Shown in pieces: positions 1 through 64,000 of a DNA stretch of 64,000 nucleotides (within the stretch, counting starts at the first letter, position 1; the number at the start of each line of letters is the position of its first letter). A program made the translations under genes and the position numbers. Source of the stretch: Halocafeteria seosinensis (taxonomy: Eukaryota); contig LVLI01000198.1 in assembly GCA_001687465.1 (NCBI GenBank), positions 1 to 64,000 of the forward strand, written 5' to 3'. The notes beneath the pieces were generated by a model. The model saw nothing but the letters and a program-made list of their open reading frames with translations, was not told the DNA's origin and made no database searches.

Positions 1-5
1 TGCAA

Positions 6-1514
6 ATGGGATACAAAACTGTGGACCACCTTAAAGCAAACACCTCACCAAGTCTTTCAGCTTTGCTTGACGAATCCTTCTTTCTTACCGAAGGGAGTGT
101 TTATGGTGGCGAAGGGTCCATAACATTGCATTTGGGAGAAGAGCCCCTAACCCTCCGCGCATTGGACGCCGTGGGGCACCAAAGGTCGCTGGGTTGCCAG
201 AACATAAAACATGACGAGGTAGCTCTCCTTATTCAGGCGAGTGCTAGTGGGTCTGCTTCGGTTCAGCTTTCCAAAGCCAAGGCCGCGGAGAACGCGGTGT
301 CCTGGCATTTTCTTCGACAATGGTATATGTTTAAGACGCCCACCTCGAATGAAGTCGACATCGAAACGTTCCTCCAGGATGTTTGTCCGAAGACGCATAT
401 TCCGTCTGATTTGAAAGGTAGTACAGTGAATCTCAGTGATGGGTTGGTACCATATTGCAGGAGCAGTAAAAACACATTAGCTCAACTGGTACGTGACGAA
501 GGTAAAAACGGAAAAAGAGTGCTTCGAGCGATGCTTCATAGCTTGCCCGAGAAAGGGGCTACGGCTGATCTTGTCGTGGTGGTTAAGACACGCAAGGGAG
601 GGTTTAGGCTGTTACTTATTCAAGTAAAAAATGGGTGCGCCGATATTAGTCAGAGCTTGCCCAGTCTGGATATTTGGCGTTGGTTTGAAAACACCAAAAC
701 ACATCATACTGAAATCAACGCAGCTCTCTTATCTGAGCCCCCGATCAGGTTGATCTGTCAGGCTCGTGGTTTCTCCGAAAGCGTGTACGAGTGGATGCAC
801 TACTTCAATGAGGTCCTTCTTCCTGGCCACCCTATTTTACCTGGTCGAATCCTCGAGGAAAATATTGGAATAGATATATGCAGCAATACGTATGAGGAGA
901 GTTTTTGTGATATGCCAAAGGACTATCGATGCTGGTGGCCTTCCAAATGTCCTCCGCCCGCATTGCCTCCTGTGACGCCTAGTAATTGTTTGGTTGTGGT
1001 AAACGAGGAGCAAACCGTTGAGAAGAAGCTCATTGATGACCTTCGCTCTCTGGAGGTTTCTGATAAGGTCAAGTTAGAATGTGTCACCGACAAGTCTTCA
1101 ACCGCCGCCGGCGGTGACAGTCCCGAAGAAGTCCGGTTCCAATGCGATAACGAGTGGGAAGCAGTCAACTGTATGCGAGCGATACAGGACGCCACATCCC
1201 ACAATGTCGTGGTGGAGTTCCGCCATGAGAGCCCATTTCCTCGGGAGCAAGACCCTTTAGAGATTTCCGCCCCACGCGCAGAAGAACTCAAATTCAAATT
1301 TTCCTGTAACGGTGTCAGATATACCGTGAAAAGATGCGGCACGATCCTGTCTGACAAAAGAGAGGTGTTTGCGTACCCCGAAACGTTGAAGCAAATTGTG
1401 CTTGCAGGTCAATCCCACTCTTTTGATTTCACCGTACCATTACTAACCACCTTCGGTTTGCAGCCACTCAAGAAAAAGCAGCAGAAAAAAGAAGAGGACA
1501 GTGGGAAGATATAG
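6..1514 (+). CDS. Crinkler-like effector, C-terminal part with PD-(D/E)xK restriction-endonuclease-like domain (probably 5'-truncated by the window edge)
   Basis: 502-aa intronless ORF. ADLVVVV...LLIQVKNG fits the REase-fold D...QxK core typical of CRN C-terminal domains. Lies next to another CRN-like gene. Confidence 0.5.
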   Translation: MGYKTVDHLKANTSPSLSALLDESFFLTEGSVYGGEGSITLHLGEEPLTLRALDAVGHQRSLGCQNIKHDEVALLIQASASGSASVQLSKAKAAENAVSWHFLRQWYMFKTPTSNEVDIETFLQDVCPKTHIPSDLKGSTVNLSDGLVPYCRSSKNTLAQLVRDEGKNGKRVLRAMLHSLPEKGATADLVVVVKTRKGGFRLLLIQVKNGCADISQSLPSLDIWRWFENTKTHHTEINAALLSEPPIRLICQARGFSESVYEWMHYFNEVLLPGHPILPGRILEENIGIDICSNTYEESFCDMPKDYRCWWPSKCPPPALPPVTPSNCLVVVNEEQTVEKKLIDDLRSLEVSDKVKLECVTDKSSTAAGGDSPEEVRFQCDNEWEAVNCMRAIQDATSHNVVVEFRHESPFPREQDPLEISAPRAEELKFKFSCNGVRYTVKRCGTILSDKREVFAYPETLKQIVLAGQSHSFDFTVPLLTTFGLQPLKKKQQKKEEDSGKI

Positions 1515-1670
1515 TCACAAACAGAAGACTGTGATCGTTTGACTGCTAGTGTCCATGAGTTGGTTTTCTTCATTTTCGTTTTACACAGCAGTGTACAGGT
1601 AAAATCGCCCATATCGGCAAAATTATATTTTACCCACGGGGTAAAATTGTATTTCCACACCAACGCCACT

Positions 1671-2087
1671 TCATGTAGCGGCATGCGACACCATTTCTGA
1701 ACCGCATTTTAACAAAGATTCCAAATCTAGTCTTGGCATTTGAATCCGTCCATCCAATATCGAGATACAGCCACAAACAACATGGGGCGATTTTCCTGAG
1801 CTGGGTGGCTTTCTTGGCATACATGTTCCGTCGCTTTCGGCTGCATTAAAAAAGAGAGATGTAGTCAATATAGCACTGTTAATGTTTCGCGTATCATTCA
1901 AAAGAAGGAATATACAGCTCTGGGCACGAATGGTGAAATAAGAGCTTGCCAAACAAGGTGCGCCCGTTTGCGGATTTCTGAGGCAGTGTTCGGGGATGTA
2001 CCAATGTGGAATCTCTTTCAACGCCTTGGATAAAACAAAATTTCGAGTTTCCGCTGTTCCTGGGGTTTCTACTCTAGCAGCCGCCAT
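1671..2087 (-). pseudogene. Truncated/chimeric copy of the N-terminal header of the 2674-4253 effector gene
   Basis: Starts MAAARVETPGTAETRNFVLSKALKEIPHWYIPEHC, close to MAAARVETPENGENRKFDLSKALKEIPHWYIPKHC at 4253, then diverges into a short unrecognisable tail. Confidence 0.55.
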
Positions 2088-2320
2088 AATATTCGTTGTA
2101 TTCTGAAGGGGCTTAGTGTCTGGAAAGTACATATTTGAATGGTATTACACAGTATCTGACTTCCTTTCGTGTCAATACAAAAAGACAAACACAACCCGGG
2201 CTACGGTTGAGTCAAATACAATGTACTTACGATATCGTACCATCATGTCAGATACATTTCACTACAACATCAGCACGTCTGCGACATTTTCTCTTTGTCA
2301 GCGTATCGTGTAGCTACAAC
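1983..2320. repeat. ~340-bp diverged direct repeat, copy 1 (upstream region plus first ~35 codons of the effector gene)
   Basis: Shares blocks with 4149-4497, including atgtaccaatgtggaatctctttcaacgccttggataaa, ggggtttctactctagcag, cagatacatttcactacaac and tatcgtgtagctacaacac. Confidence 0.9.
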
Positions 2321-2673
2321 ACGTTACGCACTTGCATCTCAGATTGCTTAGCTGGAAGTTCAACTCAGTATCACAGTGTGGCCCTACTGCATCTAAGCTT
2401 TCTGGTACGAAGGAAGAGCTGTGGGAGGTTGCGCACGTGGTTACATTTAGTAATGCCTCATAAATTGTGTGAAGGGAGGGTGTGTGTCTGGGATCCGTGC
2501 CCGTCCGGTGTGCGCAAAGGGGGTAATTTTGTAATTTTAGAAAAGAATTGTAAGACATAGCAGGGTATGCTACATGGTGGTGATTGCCTCCCATGGCAGT
2601 GATGTCGTTCTTTCCATTCTTGCTGGGTGTACGAATTGATGTACTTCTTGTCACCAAGTACGTCACTGGACTT

Positions 2674-4253
2674 TCAGGTGTACATCGAATCGGGCGGGCC
2701 TTCATCTGAGGGTTCGAGAAACAGCCCATTGTTTGCTACATACGAGTTGAAAAGATAGGCCGCTGCATAGTAGTCTTCAATCGTCCCGCTGTCGAACACA
2801 CGAAGCTGCTCAAGAAACTCGTTACTTGTATTCCGTTTCCGTTTCCGTAACGGGCGCTGGCCTTGTGGATTATTGTTCTCCCGCAAGCGCTTCGCACGTC
2901 CTGACGACATCGCCGATGAAGAGGCTGAGCTGGTATTTGTATCACGATCGAAATCAAAATCAATTTCCTCCAGATGTGTTGCGACCAGTTGCACCATTTC
3001 CGCAATCGAAAGGCAATCAAATATTTCTAAAGCGTTGCCGTTGAGTTGAAACGCATATGCGGTCTCGGCAGCATCGGTGACAATGACAAGAACATTCTGA
3101 GTTGACACCTCTGACAGAAGTAGCAGCTCCCCTATGGCCTGGGATTTGGCTTTCTGGTAACTCAAAGAAGCGGAAGTCTTAAACTCGAAAGCTACCGTCG
3201 CAGTGCCAAATGGTGCCTCCCGAGCCTGTCGAGATTTGGCAATGACTGCATCTGTGTGCCCGGTTAGGTTCACTTTACCATCGCAACAATGGAAAGTCAC
3301 CTGTCCGATCGATTTTTGGTGAACATCATAGAATCCAAACTTTTGCTCGTTGCCGAATTGAAGCCCAGCTTGGAAAAGAAGTTTCTGTACGTGTTCGCAT
3401 GCAGCCGGAGTCTTTTGTACCTCGTAAGCGTCCCAGGTGAACTTTTCAACGCTTTTTACCTTCTCCGGTAGTTCACCCAGATTTGTTGGCTTCTGTAGAT
3501 ACTTCTGTTCCGTGATGTCTGCGGCCACCAGTAAAGGGGTTGCCTTCTTGGTCGAAAGGTCAGAACACGCGTAGGTTTTTTCTCCATACTGTTCTCGCGG
3601 GGTGGTAGCAGCTGCAAAACCACCACACAAGACGTAGTTTGGTGTGTCAAGTACCGGTAAGTCTTGGACAGGAACGTTGGATCCCAGATGACAGTAAACA
3701 TAAAGCTCAACTTATCCAATGGGCGCTTACCTAATTCATGAGCACAAATTTTCTCAATCAAGTCACTCAGTGCCTGGCTTAGCGACAGTGCTGACAACTC
3801 TTTAAAGATATTGGCTTCCGACTTTGATTGATCCTCAATCCACTCTTTGACGGTCGCTTTCATTACCTCCTTTTGATCCGGAGGATACAAGTTGGTGAGT
3901 CGTTTTTCCGCGTACTTCGTTGAGGCTCTATCGTCAGCCAAAAGAAAGCAAGCCACCACAATGCGACGCATCAGGTTTTCGTTTTGGAGGTCAGTCAGTT
4001 CCCCTTTCCCTTCTTGTTGACATAGACATTTTCGCGCTCCTTCAATGTTTGTTGCTAGAATTCGGTGTTCTCTACTCAGGCAATATTCAATGCTTTCGGT
4101 AAAAGTTTCTTGTGGATCCTTGCCATTCTCAACTTCTTTCTTCACTTCGCAGTGTTTGGGAATGTACCAATGTGGAATCTCTTTCAACGCCTTGGATAAA
4201 TCAAACTTTCGGTTTTCCCCGTTTTCTGGGGTTTCTACTCTAGCAGCTGCCAT
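2674..4253 (-). CDS. Crinkler-like effector with C-terminal REase-fold domain; exons 4253-3731, 3611-2674
   Basis: GHTDAVI...AFEFKT...SQAIGELLLL...VLVIVTD matches the CRN-type PD-(D/E)xK signature. A phase-1 intron GTAAGC(3730)...TTGCAG(3612) joins the two ORFs in frame. Confidence 0.7.
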
Positions 4254-4497
4254 TTTATTCTTTGTATTCACAAAGGGCTTAGTGTCTTTACAGTGTTCCA
4301 ATGGGACTGCACAGTATCTGACTTCCTCTTGTCTGTCTGACTTCCTTTCGTGTCTCCGAAAGTCAATACAAAAAGACAAACAAAAAAAGGGCTACAACAA
4401 TATACTTTTGGTATCGTATGCCAGATACATTTCACTACAACGTCAGTACATCTGCGATTCTCTCTCTCTTTATCAGTGTATCGTGTAGCTACAACAC
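4149..4497. repeat. ~340-bp diverged direct repeat, copy 2
   Basis: Aligns by eye with 1983-2320. Confidence 0.9.
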
Positions 4498-4711
4498 CTA
4501 CCTTTCTTTTTCTTCGAAGTTGCCCCTTCTTCAACAAACTCGAAATTCCTCGAATCGCTCGATACCTTAACTTCAACTTGGCAGCAACAATCCGATCTTC
4601 GTCATAGTCAGTCAGTCATTCACGCCCTTTTGGCCCGTATTACCACAGCTGTTATGTTGTTGGATTGAGCCCTGGTAGGCAGTGTAGTAGTGGGTGCATA
4701 GTCCGTGTGCG

Positions 4712-7700
4712 ATGGCGGCTCGTCGAGGCCGGCAACATCATCGATTTTAATCTGCTCTTGCTGGAGGAAGGGGAGTATTTCTTTGATGTACGTGTATATT
4801 AGCTTGCATACCTTGCTCAATGGTTGTGTTTATTCGTGTGGACGTCTGCAGAATTATGTGGGGGTGGCGTATATCACCTCCAAACAGAACCCGGTTCCGG
4901 CGCAGGACTCGGACGATTCCGAGGAGGAGGAATCCCGGGGGAAGCATGATACAATTGATTTGTCGAAGGGCAAAGGAAGTCAACAACAGCATATTATTCA
5001 CGCACAACCGGATGTACGCAATGGATACTTTGGGTACCTGAAAGTATGCTCCCGAGGCATCTACTTTGACCCGCATGATCCAGCCATACCGGTGTATCGA
5101 TTCAGGTACAAGGATATGGTACGACAGCCTCATGTGGAGTGGAATCCACCGGGGTGCTGCTCGAACGACTTGGTGACGACGGCTGAAGGAGGGAGAGATG
5201 CCGGACCGTGTATCACGTTTTGTATCTCAGCCGCTACGACGATGAAGCGAAACTTCCGAGTAGAACCCTTCGGAACTGAAGTATTACCTCAATCCTGCTA
5301 TCAGTATATCGCTGTTCCGTTTGTGCAAAGTGCTAAAGAGGAGCTTTTACCCTTCATTACGCGGCTGTATGAGATAAATGCGACAATCGGTCGGGGTGAT
5401 TCCATGAAAGAGCAACAGCTATTGGACGATGTCTTGAAGGAGCGCCATCGAGGCGAATTCGATTTGATGTTGCTTCAGGATGAAGATGAACGACCTCTAA
5501 TGTCAGCTACCTCCCCGTGGTTAGTGGAACGGGTCGAACCGCTGGTCACCTGCAATGGGCGTCTTTTCGTGTCTAACTCAGCTGTGTATTTCCAGCAGGT
5601 CAATATCAACAATGTAGATTCCTCAGGGTCGTCTTCAAGCCAAAGCAAGAGCTTGAGTGACTCCAAAACACTTAAATGGCCACTGACATCTATTTCGCAG
5701 ATTTTCAGACGAAGGAGACTACTCCGTGAAATTGGGTTGGAAATTACTTTCCTAGGACGACATACAGGTACAGAGGATGATAGTGATAGTAGCTCTGAAG
5801 AAAGCGATCATAGTGATGAAAATCACCGGGAACATGGCTCCAAGCGAAGAAGCCACTCCTCGTCCAAAGAGAGTGCTGCGCATGTATATCGTGCAGATTT
5901 TTCCAGCACGGGATTGACTACCCAAGCTCAAACTCTAGGAATGCACACTGGTTACGCAGTCTCGCGCAAGAGAGGGCAATCCAGGCAGATAAGGGCGGCA
6001 GCAACAGCTTTGTCCAGTACCGATGTCAGTACAGCCGTCGATATAGTCAACGGGGTGTTCTTGAGCTTTTCAACACCATCTGCCCGTGATGAAGCGTACA
6101 CGCTAATTCATGAAGCGTCCAGCATTGCGAAAAGGAGAGAAGCTTTACTAGCTCAAACAGGGCAGTCAAAGAGTCGGGGCTCTTTTGCGAGGCGGAAAAA
6201 GAAATTACCGGAGTTTCCAACAACAGCCAGTATTCATGTTCCTCCCCAACGACGCCCGGGAATCTTCGACAAAGACGTCATCGACAACATCCAGAAGGCG
6301 AAGAAAGCGTGGGTTGAAGGATGCCTATCTAACTATGAATATCTCTGCCTTTTGAACTATGCCGCTGATAGAACACCTTTAGATATCACACAGTACCCTG
6401 TGTTTCCTTGGATCATTGCGGACTATGAGTCTGAAAAACTAGACCTGGAAGATCCGCAGACATTTCGTGATCTTACCAAGCCTGTAGGGGCCTTGAACCA
6501 AACACGATTGTCCAAATTTCGTGAAAGAATGCACGAAATGCCACCAGAAGGGGGAATGGACGCGCCGTTTCTCTACGGTACTCACTATTCTACCCCTGGT
6601 TACGTTTTGTACTACCTCATTCGAGGCGCTCCTGAGCACCAGCTAAAATTGCAAGCCGGGAGGTTCGACAGTCCTGATCGCCAATTTTACAGCATAGCGT
6701 CAACGTGGAAAGGTGTCACTGGAACCGGCCCCGATGTAAAGGAACTGACCTTTGAATTCTTTGATACCAAGTTTCAGCTTCTTACCACCAAGTCTAAGTT
6801 GAAGCAGTATGGTTATGCAGTTCACCCTTCTTCCTGGCTGGATAATCCAAATGGCGTTCCTCTGGGCATTAAGAGCGACGGTCGATCCATTGATAATGTT
6901 AAGCTACCTCCATGGAGTAACGATGATCCAGCACAGTTTGTTCGACTGAATAGGGCTGCTCTCGAAAGCGATTATGTGACCCACCGTCTTCATCACTGGA
7001 TCGATCTTATTTTTGGGTTCAAACAACGAGGAGAGATGGCTCGACGCTCCGACAATGTCTTTCATCCAATGACTTATGAAGGGGTCGTTGATCTGGAAAG
7101 TGAGACAAGCCTTGAACGTCGCATTAGTTTGCAAGCCCAAATTGCTGAGTTTGGACAGACTCCCCGTCAACTCTTCAACCAAGCCCATCCTTACTATAGG
7201 GGTGCGTCGATTCCTGTACATGTTCCTCCAAAACGGCATACGGTACATAAAGCACAAGAGGGAGAGGATAGCTCTGTTTGTCAAGGAGAATCCGCATCCG
7301 CAGAACTTGCACAAACAGAAGTCTCTTCTGCAGAGGATTCCAAAGAGAATAGTCCTTCCAAGACCGCAGAAACAAGTGTCAGTACTGCCGGGGCTATGCA
7401 TCTAAAAAGCTTCAGTAGATGGTGGACTCCTGTTTCCCTATGTGGTGAGGATAGGCCACTTCCTGAAAAGGCCGTCCCAAAGAAGAGAGGTTCACCCTCG
7501 CGCAGTAAGGGAGCGAGTGAGGACACTGAGAACAAGCTACCGCCTTTGGAATTAAACTCCCCAGTTCAAGAAACAAACATGGTGTGGCCGGTAATTCACC
7601 GAGGGTAAGTGATAGCCGTGATATCGTTGTTGTGTCCGTTGAAGACGGTATTCGTCCTTGACCCTGCAGACGTTTGATGTCTATTGCCTTTCTTAAGGGA

Positions 7701-9248
7701 TTACAAAGCCTTGGAGGTGGTGTCATCGACAGATCTGTCGCGTGCACCATAGGAGAAGATGGGATGCTATGCTTGCTGGACGTTTCATCCGAACTGGCTA
7801 AGGAGTGCTCAAATACCACGGACTATCATGAATCCATGGGGCAGCGCATCCAGAAGCGACAGGACGATACAATAGAACACCCAGATATATCGGATCTTGT
7901 TTCCGACGACGAAGGAGATGGAGCTGCTATTTATAGAGACCGATTTCTGCACTGTGAATGCATTAGCAATTGTTGTCTTTACTGCCAAACGCGCATTCCT
8001 ACATGTCGTCTTGATACGCTAAGTCTGCTTTGCCCTCCAAACGCGCAAAGCCCCCGCCAGTCTCTTGTTCAGCAGCACGAAACCATGGCAGTTGGAGACG
8101 GAAATGGATCCCTTCACTTTTTTGATGCTGTCTCACGTCGCAAAACAAGCTCTTTCCAAAATTTACACACTGGAAGAATTGCATGCGTCGACTCTGCGGT
8201 TATTTCTTTTTCGGTGGGAAAGTCGTCGATGCCTATACCGTTGTTGCTTGCAACAGGTGGAGCCGATGGGTTGCTTAAGGTTTTTCCGATCACGCGAACG
8301 GGATGTTCGAACGGATCGGTGGAAATTCATGACTGTAGCACTAAGAGCGGAGGAAAGCCCTCTCTCTCTCTTCCAGATGCTCAATCTCCCATCACAGCCG
8401 TCGTGTTTTGCCCTCCAGAAACTGAATCACCCCTGTCTACCGAGGTTCCCGTACAATCCATTCCTCAATTGTTGTACAGGGAGCATAGGAGCTTGCCTGA
8501 AAACGTAGATCCGAGCAGCAACGTGAATAGCTTAGGGGTATACGGAACTGCGAGAGGAGCGGTGGTATGGTTCGACCCTTTTCGATCAACGGAACATGTC
8601 GTTGCCACTAGTACAAGTCTTGTTCAGCCTGTGCCAGATGGTCTTTCGGTCGCTAATGGGAATGTCGGTATCACGTCGATAAAGTGGGCTGGAACAAATG
8701 GCCGCGTTGTTGCAGCATCTGGCAGCGGCCGTATTGGGATTTTCTCGGAACAGGGTATTTGTAGTGGCATTCTTACGACAGGAGATGTTCCCCGGGCTCT
8801 AGATTTACCGCAGCCGATCCACAGCTCAAGGCAAGGCACGGAGGAGACTTCAGCGGAGTCATGTGTATTTGATGGCCCCATGCAGCATAGTACTGTATGC
8901 AGCGTAGGCTCGTCCTCTTGTGCCCGGTTTTGGGACATCCGGAATTTATGGTCTGAAGTCACGATTGCGCAGTCAGCCTCGTCTCGTAGGCCGTCAAAGT
9001 CTTCGAGTAAACCTTTTCAAATGTTATGTAGCTCAGATTGTGAGTTGTACAACATTGCCTGTCAAGAGCTCGTGCTAGACCTTAGTGGTCAACTAGGGCA
9101 GAATACCAAGAGAGAAAACAAATTTAGGTTGGATCAACAGCCTATCGAGAACTGGTCAACCTGTATAGCCTTGGAGAACCGTAATCGAGTCCTCGCGGTT
9201 GGCACAGAGAATGGGCGCATATGTGTCTGGTTTAAAAAGTTCAATTGA
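4712..9248 (+). CDS. NSMAF: FAN-like PH/GRAM-BEACH-WD40 protein; exons 4712-4787 (contains a +1 frameshift), 4852-7604, 7670-9248
   Basis: N-terminal RF-NLLLLEEGEYFFD. BEACH motifs TQYPVFPWII, FRDLTKPVGALN, YGTHYS, LHHWIDLIFG and FGQTPRQLF. WD40-like C-terminus. Introns 4788-4851 and 7605-7669 are phase-consistent. Confidence 0.85.
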
Positions 9249-10037
9249 GCTATCAAGTCTTGAAAGAATAATACAATTCGAGCTCTCGCTCTATCTACGT
9301 TGACATTGATGAATCGATAAACGAACTGACTGAGGGCATTGAGGGATGGGTATCGTTCGTGGGCGAAAAGAAAAGAAGAAGAAGAAAAAATAAAAGGAGC
9401 GCGCATCGCTGTAGCATCCCATGCCGCAGGATAGCGAAGGCTGCGATGGGATTTGCAGCGCTCCCCTCTCGATTTAAGCAAACTTTTCCGCGTAGACTTG
9501 ACAAACTGGTCGCCAAAAATCATGGTGTATTACAAGCTGCTGCCAGGGCAACAGAAAAGACTTGTACTATTTCGCTTGAATTTTTCCTTGAGACCGCGAC
9601 TAGAGTTTAGTACTAGACTCCATGTGGCGGGTTCTATGGAGTTACAAACCGTTTGACTACGGTAGGTTCAGGAAGAGGTTGTAAATATCAGGACACAACT
9701 TCTCATGTGCAATGTCTATTCGTGTCGTCGGTGGTAGGTAGTAACCAGACTAGGATTGTAAGGTAGGGTTCTTAGATGTTGGCGTCGTGTGTACTGTGGT
9801 AACTACGGGTTGTACTGAATAAAAAGAAAGAGTGGCCCATACAACCGGAATGAGTGGCCGGGTGGTCTAAACTTGAGAACATCCATTCCTTGGTGGATTG
9901 ATATAATCGCGCTCTCAATTCTACTCCTACAACACGTATTATCGGTACCAATAGATGGAGTATAAGTGAACATGACCGCCTGGCCTTCATCATGCATGGA
10001 AGCATTCCCCTCGCCCTTGAAGAAGTAGCAGGAGGAG

Positions 10038-11902
10038 ATGTCCTCGTGGTCATGTAAGTTTGGTCTCCCCCAGTCCTCAGGTAGCTATCCCTCATTCTGG
10101 TTTTCCATGCTGTGCAGCACCGAGGCGTTCAGGGCCATCATCAGCTGCAGCTAGAGGAGGTGGTGGGAATCGGCTGCAACAAGGTAAAGACTGGCCAGCC
10201 TTCAGAATGTGATGTGATATGATGGAATGGAATGGAATGTTTTTGTTTTGCACAGCTGCTGAAAGGACCCTTTCGGTAGAGGATGCATTGACCTTGTTGA
10301 GACACAAAGGGTTTGATCCCAGTGAGTACAGTGAACTCGTCAATGCTGCTGCTAACGAGGAGGGCGTGATTGACGTCCCGGGGTTGTTGGAATCCTCCGA
10401 GGAGACTGTCCTCACCAAGGTGTTGGCAGATGGTAAGCGATAAAATTGCGCGTGTCCTGATACGTCATGCCGACGAGGAAGCGTGAAATCTGCATGCGCG
10501 CAACAGATCTGGTCATCTCGGATTGGAATTCCTTCACGGCAGACATTCAAGACATCTATGAACATGTAGCCTCCCTCCCGAATTCAGGCAAGAATGCCGA
10601 CTACATCCCCATTTTGGCGGAACAAGATGAAAACGCTTTTACGGTGGCGGTGTGTACTGTGGATGGCCAGAAGTTCTCCTACGGCAATACTGACTCGACC
10701 CACTGCTTCAGTATACAAGCAGGCATCAAGCCCTGGATCTATGCAGCCGCTGTCGAACAGCATGGCTTGAAAAAGGTCCACAGGCATACAGGAATCGAAC
10801 CGAGTGGGCTCGCATTCAACGAAGTTTCACTAAATGCATCGAAACGGCCACATAACCCAATGATAAATGCTGGAGCGATTGCAACTGGGTCCTTGGTACG
10901 CCCCGATCTCGACATGGCTGGGAGATTCCGCTTCTTTAGGAAGCTTCTAACTGATGTTGTTGGTGGAGAGAAAATCGGATTCAGTCAACCCACGTACTTG
11001 TGCGAACAAGAAACAGCCTGGCGGAACAATGCGCTCATGTACTACATGGACAGTGCTGGTATCTTCCCCGAGGATGCAGATCCTCGACAAGCCCTTGACT
11101 TTTACTTCCAGATGTGCTCCATTGAGGTAAATCCTCAAATGGCTGCAAATGCGGCAGCAACACTAGCCACTGGTGGAATTTCGCCTCTGACTGGGAAAAG
11201 GTGCTTCTCCCCTTCCACGGCTAAATCTTGTCTGACGTTGATGTTTAGCTGCGGGATGAATGACTATTCCGGAGAATGGTGCACTAAGATAGGATTGCCT
11301 GCGAAATCAGGAGTAGGCGGAATAGTCTATGTTGTGATACCACACGTTATGGGGATTGCCGTTTATTCTCCGCCAGTAGATGCTCACGGCAACAGTGTAC
11401 GCGCTGTCGAATTCTTCAAACGCTTACTGTCGGAACATCGACTGGGTATTTTTGACCAAGTGGTTTCTGGCATGCAGTCAATGGATATACGACAGAGCAT
11501 GAAGCAGTCTAGGCCAACTCGATCACGGAGCTTATTCGGAGAAATTCCATCAAATTCCGATCGGAAGCCGATGTGTCACTCCACCAAGAGATCCTCGACT
11601 GATGAAGCTAACCCTCGCAGTCCTCTCTGTTTGGACCGAAATTGCTTATCTCAGCTCAATGATTCAGGATCATCGCCTGTTGACAGGTATGAACGCCAGA
11701 AAGGCTTTGTTGGGAAGACAAGCGCGGTGGATGAAGCATGCGCCTCCGGAATGATTTTGGAGAGATGGAAGAACGTGCTTCGGAGAATGGGACGATTAAA
11801 GCGGAATCTACACATGATCCGCGAGTGGTGTCGGCATACGTTTCGTGCTGATATTGACTGGTTTGCTTGTGAAAATCGCATTAATAGACGACCTAGATTA
11901 CG
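10038..11902 (+). CDS. GLS: Two-domain glutaminase-like gene, 5' half (glutaminase domain 1); exons 10038-10053, 10118-10183, 10256-10432, 10507-~11829; interrupted by an insertion
   Basis: Motifs ADYIPILA, VCTVDGQ, TGIEPSG, PHNPMINAGAI, FYFQMCSIEV, GLPAKSGVGG and GNSVR. Three phase-1 introns of 64-74 nt. The 3' boundary is uncertain. Confidence 0.8.
11893..11902 (+). repeat. Left direct repeat CTAGATTACG (TSD/att-core candidate)
   Basis: Exact match to 16321-16330; read as L-D-Y in the open frame at both sites. Confidence 0.75.
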
Positions 11903-12651
11903 AGGAATGGTGTCGGCTGCGGCAACAAGCTGTCACATTGGAGATGGGCGTCGCCCAACTGTCATGGAAAAGCACGCTGCTTGACTACGGACGCCACAAC
12001 ACGTGTTTCCGCTTGAGTGACGTACAGAGGAACGGCTTGCTGGACTTCCGTTTCCGCCACGTTGTGGCGCCGCAATTGAACGCGCAGCAATTCGTGCGTC
12101 CGCCGGCCTGACATCTGTTCTTCGCTCGGAAAGCCTTCCATCCAGTCAGTCAACGCGTACGGTTCGGTGTCGTCCAACGTTTCGGCTATGGGAGGGTTCC
12201 CGTCCTGGAATCGAGATGGGCACTTTACTCTTTGTTCCTTTGGTCTGCACCGAGGCGGGCAAAGAGGCCCGCTATGTGTTTCAACTACACACGGCGACCG
12301 AGACGAACACCTACCGCGTACCGATGGGCAGAAGCGAGCTGACCGATACCGTCTCCGAATGGCTCGACGCTTGTTACGGGGGCTGTGGATTGGGTCTAGG
12401 AGAAGAGGCCAGTTTCCTCGGCATGCTCAAGTCCCCCCATGCGCGCAAAGTTTCTGTCTGCGTTTCCACTCGCGACCGTGTTTTTTCTCGACCAGTCTGT
12501 CCTCCACACGCGTCCGCATGCGTGCCAAAGCACGTTCCTGCTGGACGGTGCGCATGGTGGGAGATGGGTCCTGCAAGAATCTTATGTCCGTAAAACGGAC
12601 GTTCCGCATCTTGCTTTGTTTTATCTGATTTGCGGTCTGCACGGCCATTGA
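11893..12651 (+). CDS. Element gene A, 3' portion (orphan); predicted exons 11893-12093, 12150-12449, 12496-12651
   Basis: Frame open from the left repeat (LDYEEWCRLRQQ...). Phase-0 intron GTGCGT...CTGAC...TCAG (56 nt) and a weaker 46-nt intron link three ORFs. Confidence 0.4.
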
Positions 12652-12732
12652 TTGCGGATCAACCAGCCAGCCGCGATTCTCGTTGGCGGGGGTGGCCGGT
12701 GTCGTTCGGGTTTTCTTTTATCGCATAACGTT

Positions 12733-14207
12733 TTAAATGATGTGCACCACGCATACATCACTTGGAATACATGCGCCGTTGCGGTCCATCACCGTAGCCG
12801 CTTCCTGCATGGGAACCATGGGCGACGTTTCCGCGAATGTCGTCACATACCGTGTCCACGGGACAGGAGATTGTTCCGTCTGGTAGCATTCGTCGCTCAT
12901 ACGTTCCCACTGCGATTGATGATACGCCACGTTGCCCATCGTCGGCCATCGTTCCTCTTGGTACGGAATGGGCGGACGACGATACGCCGAGAGGCGTCTT
13001 CGTCGGACGGACAAACCCGGAGCGTCGCAGTATCGTCGTCGTGCCGGAGTCCCGCTGGTCTATCGCGTGCGGACGAAGCCAGCCACTTTCCGTTTCAGGA
13101 CAATTATCGAAAACTGACGCGACATAACACGCGAAGCGTCAGCAAACATGTCCCATTTCCGCATTCGTTGCATCGATCGTACATTTCCTCGGACGTCTTC
13201 TTTTCGCGGTCGATCAATTGGCGGTTTCACGTGTACCGCAGCGCACGGTGGAAACGGCACCATGCCCAGTTCGCCGGGCACGAACATGCGGAACCAGCCC
13301 CCCGACGAAAAAGCCCTCGCAAACGGAGGCGCGTTTCATTGCCGTAAGCCGAGTACTATACGTATCCTCTTGTGGAGGAAGAAAGACGGACCGCTTACTC
13401 GCACGGCACGATGCGCCTCTCCGTCCGGTTGTACAGTCGCCGTCTCAGGCGTTTTAGACGGCAAGAAAACAGGAAAACTCCGGAAAGGAGGACGGAGAGG
13501 GCGCTGCACATGAAACCGAGCAACTGCTGGCTTAGCGGTAAAATTCGGCCCTGCAGTGTGGCGTACAAAGTCCATCCCCACAGACAAGAGGCAACGAGAA
13601 ATATGTCCGCTGCCCATAAAAAAAGCATCGCCATCAAATGGCTGTGCGGTAGTGTTGTTCCCCACGTGCACGTAGCGTAAAGATAAAAAATTGATGAGGC
13701 AGGTGTACGGAAGCCGAAAGGTTCTTTGCTCCATAAAGTGTAGACAAGGTACACGTTTTCCCAAAACACGACCACAGAACTAGCCAGAATCCATGCAAAA
13801 AGCGATTGTTTCATTGTTTCTTCGAGATCTTGCGTGGGGGGTGCCAGACGGGTGTACAACCGCAATCCCATAGCTCCGGCGTATATGATGGTAGGCGAGA
13901 AAACAACACCTCCCGCAGCTATTCCCCACAAAAGTCCCGCTGAAACGCACAACACTGCGTAGACCGCCAAGAGAAGCCACTGAAAAGGCTTGGCGATGAT
14001 GTTCGCACACGTCTTTAGAAACGACGACGAGCCCCGCGATGATTGCAGCCCCACGAGAGAAAGGGGCTCTTTTTGGGCCAAGTCGGTCAGATGGGCAAAA
14101 AATCGCCGGTAGGTCTCTCCATGGAACGGATTCGGAGGAGGCTCTCGGGCCACGTAAAGACCGTTGTCTGAGGTTACAGGGACGATTCCCACTGTCCCTC
14201 CGTCCAT
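12733..14207 (-). CDS. Element gene B: orphan multi-pass membrane protein; main exon 14207-13399, possible further exons 13355-13247, 13199-13119, 13059-12733
   Basis: ~270-aa exon with about 5-6 hydrophobic segments (e.g. WLLLAVYAVLCVSAGLLWGIAAGGVVF, LFAWILASSVVVFW). A GTAAGC donor overlaps the apparent stop. Three phase-consistent introns of 43, 47 and 59 nt reach the ORF ending at 12733. Confidence 0.5.
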
Positions 14208-14369
14208 AATGAGGAAGTCACCGAGTGGATTCGCAAACAAACGTGCTGTTTTTCTTCTGTGGAACAAAAGTGAGCGTGTCGTCAAAAGGCAGGAAGAAAG
14301 ACGAGATAAAGCAGTGGAAGACCACGCTCTCGCGAACTGGTACAGCCTGGAAATCCCTTTCTCCCCGAA

Positions 14370-15017
14370 ATGAGCGACCGTTTCATCCCCCAGGCGGCGT
14401 CCACGGCGATTGAGCTCATGGAATCGCTTCGCTCGCGCTACAAGCCGCCCAAGACAGGCAAGGCCAAGAAAACGGTGCGGGAGCGTCTGCGGGCCCAGCA
14501 GCCGAACAACGACCACGACAAGATGGAGACGGCGTTGGCCGAACTGCGGCAGTTGCGCGACAGCACTCATTACCGGTACTTTTCCAATCTGGAGTGGCAG
14601 CGCCGCATGACCATTGGCACTAAACGCGGCAAACACGATCGGCGGATGCGTCGATCGTTTGGTATCACGGACGAAGAGTTTGAGACGTACGTCAAAGAAT
14701 TTCAGACCCTCTTGCGCAAGCATTCGGTCACACCCCCTGACGCTGTCTCGCTACCGTCGTCCGCCCAGGGCGCTGACGAGACAGCGTTGCAGCACCCGTC
14801 GGACATCTCGCTGCAGTCGTTCCGGGACGTCCTGTGCGAAGACGGATTGTCCGGGGGAGCAGCGGGAAGCGAAAGATCAAATTGCTCGCGTCCGTCAACG
14901 GCGGCAACGAAATCTCCATTTCGTATCCCGCGATGCAACTTCCTTCAAAACTCCCCCTGTCGGTCGGCTATAACATCGTGGCCATGTCCCTGTACAACCA
15001 TATCAGCTGCCAGCTGA
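14370..15017 (+). CDS. Element orphan ORF, basic/helical N-terminus (possibly the first exon of gene A)
   Basis: 215-aa ORF with GC-rich codons and a K/R-rich N-terminal half (RYKPPKTGKAKKTVRERLR). Its tail overlaps the next ORF in another frame. Confidence 0.5.
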   Translation: MSDRFIPQAASTAIELMESLRSRYKPPKTGKAKKTVRERLRAQQPNNDHDKMETALAELRQLRDSTHYRYFSNLEWQRRMTIGTKRGKHDRRMRRSFGITDEEFETYVKEFQTLLRKHSVTPPDAVSLPSSAQGADETALQHPSDISLQSFRDVLCEDGLSGGAAGSERSNCSRPSTAATKSPFRIPRCNFLQNSPCRSAITSWPCPCTTISAAS

Positions 15018-16320
15018 ACGGTACCAGTTACGCCTACGATTTCCCATCCGCGCAGGTTTCGACGTCGGGCCCATCGAGCATTTCGTACAAAATGGCGCCC
15101 CACATGAATGCCCCCGATGATGATGATGATGATAACGTGTCCCCGGACACGCTGACATTGAAAGGAATGGCGCCCCATGCGTCGTTGTCGGACAGCGCGT
15201 CGATCATCCTCCCGGGCCACAGCTCCGGAACGCAGTTCGAAGCAACGCTGGAGAAAAGTTTCAAAACATTTCCCATCGTCACAGTGGACGGGTTGATGTT
15301 GGACGACCCACGCGTGTACCCACCCTCCGGCTTGTCAAACAAGGGGCAATACTGCTTCTTCTCGGCACAGTCGAGCGATGGAACCTCGGTCTTTTCGATC
15401 TATTACGACGCCGCCAAGAAGAGCTTCATCCTGCAAGCCAACGGAACGGCAAAGCAGCTCAAAGAGCACATCTTTACAGAACTGATGGTGGGGGCGCCCT
15501 CGGCGTTCAACGTGGAGTGGGAATCCCAGCAAGGCGGGTCTCTCTTCCACGTCAAGACGCACCGCGGAGGACCATCGCAGCGATTGACGTTCCCGAACGT
15601 GGCCGCGCCGTCCGCGCCCATCCAGCGCCTCGTTCTGGGGAATGGAGCGAACGCGAAGCACGCTGGACTCGGAATGCGCGTGTTCGGGCGATTCGGCGTG
15701 GCGTTTCCCGGCCAAGCGTTTTACATGTTTTTGCCGAAAACCATCCGGAACAACCGCCACCACAAATCGTTCACGACCAACAACATGTACAAGTGGAACA
15801 AAGGAGAGCTTCACATGTCATCACCCGCCGCGACGCTCCAGTACACCATTGTGCGCTCTGTGTCGTCCAAGGGGGGAGAAGGAGGCGGGGGTGCGTCGCA
15901 GCAGTTCCCGCGCGGAATGCACGGGATTACCCGACCGTCTGCGCGGGCGATGCTGACGGACCCGTCCGGGTCGTCGTCGTCGAGCCACCCCCAAAAACCG
16001 CCGTCGTCGCCCCGGGTGCCGTCGATCGCGATCCCCCAAAAGTGTATGGTTTTTTCTCGGAGAAATTGATCGGCCACAAGCCATGGGTCTCGTTTCCGTT
16101 GCAGATCCGTGCCAACAAAGCGGCGACGTCGGACGTATCGATGCGCTGCCTGGACCGGTGCGACGTTTGTGAAGATTGTCGGACTCGTTCGTTTTGTGTT
16201 TAGCGTGCACGATTCGCGTTGGATTGTACCAAAGCACTCCAAAGAAAAAGTCTCGGCGCGCAAGGGAAGGCTGAGTGTGATACAAATATTGAAGGCGGCG
16301 GTGCGTTCCAATGGATACGG
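14834..16320 (+). CDS. Element gene A, 5'/central portion: orphan, apparently beta-rich protein; predicted exons ~14834-16043, 16105-16157, 16204-16320
   Basis: 411-aa ORF. Introns GTATGG...TTGCAG (61 nt) and GTGCGA...TTTAG (46 nt) carry the frame to the right repeat (...FQWIR-LDY). The start is uncertain. Confidence 0.5.
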
Positions 16321-16330
16321 CTAGATTACG
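16321..16330 (+). repeat. Right direct repeat CTAGATTACG
   Basis: Exact match to 11893-11902. Confidence 0.75.
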
Positions 16331-18375
16331 TTTATAGGTTGCTGGCCGAATGCGGTGTGGGCCCGGTGGATGAGAAACACATGCCCGTGCTGCATTACAC
16401 TCTGAAAAATGTACGTGCTCAGAGCCAGGACATCCTCGAAAAGTTATCGAATGCTGCAAAGAACAGAATCAGAGGAATTGCTACCAAAGGGACTTCAAAG
16501 AAACTAGCAGCAGCCGATTTCGACAGCATCTTGGAAGATTTGATTCCGAAAGCACCGGATGCATTTAACTTTGGATTGGATTTACAAGCCCTCGTATCAA
16601 ATGTTCAAGATTCCTTATTGCGTCGAAGTTGGTATTACCCGTCGGCTACGGAGAGAATCTGGCAAAACACCCGTTTCAAAACGGACTCTGCTCCGGATTT
16701 GACCAAGCGATGTTCGGGTTTCGGAAAAGGCGAATATGTTTACATCCCGTTCCTTTTCGAGGGAGATAGCTCCGGTATTCTTCCCCGCGCATTCTTGAAT
16801 AAAATGGCGTTTCCTTGGTTTAAGTCTTTCTGTGGGGAGATGAGGTCGATTGCCTCAGTAATTAGGAAGGATCTGACCGGAGGTAAACTTCCTGCCGAGG
16901 AAGTGCCCGCTGGGATATCGCGCAAGGAGTCAACAGCTTCTCAGGACACAAGGGCGACTGAAGAGCGAGCACCTAACTGCAAGGGAGCAGTGTACACCGG
17001 AATTCCGATTGAAGAGCTGATAAATGCTGATCCGCAAAACTTTGGAGTCGCCTTTTGTACCATAGACGGACAGCAACACAGCTTTGGTGAATCTCGAATG
17101 GATTTCCCCCTTATGTCTGCTGTACAACCACTTCTTTACAGTCTGGCTCTGAAGGAAGTCGGAGTCAAGGAGACTCAGGCATGGACCGGGACAGAGCCCA
17201 CTAGTACAGATCCGTCATCGTTCTCATTGCGTGAGAACGTCCCTGAGCCACAGTGCTCCGATAAAGGAGTAGAACAACCTTCGCGGATTCCATTCAACCC
17301 GTTTATGGACACAGGGGCCTTGCAAACGTGTGCTCTGATTGGGGGAGCCCAACGGAGCAAGCAGTTTCCTGATGCTGGAAGTCGATTCCTGCATTTGATA
17401 AAGCACATTGGTGCTCTTTGTGGAAACCGACGCGTAGGCTACAACAATAGCGTGTTTTTAGCCCAAAAAGAGAAACGGCTCCAGACGCTGGCGGTCTCAC
17501 ATTTTATGAAAGGCATGGGTGCTTATCCGCGTGACACAGATCCGACGGACAACGCCCATCTACTATTTCAAGCACAAAGCGTCGAACTGAACTGCGAAAA
17601 ACTTTCGATAATCGCCGCTTCCCTGGCGAACTTGGGAGTGTGTCCCACAACAGGCCAACAAGTTCTTGGCAATGAAGAACTGATAAGCCTCTTTTCATTG
17701 ATGTATAACTGTGGCCTTAACCAGTACACTGGCACTTGGACTTTCAACGTCGGTTTACCAGCTACCACTGGTGTTTCTGGTGCATGCATGGTGATAATCC
17801 CCAACATAATGGGCATTGCGATCTACTCTCCGGTACTCAACGAATGGGAAATACCTCCTGCGGCCTTGAAGTTTTGCGAGAGTTTAACGAGCAGGTATAG
17901 GATTAACATTTTTGATCAGTTAGTTTACCGTAATGAGGAGTTAGACATTCGCTCAGTCGAGGAGGAGCATAACGAAGACTTTTCATCTCTGTCAGAGACC
18001 CAGAAGTCTACTCTATTGTTTTTTGAATTGTGTACTTCGGCGAATTCTGGTTCGATAGAAAAAGTGAGACAAGCAATGGAAGCGGGCGTGGACATTAATA
18101 GATGGGACTATGACCGTCGGACAGCGTTACACATTGCAGCTTGCAGTAGCCATGTGGAGATTTCTCAATTGCTAATCAGAGAAGGTGCAAATATCTTGAC
18201 TCGAGATCGGTGGGGAAGCACTCCATTCGATGAAGCTATGCAACATGGTTCAACAGAGTTGATCGAACTTTTTGAGCAGGAGATGGTGCGCCAGAATATC
18301 TCCTCCAAAGGCAGCTTGGCTAGGGGTTTAGCAGGCTCAGGTTCCGCTGACAGGACTGGGGTGTATGGCCGATGA
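16321..18375 (+). CDS. GLS: Two-domain glutaminase-like gene, 3' half (degenerate glutaminase domain 2 plus ankyrin repeats)
   Basis: Motifs FGVAFCTIDGQ, GTEPT, PFNPFMDTGAL, GLPATTGVSG and IPNIMGIAIYSP. Ankyrin motifs DYDRRTALHIAAC and DRWGSTPFDEA as in kidney-type GLS. The ORF-track start at 16219 is a TTG, not an ATG. Confidence 0.8.
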   Translation, partial: LDYVYRLLAECGVGPVDEKHMPVLHYTLKNVRAQSQDILEKLSNAAKNRIRGIATKGTSKKLAAADFDSILEDLIPKAPDAFNFGLDLQALVSNVQDSLLRRSWYYPSATERIWQNTRFKTDSAPDLTKRCSGFGKGEYVYIPFLFEGDSSGILPRAFLNKMAFPWFKSFCGEMRSIASVIRKDLTGGKLPAEEVPAGISRKESTASQDTRATEERAPNCKGAVYTGIPIEELINADPQNFGVAFCTIDGQQHSFGESRMDFPLMSAVQPLLYSLALKEVGVKETQAWTGTEPTSTDPSSFSLRENVPEPQCSDKGVEQPSRIPFNPFMDTGALQTCALIGGAQRSKQFPDAGSRFLHLIKHIGALCGNRRVGYNNSVFLAQKEKRLQTLAVSHFMKGMGAYPRDTDPTDNAHLLFQAQSVELNCEKLSIIAASLANLGVCPTTGQQVLGNEELISLFSLMYNCGLNQYTGTWTFNVGLPATTGVSGACMVIIPNIMGIAIYSPVLNEWEIPPAALKFCESLTSRYRINIFDQLVYRNEELDIRSVEEEHNEDFSSLSETQKSTLLFFELCTSANSGSIEKVRQAMEAGVDINRWDYDRRTALHIAACSSHVEISQLLIREGANILTRDRWGSTPFDEAMQHGSTELIELFEQEMVRQNISSKGSLARGLAGSGSADRTGVYGR

Positions 18376-18871
18376 TTCGGTGTCAGTGTGGTCGCAAGTT
18401 CCTTTAGGGCGAGGACACCATTTACCGATAACTCTCCGCCAGTAGTTGCTCACGGTAACAGACAGCGAACGCGCGGTGCGTCTCCGCAACATCCGGCACA
18501 TTGAAACTGGGTCGTGTTGGGGAGACCTAGGCGTAGGCGCAGTGCTACCATGTATGTACGCGGCGTCGGTTAGTGTAAATCGTTTCCTTGGTGCTGTTGG
18601 TGGTGTGTACGAACTCTCCCCTTGCACAACAAAAACGGAAGCGTCTCGTCCTGTGCTATGGAAAAACACACGAAGGCGAGAGATGTCAACTGAGATGGTA
18701 GACTTGATATTCCCTTTCTGTGCGTGCCTTAACTGAACGCTATGCTGACAACTTATCTATGTAATTGACCAGTATTGAATCACACGACGTATACTACCAC
18801 TACTACCCTCACGCCACGCGGAGCGCAATCTTCCTGACTGCTGACTGACACCGACACGAAATCTGTGGGTT

Positions 18872-18923
18872 CACAGACAGAGACAGACAGACAGACAGAC
18901 ACACACACACACACACACACACA
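18872..18923. repeat. (CAGA)n(CA)n microsatellite
   Basis: Directly visible tandem repeat. Confidence 0.95.
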
Positions 18924-19090
18924 TGGAAAGCCTAACCTACTGACATTAGTAGTAGATTTGATAATGCTACCCTGATTGTGTAGATCATCTATCTATCCGT
19001 TGTTGTTGTATGCGCCTACTCACTTTCCCAACGTCCGAAAGATCTTCCGCCATCTACAGTATATTCGCGTTGGAACTTTTACTCTCTACA

Positions 19091-21847
19091 ATGTCATACC
19101 GACGACGGTCAGGCGAAGTCTCCGAGCCCTCTTCATGGCTGTCCAAAGCTGCTGTGCTCTCTGGGAGCTCGGTGGTGGCTGCTATCGTGTATTATTACGG
19201 TCGGAAAGCGGCTCTGAAGTGGGCTCTGGAGGCTGTCGATACTCAAGACAAGCCTAATCCTCTTGCCGTATTGGTGCTCAAGTACCTCTCGCCGCGGGAC
19301 CCTAAGCTGTACGATATGCAGGAGTATCTCCCTCGTCTGCCATTGCCGTCGGTGGAAGAATCAATGAGGAAATACCTGGAGAGTATCCGGCCGCTTGCTT
19401 CGGAAGACCAATTCCGCCACACCAAACAGCTCGTAAATGAATTTGTGGGCTCCAAGGAAGCCCAGGAGCTTCAGGCAATCCTCCAAGAGAAGCACCGAAC
19501 CGAACCCAACTGGGTAGCGGAGTGGTGGATGCGCTTTGCGTACTTGCAGGGCAGAGATCCGCTCCCGATTAATGTCAGCTTTGCTGGATTCGATACCGTA
19601 TTCCAGCCGCCACCCACCAAGAACCAGGTAAGCTACGTGTCGATGCAGTTTAGCTTCCTCCTTCACTCAATTACCAACCGACGACTACGCGTGGTGCCAC
19701 GTTTGCAGGCCCTTCGAGCAACTGGGCTGATTGTCGGGACCATGGACTTTTATCGACGAGTTGTCATTGACAAAGATATACCGTGTTTGCGCATGAGTAC
19801 GTGGAAGGATATTCCTCAGCCACAAAGGCCGCCGGTGATTATTCATCTTCATATACTGCTTGTAATTGTCGTTGAATTTGCAGATGGATTCGTACCAGTT
19901 GATATGGATGGATATAGATCGCTCTTTGGAACAAGTCGCTTGCCTGGTACAACCTGTGACTCCATCCAAACGTTTTTGCCCAAGAAGGGAGAAGCGGCGC
20001 ACATTGTTGTAATCTACGGTTCAGCCATGTACCAAGTGCAAGTCCAAGACGAAGGTGGGGTCAAATTTATCATATTGACGTTTCTCCTTCGCTGTGCGTT
20101 CTTCATCGCCTGTAAATGCAATCCAGACGGTCACTTTACGCCGTTCGACGAGATGTACAGCACCATTTCGGAAATCATGAATCAAGTAGAAAACACTGGG
20201 CTATGGGTCGACCCTTCGGTTCCAACTCTAACCACGGGTATGTTTTGTCCTCTTTCCACGAGCGACCACTATCGGGTACGGACGTTTTTTCGCAGAAAAC
20301 CGCACTACATGGGCAAATGCCCGGGAAATCCTTGCCATGCGGCCTCAAAATTCACAAAATTTGGATGTCATCAATAAGGCGTTGTTCGTGGTATCTCTTC
20401 ATGAGGAAGAAGCACCAGAAGATCTTGACTGGATAGGAAGGTAAGAATGCAGTCAAGCTTTCCAGTGGAATGCTTAATTTGTACAAGCAACCATCTGCGC
20501 TCATGCAACAGTAAAATGTGGAGAGGCGACGGCAAGAGGATTTGGTATGATAAAAGTATAAATCTATTATGCTTTGCAAACGGTCGCTCCACCCAAGTAA
20601 TTGAACACTCCTTCGCGGATGCTCCCATCGCGAGTCATCTGATTGAGGGGCTCTATCTTCACGAACAGAAGAAACTTCTCGAGGTGTATAAAAAGTGGGA
20701 ACATAGTAACGGGCGCCCGGCACCGCCAAGCACTCCGTATTACCGTTTACGATGGCATTGGAGTCAGACACTGGACAGCTTCGTGAATACTGCTCTCAAG
20801 AGTTACTACCAGTTAACCTCCCGAGTAGCTTCAAGGTGTGTTCAGTGATAAATGAAAGGTGGGATTCCAACGGGCTGTCATGTTTTAGCGGTTAATTCAG
20901 GTCTTACATAAATGATGCCTACGGAAAAGAAGATATCAAGTCTTACGGCCATGTACGTCAGTTGGTGGGGAAATACGTTTTCCACAACCCTACAAAGGGC
21001 GGTATGTTGTTTACGACGAAATGCAGCCTCCCGATGCGTTCATCCAAGCAGTCCTCCAATTGACATCTCTCCGCTTCCATGGACAAGCTGTACTTACCTA
21101 TGAGTCAGGTAAGAGGGCAGCATTGCTGTCCCGATGTGAGTAGATACACCTACATTTTGTGGTGCGCAGCGTCCACACGTGCCTTTTACTTAGGCAGAAC
21201 GGAAACCATACGGTCGGCAACCAATGAAGCCACTGAATTTGCAAGATCAATGCTTGACAGCTCACTTTCGCAAGTACGTATGCTGCCGGAAACGGACAAG
21301 ATACCCAGTACGTAACATGGAACTCCCTACAGCAAAAACGCCGTGAGCTTCTTGCTAAAGCTACGAAGAAGCATCGCCAAATCACTATGGAGGCCATGAA
21401 GGGGCGAGGTGTAGACAGACACTTGATGGGCCTCAAGCTGGCCGCGGTTACATCCGGACGGGATATTCCAAAAGTGTTCGAGGATCCAGCCTACACGCAG
21501 CCCTACCGTTTGAGCACCAGCCAGACTCCCTTGATTCAAGAAAACCTGGAGTGGCTAAACACCCCAGAACTGGTTAGTACTGTTTATAGCTGCATTTCAC
21601 ATTTGCCACTGAAAACCTTTGCATTTTGGCCGTGCAGTGCGGGGCGGGTGGTGTTTTTGGCCCAACGGCGGACCCCGGAATAGGCTGCAGCTACCACGTA
21701 ATGAAGGACCGGCTATACTTCCATATGAGCGCACGAAGCTCGGCGCCTGAGAAAGACGCACAACAGTTCAGAGAGTCTTTAATGGAATCACTTCGCGACG
21801 TAGCTTCCCTCTTCAAAGAAAGTGTAGCAACAGGAACGAAGTTGTAA
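19091..21847 (+). CDS. Carnitine O-acyltransferase (CPT1-like), multi-exon
   Basis: Motifs LPRLPLPSVEESMRKYLESIRPL, NWVAEWW, WYDKS, catalytic EHSFADAP, GRTETIRS, GRGVDRHL and LSTSQTP. N-terminal hydrophobic segment. The first five introns were checked for phase. Confidence 0.9.
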
Positions 21848-21859
21848 GGAGGAATTGTC

Positions 21860-23954
21860 CTACGAATTTCTCCATGTAGGTACCGCCTTACCGGTTCCTC
21901 GTCCCCCAAACGTGAAATCTAGTCCTCGAGAGTCTGCAGCCCTACTTTGCATCATGACGGGTCGCTCATGAGCACTATGTTGACGCGATTCAGCATTTTT
22001 CTCTTCCCTACTGTTACGCTCGCGATTCTTCCATGCAGTAGTTGGTGCACGCGCGCGATTTGGATCAGAATGAACTCTCTTCACCTTGAATAGCCCTGCG
22101 CCTTTGACATACGCTGTGTTATCCACCTGCTCCTCTACTTCAGAGTCGTTATCTTCGACTTCACTGTCGAACTTCTTCAAGATCATGCCTCTCTGGTCTC
22201 TCCTCGGGTCCAGGCTTTGTTCCTGACGGCGATGCGCTTCTTCCTGAGACTCGAGCTTCAGTTTACCCCTGGAGTGAGCGCTGCTAATTTGAGACTGAAT
22301 TCTCGACCGAATGCGCCTGCATAAACATAAACGGAATCAGTCTTGTGCGATGAGCATTGTTGTGGACGCCGCGTCGACATACTCTTTCTGTTCTGGTGTC
22401 AAATCTTCCCGTTCATTGCTCTGGTTATTCAATGTGCCCTCAATCCGTTTGAATTTCTGTTCCTCGGCTTTTTGAGCCGCACGATATTGGGCCAAAGCGG
22501 CTTTCTGAGCAGCACGCCGCCTTGCTTCTTCCTGCTCTTTGGCGATTTCCTTCTTGGTTTTTTCTTCATACTGTTTATGCTCTTCTTCTTGGCGCTGGCG
22601 GGCCTTTTCGGCTTTCCAGCGTGCAACTTCAGCCTTTTGCATGGCCGTTTTGTTCTTGAGTTTGGCTAGTTCCTTGCGACGCTCCTCTTCCTTATTAGAG
22701 GTCACCTCTTCGACTTCTCCCTGTAACTCTTCCTCCTTCTTTCTTCGCTGAACCTGTTTCCATTCATAGATTATGTGACGCTTTTTATCCAACAGAGTGC
22801 AGTATACAAGGAACCAGTCCAAGTGGCGATTGCACTCGTCCAAAGAACGATCAGGAATACGCAGGTGCACCTCCTCCGCAATTTTCTTTCTTTGTTCTTT
22901 CGTTGGTTCAGGAGTTTTCTCGGAGTTGGGATCATTGTCAGAGGAACCATGTAGAGCTTGCATCAGTGAGGGCTGATATTTCTGCACAACCGCAAGGAAC
23001 ACTTCATGCTCATCATCTCTCCAGTTGCCGGTTTCGCCCCCGTTCCTCTGGATTCGTCGGTTCACTTTCTCAACTCGTGACCGAAAGTCGGCTTCCTCAG
23101 TTTCCTCTACCTGTTGAGCTTGTTCATTTCCTTGCTTCAGCGGGGGTCCAACGTTCCCTTGATTAGCAGGAGGTGGCGGTCGAGACGGCTTGGTGGAATG
23201 CTGCTGGGGCAGGGCCTCTCCATTCGTTGCCCGTCGATGTATTAATTCTTCCTCGTCTTCTTCGACTTTGGTATTGAGCTCCCGGAGCTCATTGTTTAAA
23301 GTCTGTTCCTCGTTTGATATCTTGTCGAAGTCTTTCCGTGCTTCATTGCGTACTTTGTCGAGACTTTCCTGCAGTCAAAAAGGAAAAATAATAACAAACC
23401 GAATGACGAAAGCGAAAAATGCACAGTCCAGTATATCCAATTCCAATCCCAATTCCAATACATGTCAGAAAGCTTGCACATCTTCTAAATTCACTTACCG
23501 CAATTCGTTGTAAAGTCTTCTTAACTCGAGGGACATATCCTTCTTCCGCCGCTCGTTCATCGAACACGTACATCTTTAGCGCATAGCAGTCAGCCTGAAG
23601 CAAAGAGGCAGTATTCTCAATACTTAGAAAGGATGAGGTTACGTAAAAAGAGTTAAATGTACGTACTTTAATGCTCTTAAGCTTCTGAAAAAGCTCTCTA
23701 GTGTATCTTTCCCTGGCCGATTCAAGGCTTTTTTGATACTTTTCACATTCAGAGACGATCTGAGGCTCCAATGTGCGCAGACTCCCGCTACTCTGAGAAG
23801 TAGAAGAGCCGCTAGAATAGGGTATTATCCTCGTTAGTTCCTCCATACAACGCCTTTCCTCCTTCCGTAACGACTCCTGGACCTCCAGATACTGCTGCGC
23901 ATTCTCCACATTCCCCTCCTTCCCAGAGTGTCGGTATCCATTGCGCCCCTCCAT
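21860..23954 (-). CDS. CCDC112-like coiled-coil protein, multi-exon
   Basis: GGETGNWRDDEHEVFL and ECNRHLDWFLVYCTLLDKKRHIIYEWK resemble the CCDC112 core, followed by a long E/K/R coiled coil. Confidence 0.6.
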
Positions 23955-24219
23955 GTTAGTGAGTACATGCAGCCAAGAACATAAGACTCACTCTAGGAGA
24001 CGCTTTTACAGCCATAGGCAATCCACAATCGAAATTTCAAACTATGCTGCGCACTCAGACTTCAACTTCAAATGTGCTGGATGAGAAGTCTACAATATAA
24101 CACAAATTGTTACACAATGTATAAGGATATACCATGGGTCTGATTTCTCATGTATACTTTGATTTTTCACACTTTTTCGAGCATGTATACAGGAAGAAAC
24201 TACTAGTTTACCAAACGCT

Positions 24220-25718
<1,499 letters not shown>

Positions 25719-26174
25719 ATTTCCGGAAACGAGGAACCTCGCCAGCACACTGACAAAAAAAAAAAGGGGATATGAAATTCGTCTCGGCGTAACAATGTTA
25801 ATTTATTGAGTTTTAACATGTTGTTGGTTCCAAGGAGCCCGTCCGGGCTTGGTTGAAGTTATCCGGGCTGGAACTGCATGCAACCAGCCAAGCCATTGTT
25901 AATGTATCTGCTGGACATGGGGATGGCGTGACGTCGAAAAATTGATACCAGTACTGGATTTATTGTGGCAGTGGCGTGACAGCAATAGTGAGGGAAAAGA
26001 GGGCGGATTAGAGCTGTATTCCTCCAGTGTCTGTGGACTGAGACTCCTGTTCTGGCCGAAGTAGGAATTTCATTCATTCAGCATGCACATGTTATGAATC
26101 AACTACCTGCTATCCATGTACGTGAAACGGTGGTATATCGCCCGTATTAACACAGAAAGGAAGCGCTTGGTGCA

Positions 26175-28194
26175 ATGAGTGGATGGCTGTACCAACTCAA
26201 ACACCTCGGGGCCGCAGTCATCACGCTAGCCAGTACGTATCACTAGACGCTATACCAGCAGTATTAACAGACAATGAGCTCATTTGAGTGTGTGGTGATA
26301 TATGTTACAGGTTGTGCCATTGGAGCTGGACTGGTGTCGTTACCGTTCGCGTTCCAGCACGCTGGACTTGTGGCGTCGACTGTCGTGCTGCTCTTGACCG
26401 CTGTATTGAACATCGGCTCCCTCTATCTAGTGACATGCGCGGGAGACATGACGAATGCTAAGAGCTACGGGCAGCTGGCTCTTGCGTACGGGCCGAAATG
26501 GAGGGTCGTTATGGAAGGGATTCTAGCGGTTGTACTGTTGGGTGTAACGATATCACTGGTACGTCTCGAAGGGCTCTTGGTTCTATTGTCGGGATTAGTC
26601 GATAGAAAGTTTCTTCTACAGCAAATCATTATTACGGATACTTTCCGTCAAATTATAGATACATTAGCAAACTATTCAGATGGTGAACGAAACCACATTG
26701 CGATTGGCTGCATGGGAGCATTCAACGTGCTAGTAATTATACCGCTGTCTTCTCTACGGAACATTACCTGGTTGAGTGCTAGTGGGTACGTACCGGTCTC
26801 TTTCTTGCTTTCCTGTCAAGGAAATCACGACTATATTTATGGCTGTTTGTCTTTTTTTTTTCCAGTGCGCTATCGGTGGGATCCTTCTTGTACCTGGTAT
26901 TTTGGTTGGTCATCCAAGGAAGTGAGCATGTTGAAAGCGATGACATTTCGAAGCGCTCCCGAACCCACACGGTTGGCTTTGACTTTTGGAGTATTATTGA
27001 TGTAGCTCCGATCATTGTATATTCACTTGGGTAAGTATGACTTTTTGTTTCATCATTTTGAGATGAGTTCGACAGGCAACGATCTGCGTTCGGTGCAGCT
27101 GTCAAGTCCAAGCGGTGGCACTTTATCACGAGTTACCGAAAGAATTCCGACGCCCCCCACGATTTTTAAAACTCGTTTGCGTACCGGCAACTATTTTATG
27201 CTTGATTTTGTACATATCTACGGGATCTCTTGGCATGTTTGCGGTGAACCAGAGTTCCCCGTTGAGTGGCGATATACTATCCGATTTGCCAGTGCATGAT
27301 GCCTCGGCAACGGTCGTTCAATTTGCTGTCGCAATTAGTTTGATTACTGTAAGCCCTGTCATTGTTTGGCCTATACGCGAAAGTATAATGGAAATTATTG
27401 AATCATGTCGTCACCATGACCGCACTGGGCGACACTCGAGTGATTCCGACGATATTCCCGAACCAGCGGACTGCCAACAGGCGAATGACGACGTCGCTTT
27501 AAATGGTTTGGATCATATACAATCTTCGCCTCTTCTGCGGCCATCATATGAGGCGGGTTCGGCTATGGCTGTCACTGCTTCTTTGAGAGACGACCATCCT
27601 ACGGAATTTGTAAAACGGCTACTAAAGGAAAGCATATTGGCTAGAGCGATCCTTTCTACGATCATTGTTGGAATAGCTTTCAGTGTTTCTGTTCTAGTGC
27701 ACAGTGTCACCACCGTGTTTCGTTTTGTGGGGGCAGTTGGAGCAAGTTTTCTTTTCTACGTTTACCCCGCCGGTGTGATTCTGCGAATGCAACACAATGT
27801 GGGTGTAAATCCTGAAGAGCAAGAGCTACTTTCCTCGAAAGCCGATTCTCAAGGTGACGAGAAGGATTCCTTGAACTCCCCTTACCATGGAGAAGACAGT
27901 GACGGGACCGAAGAGGTCTACAATCCGAAATCAACTCCTTACAGCGCTTATTCTGCTACGTCTACACCACAGGCAAACGGAAACGATCAAAACAATCCGG
28001 TAGAGTGCACCGATAATGGTGATAAGAGTATACACGACGTAGGGAACTCCTCGTGGCTTGCTGAAGACGCGCAACGAACTGATGTTGTAAAGCACTTAAG
28101 GTCATATAGTCTGTGTGCTATGAGCATCGCCGTTCTGGTACTTGGCGTAGTTGTTGGCGGCTTGTCTACTTATTCAGTCATCATCACAAGCTGA
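26175..28194 (+). CDS. Amino-acid transporter (AAAP/SLC38-like), multi-exon
   Basis: AIGAGLVSLPFAF, SYGQLA and many TM segments; first exon MSGWLYQLKHLGAAVITLA splices at GTACGT. Confidence 0.85.
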
Positions 28195-28610
28195 AAGTCC
28201 ATTTCGCTGGGAGTGATCCCTGCCGTCGTGACGCAAAGATGAATATGGTATAGTATGCGGCCAATGGAGAGACTGTTGCGGCGTACATGGCAACCCTATG
28301 ATCCATATGTCGACACATCCGATGCGCGCACCTACCGACGGAAGGTCCTGCAAGGTGTCCCACTAGCTATAGTAGAATCTAGTCTCAACAATTGATTCTG
28401 AAAACAACCAACAACCGCAAAGTAACATTCCCTGAACCGTCCTCTATCTACTGCCACCGTCGTCGTTGTGAAGTGAATAGTGTTGTGAAGCCGCGGTGAC
28501 TCCGTGGACCACGGTACTCTCTTGCAATGCATTTCCCGTCGATTTGTTTTAGTGTTACAGTGTTGAATGAGTGTATGGTGTCCCATGCGTTGGAACTGCG
28601 GACACAGAAA

Positions 28611-30245
28611 ATGGATTCTCTGCAGGCCATGTATGGCGATATAAGCGACCAGGAGGATGAGGAGGGCGATCAGTCGCAAGCTCAGGAAGGAAGTGATTTC
28701 GTCGTAGATGATTTAGACGTTGCAGCCGCGAATGCGGAAGCGTCACTGGAAGAGGAGGCGGCACTTTATACCGAAGATGAAAATACAATCGACGTGGACG
28801 AATACGTGGTGAAAGCACCATCGGACGCCCAGCAACACCCCGTGGCTCCCGATCTGTTGGCAGCGGCAGCAGCGGCTGCTCCAGATGAGACCACAACGGA
28901 ACTTAACGAAAGAAATCAGGAGTTAGACGATATACGAAGACAGGTGGAAGCGTACGAACGCAACAGGGAAGAGGAGGAAGAGGACGAAGACAAGGGAAGC
29001 GTGGAATCGTCCTCCTCGTCGAGTGTGGACTTGCACGAAACCAATAATAAGCGTAGCGTCGCTGTCGAAAATGAAGGTGATCATGACCAAGAGGAAGGAG
29101 CGGTAGAAGAAGATGATGATATACAGGAACTTTCGTCCAATGTGAAGGGCCACAAACCGCGCACAAAACATGAAATATTGGTAAGCATTGCTCATAAATT
29201 CAACCTAACTTTTATCTCGGTCATTGGTACATGTGTATGCTTCCACACGCAGCCGGATGAAAGAGAGGAAGAGCCTCTTCAGATTAGCCTGGAAAACATA
29301 AGTGAAGTTGTTCCAATTGGGCACGTGATGAATGTGAACAAGCAAGAGAAAGTAATCTTGGTCGAGGGAATCAAGGACTCCCAAGCGCTAGACGAGGGGT
29401 CCATATTATGTCTCAAAATCGAGAGCCCTGAAACAACTAGTGATATGAGACAATTTTTGCGTGTTCTTGGGGCTATCGATGAGGTGTTCGGCCCTGTTAA
29501 TAACCCGTTCTACATTATCCGCTTGCGCAGAGATCAGCTGGCTTCTGAAAAAAGCCCAGCATCCGCCAAAAAAGGCGATACACGCAATGTTCCATGGGCT
29601 TACGTTCAAGATGTGGAAAGTGCACAACCTATTTATGCGCTTCAGGATTATATGAAGTATGTGGACACTCGGTTTTGCTTGGTGAAAGGTAGTGATGCCT
29701 CAAACATGCATGATGAAGAACCAGCACCCGAAGAAATAGAATATAGTGACGATGAAGAAGAAGCAGAAGCACGTGCTCGTCTGCGAAATATGAAGAAGGG
29801 CAAGCAGTCTGCTGCAGATTTGAATGTCGAGAATGCGGAAGAGGCGATGGGCAATGTCAGCTCATCCAAAAAAGGAAATAGGCGGCACGTTAAACGATCG
29901 CGTAGCAAACATAATGGTGGGTATATGCCAGAAGTCGCAACCTCAAGCGTAGGCCAAGGAACTTATGGGTATCCTTTCTCGGTACCGGAAGGACTGCCTC
30001 AACCCCAACAAGCACAGATGATCCACCAAATGCAGATGCAGATGGCTCAAATGCAAGCACAGATGCATTACCAGCAACAACTCTTACAGTCGAACCAAGG
30101 TGCGAGTGTACCAGTACAGCAATCACTGTCTACCCAAGGCGGCACCAGTGGCAATTATGCGCCGGGAAGTTTTCATCTGTTCGCTAGCCCTCAGCCAAAT
30201 GGCACCAATCAAGGAAACAGTTCAGGAGCGAATAACGGGCAGTAG
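28611..30245 (+). CDS. NAF1: H/ACA RNP assembly factor NAF1
   Basis: Motifs ALDEGSILC, IDEVFGPVNNPFY and KGSDASNMHDEEPAPEEIEYSDDEEE; acidic N-terminus; likely in-frame intron 29181-29252. Confidence 0.9.
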   Translation: MDSLQAMYGDISDQEDEEGDQSQAQEGSDFVVDDLDVAAANAEASLEEEAALYTEDENTIDVDEYVVKAPSDAQQHPVAPDLLAAAAAAAPDETTTELNERNQELDDIRRQVEAYERNREEEEEDEDKGSVESSSSSSVDLHETNNKRSVAVENEGDHDQEEGAVEEDDDIQELSSNVKGHKPRTKHEILVSIAHKFNLTFISVIGTCVCFHTQPDEREEEPLQISLENISEVVPIGHVMNVNKQEKVILVEGIKDSQALDEGSILCLKIESPETTSDMRQFLRVLGAIDEVFGPVNNPFYIIRLRRDQLASEKSPASAKKGDTRNVPWAYVQDVESAQPIYALQDYMKYVDTRFCLVKGSDASNMHDEEPAPEEIEYSDDEEEAEARARLRNMKKGKQSAADLNVENAEEAMGNVSSSKKGNRRHVKRSRSKHNGGYMPEVATSSVGQGTYGYPFSVPEGLPQPQQAQMIHQMQMQMAQMQAQMHYQQQLLQSNQGASVPVQQSLSTQGGTSGNYAPGSFHLFASPQPNGTNQGNSSGANNGQ

Positions 30246-30448
30246 CAAGAATCCGTAAACGCTGTTTTATGATTATAATGTACAAAATTATGCACTGTTT
30301 ACTCCCTATTCTCGTCTAGCAATCGATACCTAAATTGGATGATGGAGCAGCTGCCATTGACATATTGAGCTCTCGTCGCAGTGCCAGTCCTTAGACATTT
30401 GTCTAGCGGAAATCGACGTTTTCTCCATGTGTATGCTGGAACTGTTTC

Positions 30449-30856
30449 TCAAAAGAATGTTTCGTCTTCTGAAGGCTGATTTCTGTTTGCCCTTTGAATC
30501 AAGTATTTGAGCGCTTCCAAGGACCCGTACAGAGTGTTTGTAGGCTGCCAATCTTTCAGATAGGGAACTTTGCTCTTGTTTACTCTTCCACGATTATCAA
30601 CGCAGTCTAGGTTGATCTTGGAGCGGAACTGAATCTCAGGGGGCTTCTGTGGGTATTCATCTCCTGCCACAATTCGTAAGGACCACATCCGAACTTCGCC
30701 TGAATTCGCGGGAGCGACCATGATGGATGCATTCCACGCTGTTAGAAAAGTATCCCCCGGGTCTTCCAGTCCTAGACTAATATCCCCACTGCCTTGGCCT
30801 TTCTCTGCAGCTTCCAGCTCATCCAGCAGCTTGAAATTGCGCGGTGCAGTCGTCAT
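30449..30856 (-). CDS. UEV1: Ubiquitin-conjugating enzyme variant UEV1/MMS2
   Basis: PRNFKLLDELEAAEKG, ISLGL, YPQKPPEIQFRSKINLDCVD and the C-terminal QPSEDETFF. Confidence 0.9.
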   Translation of the reverse strand: MTTAPRNFKLLDELEAAEKGQGSGDISLGLEDPGDTFLTAWNASIMVAPANSGEVRMWSLRIVAGDEYPQKPPEIQFRSKINLDCVDNRGRVNKSKVPYLKDWQPTNTLYGSLEALKYLIQRANRNQPSEDETFF

Positions 30857-31296
30857 TGTCGTCCTTGGAGGCTGTCTGTAATAAACAGAAAAAGTGAAAG
30901 ATCCCCAAGATGTCACGACAGTAAATGAGGGGGAGAAATGCAACAAGGAAGGATCGCAAACGATGAGATAATAAGGACGATTTACTTACCACCTGCTTAC
31001 ACGAGTGCTGCTACTCCTTGTATCAATGCCCTGGATACAGTGATTGTTATAGCGTACTTCGCTCCTGACTTCAAGAAGACAACGAGTCTTCCCGGAATAC
31101 ACTGTGGAGTTGACACTGTGCCGTATACAAGAGTTGTTGAAGTATCAAGAGCATCATACGTATGTATATTATCTAATGCACGAAGTTTGCAGCCTTTCAT
31201 GTATCGTCCATGGCCGTCGTTCGTCTCAACGACACCAAACGACCTAGTCTCATCCCTCATGATTTAAATTTCTTTGCTCTATGTTATTCTTAAAAC

Positions 31297-32209
31297 TTAT
31301 TTACTGGAGCCTTGGTTTGATTGCATTTCTGCGGTCTTTGTGCTGCTATCTCCAAACGAGACGAACGCTAGGCCTCCACCAAGAATCACACTGGCACCGA
31401 CTAATGCCCATGAGGACTGATTGACAGCTTCCACATCATGTCCAATCACGTTGTCCCATACCTGTGTGGAAGCAGCAAGACAAGACTAGCATATGGCCCT
31501 AACAAACGCATGCCTAACCAAACCTAAGGGACTTACCAAGTGACGAATGCCACCTAACCAATGGTACACCAACGGAAATCCAACTCCAAACTTTACCAAC
31601 GGAAGAATGCCTACATTCTTCATTCCTTCGATATAATGTTCAATAGGATGACCAGCTAGAATCATTCCAATAGAAGTTAAGCCAAAACCTGTACACGGAG
31701 ATCACAGGTACATTGCATTGTGCGTGTGTGTGTGCCATCGAGGCTATTTGCTTCCTTAAATGCGCAGTTGTAGATTGGAACCTCATACGTAAACTATGAG
31801 ATTTGGTGCTACATACGTCATTCCGACGGTACGCAACCACCAAAAAAGACCGCCTGCCTCCGAACAGAATGAATCCCTCGGATGCCCCAGCTTGTCTTTA
31901 CCCCATCCGAGACGCCATTCACTCATTAGATAACCGATCTTTCGACATTAAACACTTACTTGCACCGAGGGCAATCCCAGTCGCCCGAAATGTGATGGAG
32001 GTGATCATGTTGATCCCAGGTTTATAGATGGTTAAATGTGGCGATAACGGGCGTGTATACCGAGGTCCACTTTGTGAGGAGGAGAAGCAGGCTATCTGGC
32101 TTCCCGATGCGCCCTTAAGAGCTGTGTGGCCTAGCATCTCCTTCATGAACATCGTATTATACCCCTGTCTGGACAAGGCCAAGTTCGTCATACACTTTCC
32201 AGTCTGCAT
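31297..32209 (-). CDS. SDHC: Succinate dehydrogenase cytochrome b large subunit; exons 32209-31960, 31688-31537, 31461-31297
   Basis: RPLSPHLTIYK, SITFRATG, and YHWLGGIRHL-VWD after splicing. Confidence 0.92.
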
Positions 32210-32530
32210 TTTTCTCGATTTTTCGTCTCCTCCCACAGCGCAAGCAAAGAGGTCGTATAATGAAAGTTATTCTCGTGGGGTATCGTTCCAAAATAGACGT
32301 TGTCAAACGACTCTATACAGTCATACACCAGTGTCATAAGATAGCCCGTGCCATGGCACGGCTGCAAGGGTAAAACCAACAAGAAGGCACGGTTGCTAGG
32401 GGTGCTTGGTCGGGTCCGGGGACGGCTGGAAGTCTGTAGTTGTATCGAGTGCGTGAGGCTTATTATGGCATCATTTGGTGGCTGTGGAGAGAAATATTGG
32501 CTCTGATAAAGAAAAGTGACGATAAACAGA

Positions 32531-33274
32531 ATGTTGTCCCGAATGGCACTTGTCCGGACAAAGGTGGCTTCCACTGCCCCACGTATGTGATGGTGAATCG
32601 TAGTATAAATTTTCCCCCCTATCAACCCCCTTTAAGTTCGTTTTTGTGGTTTTCTAGGGTTCATTGGCCTCCATATGCTTTGGTGTGGTGAATGAACTTA
32701 ACTTGTGCTGAATTTCACGTGAACTATGCAATTGGCTTGCCGATACTGCAGAGCTTGGAAACCGCGGTCGGATTGCCTATATGGCAACTTATACGGATCC
32801 GAATCGATCCCACGTCGCTACGCCCAAACCTACTCCAGAAGAAGCGAATACGCATAGGCCAGATCGTACGTATAGATGCTCCCCTTCACGAAAGCATTTG
32901 GCTGGGTTCATGGATGATACTTGCATTCATCGTTTGGTTTGTCTGCAGCCTTACTTTTCTGGAACAGAGCTTCAACAACGAAGCAGGTCTCACATTTTAC
33001 TTCCTATGCACTAGCAACCGCTATGCCAGCCGCGCTCATAGCCGGCGCCCCCTTAGTCAATGTCATGGACTTTGCCATGGGTGTTATCATTCCGTTACAT
33101 ACCCACATTGGATTACGATCGGTTGTCGTGGATTACGTGTGGTATCCAAAGAAGCAGAGTATGGTTCTTAAAGGTCTTGCTGCATTCACTGTATTAACTG
33201 CGTTTGGCATGACTAAGTTAAACATGACGGATGTGGGTATTACGGGATCCATTAAGAAATTATGGACAATATAA
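32531..33274 (+). CDS. SDHD: Succinate dehydrogenase cytochrome b small subunit (CybS), multi-exon
   Basis: Presequence MLSRMALVRTK; LHTHIGLRSVVVDYV; C-terminal DVGITGSIKKLW. Confidence 0.9.
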
Positions 33275-33541
33275 ACGAGGGAAAGCTCAGCATAGCCTAG
33301 TAGGGCAAACCGTTGTTAATAAAATAGAACAGCCAAGCGTCGGCGTCTCATATGAACAAATTCCTCGTCGCCCACGTACAATCTTAGCACGAAATAATTT
33401 AGCATTGCTCCCAGGTTCAAAGTTGTTGTCCCTTCTAAAGAGACATGTACACGTCAGATTCGTAGCACTACTCCGCTGTCAGCTTGTATTGTCACACTTA
33501 CTAGTCAACTGGTGCGCATCAGCAAGACCAATTAGTGGGCT

Positions 33542-35314
33542 ATGTTGCGCGCGTCTAACTCTGTGCCGCGCGTTCCCAGAGTTTTGCAACATCCCATGAT
33601 GACAGATACATGTCATCCAGCTTCCCCTCGTGCTGCTGCTGTCTGCGGTGGAAAATGGCGTCTCTCGGCTAACGCAGCCAGCGCAACACTGCATACACAC
33701 ACGAATCCGTGGACACCCACATCATGGAAGGAGCTCGGGTATCCTGCGCGGCAACAACCTCCGTATCGTCACCAGGAAGCTGTGGAAAGCGCCGTACAAG
33801 AACGTAAGTGCTGAACGCTTTAGAGTCAGTAGCCACCTTCACAGAGATGTAAGAGCCATATTCACCTAATTGGATGCGTCCGATACAGTCCGACGTAAGC
33901 CCCCACTGGTGTCCGAAGAGTCCATCCAACAGCTAGGGTATGAACTGAAGGAATTAATTTTGGATGAGGACAGCCCGAAAAAGTTCATCATTCAAGCGGG
34001 TGACTGCGCCGAACCAATGCAAGATTGTTACGACCACGACACGATGGCGGAGAAAATAGAGTTCCTACACGAATTAGGTGACATCGTGGAACGTAAATCG
34101 AAGGACATGGGTGCCCATATCACCCCAATACTCATTGGCCGCATCGCCGGTCAGTTTGCGAAGTCTCGCTCCAACGAATATGATTCTCTCGAAGATGGAA
34201 GTAAGTCGCGCTGTTGAAGTAGAAACGCCCAGTGTTGAAAATTTTGCGTTATTTTTTATGCCTAATTGGATTATCTAATGGTGAATGATCCCTATGCAGC
34301 CCGAGTTGTCTCTTATCGAGGGGACAGTGTAAACGATATCGAGCCCACTAGTACAGCGAGGGACCCTGACCCACAGAAGCTGGTTGACGCATATAGTGCA
34401 TCCAATTGTACGTCCTCTTGTTTTAGCATCTTTAAGTATAGCGACAGCGATCCTCTGGTTCATCCTCAATCTTGTCTTACCAGCGGCCCTGGGGTGCATT
34501 TCTCGCGGGCTCCACAGCAGACGAAGGCCCGTCTATACTTCTCATGAAGTAAGAACTAACATTGGTGCCAGTGGCAGTACGGCCGCTCACTCTTTTTTGC
34601 TACAGGGTCTATTACTAGATTTTGAATCTGCGCTTACGTCGACGAATGGAATGAATCACTCGACTCACTTTCCCTGGATAGGTATGCATCTACGCTGCTG
34701 GCCACTCCACACCACACACACCCCGAGTTTCTTTACATTTTGGGCATATGTTTCGTACAGGTGCAAGGACTCGTTTCCTTGGAGAAGCACATATAGAATA
34801 CTTCCGTGGTGTTCAAAATCCGTTTGGTATAAAAGTGGGACCTGAGCATAGTCATACACATCTAGTTCGGTTTCTTCATACACTAATGATAAGGGGGTCG
34901 CGGGAGAGTCCTATCGCTTTAATCACCCGTTTTGGTTGCTACGAAGTGAAGAATTGCTTACCACCCCTACTAAGGGAATTGCAGAAGTATAGGTTAGATA
35001 AGAGGGTTATATGGATATGTGACCCTATGCATGGAAACACATACACCGACAAAACAGATCTGTATAAGAGGCGATCATTCGATGCTGTGTGGTCAGAGTT
35101 CGAACAGACGGTGGAAGTGCACCGACAACATGGTAGCAAGTTATCCGGGCTACATATCGAAGCTACTTCGGAGGATGTCCATGAATGTGTAGGTGGAGAA
35201 GAAACGAATGATCATGAAGGTTATTATGGAAGTAGATGCGATCCCCGTTTCAATCGGAAGCAAGCTACCCACTTTGTAGAGAAAGCAATTTATTTTCTTT
35301 TGAAGCAATCCTAA
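33542..35314 (+). CDS. Type II DAHP synthase (short form), multi-exon
   Basis: Motifs ARQQPPY, QAGDCAE, GRIAGQFAKSRS, SYRGDSVN, YTSHE, WIGARTR, GIKVGP, CDPMHGNT and CDPRFN. Confidence 0.93.
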
Positions 35315-36277
35315 GAGCGCTCACGTTCGGCGAAGCAGGCGAAGAAAGTTTTAAGAAGGGAGGATTGAGGCTATATGGACAAAAACAGCAGTTGGCTTGT
35401 AGCGCAGTGTATACCATAGGTTCTCATTGAGTGGGGATCGTCGTACAATGCAACCCACCATATAAATCGACTGAGTTTCGAAGCGTTCTACCGGTATTAG
35501 TACCCTCGGTGGGGTGCACCGTCATTGGCTGCGCTGGGCTCTGAGCGAAGTCAATGCAAGCATAGACCCCAAATCAAATGAAATGCAACGTTCTTCCTGT
35601 ATTGCTGTCTCATACGATAGATAGGACTATGAGTTGGTGCTATGCTACGCCCACGCTGAGTTTGGAACATTCTGTAGTCAAACAACGAATCCGTTTCCAT
35701 TCAGTTACCACACCCACCCCACGTTTAGGTGATTTTTGGGAGCTACAGAGATGGACACGTCCTGGTACACAGAGGTATCCCGATATGTAGAGAGCAGCTC
35801 CAAGCTCTAACAGTCAATTGGGGGAAGCAGTTTCGAACAAGTAGGATCATCGGAGTAATCCTGAACAGAACATGGAATTGGTTTCCTGTGTGCGGACGTA
35901 CATCGACTGTACATCAAATCACCTACATGTATACAGTATGCTGGTCGTCACCATCGTTCTTGAATACCACATCGTGTTAGCAAACTCCATCTTCACAGGC
36001 AGTCATAATGTAATTTTCTGCTGGGATTGTTTACTCTGGCGTGGATTTTCCAGCATGATATGCTAGTAAAATGAGTTACGCTTGGAATGGCACCTCCAAT
36101 TCGAGGCTATCCACATTCCAGGACCTCTCTAGACGTTTAGAATCTCATGGGCTACCAGCTCAACAGCGCCCGACGGAGCTCTATCGTTGTCTAGATCAGT
36201 GCATCGTACGTGAAGGTCGAGACTCGAGTGCTTCCATCCACTAGGTGCGCGATTATGGAATCTTCCCTGTGTATATC

Positions 36278-36970
36278 ATGCAGAGCCGAATCAAAACAAG
36301 GAAACGCAGAGACAACCAGGTTGATTCTCAACGACGAACTCATGAGGCCAATGATGCCATTGCGCCACGTGCCTCCGATACGAAACAGCTCCGCGGTGCA
36401 CTGGATGAGCAAGTAAACTACAACCAGACAATCCGATCAAGAATCCAGCGGAATGCTCTGTATCTGCAACACCTGGATGGGGAGATCTTGGCCAAACACC
36501 GCATCGCCCTTCCTCAACGATCACGGACTAATCAGTCTACTACTGGTACCGCAGCAGCTGGTACATGTACGTCGAGTCTGATATCCCTTAGACAGCGTGA
36601 GCAACTACTAGCGAAAACAGTGAAACAGCTCACGCAAATTCGCGAGCGACTCACGCCGTATGCTATGGATCGAAAGGATTCAGGCGAAACGAGCAGCACC
36701 ACGGAAGAGACGTTTGAGTTGCCCAGTAGCTGGAAGAGTGCCACGGAAGACCTGGGGAAGCGGCAGTTTGGCAATGCTTTAGAGGCAGGTGATTCGATGA
36801 TTGATGTGGCACCTTCCAAAAGGGGAAATTCTCCTGGACCCGAAACGCAATGGGACCTGGGTCAAGTTGGAAGGCCTCCAAAGTTGGCTCGGAAGAGCAC
36901 CCTCTATGCCTCTGGAAGAAAGCCACCGCAAAGAAGGACTACAACACGTCGGCGAAAGCTTTACAAATAA
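36278..36970 (+). CDS. Hypothetical protein with coiled-coil N-terminus
   Basis: 230-codon ORF with a helical pattern; no motif recognised. Confidence 0.45.
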   Translation: MQSRIKTRKRRDNQVDSQRRTHEANDAIAPRASDTKQLRGALDEQVNYNQTIRSRIQRNALYLQHLDGEILAKHRIALPQRSRTNQSTTGTAAAGTCTSSLISLRQREQLLAKTVKQLTQIRERLTPYAMDRKDSGETSSTTEETFELPSSWKSATEDLGKRQFGNALEAGDSMIDVAPSKRGNSPGPETQWDLGQVGRPPKLARKSTLYASGRKPPQRRTTTRRRKLYK

Positions 36971-38149
36971 ACATGAGTGACTGTTCATTTGCTTATCCGG
37001 ACAGGATAATGGACCGATTCGGCACACTGACATGGTTTTAAGAAAGAAGGAATATCTTCCTATACGTATAATGGGGTCCTACCTGAGTCCAGAGGAACTA
37101 CTGAGACTAGTCTGTAGGCTATAGCACACATTTCTTCTTTTGCGTTTCCTTGTCCAGCAATAGTCGGCGCTCCCCTTCAACAAGTGTTGATTGAATCTGA
37201 CGTCCCTTCTTACGACATATCACATGTAATCGCGTGGGGTTGTCATAAATACTAATGACAGGACTCGAAAGAGAAAACTGGCCGTTTCATACAGTACGTA
37301 GCAGCATACAGGCTGCCTACTTCACAGACGGGAATTGGAGTTCTATACCGGCTCATGTTTATTCTTGTCATTTGGGTTTATTGGTTCGAGAACCCGCATA
37401 ATTCATATTTTCTACCTGTTGTCATCTTTTAACTCTCCGCTGGGAGCTCCAATTGCCGGGTCGCGAGAGCTTGGGATAAAAGCGCTGAGCAATTAACTTA
37501 TTCAGGAGTTGAAAGTTTATGAAGGACAAAAGCCAGTCTTGATTATTGCACACGGTCTGAGGGTGATCCGGAATGTAGATAGAAATGCTCTTCCTGCCAA
37601 TGATGATTACTTTGAGGGCGACTGAAGTTCTTCAAAGGGAAGTGGACTGCTGCGGTTCGCTGTCGAAACTGCACCTCTGTATCCGGATTCCAGTGTACAA
37701 CTTTTTATACAAGTACAACCGTGAGAACTTACAGGCTGTTAAGTTAGGGCCACCTTCATTACAGGCTGTTTAATTTAATTTACAGCTCTGAAGGTCTTCA
37801 AGCGTTATTTATTGCGACTCCTTGTGGACTTACCGGTATACTATACACCTATAGCAATACATATGTAGTGCGTGTGATTCTTCTCATCTGAATTGTTCGT
37901 ATTCAGTAATTATACAATTATTTGCTAGAAAAAGAACATACATCCTGTGTGACTGAATGGTATGGTTTACTGTGTGTAGCGCATGATGCCATGCAAACGC
38001 TGAATGCGACGAGTCGGTCGCGACGTCGCAGCTTGCAGTTGGGTAGACAGATTCCATTCACTGGTCCATATTCATAGCGGTGGACACGACCCCGCCCTAC
38101 AGACTGTCTCTGGGAGGATTAATCCACGCACTTTTCGCCGTCTGTGAGC

Positions 38150-41100
38150 ATGGAGAGCCCGAAATACGTCGGGGACCCGTCCTGGCACCCTGTCAGCGAT
38201 GGTACGTTTAGAAGTGGAAAAGGCCATACAGAGGTCTTCCCGGGTTCCATCGCTGATGATGGTGATGGAGAGCCGTACGAGAGTGATGAAGACGTCATAA
38301 GTGAAGGCGATGAAGTCGTAGATGCGCACAATTGTCGTCTCAAGAAGTTGACCAGGCTCCCGTTAGGGCTCAGAACTCAGGTATGCGCACATGTATATGT
38401 CTTACACCAAGCACATATGAGAAACGCATGTCATGTCTAAGCATGCTAATTTCACTTCGTTTGAATGAATTACAAAGAGTGGCGTTTGGGTTTGCAGATT
38501 GTCTTTGTTCACAGTAATCCGTTACAAGACCTCGGTGCGCTATCCCTCTGTCGCAATCTTCGAAAATTGGTATGTTTGTTTCATATAATAACAGTGTATC
38601 CTTCCAGTTTTTTAAAGAGTTGTTGAACGCATGTCTGGATTGACAGGACTTGGCGTTCTGTCAGTTAACTGATTTGAACGGTCCTCGTTCCCCAGGGTCT
38701 TCCAACCAGGAAGCACCACGTGCTCAGTGGACTTGGGGAGCACTTAGCCAGCTCGAAGTTCTGTACCTTCACGGAAATAAGTTTTCTTCTGTCAGCGCTC
38801 TATTGGGTATCGAAGAGCTCGGAAGTTTGCAAATCCTTACTGTATACAAAAATCCTTTCCGAGAAGCCCTCCGCACACCAGTACGAACGCGAAGGCACTG
38901 GTACGCCGCGGACTACGAAGAACTGGACGATGTCGCAGCTGTATCAGCTTCTCATCCAAAACTTAGAAAGTCAATTCTCGCGAAGACTCCGGCATCCCTG
39001 CTTTCGTTGGATGGAGAACTTGTCTCGCCCTCTACCAGAAATGACGAGCAAGCGCAAGCATCTTTTACATTGGAATCCAGCAGTTCGAAGCCGAAACTCC
39101 CTGCTCCGCAGTTTCATGCCGGTGCGTCCGCATCCCAACACCTGCATGCGTTAGCCGCTGAGCTCTCCATTGTAAGACAGAAATATGCAGAAATATATGA
39201 AACATACCCCGTGTCTTCCTCCCATCAGAGATCCCGATCCTCGCGTTCTCGCCAGCGATCGAGGCGAGAGCGTTCCCAAGTAAGCGGTCAGCAAGAGAGA
39301 GAACTGTCAAAGGAAGAAGTTGGGCGAAGCATGACGAAAATTCAGCGAATTTTCAAGCTAGGGAGATGGCGGCGAGGTGTGCTGCAAGACATTCAGGAAT
39401 ATGTACGTACCAGCATTAACGACGTGTCGTCATTTTCGTTGGACGAGAGAAGGAGAGAAAGAGCGAGAAGAAAAATCTGGCGTTGCGTTAAGAGCTATTT
39501 GACATATATAAAGCAAAAGAGGGCATCCAGCAAGATACAGAAAGTGTGGCGAGGTTACTCAGCCCGCATCCAAACCATCGATCTCTATTTAAGGGAACGG
39601 GAAGCTGCTCCTGCATACGATACTTATAAATATCAATCTATAAGCCTGATGCGGCAGATGGCGAAGCTTTGTGCAGTCACGTATGGGGCAGATACGAGTA
39701 CGTATACACGGTTATCTGTACTCTTTTTTGTGTTGATGGTATCATCATCTTAATCAATGCAGACGAAGGGGAGGCCGACGGCAGTATGACAAAGCAACCT
39801 AGTACACTAACTCGGTCAATTTTCTTCAGGAAGAAGCATAAGGAAATTGTTGAAAGAGCAGTGAAGATGGCAGTTGCCGTCCGGCGTCAATGGATGGGCG
39901 TGATTGACCCAGCTGGAGACGAATGGGACGATGGAAAGGATAAACCCAGCGAGGAAGGGAGTGAAGGGTTTGATGAAGGGTCGTCTTACGCATCGTCTGA
40001 AGAAGATGAGGAGCAAAAAGCTGCGGTGATTAAGTACAATGCAACCGTAGCCGCTGAGACTGACGTTAGTCCAGTATTGGAAAGTACATATGCCTTATCA
40101 TTTGCACAAGAAAATCTGCACAAAGACGAGCCACAGTTCCAAACGTCGCACGCACATATATTGGGCAGCTGGCCAGGACGTGCACCGTCTCCTATCTATT
40201 CTCGCTCGGGACTCTCGATTGCTTCCATCAACGCGGAAAAGTATACGCACCCGCACCGCCCATTCTTTCAGAACACAAGGTGGTTTTCTCAGTCCCAATT
40301 GGCTGAGTTCGCCCCATCTCTAGGGAAGGGAAAGCGAGTGCAAATTCAATACTCTTCGGGAATTACTCCTCAGAACAGTTCTTCAACGTTTAACAGCAAA
40401 TTTGAGTCCAGTGAATCGAGCGTTAATCCTGGTATAAACATGTATCCGCGGCCGCAAAGTTGCTATGTGAGCCTGGTTGGGGAATGGGACAACATCCATG
40501 CCAATCCTATCATATGCTTCCGCTGCAACAAGAAAGTAAAGGAAGGAAAGCGACGTCGTCGCAGATCCTCCCAGGTGAGGCGCTATAGCGTTACGTATTT
40601 TATGACAGAGGTGGACGAATTTGTCGATTCCTTGGCACTGTCAATGCATGAAAGAGTGCCATCGTTCATTCGATTTCATAGAGTTTCAAAAAGTGTCGCT
40701 GAGACTTTACGTACGTTATCTCCTCGAGTACCCAATATTTCGCCTTCGGAGAGACTTCGAATTCAAGATAAACTGACGAAGGAACACGCAAAATCAACGG
40801 AGGAGACGTATGGTGAAACACTGTTGGCCCTTACAGCACCATCCTCGAGATTTCTTGCCCGTGTGTTAGTAAAACTCCCTTACGTAATATCGAAGATGGG
40901 AGTCGATACATCCGATGAACCCATTGTTCTTCCCGCGGATGCTGTCGAAATATCTGCGGCAGCTACAAAAGTCCAAGCCTTCTGGAAAAATGTCTACTAC
41001 AAACATTCCCTCAAACCTCCGTTTTCGCATCAATTACGAGAGAGGAGAGTGGCGAAGTGTACACAGCGATACTATAGGGCCCGAATGATGAAACGGCGAT

Positions 41101-43382
41101 TACAAATGCTGGCTGCAGTTGGCCGGCACACTCGGGAAATCAGCAGCCCGGTCCTATTCGTTGAACAGCCAACGCTGTTATCTCTTGCAGGTGCTGCTGC
41201 AGGCATCCGAGGCTACGGTGACAGTATTTGGAAGCGGTGGCTATTGCAAAGATTAGATGACGATGTGGTCGACCAATATCCTGGTGTATGGACCTTGCGC
41301 CACGTGCCCGTCGAAACTCTCACCGCGCAGGAGCAGCTAGTGTTGATTGGATCAATCATTGAGAGAGGGAAGAGGACATGGGCACAGTATCCTACTCCGG
41401 AGCACCGCTTGAGCTGGCATTTTGAGCGCTCTGATGAGTTGGATGAGGAATACGAAAATCGGGCCAAAGGATTGGAGACGAATATTAGATTGTGTTTGGT
41501 ATCACCGCAGATGAAACCGCCTCAATGGCGAGACAGACGAGTGGGACTATCCAACTGGGTGCTGCCGGAAAAGACGGATTACTGGAGAGATGAAGAAGAT
41601 GTCCTTCAATCATGCGAAAGTGTCGAGGCCTCAAGCTTCGGCAATGCTTTCGATGGCGAAGTAGACGAAAGTCGGGGACAAGGCCGATGTTTAAACAGTG
41701 ACATTAAGGACGTAGCTTATGGGAGTATGTTTGAAGAAACAGTTGACCCACTCGTAGCGCTAGTACCGATCTTGAGTGTTGGCACCTTAACACAGGCTTT
41801 AAATTCGATTGTTTACAAACCGAAGTTTAGTGACAAAGTTTATGACTCTGTCTATGACCATATTCGTCGAACGGAAATTGAAGAAGCTTGGAAGAATTTC
41901 CCCAACTGGGCGTCTTTGGGCTTCAAGTTGTATGCGATCAAGTTTCCGAGTATTTCGGAGGCGCGGAAACGAGCTGCTATCTTAATGATGCAGACATGGG
42001 ACAGTAGGATTGGCTCGGGAGCTACGCTTCTCACTCACGAAATGCTTGAGGAGGCTTGGGAAAGAAGAACCGGCGGGAATACACACCCAGGAAGATTGTC
42101 TCATTTGTCGACTTGTTGCTTGCCTACTCCATGGGCCGAAGAGAACATACGGAGCTCGTTCAGACTATATGATTCCTTGCCTGTACTTCTTGAGTATCTA
42201 ATGAAGAAAATGTACAGACGGTTTGGTAGATGGAAACTCCATAAGAGACAAAGTAGAGGGGAGATTTTGCGGAATGTACAAGTTTTGACAATGGCACCAG
42301 AAAGAACGTCACACAGACCTGATGATGAGCGAAAGCACAGCGGTTTCGTGGCAGAGGACGCTGAGGAAAACCTACTCCGTTCGTATTCGAGAAAGCACTC
42401 TTCTAGAAAAGAGCAAAAAGATAGCTCCGCCCATTTGCCGGTGGCTCAAATTGATCTGGAGCCTTTGCCCGTTAAGGAAATTAGACGGCAGCAAAACCCG
42501 GGTTACAGTCACAAGTTACTAAGTTCAACTGTTCCTCTTGAGTATTCTTCCGCTCCTTCCAAGGAGCCTGAAACGAACCCCACACTTCCACCAAAGGAGC
42601 AGCGACAACCCGCCTCTCACTCTCTGTCTACAACAAAGATTGAGCGGCAGGAAAAGCCCACAAAGAAGAAACAGTTACTCCAAAGCACCTCAGAAAAAAC
42701 GCTCCCGGATCATCGTCGAGGGAAGAAAAGCACCGGTCAAAGCAGTTCCGCCAAAATACTTCCTGACCGCACGTGCACATATAGCGACCGAAAGGATAAA
42801 GAGGCGGAAAATGACAGTGAACTCCATCGAACCCTTAAGGCCAGACATAGAATAAGTTCTGTACATGCGTGGGGCCAACGAACGGCGGAAACTGCTTCAA
42901 GTGGACCTTTGTCACGAGGAACAGGGACTTCGTTGTCCTCTGGAAATGCAAGAACTGTCTCCAAGGCAATGCAACAACGCGTGGAAAAGGAGAAAGACAA
43001 AATGTTACAAAAGACTCGACGAGAATCTCAGGAAGCATTAGAGCAATCCCATATTAATGAATTACGCGAGAGTAGCAAGAGACATGCTGAACGGAAGAGG
43101 CTGCGCAAGAGAGAAGAAGCAACTATGGGACGCTTCTTGGTTGGATGCAACACGATCACTCGCCATCAGTCCCACGCGTTGACGCGCGAAGCTCAGGCGG
43201 AATCCAAAGCAGAGCGAATCACCGAAGGGCAAAAGCATAAAGAGGCGACACCCCTTTCACCTGGCAATTCCTATCACCGACTTGACTCCTCGCGGAACAG
43301 TGTACCACGATCAGAATCCGGCCGTCTTGGTTCAGTATCGACAGTCGGCCGACGATCTCGTGGACCACCCTTACGAAAGTAG
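38150..43382 (+). CDS. Large LRR + IQ-motif protein; exons ~38150-38380, 38499-38569, 38648-39698, 39763-43382
   Basis: LRR motifs (LEVLYLHGNKF, LQILTVYKNPF, LLSLDG) and IQ motifs (KIQKVWRGYSAR, KVQAFWK). Intron 39699-39762 joins the two long ORFs in phase. Confidence 0.75.
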
Positions 43383-43771
43383 TTGCGGCTTAATCCGCGT
43401 CCTGTAGATCTGTGCGCTTGTCCTTGTTCTCCCGGGAAAAAATTTAACAACCTACTGGTGTCGTACATGTACAGTCACCTGTAACTCCCGGGTCCCGGCG
43501 GGGCCACTTTCACGACCACGACCTGGATTAACTCTGCTAGTTAGACTACTGTAGCTTTATTTGTTACTTTTGGAATAGTCATTTATTGGTATCCTTGTGT
43601 TTAAAGCCGTCAATTTGTTGCTACTTGATGTTCCTCTTTACTGAGCCTCTCTCTACCTCTCATTTGACTGCATAGAATGAATGTTATACCCACATTTGCA
43701 ATAGTATCCATATGGTTTAGTTTAGTGAGCTAGTGGGAGAGAGAGAGAGAGAGAGCAAGCGATTGGTGAAA

Positions 43772-44946
43772 ATGAGCCCCAGCTCGGACAAGGAGGAGGA
43801 GGGGCAGGAAGGGGCCTTGGGGGCTTCATCTTCCTCCTCATTGGATGGCGGCGTCCAGATAGAGCCCAGAGGGACTAAGTTCATTGCAGGTGCTCTAGGA
43901 GGGTCTGCCAGTGCGTTTGCTTTGTCCCCATTCGACGTGGTTCGAACGAGAATGCAAGTCCAAGCCACGCTGCCGGCGACCGTAGGGGCCAATTATCATA
44001 CGATATCGGCCTGTGTACGTAGTATATGGAAGCAAGAAGGCGTCAGAGGCTTTTATCGAGGCTACATCATTGCCAGTGTACTGGTCCCCTCGTTCTGGGC
44101 GATTTACTTCCCCCTATATGAAGCACTGAAACCTGTCATGCACACACAGTGTCAGCACGTGTTCAATGCACAGAGTGATACTCGTCAAGTGGAGGATACC
44201 ACCGGTATTGACTGGAAAGGAGAGGTGCTACCTCAAGCTTCAGCTGCAGGAATTGCCGGTCTTGTAGGAGATATTGTCACGTACCCTATGTGGACTGTCA
44301 GAACGAGACTCCAGACGAACTACCTGCATGAACTGTCAATGAGACTCATGGACCCAGAAACATTTGGCAGTGCCCCGCGGAAACGAAAGATTAGGCTGTC
44401 GACTACAATGGTGTCAACAATCGTCCAGGTGTATAAGGATGGAGGAATCCCAAACTTTTATCGAGGGCTTCCTGCTGCACTATTTGGTAAGCTCATTTCG
44501 ATGCCACGTCTCGTCAAAACACTTCCAGACTTTTCCGATTGCTTTGATGAACAGGTACTTTGCATACTGCTATCCAGTTTCCGATATATGAAATGCTGAA
44601 GCGTAGACTACACTCAGCTGCCGAGGAAAAATACCCTTCCACTAATGAGAAAGCTCGATTTGCCGCAGTTATGATCGCGTCGAGTTCTGTCTCTAAACTG
44701 TTTGCGTCAGTGTTCACTTATCCGTTTGAATTGGTACGATCGAGACTACAAGATGACCGCGCCATCGGAAGTAGGCCTTGCCGATATCGCAGTAGCTGGC
44801 ATGCTTTTGCTGATATTTGGAGGAAAGAATCTTGGAGAGGTTTCTACAGCGGCTTTAATGTTAACTTAGCTCGAACTTTGCCAGCATGTGCAATTACCTT
44901 CACTACCTACGAGTTGGTGTCCTATTGGATGAAACGAAGTTCATGA
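43772..44946 (+). CDS. Mitochondrial carrier (SLC25; NAD+/folate-carrier-like); intron 44487-44554
   Basis: Three carrier signature motifs (PFDVVRTRMQ, PMWTVRTRLQ, PFELVRSRLQ). WAIYF and the W in repeat 2 are typical of the NDT1/SLC25A32 group. Confidence 0.88.
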
Positions 44947-45391
44947 AAAAGATGGATTCGGCTGCAACGCGACAAGGAGTTGATGTCCAATGACCACAAG
45001 ATTTAGTTAGCGTGCAGGCCACATAGGGTGGTCCAATCTCTGCACTGTGAAATACAGGAGCCCATTCTGTGTTTTTTGTTAGAGACACGCAAAGCGTCCG
45101 TAAAGTCAAAAATTGATAGTGACTATGAGGTATCCAGCTGGGGCTGCAGATAGCGGATCTGCCTGCGAATGTGTTCGACGGTCAACCCAACTACACATCA
45201 CACACTTCAAGCGTGTGTCTTGGGACAGGATCTTTACTGTCAAATTTCATTGGTATATATGTGTTGTATTCTCTTCTTAAATAGTTGTGTTGTGTGGATC
45301 TATTCACCGGTGAAAGCATCCGGAGGAGACTGTAAGAGAGCGCAGCATCAGCATCACGCTGACCTGGTAGGAGAACACTACGTTAAGGAAA

Positions 45392-45763
45392 ATGTCCGAT
45401 GGCAGTCCGACACTCAAGCATATCAAATACGAAGTCTTTGGCACTGTCCAAGGTAGGAGGATGTTCGTCATGGCGTAGCAATGGTCTCCGTGCAACAGCA
45501 ATAGTTCTTAGACTCTTCCAGGTGTCTTCTTTCGAGCGCATACGGAGGAGAAAGCGCATAAATTGAACTTAGTCGGCTACGTGTTAAATAGTGCTAAAGG
45601 AACTGTACAAGGTGTTGCTCAAGGTCCTGCGCCCGCTATCGAGGAATTCAAGAAGTTTTTGCAATATGAAGGGTCTCCTGCCAGCAAGATAGAGCGAGCT
45701 GAGTTCCATGAAGAGAAGGAGGTTTCGCAGCTAGAGTATGATAGGTTTAGTGTACGAGGATAA
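45392..45763 (+). CDS. ACYP: Acylphosphatase, copy 1; intron 45453-45521
   Basis: YEVFGTVQG-VFFR, GYVLN, GTVQG and GSP motifs. Confidence 0.93.
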
Positions 45764-45926
45764 GAAGTTCCTCCGTAGAAATACACACGCATACATAGTA
45801 TTACATATAGAGGCCTCCTGTATATCTTCACAAGCTTGTTCGACGGGGGCAGCATATACGACACGTACAGACAGAAGCATAAAGTGTGTTGTTGTTGACA
45901 TAATCTGAATTGCATGCACACCCAAG

Positions 45927-46308
45927 ATGGCGAGCAGATCGGCAGCCCTCAAGCATATTAAATTTGAAGTCTTTGGGAAAGTACAAGGTGAGATATTCTC
46001 GGCTCTCGGTTGAGTGCTATATAGGGTATCCAACGTGCTGTGCTGCTGCTGCTGTGTGCAATACAGGAGTGTTCTTCAGGAAATATACCCAAAAGAAAGC
46101 CCAAGAATTACACCTGGTGGGGTGGGTGAGAAATGCCCCCTCAGGAAGCGTACAGGGAGTTGCGCAAGGCCCAGTACCGGCCATAGAAGAGTTCAAGAAG
46201 TTCCTGCAGTATGAGGGATCTCCTCAGAGCAAGATAGAAAAGGCAGAATTCAGAGACGAAAAGGACATTTCGGAACCCGAGTTCAGCTCCTTTGGTGTTC
46301 GGAAGTGA
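45927..46308 (+). CDS. ACYP: Acylphosphatase, copy 2; intron 45988-46066
   Basis: FEVFGKVQG-VFFRKYT and GWVRN; same intron position as copy 1. Confidence 0.93.
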
Positions 46309-46961
46309 ATGAGTGGCTATACCAGTGCCTATTGTAGCGTATACACGTGATATGCGGATAACCGTGGCATAATCTTAGGTGTATTGATTGCCCCCGAGTT
46401 TGGAAGGTTCTATGTGGGAAGTGACCGCATCGCACCGAGGTTATGTGTCCATGCTGCAAGTGGAGGTGCACTGTCAGTTTGAATTCATGGAGGACTTAAC
46501 TCAATGGCCCTGAATCTAAAACTCCCGCAGCAGACATAGCGTATACGTACCAGTGGGAGAACCACAACGCAAATGTTACGGCATTCACACTGATAACGCC
46601 TCGCGAAGTAGATTTTAACCCGTACATTGTGCCCTTGTTCCACAGCATACATTGTACAGTAGCGGTGTCTGTGTTCGATATTGTATGATATGTCTGCCGA
46701 AGAGACAGGAACTCTGTTTCCAGGTTGCTTGATATTTCACTACCAAGTAGAGGAGGAAGTTAAACACGTTTCAGCGCACCAAACAAGCACCCCTACATTA
46801 TGGTATTTTCAGTGCACGTTTCTCCAGCATGCATATAAGTGATAATCAGGTGCACATTTTTACTAATCGCAGGGGCATGAACTAGTGCATACTCCGGACA
46901 ATATCGCTTTTGTTACGCCTTCATTAGAAACTAAACACTACTTCCCAAGATCGGAACATTA

Positions 46962-49900
46962 CTATCCCTTCTTCGTAGATTTTTTCTTCTTCGTTTTCGA
47001 CGTATCCCCTTTGGCTGCATATCGAGTTGAACGAGCAGGGAGACGAGGCTCACGACCCTGATATTCGCCTCCTTCTTGTGGTGGCACTCCATAATACTGG
47101 TAGGAGGGTTCTCTGGGAGGCGATACTTCATGGGGAGCAGCTTGTACTGGATTAGCGTATCGGTCGGGTGAGCGAGGAGCATTTAGGTGCTGAGCAGGTC
47201 CACCCATCGAAGGTTGACCAAACTGACGTTGGAAGTCATGTACTTTTTGGGCTGCATGGGCTCTTTGAACGTTTTCAAGGAATGATCTTAGAGAAACTAC
47301 GGTGTCTCTTATGCGTAAAATTTGTTCCTCCATAGCAGACATTCGTTGAGATTCCGCATTCTCTATCATATTTACAGAGTCCTCGAGCGATGTTTTAAGT
47401 TTGTCCTTCATTGAATCTCCCAACTGCCTGACCTGTTGCTGCAGCCGTCTGTGAAGAACCGAAGACACATTGTTCGATATCCTTTCGAGGAACTCGTTGT
47501 CATTTATCAAATCTTCCTTTGAGAATCTAGTATCTCGGGTGGGTGATTTGACAACATCCCCATGTTTTTCATTCTCAACTCCAGTAATTATCCGCATTAC
47601 TCTCTTTTCCATGCGTTTCATGGTTGACGTTACGTTGTCCGAAATGCTATCAGCGTATTGCATGCACGTGTCCGCTACTTGCCGGGACCCATCAATAGTG
47701 CTCTGAGAGACACGCTCCATGGCATTTAGTCGATCCCTCAATGAAGCAAGATCATTCCTCATCGTGTTGAGCATAGAGTTCTCGTCGAACAAAGAGTCCA
47801 CACAGTGTCGGAGTTCGACAAAAGCCTGCTGGGTAGATTCTAGTTCATTAGATAACTCGTTGAACCGACCCTGCGTTTCATCTTGTAACGAAATTAAACG
47901 ATGATCAGTTGAGTGTAGACCATCTTTGGTCCTATCGCACTCCTGTTGTAAGGCAGACAAATTCTTTTCCAGTTCTTGGATCGAAGAATGGTGATCTCTA
48001 GAGGCAGCCTTTAAATCAACCACACGTTCATGCGTATCACCGTGCTCTTCTCGAGATACAAACTTTTGATTCATCGTGTCGATGTACGCTTGATGACGCT
48101 GTAACCTATTCGTCATGTCTTCAATGAGATGACTCTGTCGTTGTATTCGCTCATTAGTGTCGTTATTTCGTTGTGTCATCCTTTCGCCCAGCTTATTAAG
48201 GCTTTCTTGTGCCTCACATACTAATTTGTGGTTCTCTTGTCGGATATTCTTAAGTTCCTCATTTACTTTACTAACTTCTTTTTCGATACTCTGTTCCGCT
48301 GTGTCACACTTGTTCTTCAGTCCACTTATCTCATCTTCTACGCTCCGAACTGAGGAGTGTAACTGTTGGCCTTCGCGACGACTCTCTTCACTAATTTCTC
48401 TTATCCGGGTTGCTGCTTCGTTACTTCTTTCCAGTTCTTCTCCTAAGCCTTGGATTCGGCGTTCCAATTCTTCAGCAAATTGGTAAGAAGCACAGTAAGA
48501 AACCTTCTGTTGCACGATATTCTGGCATTCGTGCTCCGTAACAAAACCAGATACTGAGGAATTCACCTTTTCGATTAGTTCTTTCTCACTTCGCTGAAGA
48601 GCTCGCTCCGTAGCCTCCACTTCATCTTCCACAGATGACAACCGGGAATTAATCGTCGTATGGGCTTTCTCCAACTCGGACACCGAATCCTTTACACTAT
48701 CGACTTGCTGTTTCATAGCTTTACCGTCCTCCTGTTGTTTAGATAACTCCCTTGACAGGTCGCCTGTTTGGCTGCGAAATTCTTCAACATTGCAACGCAA
48801 ACTTCGGATATGCTCGTTGGCACCAGATATCTGCCTATCGTTGTTCTTTGATTGTTCATCAATCGAGGCTACTCGGTCCTCCAATTCGGATATACGTCCT
48901 GACTCGGCAACACTTTGAAACTTCCTCTCGTAGTTCTGTTGCAAACTAGAAACAGAAGATTCCAAGTGCTCTATTTTGTTTCGGTGGATAGTCGATTCCT
49001 GCCTCGTTTCACTTCGAATACTCTCAAGAGAGCTGTGTAGGGTGGACTGCTTCTCATTATTCTCGGTCAGCGCTACGCTAAGTCTGTTGATTTCATTTTC
49101 TAAATGCCTCCTTTTGCTCCTCTCTTCCTCTAGTTGCTCTTCTATTTCGCTTAAACGCTTCTCATTATTTCTCCTCTTGCTTCTTTCTTCCTCTAGTTGT
49201 TCTTCTGTTTGGCTTAAACGGTTTTCATTGCTTCTTCGCTGGTTTCTTTCATCTTCCAGCTTTTCTTCTGTTTGGTTCAGTCGATGCTCCATCTGCTCGA
49301 TAAAAGAGATGGTAAGTATATGCGTATAACTTTACTCAGATATTGTAGGACATACCCGCTTCATCATTTCTTCCAACGATCCGACTGTGCTACTTTGCTC
49401 GTTGAAGGACGCCGCCGTGTTTTGCCTCTGCACCGAAGCAAACGTACCAAGATAGGCAAGGAATACCATCTTCACGTCCATGAACCTTACATATTTTTCT
49501 AGGTACTGTTGTTGTAATCGAAGAGCTTCGGACAAGTTTGAAGTCTGGATAGTATCCACATTCTAGTGCAAACATTAGAACCATTGCTTCCAACGAGATG
49601 CGTCTTACCTTGTTTTCCACTTTACCCACTTTGTTGTCAATGTCATCAATGCGATCACTGAGAAGCAATGTTTTCGGAAACGAGAGAGAATAAATAGTAT
49701 GCGCAATCCTACAGCTGGTAGCTAGTCAAAAACTCATACCTGTGGCCTTGAACGGTCAAGACAGCTGAGGAGACTCGCTCCAACTGTACCTCCAAAAACG
49801 ACATGTATGCGCCCCTGTCCGTCAAGAGCTTCTGAGAAAGCTCATCATTGCTATTCGAAGCACGATCTAGCTGCATAATAAAGGAGGTAAGGAGACCCAG

Positions 49901-49979
49901 TAGCTTTTTGACTCGTCCGAATTCTTGCACTTACAGCTTTCCTCTGATTGAATTGCTTCGCATACCCTTCAGACGACAT
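46962..49979 (-). CDS. Long coiled-coil protein, multi-exon
   Basis: First exon MSSEGYAKQFNQRKA splices to LDRASNS...AYMSFLEVQLERVS; the terminal exon is a 776-codon heptad-rich ORF. Confidence 0.7.
49101..49289 (-). repeat. Three 63-bp (21-aa) coding tandem repeats
   Basis: EHRLNQTEEKLEDERNQRRSN / ENRLSQTEEQLEEERSKRRNN / EKRLSEIEEQLEEERSKRRHL. Confidence 0.85.
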
Positions 49980-50612
49980 CGTACAAGTACGGTACAATCG
50001 TTCGAATGCGCTTACAAGGACTGGTGGCCCTCCAAATGATGTGAATACGCCTTTATTTAGGTAGCGTTAACGGCAGTCTCTCCCGGATATTAGCTGCCCC
50101 ACCGACCGAAGAATCGAGCGCCAGACGCCGTCCACTCTGGTCCTTATAGACACACGTTCACACCGCATCAAATAGACCAATGACGGCATCTTCACCTGTA
50201 TACTGAGTGTACTGCAATGCCCCATAAACTTCCACCGTGCTTTGTGAAGCTCGTCAAATGACAACTTCACAAACATGGCGATTGACTCATCGGATTGAGG
50301 GTCGGCAAGGGAGTGGACGACCACCGCATGGTTAGGTTAGCTGGTGTCACAAAACAAAAAAAGCTGTACTGGTACTGCCCATAAAATGAGCTAGATAATT
50401 TCAGGCATTGAAGAGAGAGCAACCAAGCAAGAAGCTGAAGAAGTGTTACACTAGGTTGTACCAGGTTGTACCAACCATCTGTTCAAAAATGCTTGACAAA
50501 TATCCCATTAGCCGTAAATATCATTATTAGTGCTACTACTATCATTAAAGTACTTCTCCCAGATTATTCTATGCGCAACCCCTCATGGGTTTTCCAAGTG
50601 GTATACCGGAAC

Positions 50613-52742
50613 TCATTCTGCCATAGTTTGTAGACTGTCACGAACCACTTCGGTGAACCTCAAGTTCTGTGTATCCAATGCTTGGAGCTTTTGCTTGCAC
50701 GTAGTCGCTTCTGACTGCCAATAGCTAGATTCAGAACGGAGACTCTTGATCTCTCCAAGACACCGCTTTAGCGCAGAACAGAGCGTGTACACATCACTCT
50801 CCACGTCTGATAACACTTGTGGTAAGTTGCTCTCCGAAACAGAGTTGTATTTATTGACAAATGTCGAGAATTCCTCCGGAACAGAGTCTCGCAGGAACTG
50901 CCTCAGGCTTAGCATCCGTTTTCCAGAGTCGGCAACCAATTGACGATACATACGGCTGGTAACAGTAGTCTCGTTCGTATGAGCAGTTAATTCCTGTACT
51001 TCATCTTCCAAGTGAGAGTTCTGTTTTCTCAGCTTTGTTACTTGGCTTTGGGTTTGCTGTAGCTCTGATTGAGTACTATTGTGACTGTGTCGCTCCTCTT
51101 CTAGCAGCTTCTTCGTCTCAGTCAATTCTTTACTCTTGGCACTTAGTTCACTGTCAATGAAGGACAGTCTATTCGAGGATTTTTCTTTCTCCTCCTTTTC
51201 TGATACCATCGACGATGCGCATCGAATTAGCTCATTCATTGTTGGGTGAATGGAATCGATTGCGCCAGATACTGCCGCCAGTGGTCCCAAAAGTTCTTTT
51301 AACATGGGCAGCTGAAAACTTGTTTCGAACCGTTTGTGCTTAGTAGGGGTGCCGTCGTTTACATTATGCGGAATCCCCAACGAGTTTAATTTGCTTTCGA
51401 CGTCGTACACTACCTGCGAAAGCTCCGTGCTCATATTGTCCAAGAATCTATGTAAGAAACTGGCGTCATTTTCTGCTTGCTGATAGAGTTTATTGAAGGA
51501 TGAATTGGTTTTCTCAAGTTCGCGTTTCAACGCCGAGTTACGATCCTGTTCCATATTGAATTTTCTTTCTATGTCCGCCGCTACCTGACGATACTTTGCA
51601 ACTCTGAAAAAGACATACACAGGTGTTTCCACAGGAGAGCAAGGAGGGAATCACGTAACTGCAACGTACTCTTCAAGTTCATGGATCTTTTTCCTTTGCT
51701 TTTCCACAATCTTTTCGTACTCAGAAACACTACTTGCTTTGGACTTTGCATCCATCTCTGCTGAGTATGTCAGTGTTTCTTGTCTTCTAAGCTTGCTTTG
51801 AAGCTCCTCAATCGTTTCCTCAAGGCTATTATTTTCACTTCGTAATTGTTGCTCGGTGCTCGTAGCTTCCTTATGACTCACTACCTGTGCTTGCATAAAC
51901 AAAAATAGTAACATTTACCCTAACGCAACTTCGTTGCAAGGACATACCATTGAACTCTGCAGACTTTGAATGGAACTGGAGGCCCTATTTAGGTTATCTC
52001 TTAATTTCTCATTCTCTTGCTCGAGCAAGCGCTTATCTTCGGCGAATCTCGTTATGACCTCGTTGTTGTTTTCTACAGTGGAATTGGCTTGACTTAAGTC
52101 CCGTTGTAATTCCTGGATCTGGTAATCTCGTTCTTTGACCTCCAGACGCAAAGTGCGCACCCGTTGCTCAGTTTTATACAGCTGAGATTCCATTAGTTGC
52201 AGTTTTGACCGAAGATTACGTTCACGTTGCAAATTCAGGTAGTCATAAGACGAAGTGCTTTCTGATGTCCGTTGAGTGATTGCCGCATCGTAAGAGGAAG
52301 AGGAGGCAACGAACGGCCTTCCTTCATGCGTATAACCATCTTTCGACTGCAAAATATCAGCTGTGGGTGGTGAGGTAGTTGTGGCATGGTAAGAGGAACG
52401 GTCACTTTCCGGGGACTTGTGGTCCAAATCCAAAACACCGGCACCGCCACCGTTGGAGGTGGTGCGTCTCCAGGAGGAAGAAGATGCTGTGGTTTTCACC
52501 GCAGATACCGGTTCCTGTTGATACCTCTGCAGTGTCGAGTGCACACTCTCTTCCTGATGCTGCTGCTGCTGGTAGTTCGAGCTCTTGTACGGCCCCGCGG
52601 GGGACATATGGCGCACGATATACCGTGAAGGAGCATGGTCGTACTCCTTGCCGGGGATCTCTTCAGGAGAGGATCGATGCCGCCGCCCTTCCCGACTTCG
52701 TGGGGATACAGACGATGGCGGAGGTGGCGCGGGAGACTCCAT
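50613..52742 (-). CDS. Coiled-coil protein with disordered S/P-rich N-terminus, three exons
   Basis: Three consecutive heptad-rich ORFs separated by intron-sized gaps. Confidence 0.65.
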
Positions 52743-52980
52743 TCTATGCTCTCTTGAATGGCCTTCACTTCAGTAGAAAAACAATCCGAACTGGACGTGG
52801 TGTGTACGACTTCCACCTCATTCTCCGGAGAGGGACGAAGTGCTACAGGTCTTGTACTTGTACAAGTATTTAAAAGAAGAAATAAAGCTGTGGAGGAAGT
52901 GAGAGAGGAACTATTAAGTCGCCTTGATTTTGTTCTTGTATTTGCGAACATTCATTACTACTAACTGCGATGGCTACGTG

Positions 52981-55830
52981 CTAAAATCTATTACGATCCG
53001 TGTGTCGGAATAAACCGTCTCCTTGAGCAACAATCCAGTGGCGCTCATTCCAAGCATTGGGTTCCCAATTCATGTAAACCTCAATATCATAGTACGGATC
53101 GTTCCTAGTAAATTTATGGAACCGACTAACGTATTCGTTGTACCACCATTTCACGCTCATCATCGTTGGGTTATTGGTCCAATTGCAATATTTGCTATCG
53201 GAGCAGTACATCACAGGGTCATTATGGCATATCCATATCTTGTCTGGCCAGTATTTTTCGGGTTCTTCGATCCAATGGAAATGATTGCAAAATAAATTAG
53301 GCTGCTGCTTGAACACTCGTTCTTCATCTCCCTTGAACATCATCTTTGCGAAGTTGGGTTTCCCTGCTCGCCACCGATGACGGAAACGCACGACATGGGC
53401 TTCTTTATTCATAACCATGTCTCTACCGGTAGTCAACTGTTCATATACGCATGGCCATGGTTCAATAAGGAGGAAATCTTTCTCCAAGAACAGGAATATA
53501 GGGTTGCTGGCGTTCATTGCCATAAAGTTGATAGCGCGTAGGATACCCACATTCTTACTGTTACCCATAAGCTTGACGGCACTATGTCGTTGTGCAAAAG
53601 GAGACACAGCCTGTTCAAGTGTCGGATTCCTGCCGTTTAAGTATATCATGAATTCGTTGACGCCATCGAGTAAACCATTGTCCTCATAACTTTGCAGGGT
53701 TTGCTTGAGCGTTGCCAACTCTCGAGAGCCATGAGCCAAGAGACCCAACGAGAGATCCTTGACAGGACCCTCTGGTCCACGAAGCCCAGGCTCTTCGCAT
53801 TTTCGTTGCATAACGTTAGGACGCTCAAAGTTTGGAAGTTTAAACTTAGATTTGGGAATCTTCTTGGGGCGAGGCGGGCAATTGCCTGGATTCTGATCAC
53901 ACCATTTCTTTTCATGAGCATGCCAATGAATGTTCTCATTCCCTGTTTGGCAAGAGACAGTACAATAGTGGCTTCTCACGCGGCACAAATGCTGGTTCTT
54001 AGCTTCAGTCAAAAACTGGGGAGTGACGTAAGAGGGACATTCGTCCCAATCATACGGATCGTCCTCGTAGCATATCGTGTGCCCATCTCTCTCGGCGCAT
54101 TTGAGCCCTCGCAAATCATAGACTTCGTTATAGCTTAAAGACTCGATGTCAATATCATTGGGTTCCTCGTTAGGATGCGTTTCCTTCCGAGAACTTTGCT
54201 CCGAAGGCTCTTTCTCCTCCTGCTTCGGTTGTTCTTCTGGAGTCTCCTGCTGTTGTTCCTGTTGAGAATCACCCAGGTCTTTGTCTACACCACGGAATCC
54301 AGGGTCCCCCGGCTTAACCCGCCCTTCACCAACATCAGCAAAACAAGGCTTGTCAGTAGTACCGCATGGATGAGCACTCCAAGCCACTTGATCGCTTCCT
54401 CGTTTACACTGAACTGTGCAGAAGAAATGTGCTGTATCATGGCATGTATACTGGTTTTCTGCTTTTGTAAGGTAATACGGTGTAACATAAGCTGGGCAGG
54501 GAGTCTTGTCTGTGTGGAAACATGAGGGCTTCCCCTGCTTCTCTAACTGCTCAAAATTCTCCTCGCAAAGTAAGCCACGTAAGTGATATCCGTAGTCTTT
54601 CGGGTCCAATGGTGGATCCACCACATGTTGGAAAAAGGCACAGTTACCGCCTTCTCCATTATCGTATCGGTGCACCAGCTCCGGGAACCTGTAGTACAGA
54701 ATAGAGAAAAAGTTTTCTTCCGTTCCCATGTACCGCTTTTCCAGGGTCTCCTTCATGATCACGTCCAGTACTTGAATGGCCACTTCGAGAAACTCAGGCC
54801 GTCCACCAAACACACCTCCTCGTCCAACGAGCAAGGGGAGTTTGTGATACCCAATATAATTCTGGAATGCCTTCTTTTCAAAGCCGTGGATCTCGCCGTT
54901 GTGCTCACTTGGAACGTAGTCGAAGTACGTTATGAAAAGTTTATCATTCAAGAAATTATCCAAAATGAATCTCTGTTTTGCCAAATTGACACCGGAGGGA
55001 TTATTACAGAGATGGCCACCATCAATGAAGAGAAATGAGTCCGTGTTGAACGGATTCAACCTGGATGCTTCTGCGGTCCAAAAGATCTTGCTCATTACCA
55101 GAGGGTTGTAAAACTCCAACTTTGCTTGCGGTGAGTCTTCCAGCCATCCTTGCTGTCTATACCATTTCGGATTTTTACGTATTTCTTGGACTAAGTCATA
55201 GTATTTGAAGTTTTGCTTCAGATAGTCCACAGTTCTGAGAATGACATGAACTGGACCAGGGCTGCTGTCAATCAGAGGCTTAAAGTCATCATAGTAGTCG
55301 GCATCAATGAAAATGACTTTCGGGTAGTTGTACGACATGAACCCTCTGAATCGTTCTATGTAGTGCTTGAAGGTCCTGGCAAAGCCCCCGCCTAGAGAAT
55401 GGCGTCCCAAATTGAGCATAGCTGATACCAGGGTAATGTTTTTCCGCGGTTGTTTTTCAGCATAGTCCAAGGTGGGTTTATTTTTGTCCACGAGCCATCG
55501 TCCTTTGGCGAGCCAGTCCATCTGATCGAGCTGCCCTTTGTCCAATTCCTCCAAGGTGTGGACATCATGTATAGCAGGGCCAGGCTGGTTCTTATCGCCT
55601 GTTGACTGTGTGGGAAGCTCACTCTTCATGCGTCGTCCCGGAGCAACGCGCACGGGGTTGGCGTAATCGCCCATTAATGGCCTATGTATGCGCAGTCCAT
55701 CTTCGTGGGCCGACTGATGAGGGAGTAGGCCACTACTTCCTTGCCTCCCCACGTAGGTAATGACCACAGAAAGCCATATAACACATAAAAGAAAGGCAAA
55801 AAACACCGTACAGCGCACAAAGGAGACCAT
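52981..55830 (-). CDS. Type II membrane protein: HtrL/YibB-like domain + two Cys-rich repeats + GT-A-like C-terminal domain; intronless
   Basis: N-terminal TM anchor. YNPLVMSK, NPFNTDSFLFIDGG, GGVFGG and MGTEE are HtrL-family-like. NVGILRAI...LFLEKDF is GT-A-like. Confidence 0.7.
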   Translation of the reverse strand: MVSFVRCTVFFAFLLCVIWLSVVITYVGRQGSSGLLPHQSAHEDGLRIHRPLMGDYANPVRVAPGRRMKSELPTQSTGDKNQPGPAIHDVHTLEELDKGQLDQMDWLAKGRWLVDKNKPTLDYAEKQPRKNITLVSAMLNLGRHSLGGGFARTFKHYIERFRGFMSYNYPKVIFIDADYYDDFKPLIDSSPGPVHVILRTVDYLKQNFKYYDLVQEIRKNPKWYRQQGWLEDSPQAKLEFYNPLVMSKIFWTAEASRLNPFNTDSFLFIDGGHLCNNPSGVNLAKQRFILDNFLNDKLFITYFDYVPSEHNGEIHGFEKKAFQNYIGYHKLPLLVGRGGVFGGRPEFLEVAIQVLDVIMKETLEKRYMGTEENFFSILYYRFPELVHRYDNGEGGNCAFFQHVVDPPLDPKDYGYHLRGLLCEENFEQLEKQGKPSCFHTDKTPCPAYVTPYYLTKAENQYTCHDTAHFFCTVQCKRGSDQVAWSAHPCGTTDKPCFADVGEGRVKPGDPGFRGVDKDLGDSQQEQQQETPEEQPKQEEKEPSEQSSRKETHPNEEPNDIDIESLSYNEVYDLRGLKCAERDGHTICYEDDPYDWDECPSYVTPQFLTEAKNQHLCRVRSHYCTVSCQTGNENIHWHAHEKKWCDQNPGNCPPRPKKIPKSKFKLPNFERPNVMQRKCEEPGLRGPEGPVKDLSLGLLAHGSRELATLKQTLQSYEDNGLLDGVNEFMIYLNGRNPTLEQAVSPFAQRHSAVKLMGNSKNVGILRAINFMAMNASNPIFLFLEKDFLLIEPWPCVYEQLTTGRDMVMNKEAHVVRFRHRWRAGKPNFAKMMFKGDEERVFKQQPNLFCNHFHWIEEPEKYWPDKIWICHNDPVMYCSDSKYCNWTNNPTMMSVKWWYNEYVSRFHKFTRNDPYYDIEVYMNWEPNAWNERHWIVAQGDGLFRHTDRNRF

Positions 55831-56627
55831 TGCCCTCCTTGTTTGCGTGCTTCCCCACCACACACAGACGCTCACACACACTCCACAAGGGGTAAGAAAC
55901 CTCTACCCAAGGTATGGCAGAAAACGGTAGTCCGTAGCACGCACAAACACTAACTAACAACCCGCCACCGGAGTCACGCCATCTTGACCCAAAAGCACGG
56001 GGTGGTGAGAACTTGGAAATTCAAGTTGGAATTCAAGTCCTTCAAGTAGGAGGAAAGGACTTGAAGAAGACTTGTTATTGATTTTAAACTTAGTGTATGC
56101 ATAGCATAGCGCCAACTCATGGACCTATCGTATGAGACGGAAGAACGTCGTACCAGTGGTAACTCATTTGCAGATGAAAACGGAAGCAACGCATGACAAG
56201 TGGTAGGTACCAAAGGTACTGAGTAGCCTTGCCGCGCCAAGACTGAAACACAACTGTACACTGTTGTATTATACTGTACTGTAGAGCTATTTGGTGGAGA
56301 AAGTATGTCTTGCAATGCAGTGAGGCGTAACAGCACCGGTACAATCGGAGTGCATGATACCCTACATGGCATACCTGTGACATTGTTGAATTGGTCCGCT
56401 TAAATTCGCAAACTTCGAACTTATGCAGTGTGCACCGATGCAAATACAAAAATACGCTTTTTGACATCACAGTCCAGACCAATGGGGTCGCGCCCAGCTT
56501 CTCAGCTAGTAGACGATCGTTACACTTCGCTGGCGCATTGTGCGAATAGCATTGTTACTCTAAAACCCGTTAACTTGCATTATGCTTCCTACGACACTTG
56601 ATCCGCATTTTGAATAGTTTTGGGTAG

Positions 56628-58774
56628 TTATTGACCGCTATATAAGGGCCCAGGGAAATTCTTCCCACGAATCTTATTGGGGATTTCCTCTATACTGAGA
56701 CCACGTACCGCCCATAGACGATCAATCCGCTCGTCCCGACTTCCACCACATTTCAATCCTCGATTGTACAACTCGGATTTGAGTTGTTCCAAATGAAGTT
56801 CCTGTAGCTCTGATCGGGACTTTACAGTTTCAAGTCGTGCCGGTAACTGAGGCGGCGGCAACTCGTTATTGCCGTTGGATCCATTGGCAGTACGAGGGGT
56901 GTCTGTTCCATTAGACGAAAGTGCTGTATCACTGGAGGATTCTACTTTGGCACGAGATTCCGAACATTCAGTTGAGGTGCTCGCTTGGTTGTATTCCCCG
57001 TCACGACCTTCATTATTAGGTTTACTGTCTTGATTTACTTTTTGTACCTTAACACGGGGTTTTTTCGACGACGGTGAAACAGCCGCTGCAACTGAGCTTG
57101 TCGTTTGTACCGTAGCGGCCAGAGGTTGATATCCCTCAGCACTTGGCGCATAGCTGAAACCAGCACTAGCAGCGCCTATTTCAGAGGCAATACCCAGGTT
57201 AACTTCCACCGCCTCTTCTTCCTCCACAGACACAGCTGCCAGGACTCCGTTGTCGATTCGCTGCGCCAATCCATCAAAGGCTACGCCAAGGTTCTCACCA
57301 TTTAATGAGAACCAGACTGTACCATCATGCAAGTCTATACCACAGCCCACTACGTCCCCTTTTTCCCACCCCTTTCCATACTTTGAGCTTTCAACATTCC
57401 ATTTCAACTGCCGCGCGCCATCAAACCCCCAACTATGTTCGTCATCTCCGACCCCATCTCCGTCCGCAGTTGAGGCAGCGAAACTGGTGTCGATCCAGCC
57501 AACCTGCACCACCCCGTCGGTGAGCAACTTCACTTCAAAATACCATTTACAAGCATCTCCGTCTTTCGGCGGAAAAGGAGCAACATGATAGAGTGAAAAT
57601 GCGGTAGCAAACGTGGATGTCCCAGTTACCCTTGCCTTGAGAGGGGTTGAAGAATCAACTTCAGTAAAAGCATTTTGCACGCTTGCATCGTCAGAATCAA
57701 ACAGTCCGAGCAGTTTTACCGGTGATCCATGCGGTTCAGTCGAAGGAGGTTCAGAGCTGCGGAGTCGTTTCTCTGGCAGGTTCGTCGTTTTCGCAGATGA
57801 CGCTTTATTTTTCAGACCAGCGGTTACAGCATCTGCCATAGCGTCGGCCCGGGAGGAAGGCGCGTGGTAGTTGATATACTGAGTTCGCCTTTCATTCTTG
57901 GCCATCTCTTCCTTCTGCTTCTCTTCCTCCTCTTTTTGGCGTTTCTCCTCGACAATACGTTCTCTTCGCGACACAGCTTGCGCACGTCGGCGAAGCTGTT
58001 TCGGCGTAAGCCCATCCGACCACGACGGAACTGGCAGGAACCAGCCTGGAATACCAGCAGTTCCTGCGGGCTCCTGGTACGCATCTTTCAACCGAGCTCT
58101 CCTCTCTCTTTCCTCTTCGCTCACCCACGTTCGAAGCCGGATTTGGTCATTTACGTGTCGTAAGCGACGGCCACTAAGATCACGGCACGCCCCATAATTG
58201 GGTAACTGGGCGCCTCGTCCAGCTTGTTTCCCCGCAGCTCGTAAGTTGGCTCCAAATCTGCACTAAACTCGCTCAATGAAGTAACACGCAAACACAAGCA
58301 GTCTACATGAAATAGCGTACCCTCCTTTACCACCTTTCAACCCCCCACAAATCTGTAGCCGGAAGACCCCATGGTCTTCATGGCTCAATAAGGACTGCGT
58401 TTCCGTCAGCAAACGCGTTCCCTGCCACAACTTGCATTGTATAGTCTCGGGTAGGCCCGTTAGGTGCTGCACAAGATCAGCCGAAATCGTGTATCAACTG
58501 CATATACGTGTGAATGCGCCGCCAGAACGTACTTTAACATGGGATAAGAGCTGCTGGACTGTGGAACAGCCCTTGTTTCTGCCAAGCACAGAGTATATAC
58601 ACTTCGTATAGATGTTTTATAGGCTATACACGAGGTAAAGACGTACGTATTCGGCCTGAAAAGCTGGTCTCGTGGTACCAACAGGCACTGAGAAAGACCC
58701 CCAGGTTGTTGTTGGTGCCGATGGAGAAATGACGGAGGAATGCCGGAGACATTCACTTGTATATATGACTCCAT
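56628..58774 (-). CDS. SDE2: SDE2-like protein with internal SPRY domain and C-terminal SAP domain, multi-exon
   Basis: Ubiquitin-fold end LKGGKGG-FG and ACRDLSGRRLRHVN. SPRY motifs WYFEV, QVGW, GVGDD, GDVVGC and FSLNGENLGVAF. SAP motif LKSELYNRGLKCGGSRDERIDRLW. Confidence 0.85.
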
Positions 58775-58988
58775 TTTTATCTTGCACCTTGTATTGGTTT
58801 GCTTAATTCTGATAAAGCGATCAAACAGTGGAGCAAACAATACCAATGATGATATGTAACGACTATAATCATTAAGTTGCCGGTGTTCTATTGTCTGCTA
58901 GCACTTTAGTCAGTAGAAGCATAAAATTGAAAACTGAACCACCTCTATCATCTAGTTTATCGGTATTCCATCCATTGCCAAATCTACA

Positions 58989-60166
58989 CTATTTCTTTAG
59001 ATGGCACGTTTCAAACAATTTCGCTGTAACAGCATATGGATCGATATTGGAGGCAGGACGGCGGTCCTCAAAGTACCCTTTGCCGTCAGTTTCGGTGAAG
59101 CGGGGAATACGCACCGAAGCTCCTCGATCAGCAACACCATAAGTAAACTTATCCATACTAGCTGTTTCGTGTTTACCCGTCAACCGACGCTCGTTGCCGG
59201 GTCCGTAAATGTGGATATGCTCTTCGTGCGCCTGTGACAATTTCTTGACGGCTTCCATAATAACGTCAAATCCTCCATCTTCTCGCATCGGACGAGTACT
59301 AAAGTTAACGTGGCAACCAGCTCCATTCCAATCTCCTTTGACAGGTTTGGGGTCAAAACTGACTATGACTCCGAAGTCTTCGGCAACACGCATCAAAATG
59401 TATCTAGCTAATATAAGTTGATCACCGCTGTCAATTCCTTCACTAGGTCCTACTTGAAATTCCCATTGGCCTGCCATCACCTCCGCATTGACCCCACTTA
59501 TTTGGATACCCGCGTACAGGCACGCTTTGTAATGGGCCTCGACAACGGGCCTGCCGAAAGCACACTCAGTACCTGCGCCGCAGTAGTACGGACCTTGGGG
59601 TCCCGGAAACCCACCTCTAGGCCAACCAAGTGGTGTCCTCCCATCATCCTCAAATAGCGTATACTCTTGCTCCAATCCATACCAAGGTGCAGCAGCAAGA
59701 TCCTTTTCAAAGACTTTCTTGGCTTCCTCCCGGGTGTTATTCTCAATAGGAGTCATACTGGGCTTCAAACACTCGCAGAGCACAATGATATTCGGTGCCC
59801 CTCGGAACGGATCTTTGACTATCTTGACTGGTCGAAGTATAACTTCAGAATCATTGCCAGATGCTTGCCCCGTTGAGGAGCCATCAAAGTTCCATAGGGG
59901 TAAATCCTCCGGTTTTTGGGGAGAGAAGCCCAGCGTCCGGGTTTTACTTCTCAAGTCCATGCCCGTTCCCCCTATCCATACATATTCAGCAAGCACACTA
60001 TCACCCTGTCATCACGATGGCAACACGAGCGACAGAGGGATTCTATTAAACTCTTCGAATACAGCGCCAATGGACTTCTCCATTGTGGCTATTTAAAGCC
60101 AGAACGTACCTGTTCCAGGCCCATATAGGCCCGATACACTGTTGAGTTCAACACTTTGGACGCCAT
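58989..60166 (-). CDS. GLN1: Glutamine synthetase type II; exons 60166-60110, 60005-58989
   Basis: Motifs [53 protein letters not shown] and YFEDRRP. Exon 1 is [19 protein letters not shown]. Confidence 0.97.
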
Positions 60167-61337
60167 TTGTTACGTCTGCAAGCACTCCATACACGAGTAG
60201 CATGGGTACAATCGAAAGATAAATGTATACTACGACAAAATATAAGCTCAAATCAAACGAAAACATCGCATTCGGAAACAAAACGTCAATAAACGTCGGT
60301 AGGCGTCACCCGGCTAAATGAGATCCAGCGCCCTTTACTTACAGTATCTGCAATGACTAAAATGGTGTACCTACACAACCACATAAGCTAGACAATATTC
60401 TAGTAACAATTTTCACAGGGAGGTTGTTGTCAAACCAACCCACTGGACCCTACACGAAATACCGTCGTTTATAGAACTTGAGTAACGCTTGAAGTTGATT
60501 GCATTTCGAACTTCCAAGACAGTAACTTCCCGTAAAAGTTTGGTACGCTAAAACAGGTAGCCTCACAGTCGCGAAAACTGCGACAGCGCCTTGGTTATTA
60601 CATTGCGCATGAGGCCTTGGTGTAGCTCCAAGCTGGCCGTCGGACTGCGAACTCATCTGTCGCAACAGCATTTGAGCCCGAGAGCCCGTCCTGTTCTGTT
60701 CGACAACCACTGACCAGTGCTCACAGACTGCTGAAGGATCCAATTCGATTCCTTACGCCACGCAAATACAACGATTGGATTCTAGAGAAATGGTAAAGAG
60801 TTTACAACAACGCAATTGCATTGTACAGTTCGTTGTGCTATAGATGTATGGTATGAGTTTGACGTTGTCTGGGCTAACATGTTTGTAGGGGTTAAGTGTT
60901 TGAAACTTCTAGGTACAAAAATACCGTAGTACTACGAGTGCGTTTCTTCTTAGATTAGCAACTAGGCTCACAAGACGCCAATTTAAAGCTTAGCTTCCGC
61001 TTTTTTCCCCCTGTCTGGGTATAATATCATTTCTGGGTGCCACTCCTCGTTGGAATCTCAAAGTGACCACTGGACTACGGAGCAATCATTTCGTCTACCC
61101 CTTTAGCCACCAGCTGCTGCGGTTCATACGTTAGCCAAACCAAAACCAAATGGTTTATTGTTCTCCCCAAAAGGATGCAGCTTTCGCATTTTATCTAGCG
61201 TGCTCTCTTGCCGTCCTCTTTACCCCTCAATAGAGGGAGCAGAACCTGGAAGTGAAGCCCATAATAGATATTTCTCAGGTTGAAGTTATTAGGAATTTTC
61301 TTCCATTTCTCCTTATACACTATTTAAGAGGGATATA

Positions 61338-64000
61338 ATGAGTGATACGGCCCAGCAGGACGTGTCAACTGGATGCTCTGAAGCCCAAAGGAGTGAAGCA
61401 CGCGGGGCCCGGCCTAATAGCTTCATGAGGCCGAACAGAGAGACGAATAATGGAACTTCGTTTTCGCATACGGTCTTCAGACTGCTTCCTTTGTCCATAA
61501 TTCTCGGACTCGTGGCCATTGGTGTGTATTTTCGATTTCAGGTAAGCTTTCTAGTTGAGCACGGCATGCAATCGCGTAGTCGCTGCTTGATACTATCCTC
61601 GAGGTGGCCCTGCAGCTAGCTTCGTGGACGGGACGACAAGTTAAAATCTTACTATATGGCGTATGGACTTCTCCTGTCCCAGAAGAACGCGGAGAAGATG
61701 CGTAAGTGCAGCTTTTTAATCCATTAAATCAATCTTTTGACGCTCTGGTACGGTGGCCATCTTCGGTGGCGTTGCAGCAACTTCTGGGTGGGCATCGTCG
61801 CGACATTATTTTGCGATGCATTACTCATACAGCTGATGGAGCACGTCCTTCAAGACAAAATGTGGAAAATGATCACAAGGGTGGTTTTCATGGCCGACGA
61901 AGGAGCACAATTTGAGGTGGTGCAGAGACTCCTTAAGAAGACCCTCCATGGAAAGTTGCTAATCTTCTTGACGAAACAGTTGACGATGTTGCTTTTATGG
62001 TTTTTCACTCCACCTGTTACTTTTGGACATGACGTTAATTCAATGCTTTACGGGCTCTTTATGGACCCAAGCCAGTCAGTATGGCAAAACGAAAGTGGCG
62101 TGGTTCTCCCAGAACCGGACAACTACCGTCATACCCGACTGCTACTCGATCGCAAGCTTGCTCTTCTGGTATATGTCGCGGCTGCATGTTACTGGTGGGC
62201 ATGTCAGTCTGGTTTGTTGTCGTTCCATGCGTCATCTGCAAGACAGAGCTCTCTTGAACACTCGCTCGATCGAGGCAACTTCAAATACCTTACACCTCTG
62301 ACGGCGTACGTACGGAACCGCAAGAGTATGGCCCTATTGCTGATGTCCTTCTGCCTAGCTGGCATGCGCATTTACGAGCCTTTAGCAGCAACAGGAGTTG
62401 ACGTTATTTCGTTCTTCTGGCTTCTAATTTCAAAATATCCCCTGGTAGCCCTGGTGTTTGGCATGGCGTGTGTCATTCCATCCATGTTATTGGGTGGCTG
62501 GTTGCAGAGATCATGGGGCACGAACTTTGGAAGCCTAATGTGCCTCACTGCCCTTCATGTGTTTTTTCTCCTGTATAGTTTACAGGTAGGGAAGGTGCTT
62601 GGGCTGGAGATTTATACGGATAGTCTCCGAGCAAACGCGGAGGCTGATCCTGTGCTGGACTTATCACCGAGCACTAGAGACGCATTTCAGCCGAACATGC
62701 TTGAATCGCTATGGATAAATCCTTCGAACTATAATGCGCAACGACTCGCTAGTTTGAGTCGAATAAACTACTCTTCCTCACTGAGCAGTTGCGAGGCGAC
62801 TCTGGACGCTTCGAGGGGTATCTGCAATATAGTAATATCCTCTAACGCTGCCGCTGCCCTCTTCCACCCGCATTACCACGCTACGGAGATGCCTTCCAGG
62901 TTACTACAGCTAAACCTCAGTATTATGTTTTACTTGCTTTCGCGCGCATTGGTGGTTTTTGGAGTGCTGTACCTGTGCGCCACAGCACTTCACGCTTTCT
63001 ACACGATTTACGTAGCAAGTCCTCTTTTGCGATGTAGTTGGAACATGAAGGATGCGAAGTTAAAAATTGAAGGTGGAGGGGATGGCTCTGAGTCGTTATA
63101 CAAGTTTCGTGACGCAGTTTATGAAGCAGTGGAAGGCTCTTCTTCAAAGCAATTCTCCGATGAGTATAGCGAGGAAACCGGTGCCGCCGAAAATACTGAC
63201 ACGGAGGAGGGCCGATCGGAAGAGCAAGATTCCAAGTGGTGGAGTTGGGAAACTCTGTCTGGTGCTATGAAGAAGGTCTCATCCTGGGTAAAACCTGAGC
63301 TCTTGTCTTGGTGGCATGACTTTTATCTCATAAGGGAGACAACTCAGGATATCATCAGGCAAGATACCAAAATCAGCACGTCATTTTCGTTCGATATTCC
63401 GGTGGAGAACCCAACAGGTCGGAAACTGCGGATTCCAGACGCAGAATTCGAACTAAACGTTGTTCCGGATGCTGTGTCCTTGTCACAGCTTTACGGGAAT
63501 GCTCACGAAGAGAATATCTCGAGACGCAGGGACCACGATCCTTCTGCAAGGAGAAGTGCAATGGGAGCTATTCGAATGAGGACACAAAATACGCGGGTTG
63601 ATTCTCCGTCATGGAGCCTCTTGACATCTCATGCTCCAAGTGTAGTATCCGCTGGCGTAAAGTCCGTATTTCGATTGCTGACCAGTGTAGGCTGTGATAT
63701 TTTGACATGTGTCGGGATAGCACTTCCCGGACCCTTAATGCAGCTGTTATTATGGACATCTGCAAAAGATCCAAACTTGGTATGGTGTCTCCCTTTCCCT
63801 GCAACGAAGACCCTCGGGACGATTTCTATGGATGCAGTGGAAGTTGACCCTGGCTCTCATGTCGTTCATGGCACAGCAAAGGTGACAGTGGTAAGTACTT
63901 ATTGCAAGAAGAGGTTCTTTTTTTTCTTATTTTCGACTGACATTCACTACTGCAGAATGTCGGGTCTGTCTTGCTGTCTTTGAGTCAGCATTTTAAAAAT
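61338..64000 (+). CDS. Hypothetical multi-pass membrane protein, multi-exon, probably runs off the window
   Basis: 748-codon ORF with several TM segments, short upstream exons, and a GTAAGT donor at 63891. Confidence 0.6.

Follow-up and report, generated by a model that had tools for sequence, protein, structure and literature searches.

The two domains of a glutaminase gene in Halocafeteria seosinensis are separated by GC-rich DNA, which raises the question of whether foreign DNA entered a protist coding sequence at this locus and, if so, by what mechanism and from what donor. We addressed this question in the window, that is, the whole analyzed stretch of 64,000 nucleotides, using composition, homology, and contigs of sequencing runs.

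Foreign DNA between the two domains of a glutaminase gene

A single piece of foreign DNA of ~4.3-4.4 kb, carrying orphan genes, sits in the linker that connects the two domains of a glutaminase gene and interrupts it. This segment (11893..16275, GC 56%, each end uncertain by tens of bases) has a GC content of 0.565 versus 0.474 elsewhere in the window and a CpG o/e of 1.28 versus 0.91; other 4.4-kb stretches in the window reach at most 0.498 and 1.04, respectively. Sliding composition bears out the initial annotation, which had described 4,428 bp of GC- and CpG-richer DNA here.

The host gene lies on the forward strand on both sides of the insert. Its 5' half (10255..11861; tblastn, Pfam) comprises the N-terminal part, domain 1, and the start of the linker; an intron in it (10432-10505, forward strand) is skipped in runs X2-X4, and its reading frame continues into the insert to a stop at 11982-11984. 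The 3' half (16276..18375; homology, Pfam) includes the remainder of the linker, domain 2, and ankyrin repeats, with the first usable ATG at 16381 giving 664 aa. Domain 1 matches PF04960 with E 4e-95, and Pfam confirmed the order initially read from the sequence, with domain 1 on the left and domain 2 plus ankyrins on the right of one strand. In tblastn, P0002 and P0003 match up to 11861 and P0004 up to 11855, with 60-66% identity from 10506/10566. These three, the closest homologues among those listed, are single proteins spanning both halves, and both glutaminase domains of the window cluster with them (FastTree support 0.99 and 1.0). As each of these homologues unites both glutaminase domains in a single protein, the two halves in the window come from one split gene. 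The grouping of the window glutaminase with Cafeteria sequences is loose, and JGI contigs yielded no glutaminase relative with DNA context.

Four runs of one study were examined as contigs rather than raw reads, and contigs can hide rare forms. X1 is DNA-like and possibly the source of the window, whereas X2-X4, from two other samples, are spliced and were taken as RNA from GT..AG skips alone. The X1 contig covers 7164-18554 with neither a joint omitting the insert nor a loose end where insert and host meet, and its flat depth of 100.4, with none added at 80% likeness, indicates a single copy. The search for further copies suggested by the initial annotation found no second one in the run contigs. 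The contigs of X2-X4 bridge each junction as well, leaving out GT..AG introns, and a joint across the insert, as expected from splicing-out or from the empty-site allele that had been proposed, was seen in none of the four runs, including all three spliced ones. An assembly chimera or contaminant, a giant spliced-out intron, or two native tandem genes might be considered, given that a single study supplied every run and that contigs drop rare forms. We regard these explanations as highly improbable, because the DNA-like X1 and the spliced runs from two further samples bridge both junctions, the joint omitting the insert is missing from all four, and the homologues are single proteins; the original reading of foreign DNA within one two-domain gene, rather than a chimera or tandem pair, stands.

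The interrupted gene is predicted to be dead with or without the insertion. In domain 1, an Ala codon (10719..10721, forward strand) occupies the position of the catalytic nucleophile Ser (human Ser286; QAGIKP versus QSGIKP/QSGVKP in P0002-P0004), and an Asn codon (11259..11261, forward strand) that of the catalytic Tyr (human Tyr466; CGMND versus CGMYD in P0002-P0004); catalytic roles of the equivalents of both residues have been described (PMC4929687). The catalytic Lys is missing from domain 2, in P0002-P0004 too. Neither domain shows the pattern of an active PF04960 glutaminase (the Ser-x-x-Lys dyad and the Tyr466 equivalent), and both are predicted to be inactive; the effect of the insertion on the host is thus probably small.

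The junctions and the 10-bp repeat

The sequence CTAGATTACG has two exact occurrences in the window, both on the forward strand: a left copy at 11893..11902 and a right copy at 16321..16330. The initial annotation placed them exactly at both edges of the insert and proposed recombination through microhomology or an att core. The two exact copies are there, but the right one is within host coding sequence (codons L-D-Y), because the residues preceding it match P0002-P0004. QWIR just before it aligns with RWIP of these proteins, an equal score being reached by 16/8514 random insert peptides, and 4/8448 such peptides match the homologues as well as the 15 residues from 16276 do; this argument uses 3 homologues of the 120 listed, two of the three being mutually close. 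The right junction falls within 16200..16308, most likely at or before 16275, and homology resumes at 16276/16309. In the order-3 composition model, the 95% range of the right change point is 16168-16277 (lower orders are broader), and a junction at the 10-mer has P 0.005, compared with 0.33, 0.51, and 0.15 for orders 0-2. The alignments place the right junction probably at least 12 bases upstream of the right 10-mer, and probably 45 or more. The left junction zone is 11862..11920: homology stops at 11861, and composition change points lie at 11901-11946, with 95% ranges of about 11660-12055.

Entry through the 10-bp repeat, by recombination at an att core or by transposition with a Mutator-type duplication (the latter being 9-11 bp long), would account for an exact 10-mer with a chance probability of 0.2-1% and for the coincidence of its left copy with the composition change; bicosoecid Mutator elements without TIRs have also been reported. 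We nevertheless consider it very unlikely on three grounds: (i) host codons stand on either side of the right copy, so that host-like W-I (and C-D) codons would lie within the supposed element, (ii) the copies are 4428 bp apart, which is 0 mod 3, whereas frame restoration requires 1 mod 3, and excision at the 10-mers yields a frameshift and early stop, and (iii) the intron ending at 11887, initially invoked to rescue the frame, would delete conserved codons, overlapping RHTFRADIDW (0/8478) and ADIDW (8/8508), and RNA-like contigs run across it ungapped.

Other elements were compared with the junctions in the same way. The 10-mer does not behave like the duplication of a TSD-making transposon, which borders the element precisely and leaves an intact target when removed. 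The longest inverted match between the end zones is 7 bp, that is, no TIR, and a Mutator/MULE transposase (Pfam) and further copies (X1 depth) are likewise absent. Tyrosine-recombinase elements (Crypton, DIRS, att-core) have a shared core at both junctions, host sequence only outside it, and a recombinase gene; this class was rejected because host codons are already present on the inner side of the right core and no recombinase family was hit. A circular form closed via the 10-mer was dropped, the right copy being host sequence. Helitrons have 5'-TC and 3'-CTRR ends and a subterminal hairpin, and insert between A and T. Here CTAG opens the left 10-mer, yet base 11892 is C and not A (by eye), the fold is no better than shuffles (z -0.74), and a Rep/helicase match is absent.

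The probability of an exact match of at least 10 bases by chance is 0.2% for 50x90 nt, 1.1% for 100x150, and 2.7% for 200x200; treated as a local alignment score, the 10-mer has p = 0.10. Patchwork similarity of the junction zones gives p 0.03 for 5-mers including the 10-mer and 0.26 for 6-mers. Patchwork filler besides the 10-mer is not significant (next-best alignment p 0.72); thus, the 10-mer itself may be a chance match. The left copy is likely either filler from the opposite break end, that is, from host sequence past the right junction, or chance at 0.2-1%. Filler of the TMEJ type is expected to have at least 6 bases and to map close to the opposing break end; the 10-mer matches host sequence ~12-120 nt past the right junction, the junctions being fixed to tens of bases. 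As this locus shows, a tidy repeat on both flanks is not always a target duplication.

A shorter repeat, GGCTG at 11915-11919 and 16269-16273, could be a 5-bp target duplication left when a non-autonomous or truncated element, virophage/polinton-like or other, entered by integrase-type insertion; the 10-mer would then be chance. A cut at GGCTG restores the frame and leaves 21 residues between conserved anchors, the linker length of P0002 and P0003; the repeat falls within the composition ranges and is a candidate for a 3-6-bp duplication of the virophage/PLV type. Duplications of endogenous Cafeteria virophages are mostly 3-5 bp (PMC8547959), and LamG genes, of possible relevance to one insert ORF, are described for some bicosoecid virophages and PLVs (10.64898/2026.07.28.741278). 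We find this origin unlikely, since the insert has no TIR, one copy, no capsid, ATPase, protease, or integrase match, and a GC content above the host, whereas virophages and PLVs are below theirs. The GGCTG-joined linker also lacks similarity to the homologues (2081/8478 and 2582/8478), by hand estimate chance alone would put a 5-mer on any one diagonal in ~4% of cases, and two further frame-restoring, stop-free repeats of 5-7 bp are present.

Orphan genes of the insert

Three ORFs of the insert look genuine: those of a 270-aa membrane protein, of 215 aa, and of 361 aa. The membrane protein ORF (13395..14207, reverse strand) has four hydropathy peaks of at least 1.6 and six helices in a low-confidence AlphaFold model made without alignments (pLDDT 56.6). 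Its fold search returned generic helical pairs alone, BFVD yielded no fold match at E 0.001, and no relative was found among 950 candidates. Within it, a 63-nt segment between 11-bp inverted arms (13427..13489) is flipped in X1 compared with the window and X2-X4; the ORF stays open in either orientation, and the hairpin has z = -3.2. AAAAATTGA at 13686 is one of four occurrences in the window.

The 215-aa ORF (14370..15017, forward strand), for which homologue searches found no relative, has a GC3 of 0.77 over its first 143 codons, and its codon bias fades past about 14800. The 361-aa ORF (14984..16069, forward strand; 378 aa counted from ATG 14933) has a GC3 of 0.75; taken together, the two ORFs show GC3 of 0.70-0.76, compared with about 0.5 in the host gene. 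The 361-aa ORF bears a faint likeness to viral hypothetical and LamG/ConA-like Atlas clusters. The 378-aa form, the only query used against the representative library and the Atlas, has no relative among 1.84 billion representatives and an Atlas recognition of 2137, below the 2300 mark, with phage hypothetical proteins as the top clusters; its AlphaFold model without alignments is unusable (pLDDT 32.6). Read by eye, the starts of the three ORFs have a purine at position -3 and are not preceded by a Shine-Dalgarno-like run. The ORFs are dense and show no splice joint wherever contigs cover them.

In the left part of the insert, an ORF scan revealed protein-like pieces in changing frames (11878..12651, forward strand), including one in-frame TGA (12109-12111); they may be remnants of a decayed gene. 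No family or relative was found for them, an 11-residue match was judged to be chance, and no convincing long gene emerged when TGA was read as Trp.

Family and homologue searches agree with the earlier description of orphan genes only, with no recognisable mobility genes: mobility and virus families had no match above cut-off in Pfam, PHROGs, NCBIfam, and IMG/VR. Sub-threshold hits to endonuclease VII (E 0.58), EAST1 (E 0.02-0.04), and Rfam IRES_Bip (27 vs 40 bits) were rejected. The insert has no tRNA, no notable tandem array, and no excess of sigma-70 sites, and the whole insert has no blastn match in phages and plasmids. With one copy, no ends, and no mobility gene, the term element is unsupported. 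The proposed recent date is also unproven: the left third lacks an intact long codon-biased ORF, the 63-nt inversion varies between runs, and the host gene is without two catalytic residues.

RNA-like contigs of the 3' half start at 16064..16071 in all three spliced runs, a weak hint, from contigs of one study, of a new transcript start within the insert. Cover of 14400-16060 in X2-X4 is low and patchy, and unreadable as expression level.

Proposed capture by end-joining and comparison with known systems

We favor, with about even confidence, capture of the insert by end-joining at a double-strand break over placement by an enzyme of its own. In present coordinates, 11862-11920 and 16200-16308 would have bounded the break. 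During joining of the polymerase-theta type, its left end may have copied 10 bases from the opposing break end and then been joined to foreign DNA, which would leave a displaced direct repeat. Fillers at foreign-DNA junctions in Arabidopsis trace to the opposing break end (PMC10923293). The insertion would have been tolerated since the gene was already, or soon became, dispensable; the 5' half would encode a truncated protein, and the 3' half may be transcribed from the start within the insert.

The evidence on the donor is weak and points to a eukaryotic DNA virus as likeliest, most probably a GC-rich one absent from databases, with another eukaryotic source about equally probable. A viral or eukaryotic donor is favored by the dense ORFs lacking splice joints where covered, their GC3, their start contexts, and the viral or LamG clusters nearest in the Atlas. 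A virus as such has no sequence support: the Atlas recognition is below the mark, its top clusters are phage proteins, and AAAAATTGA occurs at three other places in the window. Capture from a cellular donor, either another eukaryote or a prokaryote or phage from prey or a cohabitant, is in our view fairly unlikely. It is consistent with the lack of a viral hallmark, with poly-Asp, poly-Gly, and poly-Ser runs, which fit a eukaryote, and with the phage hypothetical proteins among the top Atlas clusters. Cellular genes usually have relatives, whereas none was found for the 378-aa ORF or the membrane protein, and pattern scans of GTDB genomes, phages, and plasmids, which reach close relatives only, gave no match for the insert ORFs.

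On the boldest reading, which we think unlikely, a hitherto undescribed GC-rich DNA virus or mobile element of heterotrophic protists, whose genes match nothing sequenced, left its first trace in this insert. It would have split the gene, donated a promoter to the 3' half, and carried a flippable 63-nt switch altering the tail of the membrane protein. If true, virus-driven gene fission into two separately transcribed halves would have been caught in one strain, and, if the donor was a virus, the three ORFs could serve as probes for an unsampled lineage. The locus offers one clean example of foreign DNA that entered a coding exon of a protist. The genes of the insert evade homology screens and would be missed by surveys of viral hallmarks; composition together with a split host gene reveals such inserts.

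Protist proteins that combine two glutaminase domains with ankyrins (P0002-P0004; Cafeteria, Hondaea, Saprolegnia) share the domain order of the window gene at 55-66% identity and have a domain 2 without the catalytic Lys, whereas the window gene is split in the linker and its domain 1 has Ser changed to Ala and Tyr to Asn.

Giant-virus (Nucleocytoviricota) islands of Acanthamoeba likewise have orphan genes, few introns, GC shifts, pseudogene-like pieces, and patchy low RNA cover (PMC12210455). Dense orphan ORFs, few introns, and foreign codon use, as in giant-virus fragments, are found in the insert, although these features are not virus-specific. Unlike the islands, the insert has only 4.4 kb, lies within a host coding exon, and has no giant-virus or mirusvirus hallmark or best hit for any ORF; a 4-kb piece need not carry one.

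Bicosoecid virophages and PLVs share with the insert a GC anomaly in a protist and, possibly, a LamG-like accessory gene and a 5-bp duplication. They are 5.5-25 kb long, multi-copy by type, below their hosts in GC, and flanked by TIRs of hundreds of bases, none of which applies here. They also carry capsid, ATPase, and integrase genes; general Pfam, PHROGs, NCBIfam, and IMG/VR profiles gave no match to virophage/PLV MCP, ATPase, protease, integrase, or pPolB.

If the insert was captured as proposed, T-DNA captured by polymerase-theta-mediated end-joining (PMC10923293) and NUMTs are its parallels. Such captures likewise leave one copy with no element ends and no mobility gene; their junctions are imprecise, and templated filler gives one of them a short stretch matching the flank on the other side.

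A split glutaminase gene and its insert

Glutaminase domain 1 lies to the left of the insert and domain 2 with the ankyrin repeats to its right, as the initial annotation had claimed. The three closest homologues (P0002-P0004) are single proteins aligning to both halves with 55-66% identity, so the proposed interruption of a single gene is upheld. They are also the nearest neighbours of both domains in a tree of the first 62 homologues and four chosen others, in which domain 1 falls within a clade including Cafeteria sequences (weak support, 0.72). The host, a eukaryote, is therefore probably a stramenopile-like protist. Two glutaminase matches occur in 87 of the best 120 long homologues, a length-selected set of 831-2370 aa. 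Sequence comparison thus indicates that one gene was split.

The decamer CTAGATTACG occurs twice in the 64 kb, at 11893 and 16321. The segment between the copies is richer in GC (0.565 vs 0.474 in the remaining window) and CpG (observed/expected 1.28 vs 0.91), as previously stated, and no 4.4-kb window elsewhere in the 64 kb exceeds a GC of 0.498.

The region is covered by contigs of four runs, all from one study. The DNA-like run X1, possibly the window's own source, provides a single 11.4-kb contig (7164-18554, depth 100.4) that skips no intron. At 90% likeness, its complete joint table contains no insert-skipping joint, and neither junction has loose ends; the suggested search for an empty-site allele was therefore negative in these contigs, which drop rare variants. 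Since depth stays at 100.4 in all bins of 9812-18443 at 80% likeness (among the joints, loose ends and pieces listed), no second insert copy was detected in the X1 contigs. Runs X2-X4 skip three upstream GT..AG introns (host introns are about 58-130 nt) and hence behave as RNA, a status not on record. Their contigs cross the boundary between the glutaminase exon and the insert, reaching 13690, 14378 and 14389, and others run from 16064-16071 onward through the 3' half, so that each junction is also spanned in two additional samples. The insert is genuine and present in one copy.

Several features were observed around the gene. Position 10046, the sole base difference listed in 7164-18500, is G or A between X3 and X4 (same sample) and differs in X1; it is a heterozygous or mixed site. 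X1 depth is ~100 for 7164-23762 and about 270-320, with many variants, for 4695-7193 and 23733-24287, and one X1 contig, with 25 other letters, links 4724 to 23733; the block of 16 kb that contains the glutaminase gene may be single-copy and the surrounding region present about three times. In each of the four runs, a short dispersed repeat at 18518-18596 is accompanied by numerous loose ends. Direct repeats of 340 bp (1983-2322 and 4149-4497, 74% identity) flank two minus-strand ORFs (2674-4391), the 345-aa one lacking a Pfam match; this is possibly an old mobile element. PH-BEACH (4702-7608) and WD40 (7662-9248) regions, typically one protein, occupy two frames 53 bp apart.

Junctions and mode of insertion

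On the left, homology extends to 11861, across codons that a proposed frame-rescuing short intron would delete (0/8478 and 8/8508 random insert peptides score as well), and spliced contigs show no gap there; both observations contradict this intron. On the right, homology begins upstream of the decamer, with QWIR matching RWIP of P0002-P0004 (16/8514 random insert peptides score equally). A C-D twelve residues ahead of the W is matched in two of these homologues, and the 15-mer including C-D and QWIR is equalled by 4/8448; the 11 residues preceding QWIR are not significant alone (477/8472). Only 3 of 120 proteins carry the linker motif. An order-3 composition model sets the right change point at 16168-16277, agreeing with a junction upstream of the right decamer; lower-order models are undecided.

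For the halves to be joined in frame, the cut must be 1 mod 3. The decamer copies are 4428 bp apart, and a cut there yields a stop within a few codons. An exact match of this kind is expected by chance in 0.2-1% of cases, which speaks for insertion at this repeat; as an alignment score the chance is 10%. With host homology preceding the right copy and the frame lost, such insertion is very improbable. The two exact copies stand, but the right one does not mark an edge, and we conclude from the alignments that the decamer repeat is not the junction. Three shorter repeats, of 5-7 bp, bring the halves back into frame and introduce no stop. With one of them, GGCTG at 11915/16269, the linker matches that of P0002 and P0003 in length, as expected for integrase-type insertion with a 5-bp duplication, but the joined linker has no residue similarity to the homologues, and we regard this mode as unlikely.

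Capture of foreign DNA at a host break has roughly an even chance of being correct, and fits a single-copy insert with ragged junctions that shows neither ends nor an enzyme. The left decamer would then be filler, a 10-base copy of host sequence just past the right junction placed at the left junction. A study of foreign DNA and break junctions in Arabidopsis describes similar templated fillers mapping to the opposing break end (PMC10923293).

Consequences for the glutaminase

In domain 1, Ala replaces the nucleophile Ser and Asn the catalytic Tyr, two of only three changes in 68 conserved columns (chance of hitting the active site, p 0.02-0.05). Alanine mutants at both positions reduce activity of the human enzyme (PMC4929687). 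The window lineage has no overall excess of changes (18 vs 17 in P0004), and neither gene half contains stops. The catalytic Lys is absent from domain 2 in the window (17008-17925) and in P0002-P0004; in all four sequences this is a conserved pseudo-enzyme domain. Because domain 1 lacks Ser and Tyr and domain 2 lacks Lys, the protein is predicted to be dead, whether before or after insertion.

Contigs of the 3' half begin at 16064-16071, adjoining GAAATTGA, which is one base off a giant-virus early promoter but also contains the stop of the 361-aa ORF. This hints at a new transcript start, which contigs from a single study are unable to demonstrate. Upstream of the usable ATG of the 3' half lie five others.

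Insert genes and possible donor

Three ORFs look real: a hydrophobic 270-aa membrane ORF (13395-14207, minus strand) and two plus-strand ORFs of 215 aa (14370-15017) and 361 aa (14984-16069; 378 aa from the ATG at 14933), with GC3 of 0.70-0.76 vs ~0.5 in the host gene. The codon model is no test of the latter two, since it was trained on both. Within the left 1.5 kb, protein-like fragments occur in shifting frames and may have decayed. The searches run found no relatives of these ORFs, the deepest (378-aa ORF, phmmer against 1.84 billion representatives) giving 0 hits; the insert genes are orphans, as first described. The 378-aa ORF lies near phage hypothetical clusters (0.92, about 105/256 features) and a LamG cluster (0.90) in the Atlas, with recognition below the mark, which is a lead only. 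Searches of the insert likewise found no TIRs or mobility genes, and neither a tRNA nor an Rfam family above cut-off.

A 63-nt inversion with 11-bp inverted arms (13427-13489), flipped in the X1 contig but not in the window or X2-X4, changes the C-terminal region of the membrane ORF but introduces no stop; it reflects either true polymorphism or a choice made in graph cleaning. AAAAATTGA, the giant-virus early promoter motif, occurs at 13686-13694, one of four in the window and not above chance.

Captured foreign DNA in protists is already known as a kind; what is notable here is the wholly orphan gene set combined with a split exon. A narrow literature search, judged by titles and the openings of abstracts, found no such case. 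Odds are about even that the donor was a eukaryotic DNA virus. Giant-virus integrants of Acanthamoeba offer a parallel, being described as islands rich in orphan genes and poor in introns, in which GC shifts and fragments of pseudogenes occur (PMC12210455). In contrast, the insert is unlike bicosoecid virophages and PLVs, which have TIRs, core genes and GC below that of the host (PMC8547959; 10.64898/2026.07.28.741278).

Follow-up and report, generated by a model that had tools for sequence, protein, structure and literature searches.

A host gene split by foreign DNA

The window, a stretch of 64,000 nucleotides of Halocafeteria seosinensis DNA (contig LVLI01000198.1), holds a glutaminase-like host gene whose two halves lie on either side of an insert with orphan genes on both strands (Table 1). 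The insert is flanked by the 10-bp direct repeat CTAGATTACG, of which the window contains no further copy, and stands out in composition, with a GC content of 0.566 and a CpG observed/expected ratio of 1.28 against 0.444–0.488 and 0.82–1.03, respectively, in all 12 host blocks. With these features, the insertion claimed by the original prediction is confirmed. The left compositional edge (11900–11945) meets the repeat; the right one is only loosely placed at 16165–16390, with codon-phase models putting it near 16205–16230. No second copy of the element was found in the window, nor at ≥80% likeness in the contigs of four runs of one study, and in a search for terminal inverted repeats the ends were not joined by any of the 25 longest among 209 inverted pairs.

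Table 1. Features of the split host gene and its insert (window coordinates)
Feature	Position	Strand	Basis or remark
Host gene 5' half: glutaminase-like unit 1 and linker	10038..11892	+	Pfam Glutaminase, E 3.8e-95
10-bp direct repeat, left copy	11893..11902	+	CTAGATTACG
Headless frame +1 ORF, 72 codons; likely 3' part of cut gene	11893..12111	+	no ATG at or before repeat
Broken continuation of junction gene, or further small ORFs	12021..12651	+	stop map
Three-piece frame: decayed gene, overlapping ORFs or long 3' region	12733..13394	-	stop map
Orphan 270-aa membrane protein, 5 predicted transmembrane segments	13395..14207	-	hydropathy
11-bp inverted repeat flanking 63-bp segment (13427-13489)	13416..13500	.	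segment flipped in X1 contig
Divergent 162-bp spacer	14208..14369	.	folding ordinary
ORF A, 215 aa, basic N-terminus	14370..15017	+	GC3 0.79
ORF B, up to 411 aa, beta-rich orphan	14834..16069	+	GC3 0.75
Likely transcription start pointing at right junction	16064..16071	+ (presumed)	contig starts, X2-X4
Likely 5' part of junction gene	16083..16320	+	frame +1 open into repeat
10-bp direct repeat, right copy	16321..16330	+	CTAGATTACG
Host gene 3' half: glutaminase-like unit 2 and ankyrin repeats, frame intact	16331..18375	+	

Deletion of exactly 11893–16330, which removes the insert with both repeat copies (4438 bp; 4428 bp as a circle), restores a host ORF of 1229 aa without intron, filler or loss. 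A restored frame is a one-in-three event, obtained in 956 of the 2891 breakpoint classes. When one repeat copy is kept, the ORF measures 553 aa and stops two codons past the repeat core. At present, the 5' half enters the insert and stops at 11982–84, giving 578 aa, and the 3' half appears in EukProt as a separate 664-aa protein, the length of which fits a start at ATG 16381. A search for relatives of the host linker among proteins of near length returned only the query itself. The insertion split a two-domain glutaminase-like host gene in two.

The contigs stem from one DNA-type run (X1) and three runs (X2–X4) that we judge to be RNA-type only because three GT-AG introns of the host gene, near 10054–10506, are skipped. 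The X1 contig spans both junctions letter for letter, the 63-bp inversion excepted, and misassembly is unlikely because this single DNA-type contig bridges them both. In the RNA-type runs, contigs start inside the element at 16071 (X2), 16064 (X3) and 16071 (X4) and extend into the host second half, at junction-crossing depths of 91.6, 23.4 and 13, respectively; no contig of X2–X4 covers 15753–16063, and for host half 2 no separate transcript start is seen other than in high-GC3 DNA. These observations bear on the view that nothing was inserted and that native or old lateral genes simply lie between two glutaminase paralogues, or that the assembly is in error. Such a view would accommodate the EukProt entry for half 2 and the absence of an empty site from the contigs of four runs, yet it leaves the sharp compositional outlier, the contigs of four runs crossing the junctions, a first half devoid of ankyrins and a half 2 transcript beginning in foreign-looking DNA to be explained, and we consider it very improbable. 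Neither the circle junction nor the empty site is listed among the contigs of any of the four runs, bearing in mind that contigs drop rare forms; the predicted present-day episome was thus not recovered, and the element is likely now fixed and no longer excising.

Genes of the insert and the frame across its ends

The two-unit layout proposed earlier is found in its outlines: the ATGs at 14370 (+) and 14207 (-) lie 162 bp apart and diverge, and the stops at 12649–51 (+) and 12733–35 (-) face each other. The minus unit is not continuous from 14207 to 12733, since at least three stops or shifts are needed; its frame falls into the pieces 13779–13341, 13335–13063 and 13059–12736, with TGA and TAG between them, and 12733..13394 has no family match. 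The membrane ORF, a stop-free run of at least 270 codons such as arose in one of 500 shuffles, reaches an Atlas recognition of 2474 and a feature score of 0.95 to bacterial clusters without a common Pfam family, and no sequence homologue was found in the searches, one of which covered near-length proteins. Sub-cut-off matches of this ORF to a short enterotoxin model were dismissed as chance. No structured spacer was found (folding z +1.10 for 14190–14400). A 12-shuffle folding scan flagged a few plus-strand windows (12180, 12820, 14820).

On the plus strand, frame scores show the coding signal of ORF A fading near 14840, where the frame of ORF B takes over at a G5 run. ORF A has no significant match in family or homologue searches; a hint of endonuclease VII (E 0.47) was not upheld. 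For ORF B, the Atlas gives 0.93 to unnamed clusters, some of them phage, and 0.91 to Laminin_G_3 at a weak recognition of 2123, a weak lead towards what is possibly a ConA-like/laminin-G protein, perhaps for attachment. No true homologue was found in the searches, one of which covered near-length proteins, and a proposed RCC1-repeat relative, matched over 36 residues via its repeats, was rejected. Structure models built from single sequences were of too low quality to be informative: ORF B was modelled at pLDDT 33 with no structure match at E≤0.001 or Z≥5, and 12021..12651 at pLDDT 38.9 with a best Z of 4.7. Database searches yielded no homologue or fold and, in line with the original prediction, no hallmark gene; no gene for replication, integration or a capsid was recognized in the insert. 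Polymerase (RdRp, RT) and tyrosine recombinase readings of the junction, taken from sequence motifs, failed profile tests.

At the ends of the insert, frame +1 reads the repeat as L-D-Y in both copies, in agreement with the original prediction, and is open at 16204–16330 on the right and 11818–12108 on the left. The continuous ORF expected to end at about 12651 did not materialize, as the joined frame has a TAG at 16201 and a TGA at 12109 and is open for 39+72 = 111 codons. To pass from 14370 through the join to 12651, at least five stops or shifts are needed; these breaks and the presence of another likely start, at about 16065, favour several genes over the single gene of 650–700 aa that had been envisaged. 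Programmed frameshifting was considered, with three frame changes at G5, T6 and C6 runs, against 27 runs of at least five identical bases in the insert.

Left of the join, the headless ORF has a GC3 of 0.68 (11903–12016) and 0.79 (12017–12087) and no match in Pfam, NCBIfam or PHROG scans; beyond it, frame 0 is open at 12021–12590 and frame +2 at 12080–12625, and frame +1 ends at 12649–51. Right of the join, the first ATG at 16083 stands in strong context (gccATGG), and frame +1 has a GC3 of 0.80 up to 16157. Use of this ATG needs a candidate 46-nt GT-AG intron (16158–16203) that is unremoved in the contigs; in three runs that remove the three upstream host introns, no intron removal inside the insert was seen. 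For the last stretch, 16204–16320, GC3 is 0.44 when read in the joined frame and 0.59 when read in frame +2; it resembles host coding sequence at least as closely as that of the element. No homologue of the end pieces or of the joined protein was found, so that the circular permutation rests on frame (a one-in-three match), strand and repeat.

Origin of the insert

We regard it as probable that the insert is a small circular virus or plasmid in opened form. A circular origin in which the junction cuts a gene stands as the best single reading, because the plus-strand frames match over the repeat, the left end lies mid-frame and the likely start at about 16065 aims at the junction; entry by a single crossover, one long gene and a current episome, which accompanied it in the original prediction, were not borne out. 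More specifically, and more tentatively, the 4438-bp foreign element may be the terminally redundant linear form of a 4428-bp circle, end-joined at a break and thereby splitting the host gene. A circular replicon (small virus, satellite or plasmid) would have been opened inside one of its own genes by a staggered cut of 10 nt, would carry the 10-bp repeat at each end as a terminal redundancy of the element itself, and would have entered a broken chromosome through end joining. At the right end, the promoter and start of the cut gene would now drive the host second half, and the host first half would read into the left end of the element; both halves may have been kept open because both are transcribed. 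The five plus-strand and three minus-strand stops and shifts would mostly reflect decay after capture.

That the repeat more likely is the element's own terminal redundancy follows from the reconstructed empty sites: the one-copy site would have a stop, and removal of both copies restores 1229 aa. This distinguishes the scenario from the route first proposed, in which host and element have a 10-bp core in common and a single crossover there brings in the 4428-bp circle, with one copy kept at the empty site. Such a crossover would suit an exact repeat that is the longest microhomology among the 2891 breakpoint classes, but its empty site encodes 553 aa unless a 58-nt intron (11830–11887) is spliced. 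The stretch 11830–11892 is T-rich with a GC3 of 0.24, as an intron might be; however, the rescuing introns have poor donors (GTCGGC/GTGCTG, against GTAAG/GTAAA in the three observed host introns) and are retained in all three RNA-type runs, and no recombinase was detected with a prokaryotic tyrosine recombinase profile. We hold the single crossover to be unlikely.

The main rival, which we judge possible though on the unlikely side, is that the insert came as a linear segment from some larger foreign genome, such as a giant virus, a polinton-like virus or another donor, and was joined in by its ends; the repeat would then have arisen by chance or as a duplication of the target, and the frame match would be accidental or kept to express host half 2. 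Indeed, the repeat by itself is modest evidence, since 11700–16500 holds 17 exact repeats of at least 10 bases, one of which (11725/16364) joins the two host flanks, and since two random zones as wide as the uncertainty of the boundaries had a 10-mer in common in 116 of 5000 draws when sized 150x180 nt and in 18 of 5000 when sized 60x60 nt, a chance of 0.4–2.3%. The poorly fixed right edge, the GC3 mixed among the element genes (0.79, 0.75, 0.58), the overlapping unspliced ORFs, the phage and bacterial clusters as Atlas neighbours and the absent replication gene would also suit a slice. Against it, the repeat, the shared strand and frame and a host ORF restored exactly at the outer edges of the repeats must all coincide, and homologue searches did not find a larger donor.

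A further possibility arises if the join is placed 7 nt to the left of the repeat, for a circle of 4435 bp; this rebuilds a Y-G-D-D polymerase motif and would make the insert a cDNA copy of a circular RNA virus resembling ambiviruses. This join opens the host ORF (1230 aa) and links element frame +2 to +1, using the higher-GC3 frame at the right end; GDD lies 18 residues from G-x6-K[ST], as in 17 of 68 reference palms (19 in 48 of 68); and size and ambisense layout recall ambiviruses, given as about 5 kb in passages of one report (PMC10162972). The sequence made by this join also aligned best with the N-terminus of host unit 1 (13 vs ≤5), a weak result from 13 join models that do not include removal of both copies. 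On the other side, palm profiles (68 mitovirus-like, 16 levivirus, 24 RT) all score below 0 bits, the mitovirus-like one detecting MS2 replicase at 17.2 bits as a control; a motif C-D matrix gives -26.8 bits, where the training minimum is 44.2, and 298 of the 127720 positions of the window do as well; no ribozyme was found, and the 10-mer is left unexplained. This reading seems far-fetched to us.

Returning to the circular element, one may ask whether it is a whole genome. It is conceivable, though we have clear reservations, that the insert represents the whole genome of an undescribed class of once-circular 4.4-kb protist viruses or plasmids without any known type of Rep, RdRp, RT or integrase, with a five-helix membrane protein and a lectin-like protein, which was captured as a linear form with redundant ends, split the host gene and gave half 2 its promoter. 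A literature search found no report of such an element, which is no proof of absence. Virus and plasmid discovery relies on hallmark genes; if the reading is true, an all-orphan unit-length element found only by its ends would provide starting sequences for finding a class overlooked by such searches. The locus also offers a clear example of a gene divided by an insertion, the foreign DNA likely giving a promoter to the orphaned half. Were the insert merely a linear slice, it would be an ordinary, though unidentifiable, lateral insert.

Comparison with known systems

In SSV1-type integrases, the gene is cut in two by its own att site upon integration, with halves at both ends. The insert is alike in having what is likely a cut gene with its halves at the ends, but a profile of tyrosine recombinases (27 prokaryotic sequences), the enzymes of Crypton, DIRS/Ngaro and SSV-type elements, scores about 0 bits on every join tried (≤0.5 bits). 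The likeness to gemini-, circo- and polyomaviruses drawn earlier holds for the layout and not for the hallmark genes, which were not found: no HUH Rep with SF3 helicase matched in Pfam, NCBIfam or PHROG on the scanned ORF pieces, where decay could hide a very distant Rep, six frames contain no Walker A ([GA]x4GK[ST]), and Pfam showed no polyomavirus large T (J domain, SF3 helicase) or VP1. The repeat contains TAGATTAC, one base short of the nonanucleotide of CRESS-DNA viruses, TAGTATTAC; the NANTATTAC nonanucleotide itself has no match on either strand, the only 8-nt look-alike lying inside the repeat. Endogenous CRESS-DNA sequences of protists, as passages of one report describe them (PMC3198968), share the small two-way layout, the protist-type genome and some transcription; unlike CRESS-DNA viruses, the insert has no Rep, Walker A or true nonanucleotide match, and the ORF B model of low confidence (pLDDT 33) gave no match to a jelly-roll capsid.

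Ambiviruses, in the passages cited above (PMC10162972), are similar in size, ambisense and inferred to be circular, but have an RdRp, paired ribozymes and two ORFs, where the insert has several ORFs. For the RdRp ORF-A, Lenarviricota and RT profiles, which are not ambiviral, scored below 0 bits; Rfam searched to E 10 gave only IRES_Bip and sR5, both below cut-off, and a pattern search found no hammerhead or hairpin ribozyme core. Foreign-GC inserts in protist genomes also include endogenous virophages and polinton-like viruses (PMC8547959) and Ngaro retroelements of flagellates (PMC12220804), as far as excerpts of these reports go. Compared with the former, the insert is far smaller (4.4 kb against 14–40 kb) and lacks terminal inverted repeats; it also has no split direct repeats and is single-copy at ≥80% likeness. 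No family match to a YR, RT, capsid or packaging ATPase was found in the insert.

A parallel in working is integrated hepatitis B virus (HBV). The insert differs from it in its genes on both strands, its 4.4 kb and its protist-type host, and no RT, core or surface homologue was found, with no Pfam RT match in the insert and an RT profile (24 bacterial sequences) that stays under 0 bits both for six joins or ends and in six frames. According to passages of one account, the double-stranded linear DNA of HBV exceeds unit length by about 16 nt and integrates at breaks, parting ORFs from their promoters, and the stop-less X ORF runs into host DNA (PMC5408681). On the terminal-redundancy reading, the insert would share with it a slightly over-unit-length linear form of a circle, no dedicated integrase, ORFs without promoters and a stop-less ORF entering host DNA to give fusion transcripts (PMC5408681). 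The over-unit-length geometry with its stop-less ORF into the host fits the HBV pattern, the empty site being unseen in the contigs. By analogy, then, the insert is not a hepadnavirus but resembles hepadnavirus integration in its working.

A foreign insert between two host domains

The insert is a genuine foreign element: it is single-copy, consists of orphan genes only and splits a host gene. The DNA between the two copies of the direct repeat CTAGATTACG, which occurs nowhere else in the window, has a GC content of 0.566 and a CpG observed/expected ratio of 1.28, beyond the range of 12 out of 12 host blocks, and GC3 reaches 0.79 in ORF A and 0.75 in ORF B, its two + strand reading frames, as compared to 0.43–0.51 in the 10 host ORFs read in frame (an eleventh, out of frame, was excluded). 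In the unspliced run X1, a contig spans both junctions with no extra letters, and no further copy at 80% likeness was found among the run contigs. Markov change points place the left edge at 11900–11945 and the right edge between 16165 and 16390. The 10-bp repeat by itself is modest evidence, since 17 exact repeats of 10 or more bases lie within 11700–16500 and zones as wide as the edge uncertainty had a common 10-mer in 116 of 5000 draws. Another exact 10-mer, TGGTGTCGGC, flanks the left junction with its copies 82 bp apart and encodes W-C-R in both the host and the element frame; this pair reflects either chance or the trace of a repair event.

The window comes from a eukaryote: it has a GC content of about 0.47 and is densely packed with genes, whose short GT-AG introns are absent from the contigs of three runs, and EukProt contains one protein encoded here. 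The host is probably single-celled. The insert lies between two glutaminase domains of the host gene, with ankyrin repeats after the second. Ser and Lys of the S-x-x-K motif are the catalytic residues of glutaminase; in an alignment to human GLS, Ala replaces the Ser in unit 1 and Gln replaces the Lys in unit 2. Judged by sequence, both domains look catalytically dead, and the pair may act as a pseudo-enzyme sensor. Directly beyond this gene lies a short high-copy repeat (summed depth 72–515 in its bin), possibly the end of a small mobile element; in each of the four runs, many contigs continue from it into unrelated DNA.

Features of the insert and its host locus
Feature	Position	Strand
Host half 1	10038–11892	+
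Host glutaminase unit 1	10509–11500	
Host half 2	16331–18375	+
Host glutaminase unit 2	17000–17930	
Direct repeat CTAGATTACG (starts)	11893 and 16321	
Second 10-mer TGGTGTCGGC	11826–11835 and 11908–11917	
Strongly folding segment	12820–12939	+
Membrane ORF	13395–14207	-
Inverted repeats with 63-bp segment	13416–13500	
ORF A	14370–15017	+
ORF B	14834–16069	+
Contig start, RNA-type runs	16064–16071	
First ATG past contig start	16083	
High-copy repeat	18518–18600	

Reading frames and transcription at the ends of the insert

As the original prediction held, both ends of the insert read the repeat in one frame (+1 on each side). The continuous ORF rebuilt from it did not withstand analysis: stops at 16201 and 12109 leave the joined frame only 111 codons, and a single gene from 14370 over the join to 12651 requires at least five stops or shifts, as the - unit, read as one gene, requires at least three. 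Codon scores show ORF A handing over to ORF B near 14840, and ORF B to frame +1 near 16045. Wherever contigs of the RNA-type runs (X2–X4) cover the insert, they remove no intron from it, so in the majority form the frame breaks are not explained by introns. The - unit comprises a 270-aa membrane ORF with five helices, beyond whose end at 13395 the frame is interrupted by TGA and TAG.

Within this ORF, 11-bp inverted repeats enclose a 63-bp segment whose orientation in the X1 contig is opposite to that in the window and X2–X4. The ORF is open in both orientations, but in one of them a charged tail takes the place of the final part of the last hydrophobic helix; the inversion is either a real flip or a library artefact. 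A + strand segment antisense to the broken - frame folds strongly (z -6.9, 12 shuffles) and has no Rfam match.

In all three RNA-type runs, which come from two samples of one study, a contig starts shortly before the right junction and reads across it into host half 2 (depth 91.6, 23.4 and 13 in X2, X3 and X4), while ORFs A and B appear as short pieces only (depth 3–9) and 15753–16063 is uncovered. A promoter inside the element is likely at this start, and only likely because the contigs give neither strand nor true start. If a 46-nt GT-AG intron were spliced, the first ATG beyond it, in strong context, would yield a 748-aa fusion at the locus, whereas on the circle the product would be 136 or 273 aa long; unspliced, as the contigs are here, it would yield only 29 aa. 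The transcript of host half 1 likewise continues unspliced over the left junction. Altogether, the predicted 650–700-aa protein is not favoured; the cut gene is instead a separate unit, whose likely start is near the right end of the insert and whose body is at the left end, an arrangement that speaks for permutation.

Proposed circular origin and mode of entry

Overall, we consider a circular origin somewhat the better bet, while a circle with terminal redundancy falls a little short of an even chance. The segment 16204–16320 counts against a circle: its GC3 is 0.44 when read in the frame of the join and 0.59 in frame +2, host coding fits it at least equally well, and codon-phase models place the right edge near 16205–16230. 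That the insert is a linear slice is rather unlikely. Neither a circle junction nor an empty site was found among the contigs listed for all four runs, contigs being prone to lose rare forms; the element's genes are disrupted, and these contigs show no free form of it.

Entry of a circle by single crossover, as first proposed, is improbable. A host model keeping one repeat copy, be it by single crossover or target duplication, meets a stop two codons on and ends at 553 aa, and the introns that could rescue it have donors unlike the three observed and are retained in X2, X3 and X4 contigs. When both copies leave (4438 bp), one 1229-aa ORF unites both domains with no intron or filler. The host frame is restored by 956 of 2891 breakpoint classes, a 1-in-3 event, and removal of both copies is singled out because both cuts sit at the outer edges of the repeat. 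In the simplest account, that of terminal redundancy, a 4428-bp circle would have been cut open with its ends staggered by 10 nt, and end joining would have placed it in the host gene.

A join 7 nt left of the repeat would also leave host and element frames open, comes out first when aligned with host unit 1, a weak alignment, and rebuilds a Y-G-D-D motif, as if the insert were RNA-virus cDNA. This reading is very improbable: mitovirus-like, levivirus and RT palm profiles all give negative scores, and 298 of 127720 window positions do as well or better on the motif matrix. A recombinase reading of the junction failed profile tests.

Identity and comparison with known systems

Searches of 5.8 billion proteins (near lengths) and of viral, metagenome, genome, phage and plasmid collections gave no credible homologue for any ORF, nor did Pfam, PHROGs or NCBIfam give a credible match. 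ORF B, searched against 1.84 billion representatives, likewise has no credible homologue, its single match being repeat-driven and rejected; a ConA-like/laminin-G lead for it is weak, and structure models of the element's ORFs are too low in quality for fold searches. As neither a homologue nor a ribozyme, nonanucleotide or Walker A motif was found in the insert, the element is not assignable to any known group compared. It is classifiable neither with CRESS viruses (PMC3198968) nor ambiviruses (PMC10162972), nor with virophages, polinton-like viruses or Ngaro elements (PMC8547959). Its proposed geometry is the same as that of integrated HBV linear DNA, which is about 16 nt over unit length, has promoters separated from their ORFs and carries a stop-less ORF that continues into host DNA (PMC5408681).

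What the first reader, a model, noticed from the sequence alone, without database searches (positions are those of the whole stretch)
12094..16203. Orphan genes of the insert carry their own very short spliceosomal introns (43-61 nt)
Seen: seven candidate GT-AG introns link otherwise fragmentary ORFs in phase. Plus strand: 12094-12149 (GTGCGT, CTGAC branch), 12450-12495, 16044-16104, 16158-16203. Minus strand: 13398-13356 (GTAAGC), 13246-13200, 13118-13060. They are shorter than most host introns here (64-75 nt). Inference: the element is transcribed in a nucleus and came from a different genomic context (an intron-bearing nuclear virus/plasmid or another eukaryote). Some donors are weak and individual calls may be wrong.
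Basis: partly seen in the sequence, partly recalled or inferred. Interest (0 to 1): 0.7.

Follow-up and report, generated by a model that had tools for sequence, protein, structure and literature searches.

The report
Orphan insert; tiny introns unsupported
A 4.3-kb GC-rich stretch of unknown genes splits a protist's glutaminase gene, and none of the seven tiny 'introns' proposed in it is cut out in transcript assemblies that do lose the host's own introns, so most are likely chance GT-AG pairs bridging frameshifts in decaying foreign DNA.

Summary
All seven GT..AG pairs lie where stated (43-61 nt) and link open frames, but the intron claim fails its tests. Three contig sets that skip 18 host introns cross six candidates uncut and begin inside the seventh. 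Phase linkage is no evidence: an intron-free ORF given random frameshifts is 'rescued' by such pairs in 279-299 of 300 trials. Four of seven score below every host intron, none is a multiple of 3 long, and the insert's three clean ORFs need no intron. What is there: a GC-rich (57% vs 48%) insert of about 4.3 kb, with no second copy detected, between the two domains of a double glutaminase. It carries a 270-aa orphan membrane gene, two overlapping orphan ORFs and frameshifted remnants, with no homologue found, no terminal inverted repeat and no clean target-site duplication. Most likely it is foreign DNA captured at a chromosome break and now decaying. Real donor introns that this host cannot splice remain possible (about 25%): three candidates are T-rich, and the minus-strand test is weak.

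The parts
10506..11861 (+). Host double-glutaminase gene, 5' half (glutaminase domain 1; ORF runs on into the insert to TGA at 11984); catalytic Ser replaced by Ala (SIQAGIK)
   Evidence: Pfam Glutaminase 3.9e-95; about 60% identical to P0001/P0002 up to 11861; aligned to human KGA SCVK
10054..10506 (+). Three host introns (10054-10117, 10184-10255, 10433-10506) skipped in the same contigs that cross the insert uncut: internal positive control
11870..16225 (.). Foreign GC-rich insert, about 4.3 kb; left end between 11862 and about 11900, right end between about 16204 and 16275; no second copy detected
   Evidence: GC/CpG; orthologue alignment; one DNA-type contig at flat depth, nothing else laid at 80% likeness
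11893..11902 (+). 10-bp direct repeat CTAGATTACG, left copy
   Evidence: a shared 10-mer occurs in 102 of up to 5000 random window pairs
16321..16330 (+). 10-bp direct repeat, right copy; lies about 45 nt inside host-homologous sequence, so not a clean target-site duplication
   Evidence: 20 of 8360 insert pieces match the orthologues as well as the sequence upstream of this copy
11905..12651 (+). Broken orphan gene remnant (frames change near 12097, perhaps 12200, and 12433-12444 at a C6 run)
   Evidence: no Pfam hit read through one break with X
12094..12149 (+). Candidate intron 1 (56 nt, GTGCGT..CAG): uncut in 3 of 3 transcript sets; score -1.9
12450..12495 (+). Candidate intron 2 (46 nt, GTTTCT..CAG): uncut in 3 of 3; T-rich; all three frames open across it; score 5.5
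12733..13394 (-). Minus-strand remnant downstream of the membrane gene; frame 13335-12733 is open but for one TAG (13062-13060); a 40-codon ORF (13226-13104) weakly matches the S14/S29 zinc-finger profile and the match runs into candidate 7
   Evidence: E 0.0019, 18.3 bits, below cut-off 27
13356..13398 (-). Candidate intron 5 (43 nt, GTAAGC..TAG): donor overlaps the TAA stop of the membrane ORF; uncut; score 7.1
13200..13246 (-). Candidate intron 6 (47 nt, GTGCGC..AAG): rank 476 of 664; uncut; score -8.9
13060..13118 (-). Candidate intron 7 (59 nt, GTCAGT..TAG): rank 191 of 664; uncut; score -3.3
13395..14207 (-).
   Evidence: atlas look-alikes are unnamed bacterial membrane proteins and one 'ABC-2 family transporter' cluster, 0.94-0.95 (lead only); no homologue
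13416..13500 (.). Perfect 11-bp inverted repeat; the 63-bp loop 13427-13489 is flipped in the DNA-type contig of run X1, while the transcript sets match the window
14370..15017 (+). Orphan ORF1 (215 codons; coding signal to about 14840, GC3 0.77)
   Evidence: no homologue
14777..16069 (+). Orphan ORF2 (coding signal from about 14850, GC3 0.75), in the -1 frame of ORF1; switch lies at a G5 run (14853-14857) with no plausible short intron; weak LamG/ConA-like lead
   Evidence: no homologue
16044..16104 (+). Candidate intron 3 (61 nt, GTATGG..CAG): the only clearly host-like one (score 12.7), but the transcript contigs begin inside it, and one -1 shift at the C5 run 16033-16037 reads through it
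16158..16203 (+). Candidate intron 4 (46 nt, GTGCGA..TAG): T-rich; uncut in 3 of 3; its TAG is the stop that separates ORF 15136-16203 from the host frame; score 7.6
16064..16071 (+). Place where the downstream transcript contigs of all three sets end (16071, 16064, 16071): possible start of a separate transcript of the 3' half (weak hint, one study)
16276..18375 (+). Host double-glutaminase gene, 3' half (glutaminase domain 2 plus ankyrin repeats), open frame

Best explanation
A GC-rich insert of about 4.3 kb sits in the linker of a double-glutaminase gene and is likely foreign DNA captured at a chromosome break, whose outer genes have likely decayed by small frameshifts, so that most of the seven 'introns' are likely chance GT-AG pairs that happen to bridge those shifts. 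Shown: the insert, its distinct composition, uninterrupted orthologues, and uncut transcript contigs at the candidate sites while host introns are removed. Inferred: capture by end-joining repair (no terminal inverted repeat, no clean duplication, no transposase or integrase found), frameshift decay (three frame changes fall at G5, C5 and C6 runs), a donor that is a eukaryote or a virus of eukaryotes, and functional loss of the host enzyme (split gene, catalytic Ser to Ala). The insert is likely read mainly as the 3' tail of the host transcript rather than as its own spliced genes.
For: Contigs of X2, X3 and X4 skip host introns 10054-10117, 10184-10255 and 10433-10506 yet run without a gap from 10506 to 13690, 14378 and 14389, and from 16071, 16064 and 16071 to 19624, 18974 and 18772. 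Frameshifted intron-free ORFs are rescued by 43-61-nt GT..AG pairs in 298, 299, 283 and 279 of 300 trials, and in 145-183 of 300 with GTR/YAG. Host donors are GTA in 17 of 18 and acceptors CAG in 18 of 18; the candidates have GTA in 2 of 7 and CAG in 3 of 7; 4 of 7 score under the lowest host intron (6.8). 0 of 7 lengths is a multiple of 3. The three clean ORFs carry no intron, and the ORF1/ORF2 frame change has no candidate of 40-65 nt above -4.0 and is present in RNA (X2 piece 14561-14943, no gap).
Against: Contigs drop rare forms and carry no strand; runs X2-X4 are not on record as RNA (I infer it from the skipped introns) and come from one study, two samples; 10 joints were not shown. For the three minus-strand candidates the RNA is probably antisense, so retention says little. 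Three candidates (12450, 16044, 16158) are T-rich (94th-99th percentile) and rank 24, 3 and 17 of 664. In dinucleotide shuffles only 28 and 29 of 200 reach the end of the region as the real sequence does. The left plus-strand intron model scores -0.09 per codon, as well as the held-out membrane ORF, and frameshift paths were optimised, so they are flattered. Codon scores inside the candidates do not separate them from host introns. No homologue was found to align through the sites. Both host halves and three insert ORFs are free of internal stops, which is not heavy decay.
Confidence: 0.6

Rival explanations
1. Several candidates are real introns of the donor genome (an intron-bearing nuclear virus or another eukaryote with about 45-nt, GTG-type introns) that this host's spliceosome, tuned to GTA...CAG introns of 59 nt or more, leaves in place; the genes were silenced on arrival by splicing incompatibility.
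For: All seven are in phase with open frames; three are T-rich at the 3' end; three share the donor GTGCG; exon 13199-13119 is in the locally best-scoring frame; intron-rich nuclear viruses exist (PMC12768974, passages).
Against: Two candidates are no better than random pairs (ranks 191 and 476 of 664); GTGCG occurs 14 times in the insert; about 2.5 kb of clean ORF has no intron and the ORF1/ORF2 break lacks one; the right-hand pair would fuse ORF2 to the host's 3' half, a join that could not predate the insertion unless by chance; mirusvirus introns peak near 80 bp; the minus-strand spliced model has wrong-frame codon scores.
Confidence: 0.25
2. The insert is a whole small mobile unit of 4428 bp bounded by the 10-bp repeat: a TIR-less Mutator-like element with a 10-bp target duplication, or a circle integrated by crossover at that core.
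For: Exact 10-bp repeat 4428 bp apart, in the same frame at both ends, chance about 2%; the layout (one divergent gap 14208-14369, one convergent gap 12652-12732) suits a circle; TIR-less MULEs recognised by GC shifts are reported in a bicosoecid genome (10.64898/2026.07.28.741278, section 8).
Against: The 16 codons upstream of the right copy match the host orthologues (20 of 8360 control pieces do as well) while those upstream of the left copy score 0; removing the unit leaves the host frames out of phase; longest terminal inverted match is 7 nt; no transposase, Rep or recombinase hit; no second copy and no empty-site or circle joint listed.
Confidence: 0.1
3. The insert is an assembly chimera or contaminant.
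For: No homologues; distinct composition; the 63-bp loop differs between the window and run X1.
Against: One independent-method DNA-type contig spans both junctions at flat depth, and spliced host transcripts run across the left junction in 3 of 3 sets and the right junction in 3 of 3.
Confidence: 0.02

Closest known systems
Foreign DNA captured at double-strand breaks / degraded endogenous viral fragments in protist genomes
   Same: Single, compositionally distinct block of orphan ORFs with broken outer genes and no defined ends, inside a host gene. The break-capture mechanism is recalled, not tested.
   Different: No viral hallmark gene was found, so a viral donor is not shown.
Endogenous virophages and Polinton-like viruses of Halocafeteria seosinensis (10.64898/2026.07.28.741278; passages and section 8 read)
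   Same: GC-shifted inserts, including fragments without core genes, in a genome of about 47% GC; the nearest orthologue of the host gene carries TSA prefix GECG, which I recall as that species (not confirmed).
   Different: Those elements are AT-rich (34-35% GC), about 24 kb, with TIRs and capsid/ATPase genes; this insert is GC-rich, 4.3 kb, with none.
Mirusviruses (PMC12768974; passages read) and punuivirus GEVE (10.64898/2026.10.09.758095; passages read)
   Different: Their introns peak near 80 bp (mirusviruses) or average 176 bp and resemble host introns (punuivirus), with transcript support; here the candidates are shorter than host introns, mostly unlike them, and uncut.
Mutator-like elements (MULEs), TIR-less and Pack-MULE forms
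   Same: 10-bp direct repeat near both ends; size of a few kb.
   Different: Right repeat copy lies inside host-homologous sequence; no TIR, transposase or second copy.

Membership tests
Spliceosomal (U2) introns active in this host | GT...AG ends | tested here: met
   7 of 7
Spliceosomal (U2) introns active in this host | Removed from the transcript | tested here: not met
   0 of 7 skipped in the dominant contigs of three transcript sets; six crossed uncut, one entered from inside. Rare or antisense forms are not excluded.
Spliceosomal (U2) introns active in this host | Host donor/acceptor consensus (GTA.GT ... CAG) | tested here: not met
   1 of 7 has both GTA and CAG; 4 of 7 score below all 18 host introns
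Spliceosomal (U2) introns active in this host | Branch-point motif near the acceptor | tested here: inconclusive
   No conserved branch motif emerged from 18 host introns; the cited CTGAC is 38 nt from the acceptor and is an ORF stop
Introns of an unknown donor genome | Homologous proteins skip the interval | not testable with these tools
   No homologue found for any insert ORF searched
Mutator-like element | 9-11-bp target-site duplication at the ends (recalled) | tested here: inconclusive
   10-bp repeat present, but the right copy is inside host-homologous sequence
Mutator-like element | Terminal inverted repeats | tested here: not met
   Longest exact inverted match between the end regions is 7 nt; TIR-less forms exist
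Mutator-like element | MULE DDE transposase | tested here: not met
   No such Pfam hit in the insert ORFs scanned
Polinton-like virus / virophage | Major capsid, penton, packaging ATPase genes and TIRs | tested here: not met
   No hit in Pfam, PHROGs or NCBIfam; the ORF2 fold was too poor to search (pLDDT 32), so a remote jelly-roll is not excluded
Mirusviricota | HK97 capsid, terminase, portal | tested here: inconclusive
   No hit, but no mirusvirus-specific profiles were available; a 4.3-kb fragment may lack them
Circular Rep-encoding or polyoma-like DNA virus | HUH Rep or SF3 helicase gene | tested here: not met
   No hit among the insert ORFs scanned
Active glutaminase (host domain 1) | Catalytic S-x-x-K motif (human Ser286/Lys289, PMC4929687 passages) | tested here: not met
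   Window reads A-G-I-K where P0001/P0002 read S-G-I-K and human KGA S-C-V-K

The most novel reading that the evidence does not exclude
The insert is most or all of an unknown small nuclear DNA element with an ambisense layout, a membrane-protein gene and a LamG-like gene, whose own ~45-nt GTG-type introns the new host cannot splice, so that splicing incompatibility silenced it on arrival while its end supplied a new promoter for half of the host gene it split.
Probability: 0.1. Interest if true: 0.65.

Novelty: new member of a known kind. Interest (0 to 1): 0.25.

Why it matters
As stated, the finding is probably not a real feature, and the case shows how easily short GT-AG pairs 'repair' frameshifted orphan ORFs in GC-rich DNA. 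What remains is a modest example of orphan foreign DNA splitting a protist gene into two transcribed halves, one with its catalytic serine lost. If the donor-intron reading were true it would give a natural test of splice-signal incompatibility as a barrier to gene transfer between eukaryotic genomes and point to an undescribed intron-bearing element.

Tried and rejected
No whole genome is held, so copy number rests on contigs only. No RNA holder was listed by record; X2-X4 are treated as transcript assemblies because they skip introns. Homologue searches, all blank: ORF2 (one search gave 1 hit at 4.6e-4, an RCC1-repeat protein matching 36 residues, rejected as repeat-inflated chance); ORF1; membrane ORF; left remnant; insert DNA against phages. 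Profile scans gave nothing above a curated cut-off for insert ORFs; sub-threshold hits (endonuclease VII E 0.58, EAST1 enterotoxin E 0.013-0.04 over about 19 residues, holin, CbiM) are treated as chance. Single-sequence folds were poor (pLDDT 32 and 49); the two Foldseek searches of the membrane model gave no match at E <= 0.001; the ORF2 model was not searched. Rfam gave one sub-threshold IRES_Bip match inside ORF2, antisense, rejected. The branch-point term of my splice model was uninformative and was dropped. One search trained on ORF1 in the wrong frame; only its host GC3 values are used, and one search replaces it. Codon scores inside the candidate introns did not discriminate. Flipping the other two inverted-repeat loops did not clearly improve coding scores. 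A 98-nt host-like intron 14687-14784 that could join ORF1 to ORF2 was rejected: the ORF1 frame keeps its coding signal there and RNA pieces cross it uncut. The circle-by-10-bp-repeat idea was my first reading and was weakened. Recalled resemblances (response-regulator start, MULE transposase motifs, slippery heptamers) were not borne out. Low or missing RNA cover between about 14400 and 16060 is not used as evidence. Earlier scan notes returned nothing. Paper searches showed no listing that describes this insert; bioRxiv supplements are closed and could list such elements.
Full report
Setting. The window is eukaryotic DNA of about 48% GC with one richer block near 12-16 kb. That block lies between two glutaminase domains: ORF 10461-11984 (Pfam Glutaminase, 3.9e-95) and ORF 16204-18375 (Glutaminase 2.9e-60 plus ankyrin repeats). 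Two uninterrupted orthologues of 1393 and 1369 aa exist (P0001, P0002). They align to the left half up to 11861 (about 60% identity) and to the right half from 16261-16276 (about 55%), with only about 20 residues between. So about 4.3 kb is inserted. Its GC is 0.567 and CpG o/e 1.27, against 0.478/0.474 and 0.89/0.91 in the flanks. P0001 carries TSA prefix GECG, which I recall as the bicosoecid Halocafeteria seosinensis; a paper search did not confirm this, and at 55-60% identity the window would be a relative or a paralogue.

The insert is real DNA. One contig of run X1, unspliced and so DNA-like, spans 9500-18554 at flat depth, and nothing else is laid on the insert even at 80% likeness. No second copy is detected, though a filter leaves some records out and no whole genome is held.

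The observation. All seven candidates start GT and end AG at the given places, 43-61 nt long, and removing them gives open frames of 215, 451 and 442 codons. The 18 host introns shown as skipped in contigs measure 59-81 nt (16 of 18), 130 and 377, so five candidates are shorter than any and two are within range.

Test 1, transcripts. Runs X2-X4 are not on record as RNA, but their contigs skip GT-AG introns, so I take them as transcript assemblies (three runs, two samples, one study). Single contigs skip the three host introns at 10054-10506 and then run with no gap from 10506 to 13690 (X2), 14378 (X3) and 14389 (X4), across candidates 12094, 12450, 13060, 13200 and 13356. Downstream contigs run with no gap from 16071, 16064 and 16071 to 19624, 18974 and 18772, across 16158-16203 and beginning inside 16044-16104. 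The uncut joint table lists no splice in the insert; one search left 10 joints unshown. Limits: contigs drop rare forms and carry no strand, and over the minus-strand candidates the RNA is probably host read-through from the other strand.

Test 2, splice signals. Host donors are GTA in 17 of 18 and acceptors CAG in 18 of 18; leave-one-out donor-plus-acceptor scores span 6.8-21.1. The candidates score 12.7 (16044), 7.6 (16158), 7.1 (13356), 5.5 (12450), -1.9 (12094), -3.3 (13060) and -8.9 (13200). Among 664 GT..AG pairs of 40-65 nt in the insert they rank 3, 17, 29, 24, 123, 191 and 476. A foreign donor could use other signals, so this test bears on splicing in this host only.

Test 3, is phase linkage surprising? 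In dinucleotide shuffles an open path to the end of the region is found in 28 of 200 (minus) and 29 of 200 (left plus) trials, so the real DNA is somewhat more linkable than random. But coding DNA with frameshifts is linkable almost always: 750-nt pieces of the insert's own intron-free ORFs with two or three random shifts were restored by 43-61-nt GT..AG pairs in 298, 299, 283 and 279 of 300 trials, and in 145-183 of 300 when GTR/YAG was required. None of the seven lengths is a multiple of three, as expected if they were picked to mend frame changes. Several 'splice sites' contain the stop codons of neighbouring ORFs: TAA of the membrane ORF in the donor at 13398, TAG at 16201-16203 and at 13062-13060, TGA in the cited CTGAC.

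What the insert encodes. Three ORFs are clean and intron-free. A 270-aa ORF on the minus strand (14207-13395) has five to seven hydrophobic helices; its atlas look-alikes are unnamed bacterial membrane proteins and one cluster named ABC-2 transporter (0.94-0.95), a lead only. Diverging from it across 162 bp are ORF1 (14370, GC3 0.77) and ORF2 (GC3 0.75); host halves have GC3 0.51 and 0.48. ORF2 gave a weak LamG/ConA-like lead (0.91-0.92, recognition below threshold). In held-out tests each true frame beat its five alternatives. The coding signal passes from ORF1 to ORF2 near 14840-14860, at a G5 run, where the best 40-65-nt intron candidate scores -4.0 and an X2 piece crosses without a gap. 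So at least one frame break in this insert is not an intron. A one-shift path through the right end falls at 16037, the end of a C5 run, and reads through 16044-16104 (3.3 against -0.1 for the intron model); the two-shift path on the left falls at 12097 and 12444, the latter beside a C6 run (-13.6 against -18.3); the spliced minus-strand model scores -0.25 per codon, a wrong-frame value. These paths are optimised and the insert has 27 runs of five or more, so this is suggestive, not proof. No homologue of any ORF searched was found.

Ends. A 10-bp repeat lies at 11893 and 16321, in the same frame at both, with a chance of about 2%. It suggested a target duplication or an integrated circle. Against that, the 16 codons before the right copy match the orthologues (20 of 8360 control pieces do as well) and those before the left copy do not; there is no terminal inverted repeat above 7 nt and no transposase, Rep or recombinase hit. 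The junctions cannot be fixed to the base. Capture during break repair, perhaps with a short templated copy at the left joint, is my inference from general knowledge.

Effect on the host gene. Both halves keep open frames and are covered by transcript contigs. The left contigs end inside the insert and the right ones begin within 8 nt of each other at 16064-16071, a weak hint of two separate transcripts. The left domain reads SIQAGIK where both orthologues read SIQSGIK and human kidney glutaminase LQSCVK; that serine is the catalytic nucleophile (PMC4929687, passages), so the enzyme is predicted to be inactive. The first in-frame ATG of the right half without splicing is at 16381, behind four short upstream ORFs in other frames and one in-frame ORF closed by the TAG at 16203.

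Comparison. Intron-bearing viral genes are known: mirusvirus introns peak near 80 bp (PMC12768974, passages) and those of punuivirus average 176 bp and resemble host introns (10.64898/2026.10.09.758095, passages). Endogenous virophages and PLVs of H. seosinensis are AT-rich, about 24 kb and mostly TIR-bounded, and TIR-less MULEs occur there (10.64898/2026.07.28.741278, passages and section 8); much of that genome's repeat content is unclassified (10.64898/2026.06.25.734631, passages). The insert meets the defining features of none. It works like a captured, partly decayed foreign fragment.

Verdict. Coordinates right, foreign origin supported, introns unsupported: about 60% that most are chance pairs over frameshifts, 25% that several are donor introns this host does not splice, 10% a repeat-bounded mobile unit. 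Interest 0.25.

Noticed in passing
window 10710-10730: Glutaminase domain 1 has Ala in place of the catalytic Ser (SIQAGIK vs SIQSGIK in both orthologues); domain 2 reads SAVQ in the window and both orthologues, so the split gene may have no active site left.
   Followed up: partly
window 12975-13040, 13416-13500, 14740-14787: Three perfect 11-bp inverted repeats with short spacers in the insert (0.15 expected, 0 of 300 shuffles; length cut-off chosen after seeing them; 4 of 300 at 10 bp; 1 in the other 59.6 kb). The loop 13427-13489 is flipped in run X1's contig, which would destroy the last membrane helix; transcript sets match the window. Template switching (PMC8604942, listing only) or a library artefact.
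   Followed up: partly
window 16064-16071: Transcript contigs of all three sets begin here and run into the 3' glutaminase half: possible new promoter at the insert's right end.
   Followed up: partly
window 13104-13226 (-): 40-codon ORF with C-x2-C-x12-C-x2-S-F-R matches Pfam Ribosomal_S14 at E 0.0019, below cut-off; the match extends past the proposed donor at 13118.
   Followed up: partly
window 16141-16203: Cys-rich end of ORF 15136-16203 (C-x3-C-x2-C-x2-C-x5-C) in the same frame as the host 3' half, separated from it by one TAG.
   Followed up: no
window 18504-18596: Short dispersed repeat, many diverged copies in DNA-type and transcript contigs, just downstream of the glutaminase gene; no Rfam match. 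Possibly a MITE- or SINE-like element.
   Followed up: no
window 23733-24369: Second repeated stretch with raised depth and an 8-nt deletion variant in run X1.
   Followed up: no
window host introns 10054-29252: Host introns end in CAG in 18 of 18, start GTA in 17 of 18, and show no obvious branch-point consensus.
   Followed up: partly
window 52981-55902 (-): 973-codon ORF with a weak hit to the bacterial HtrL_YibB family (E 0.0013, below cut-off).
   Followed up: no
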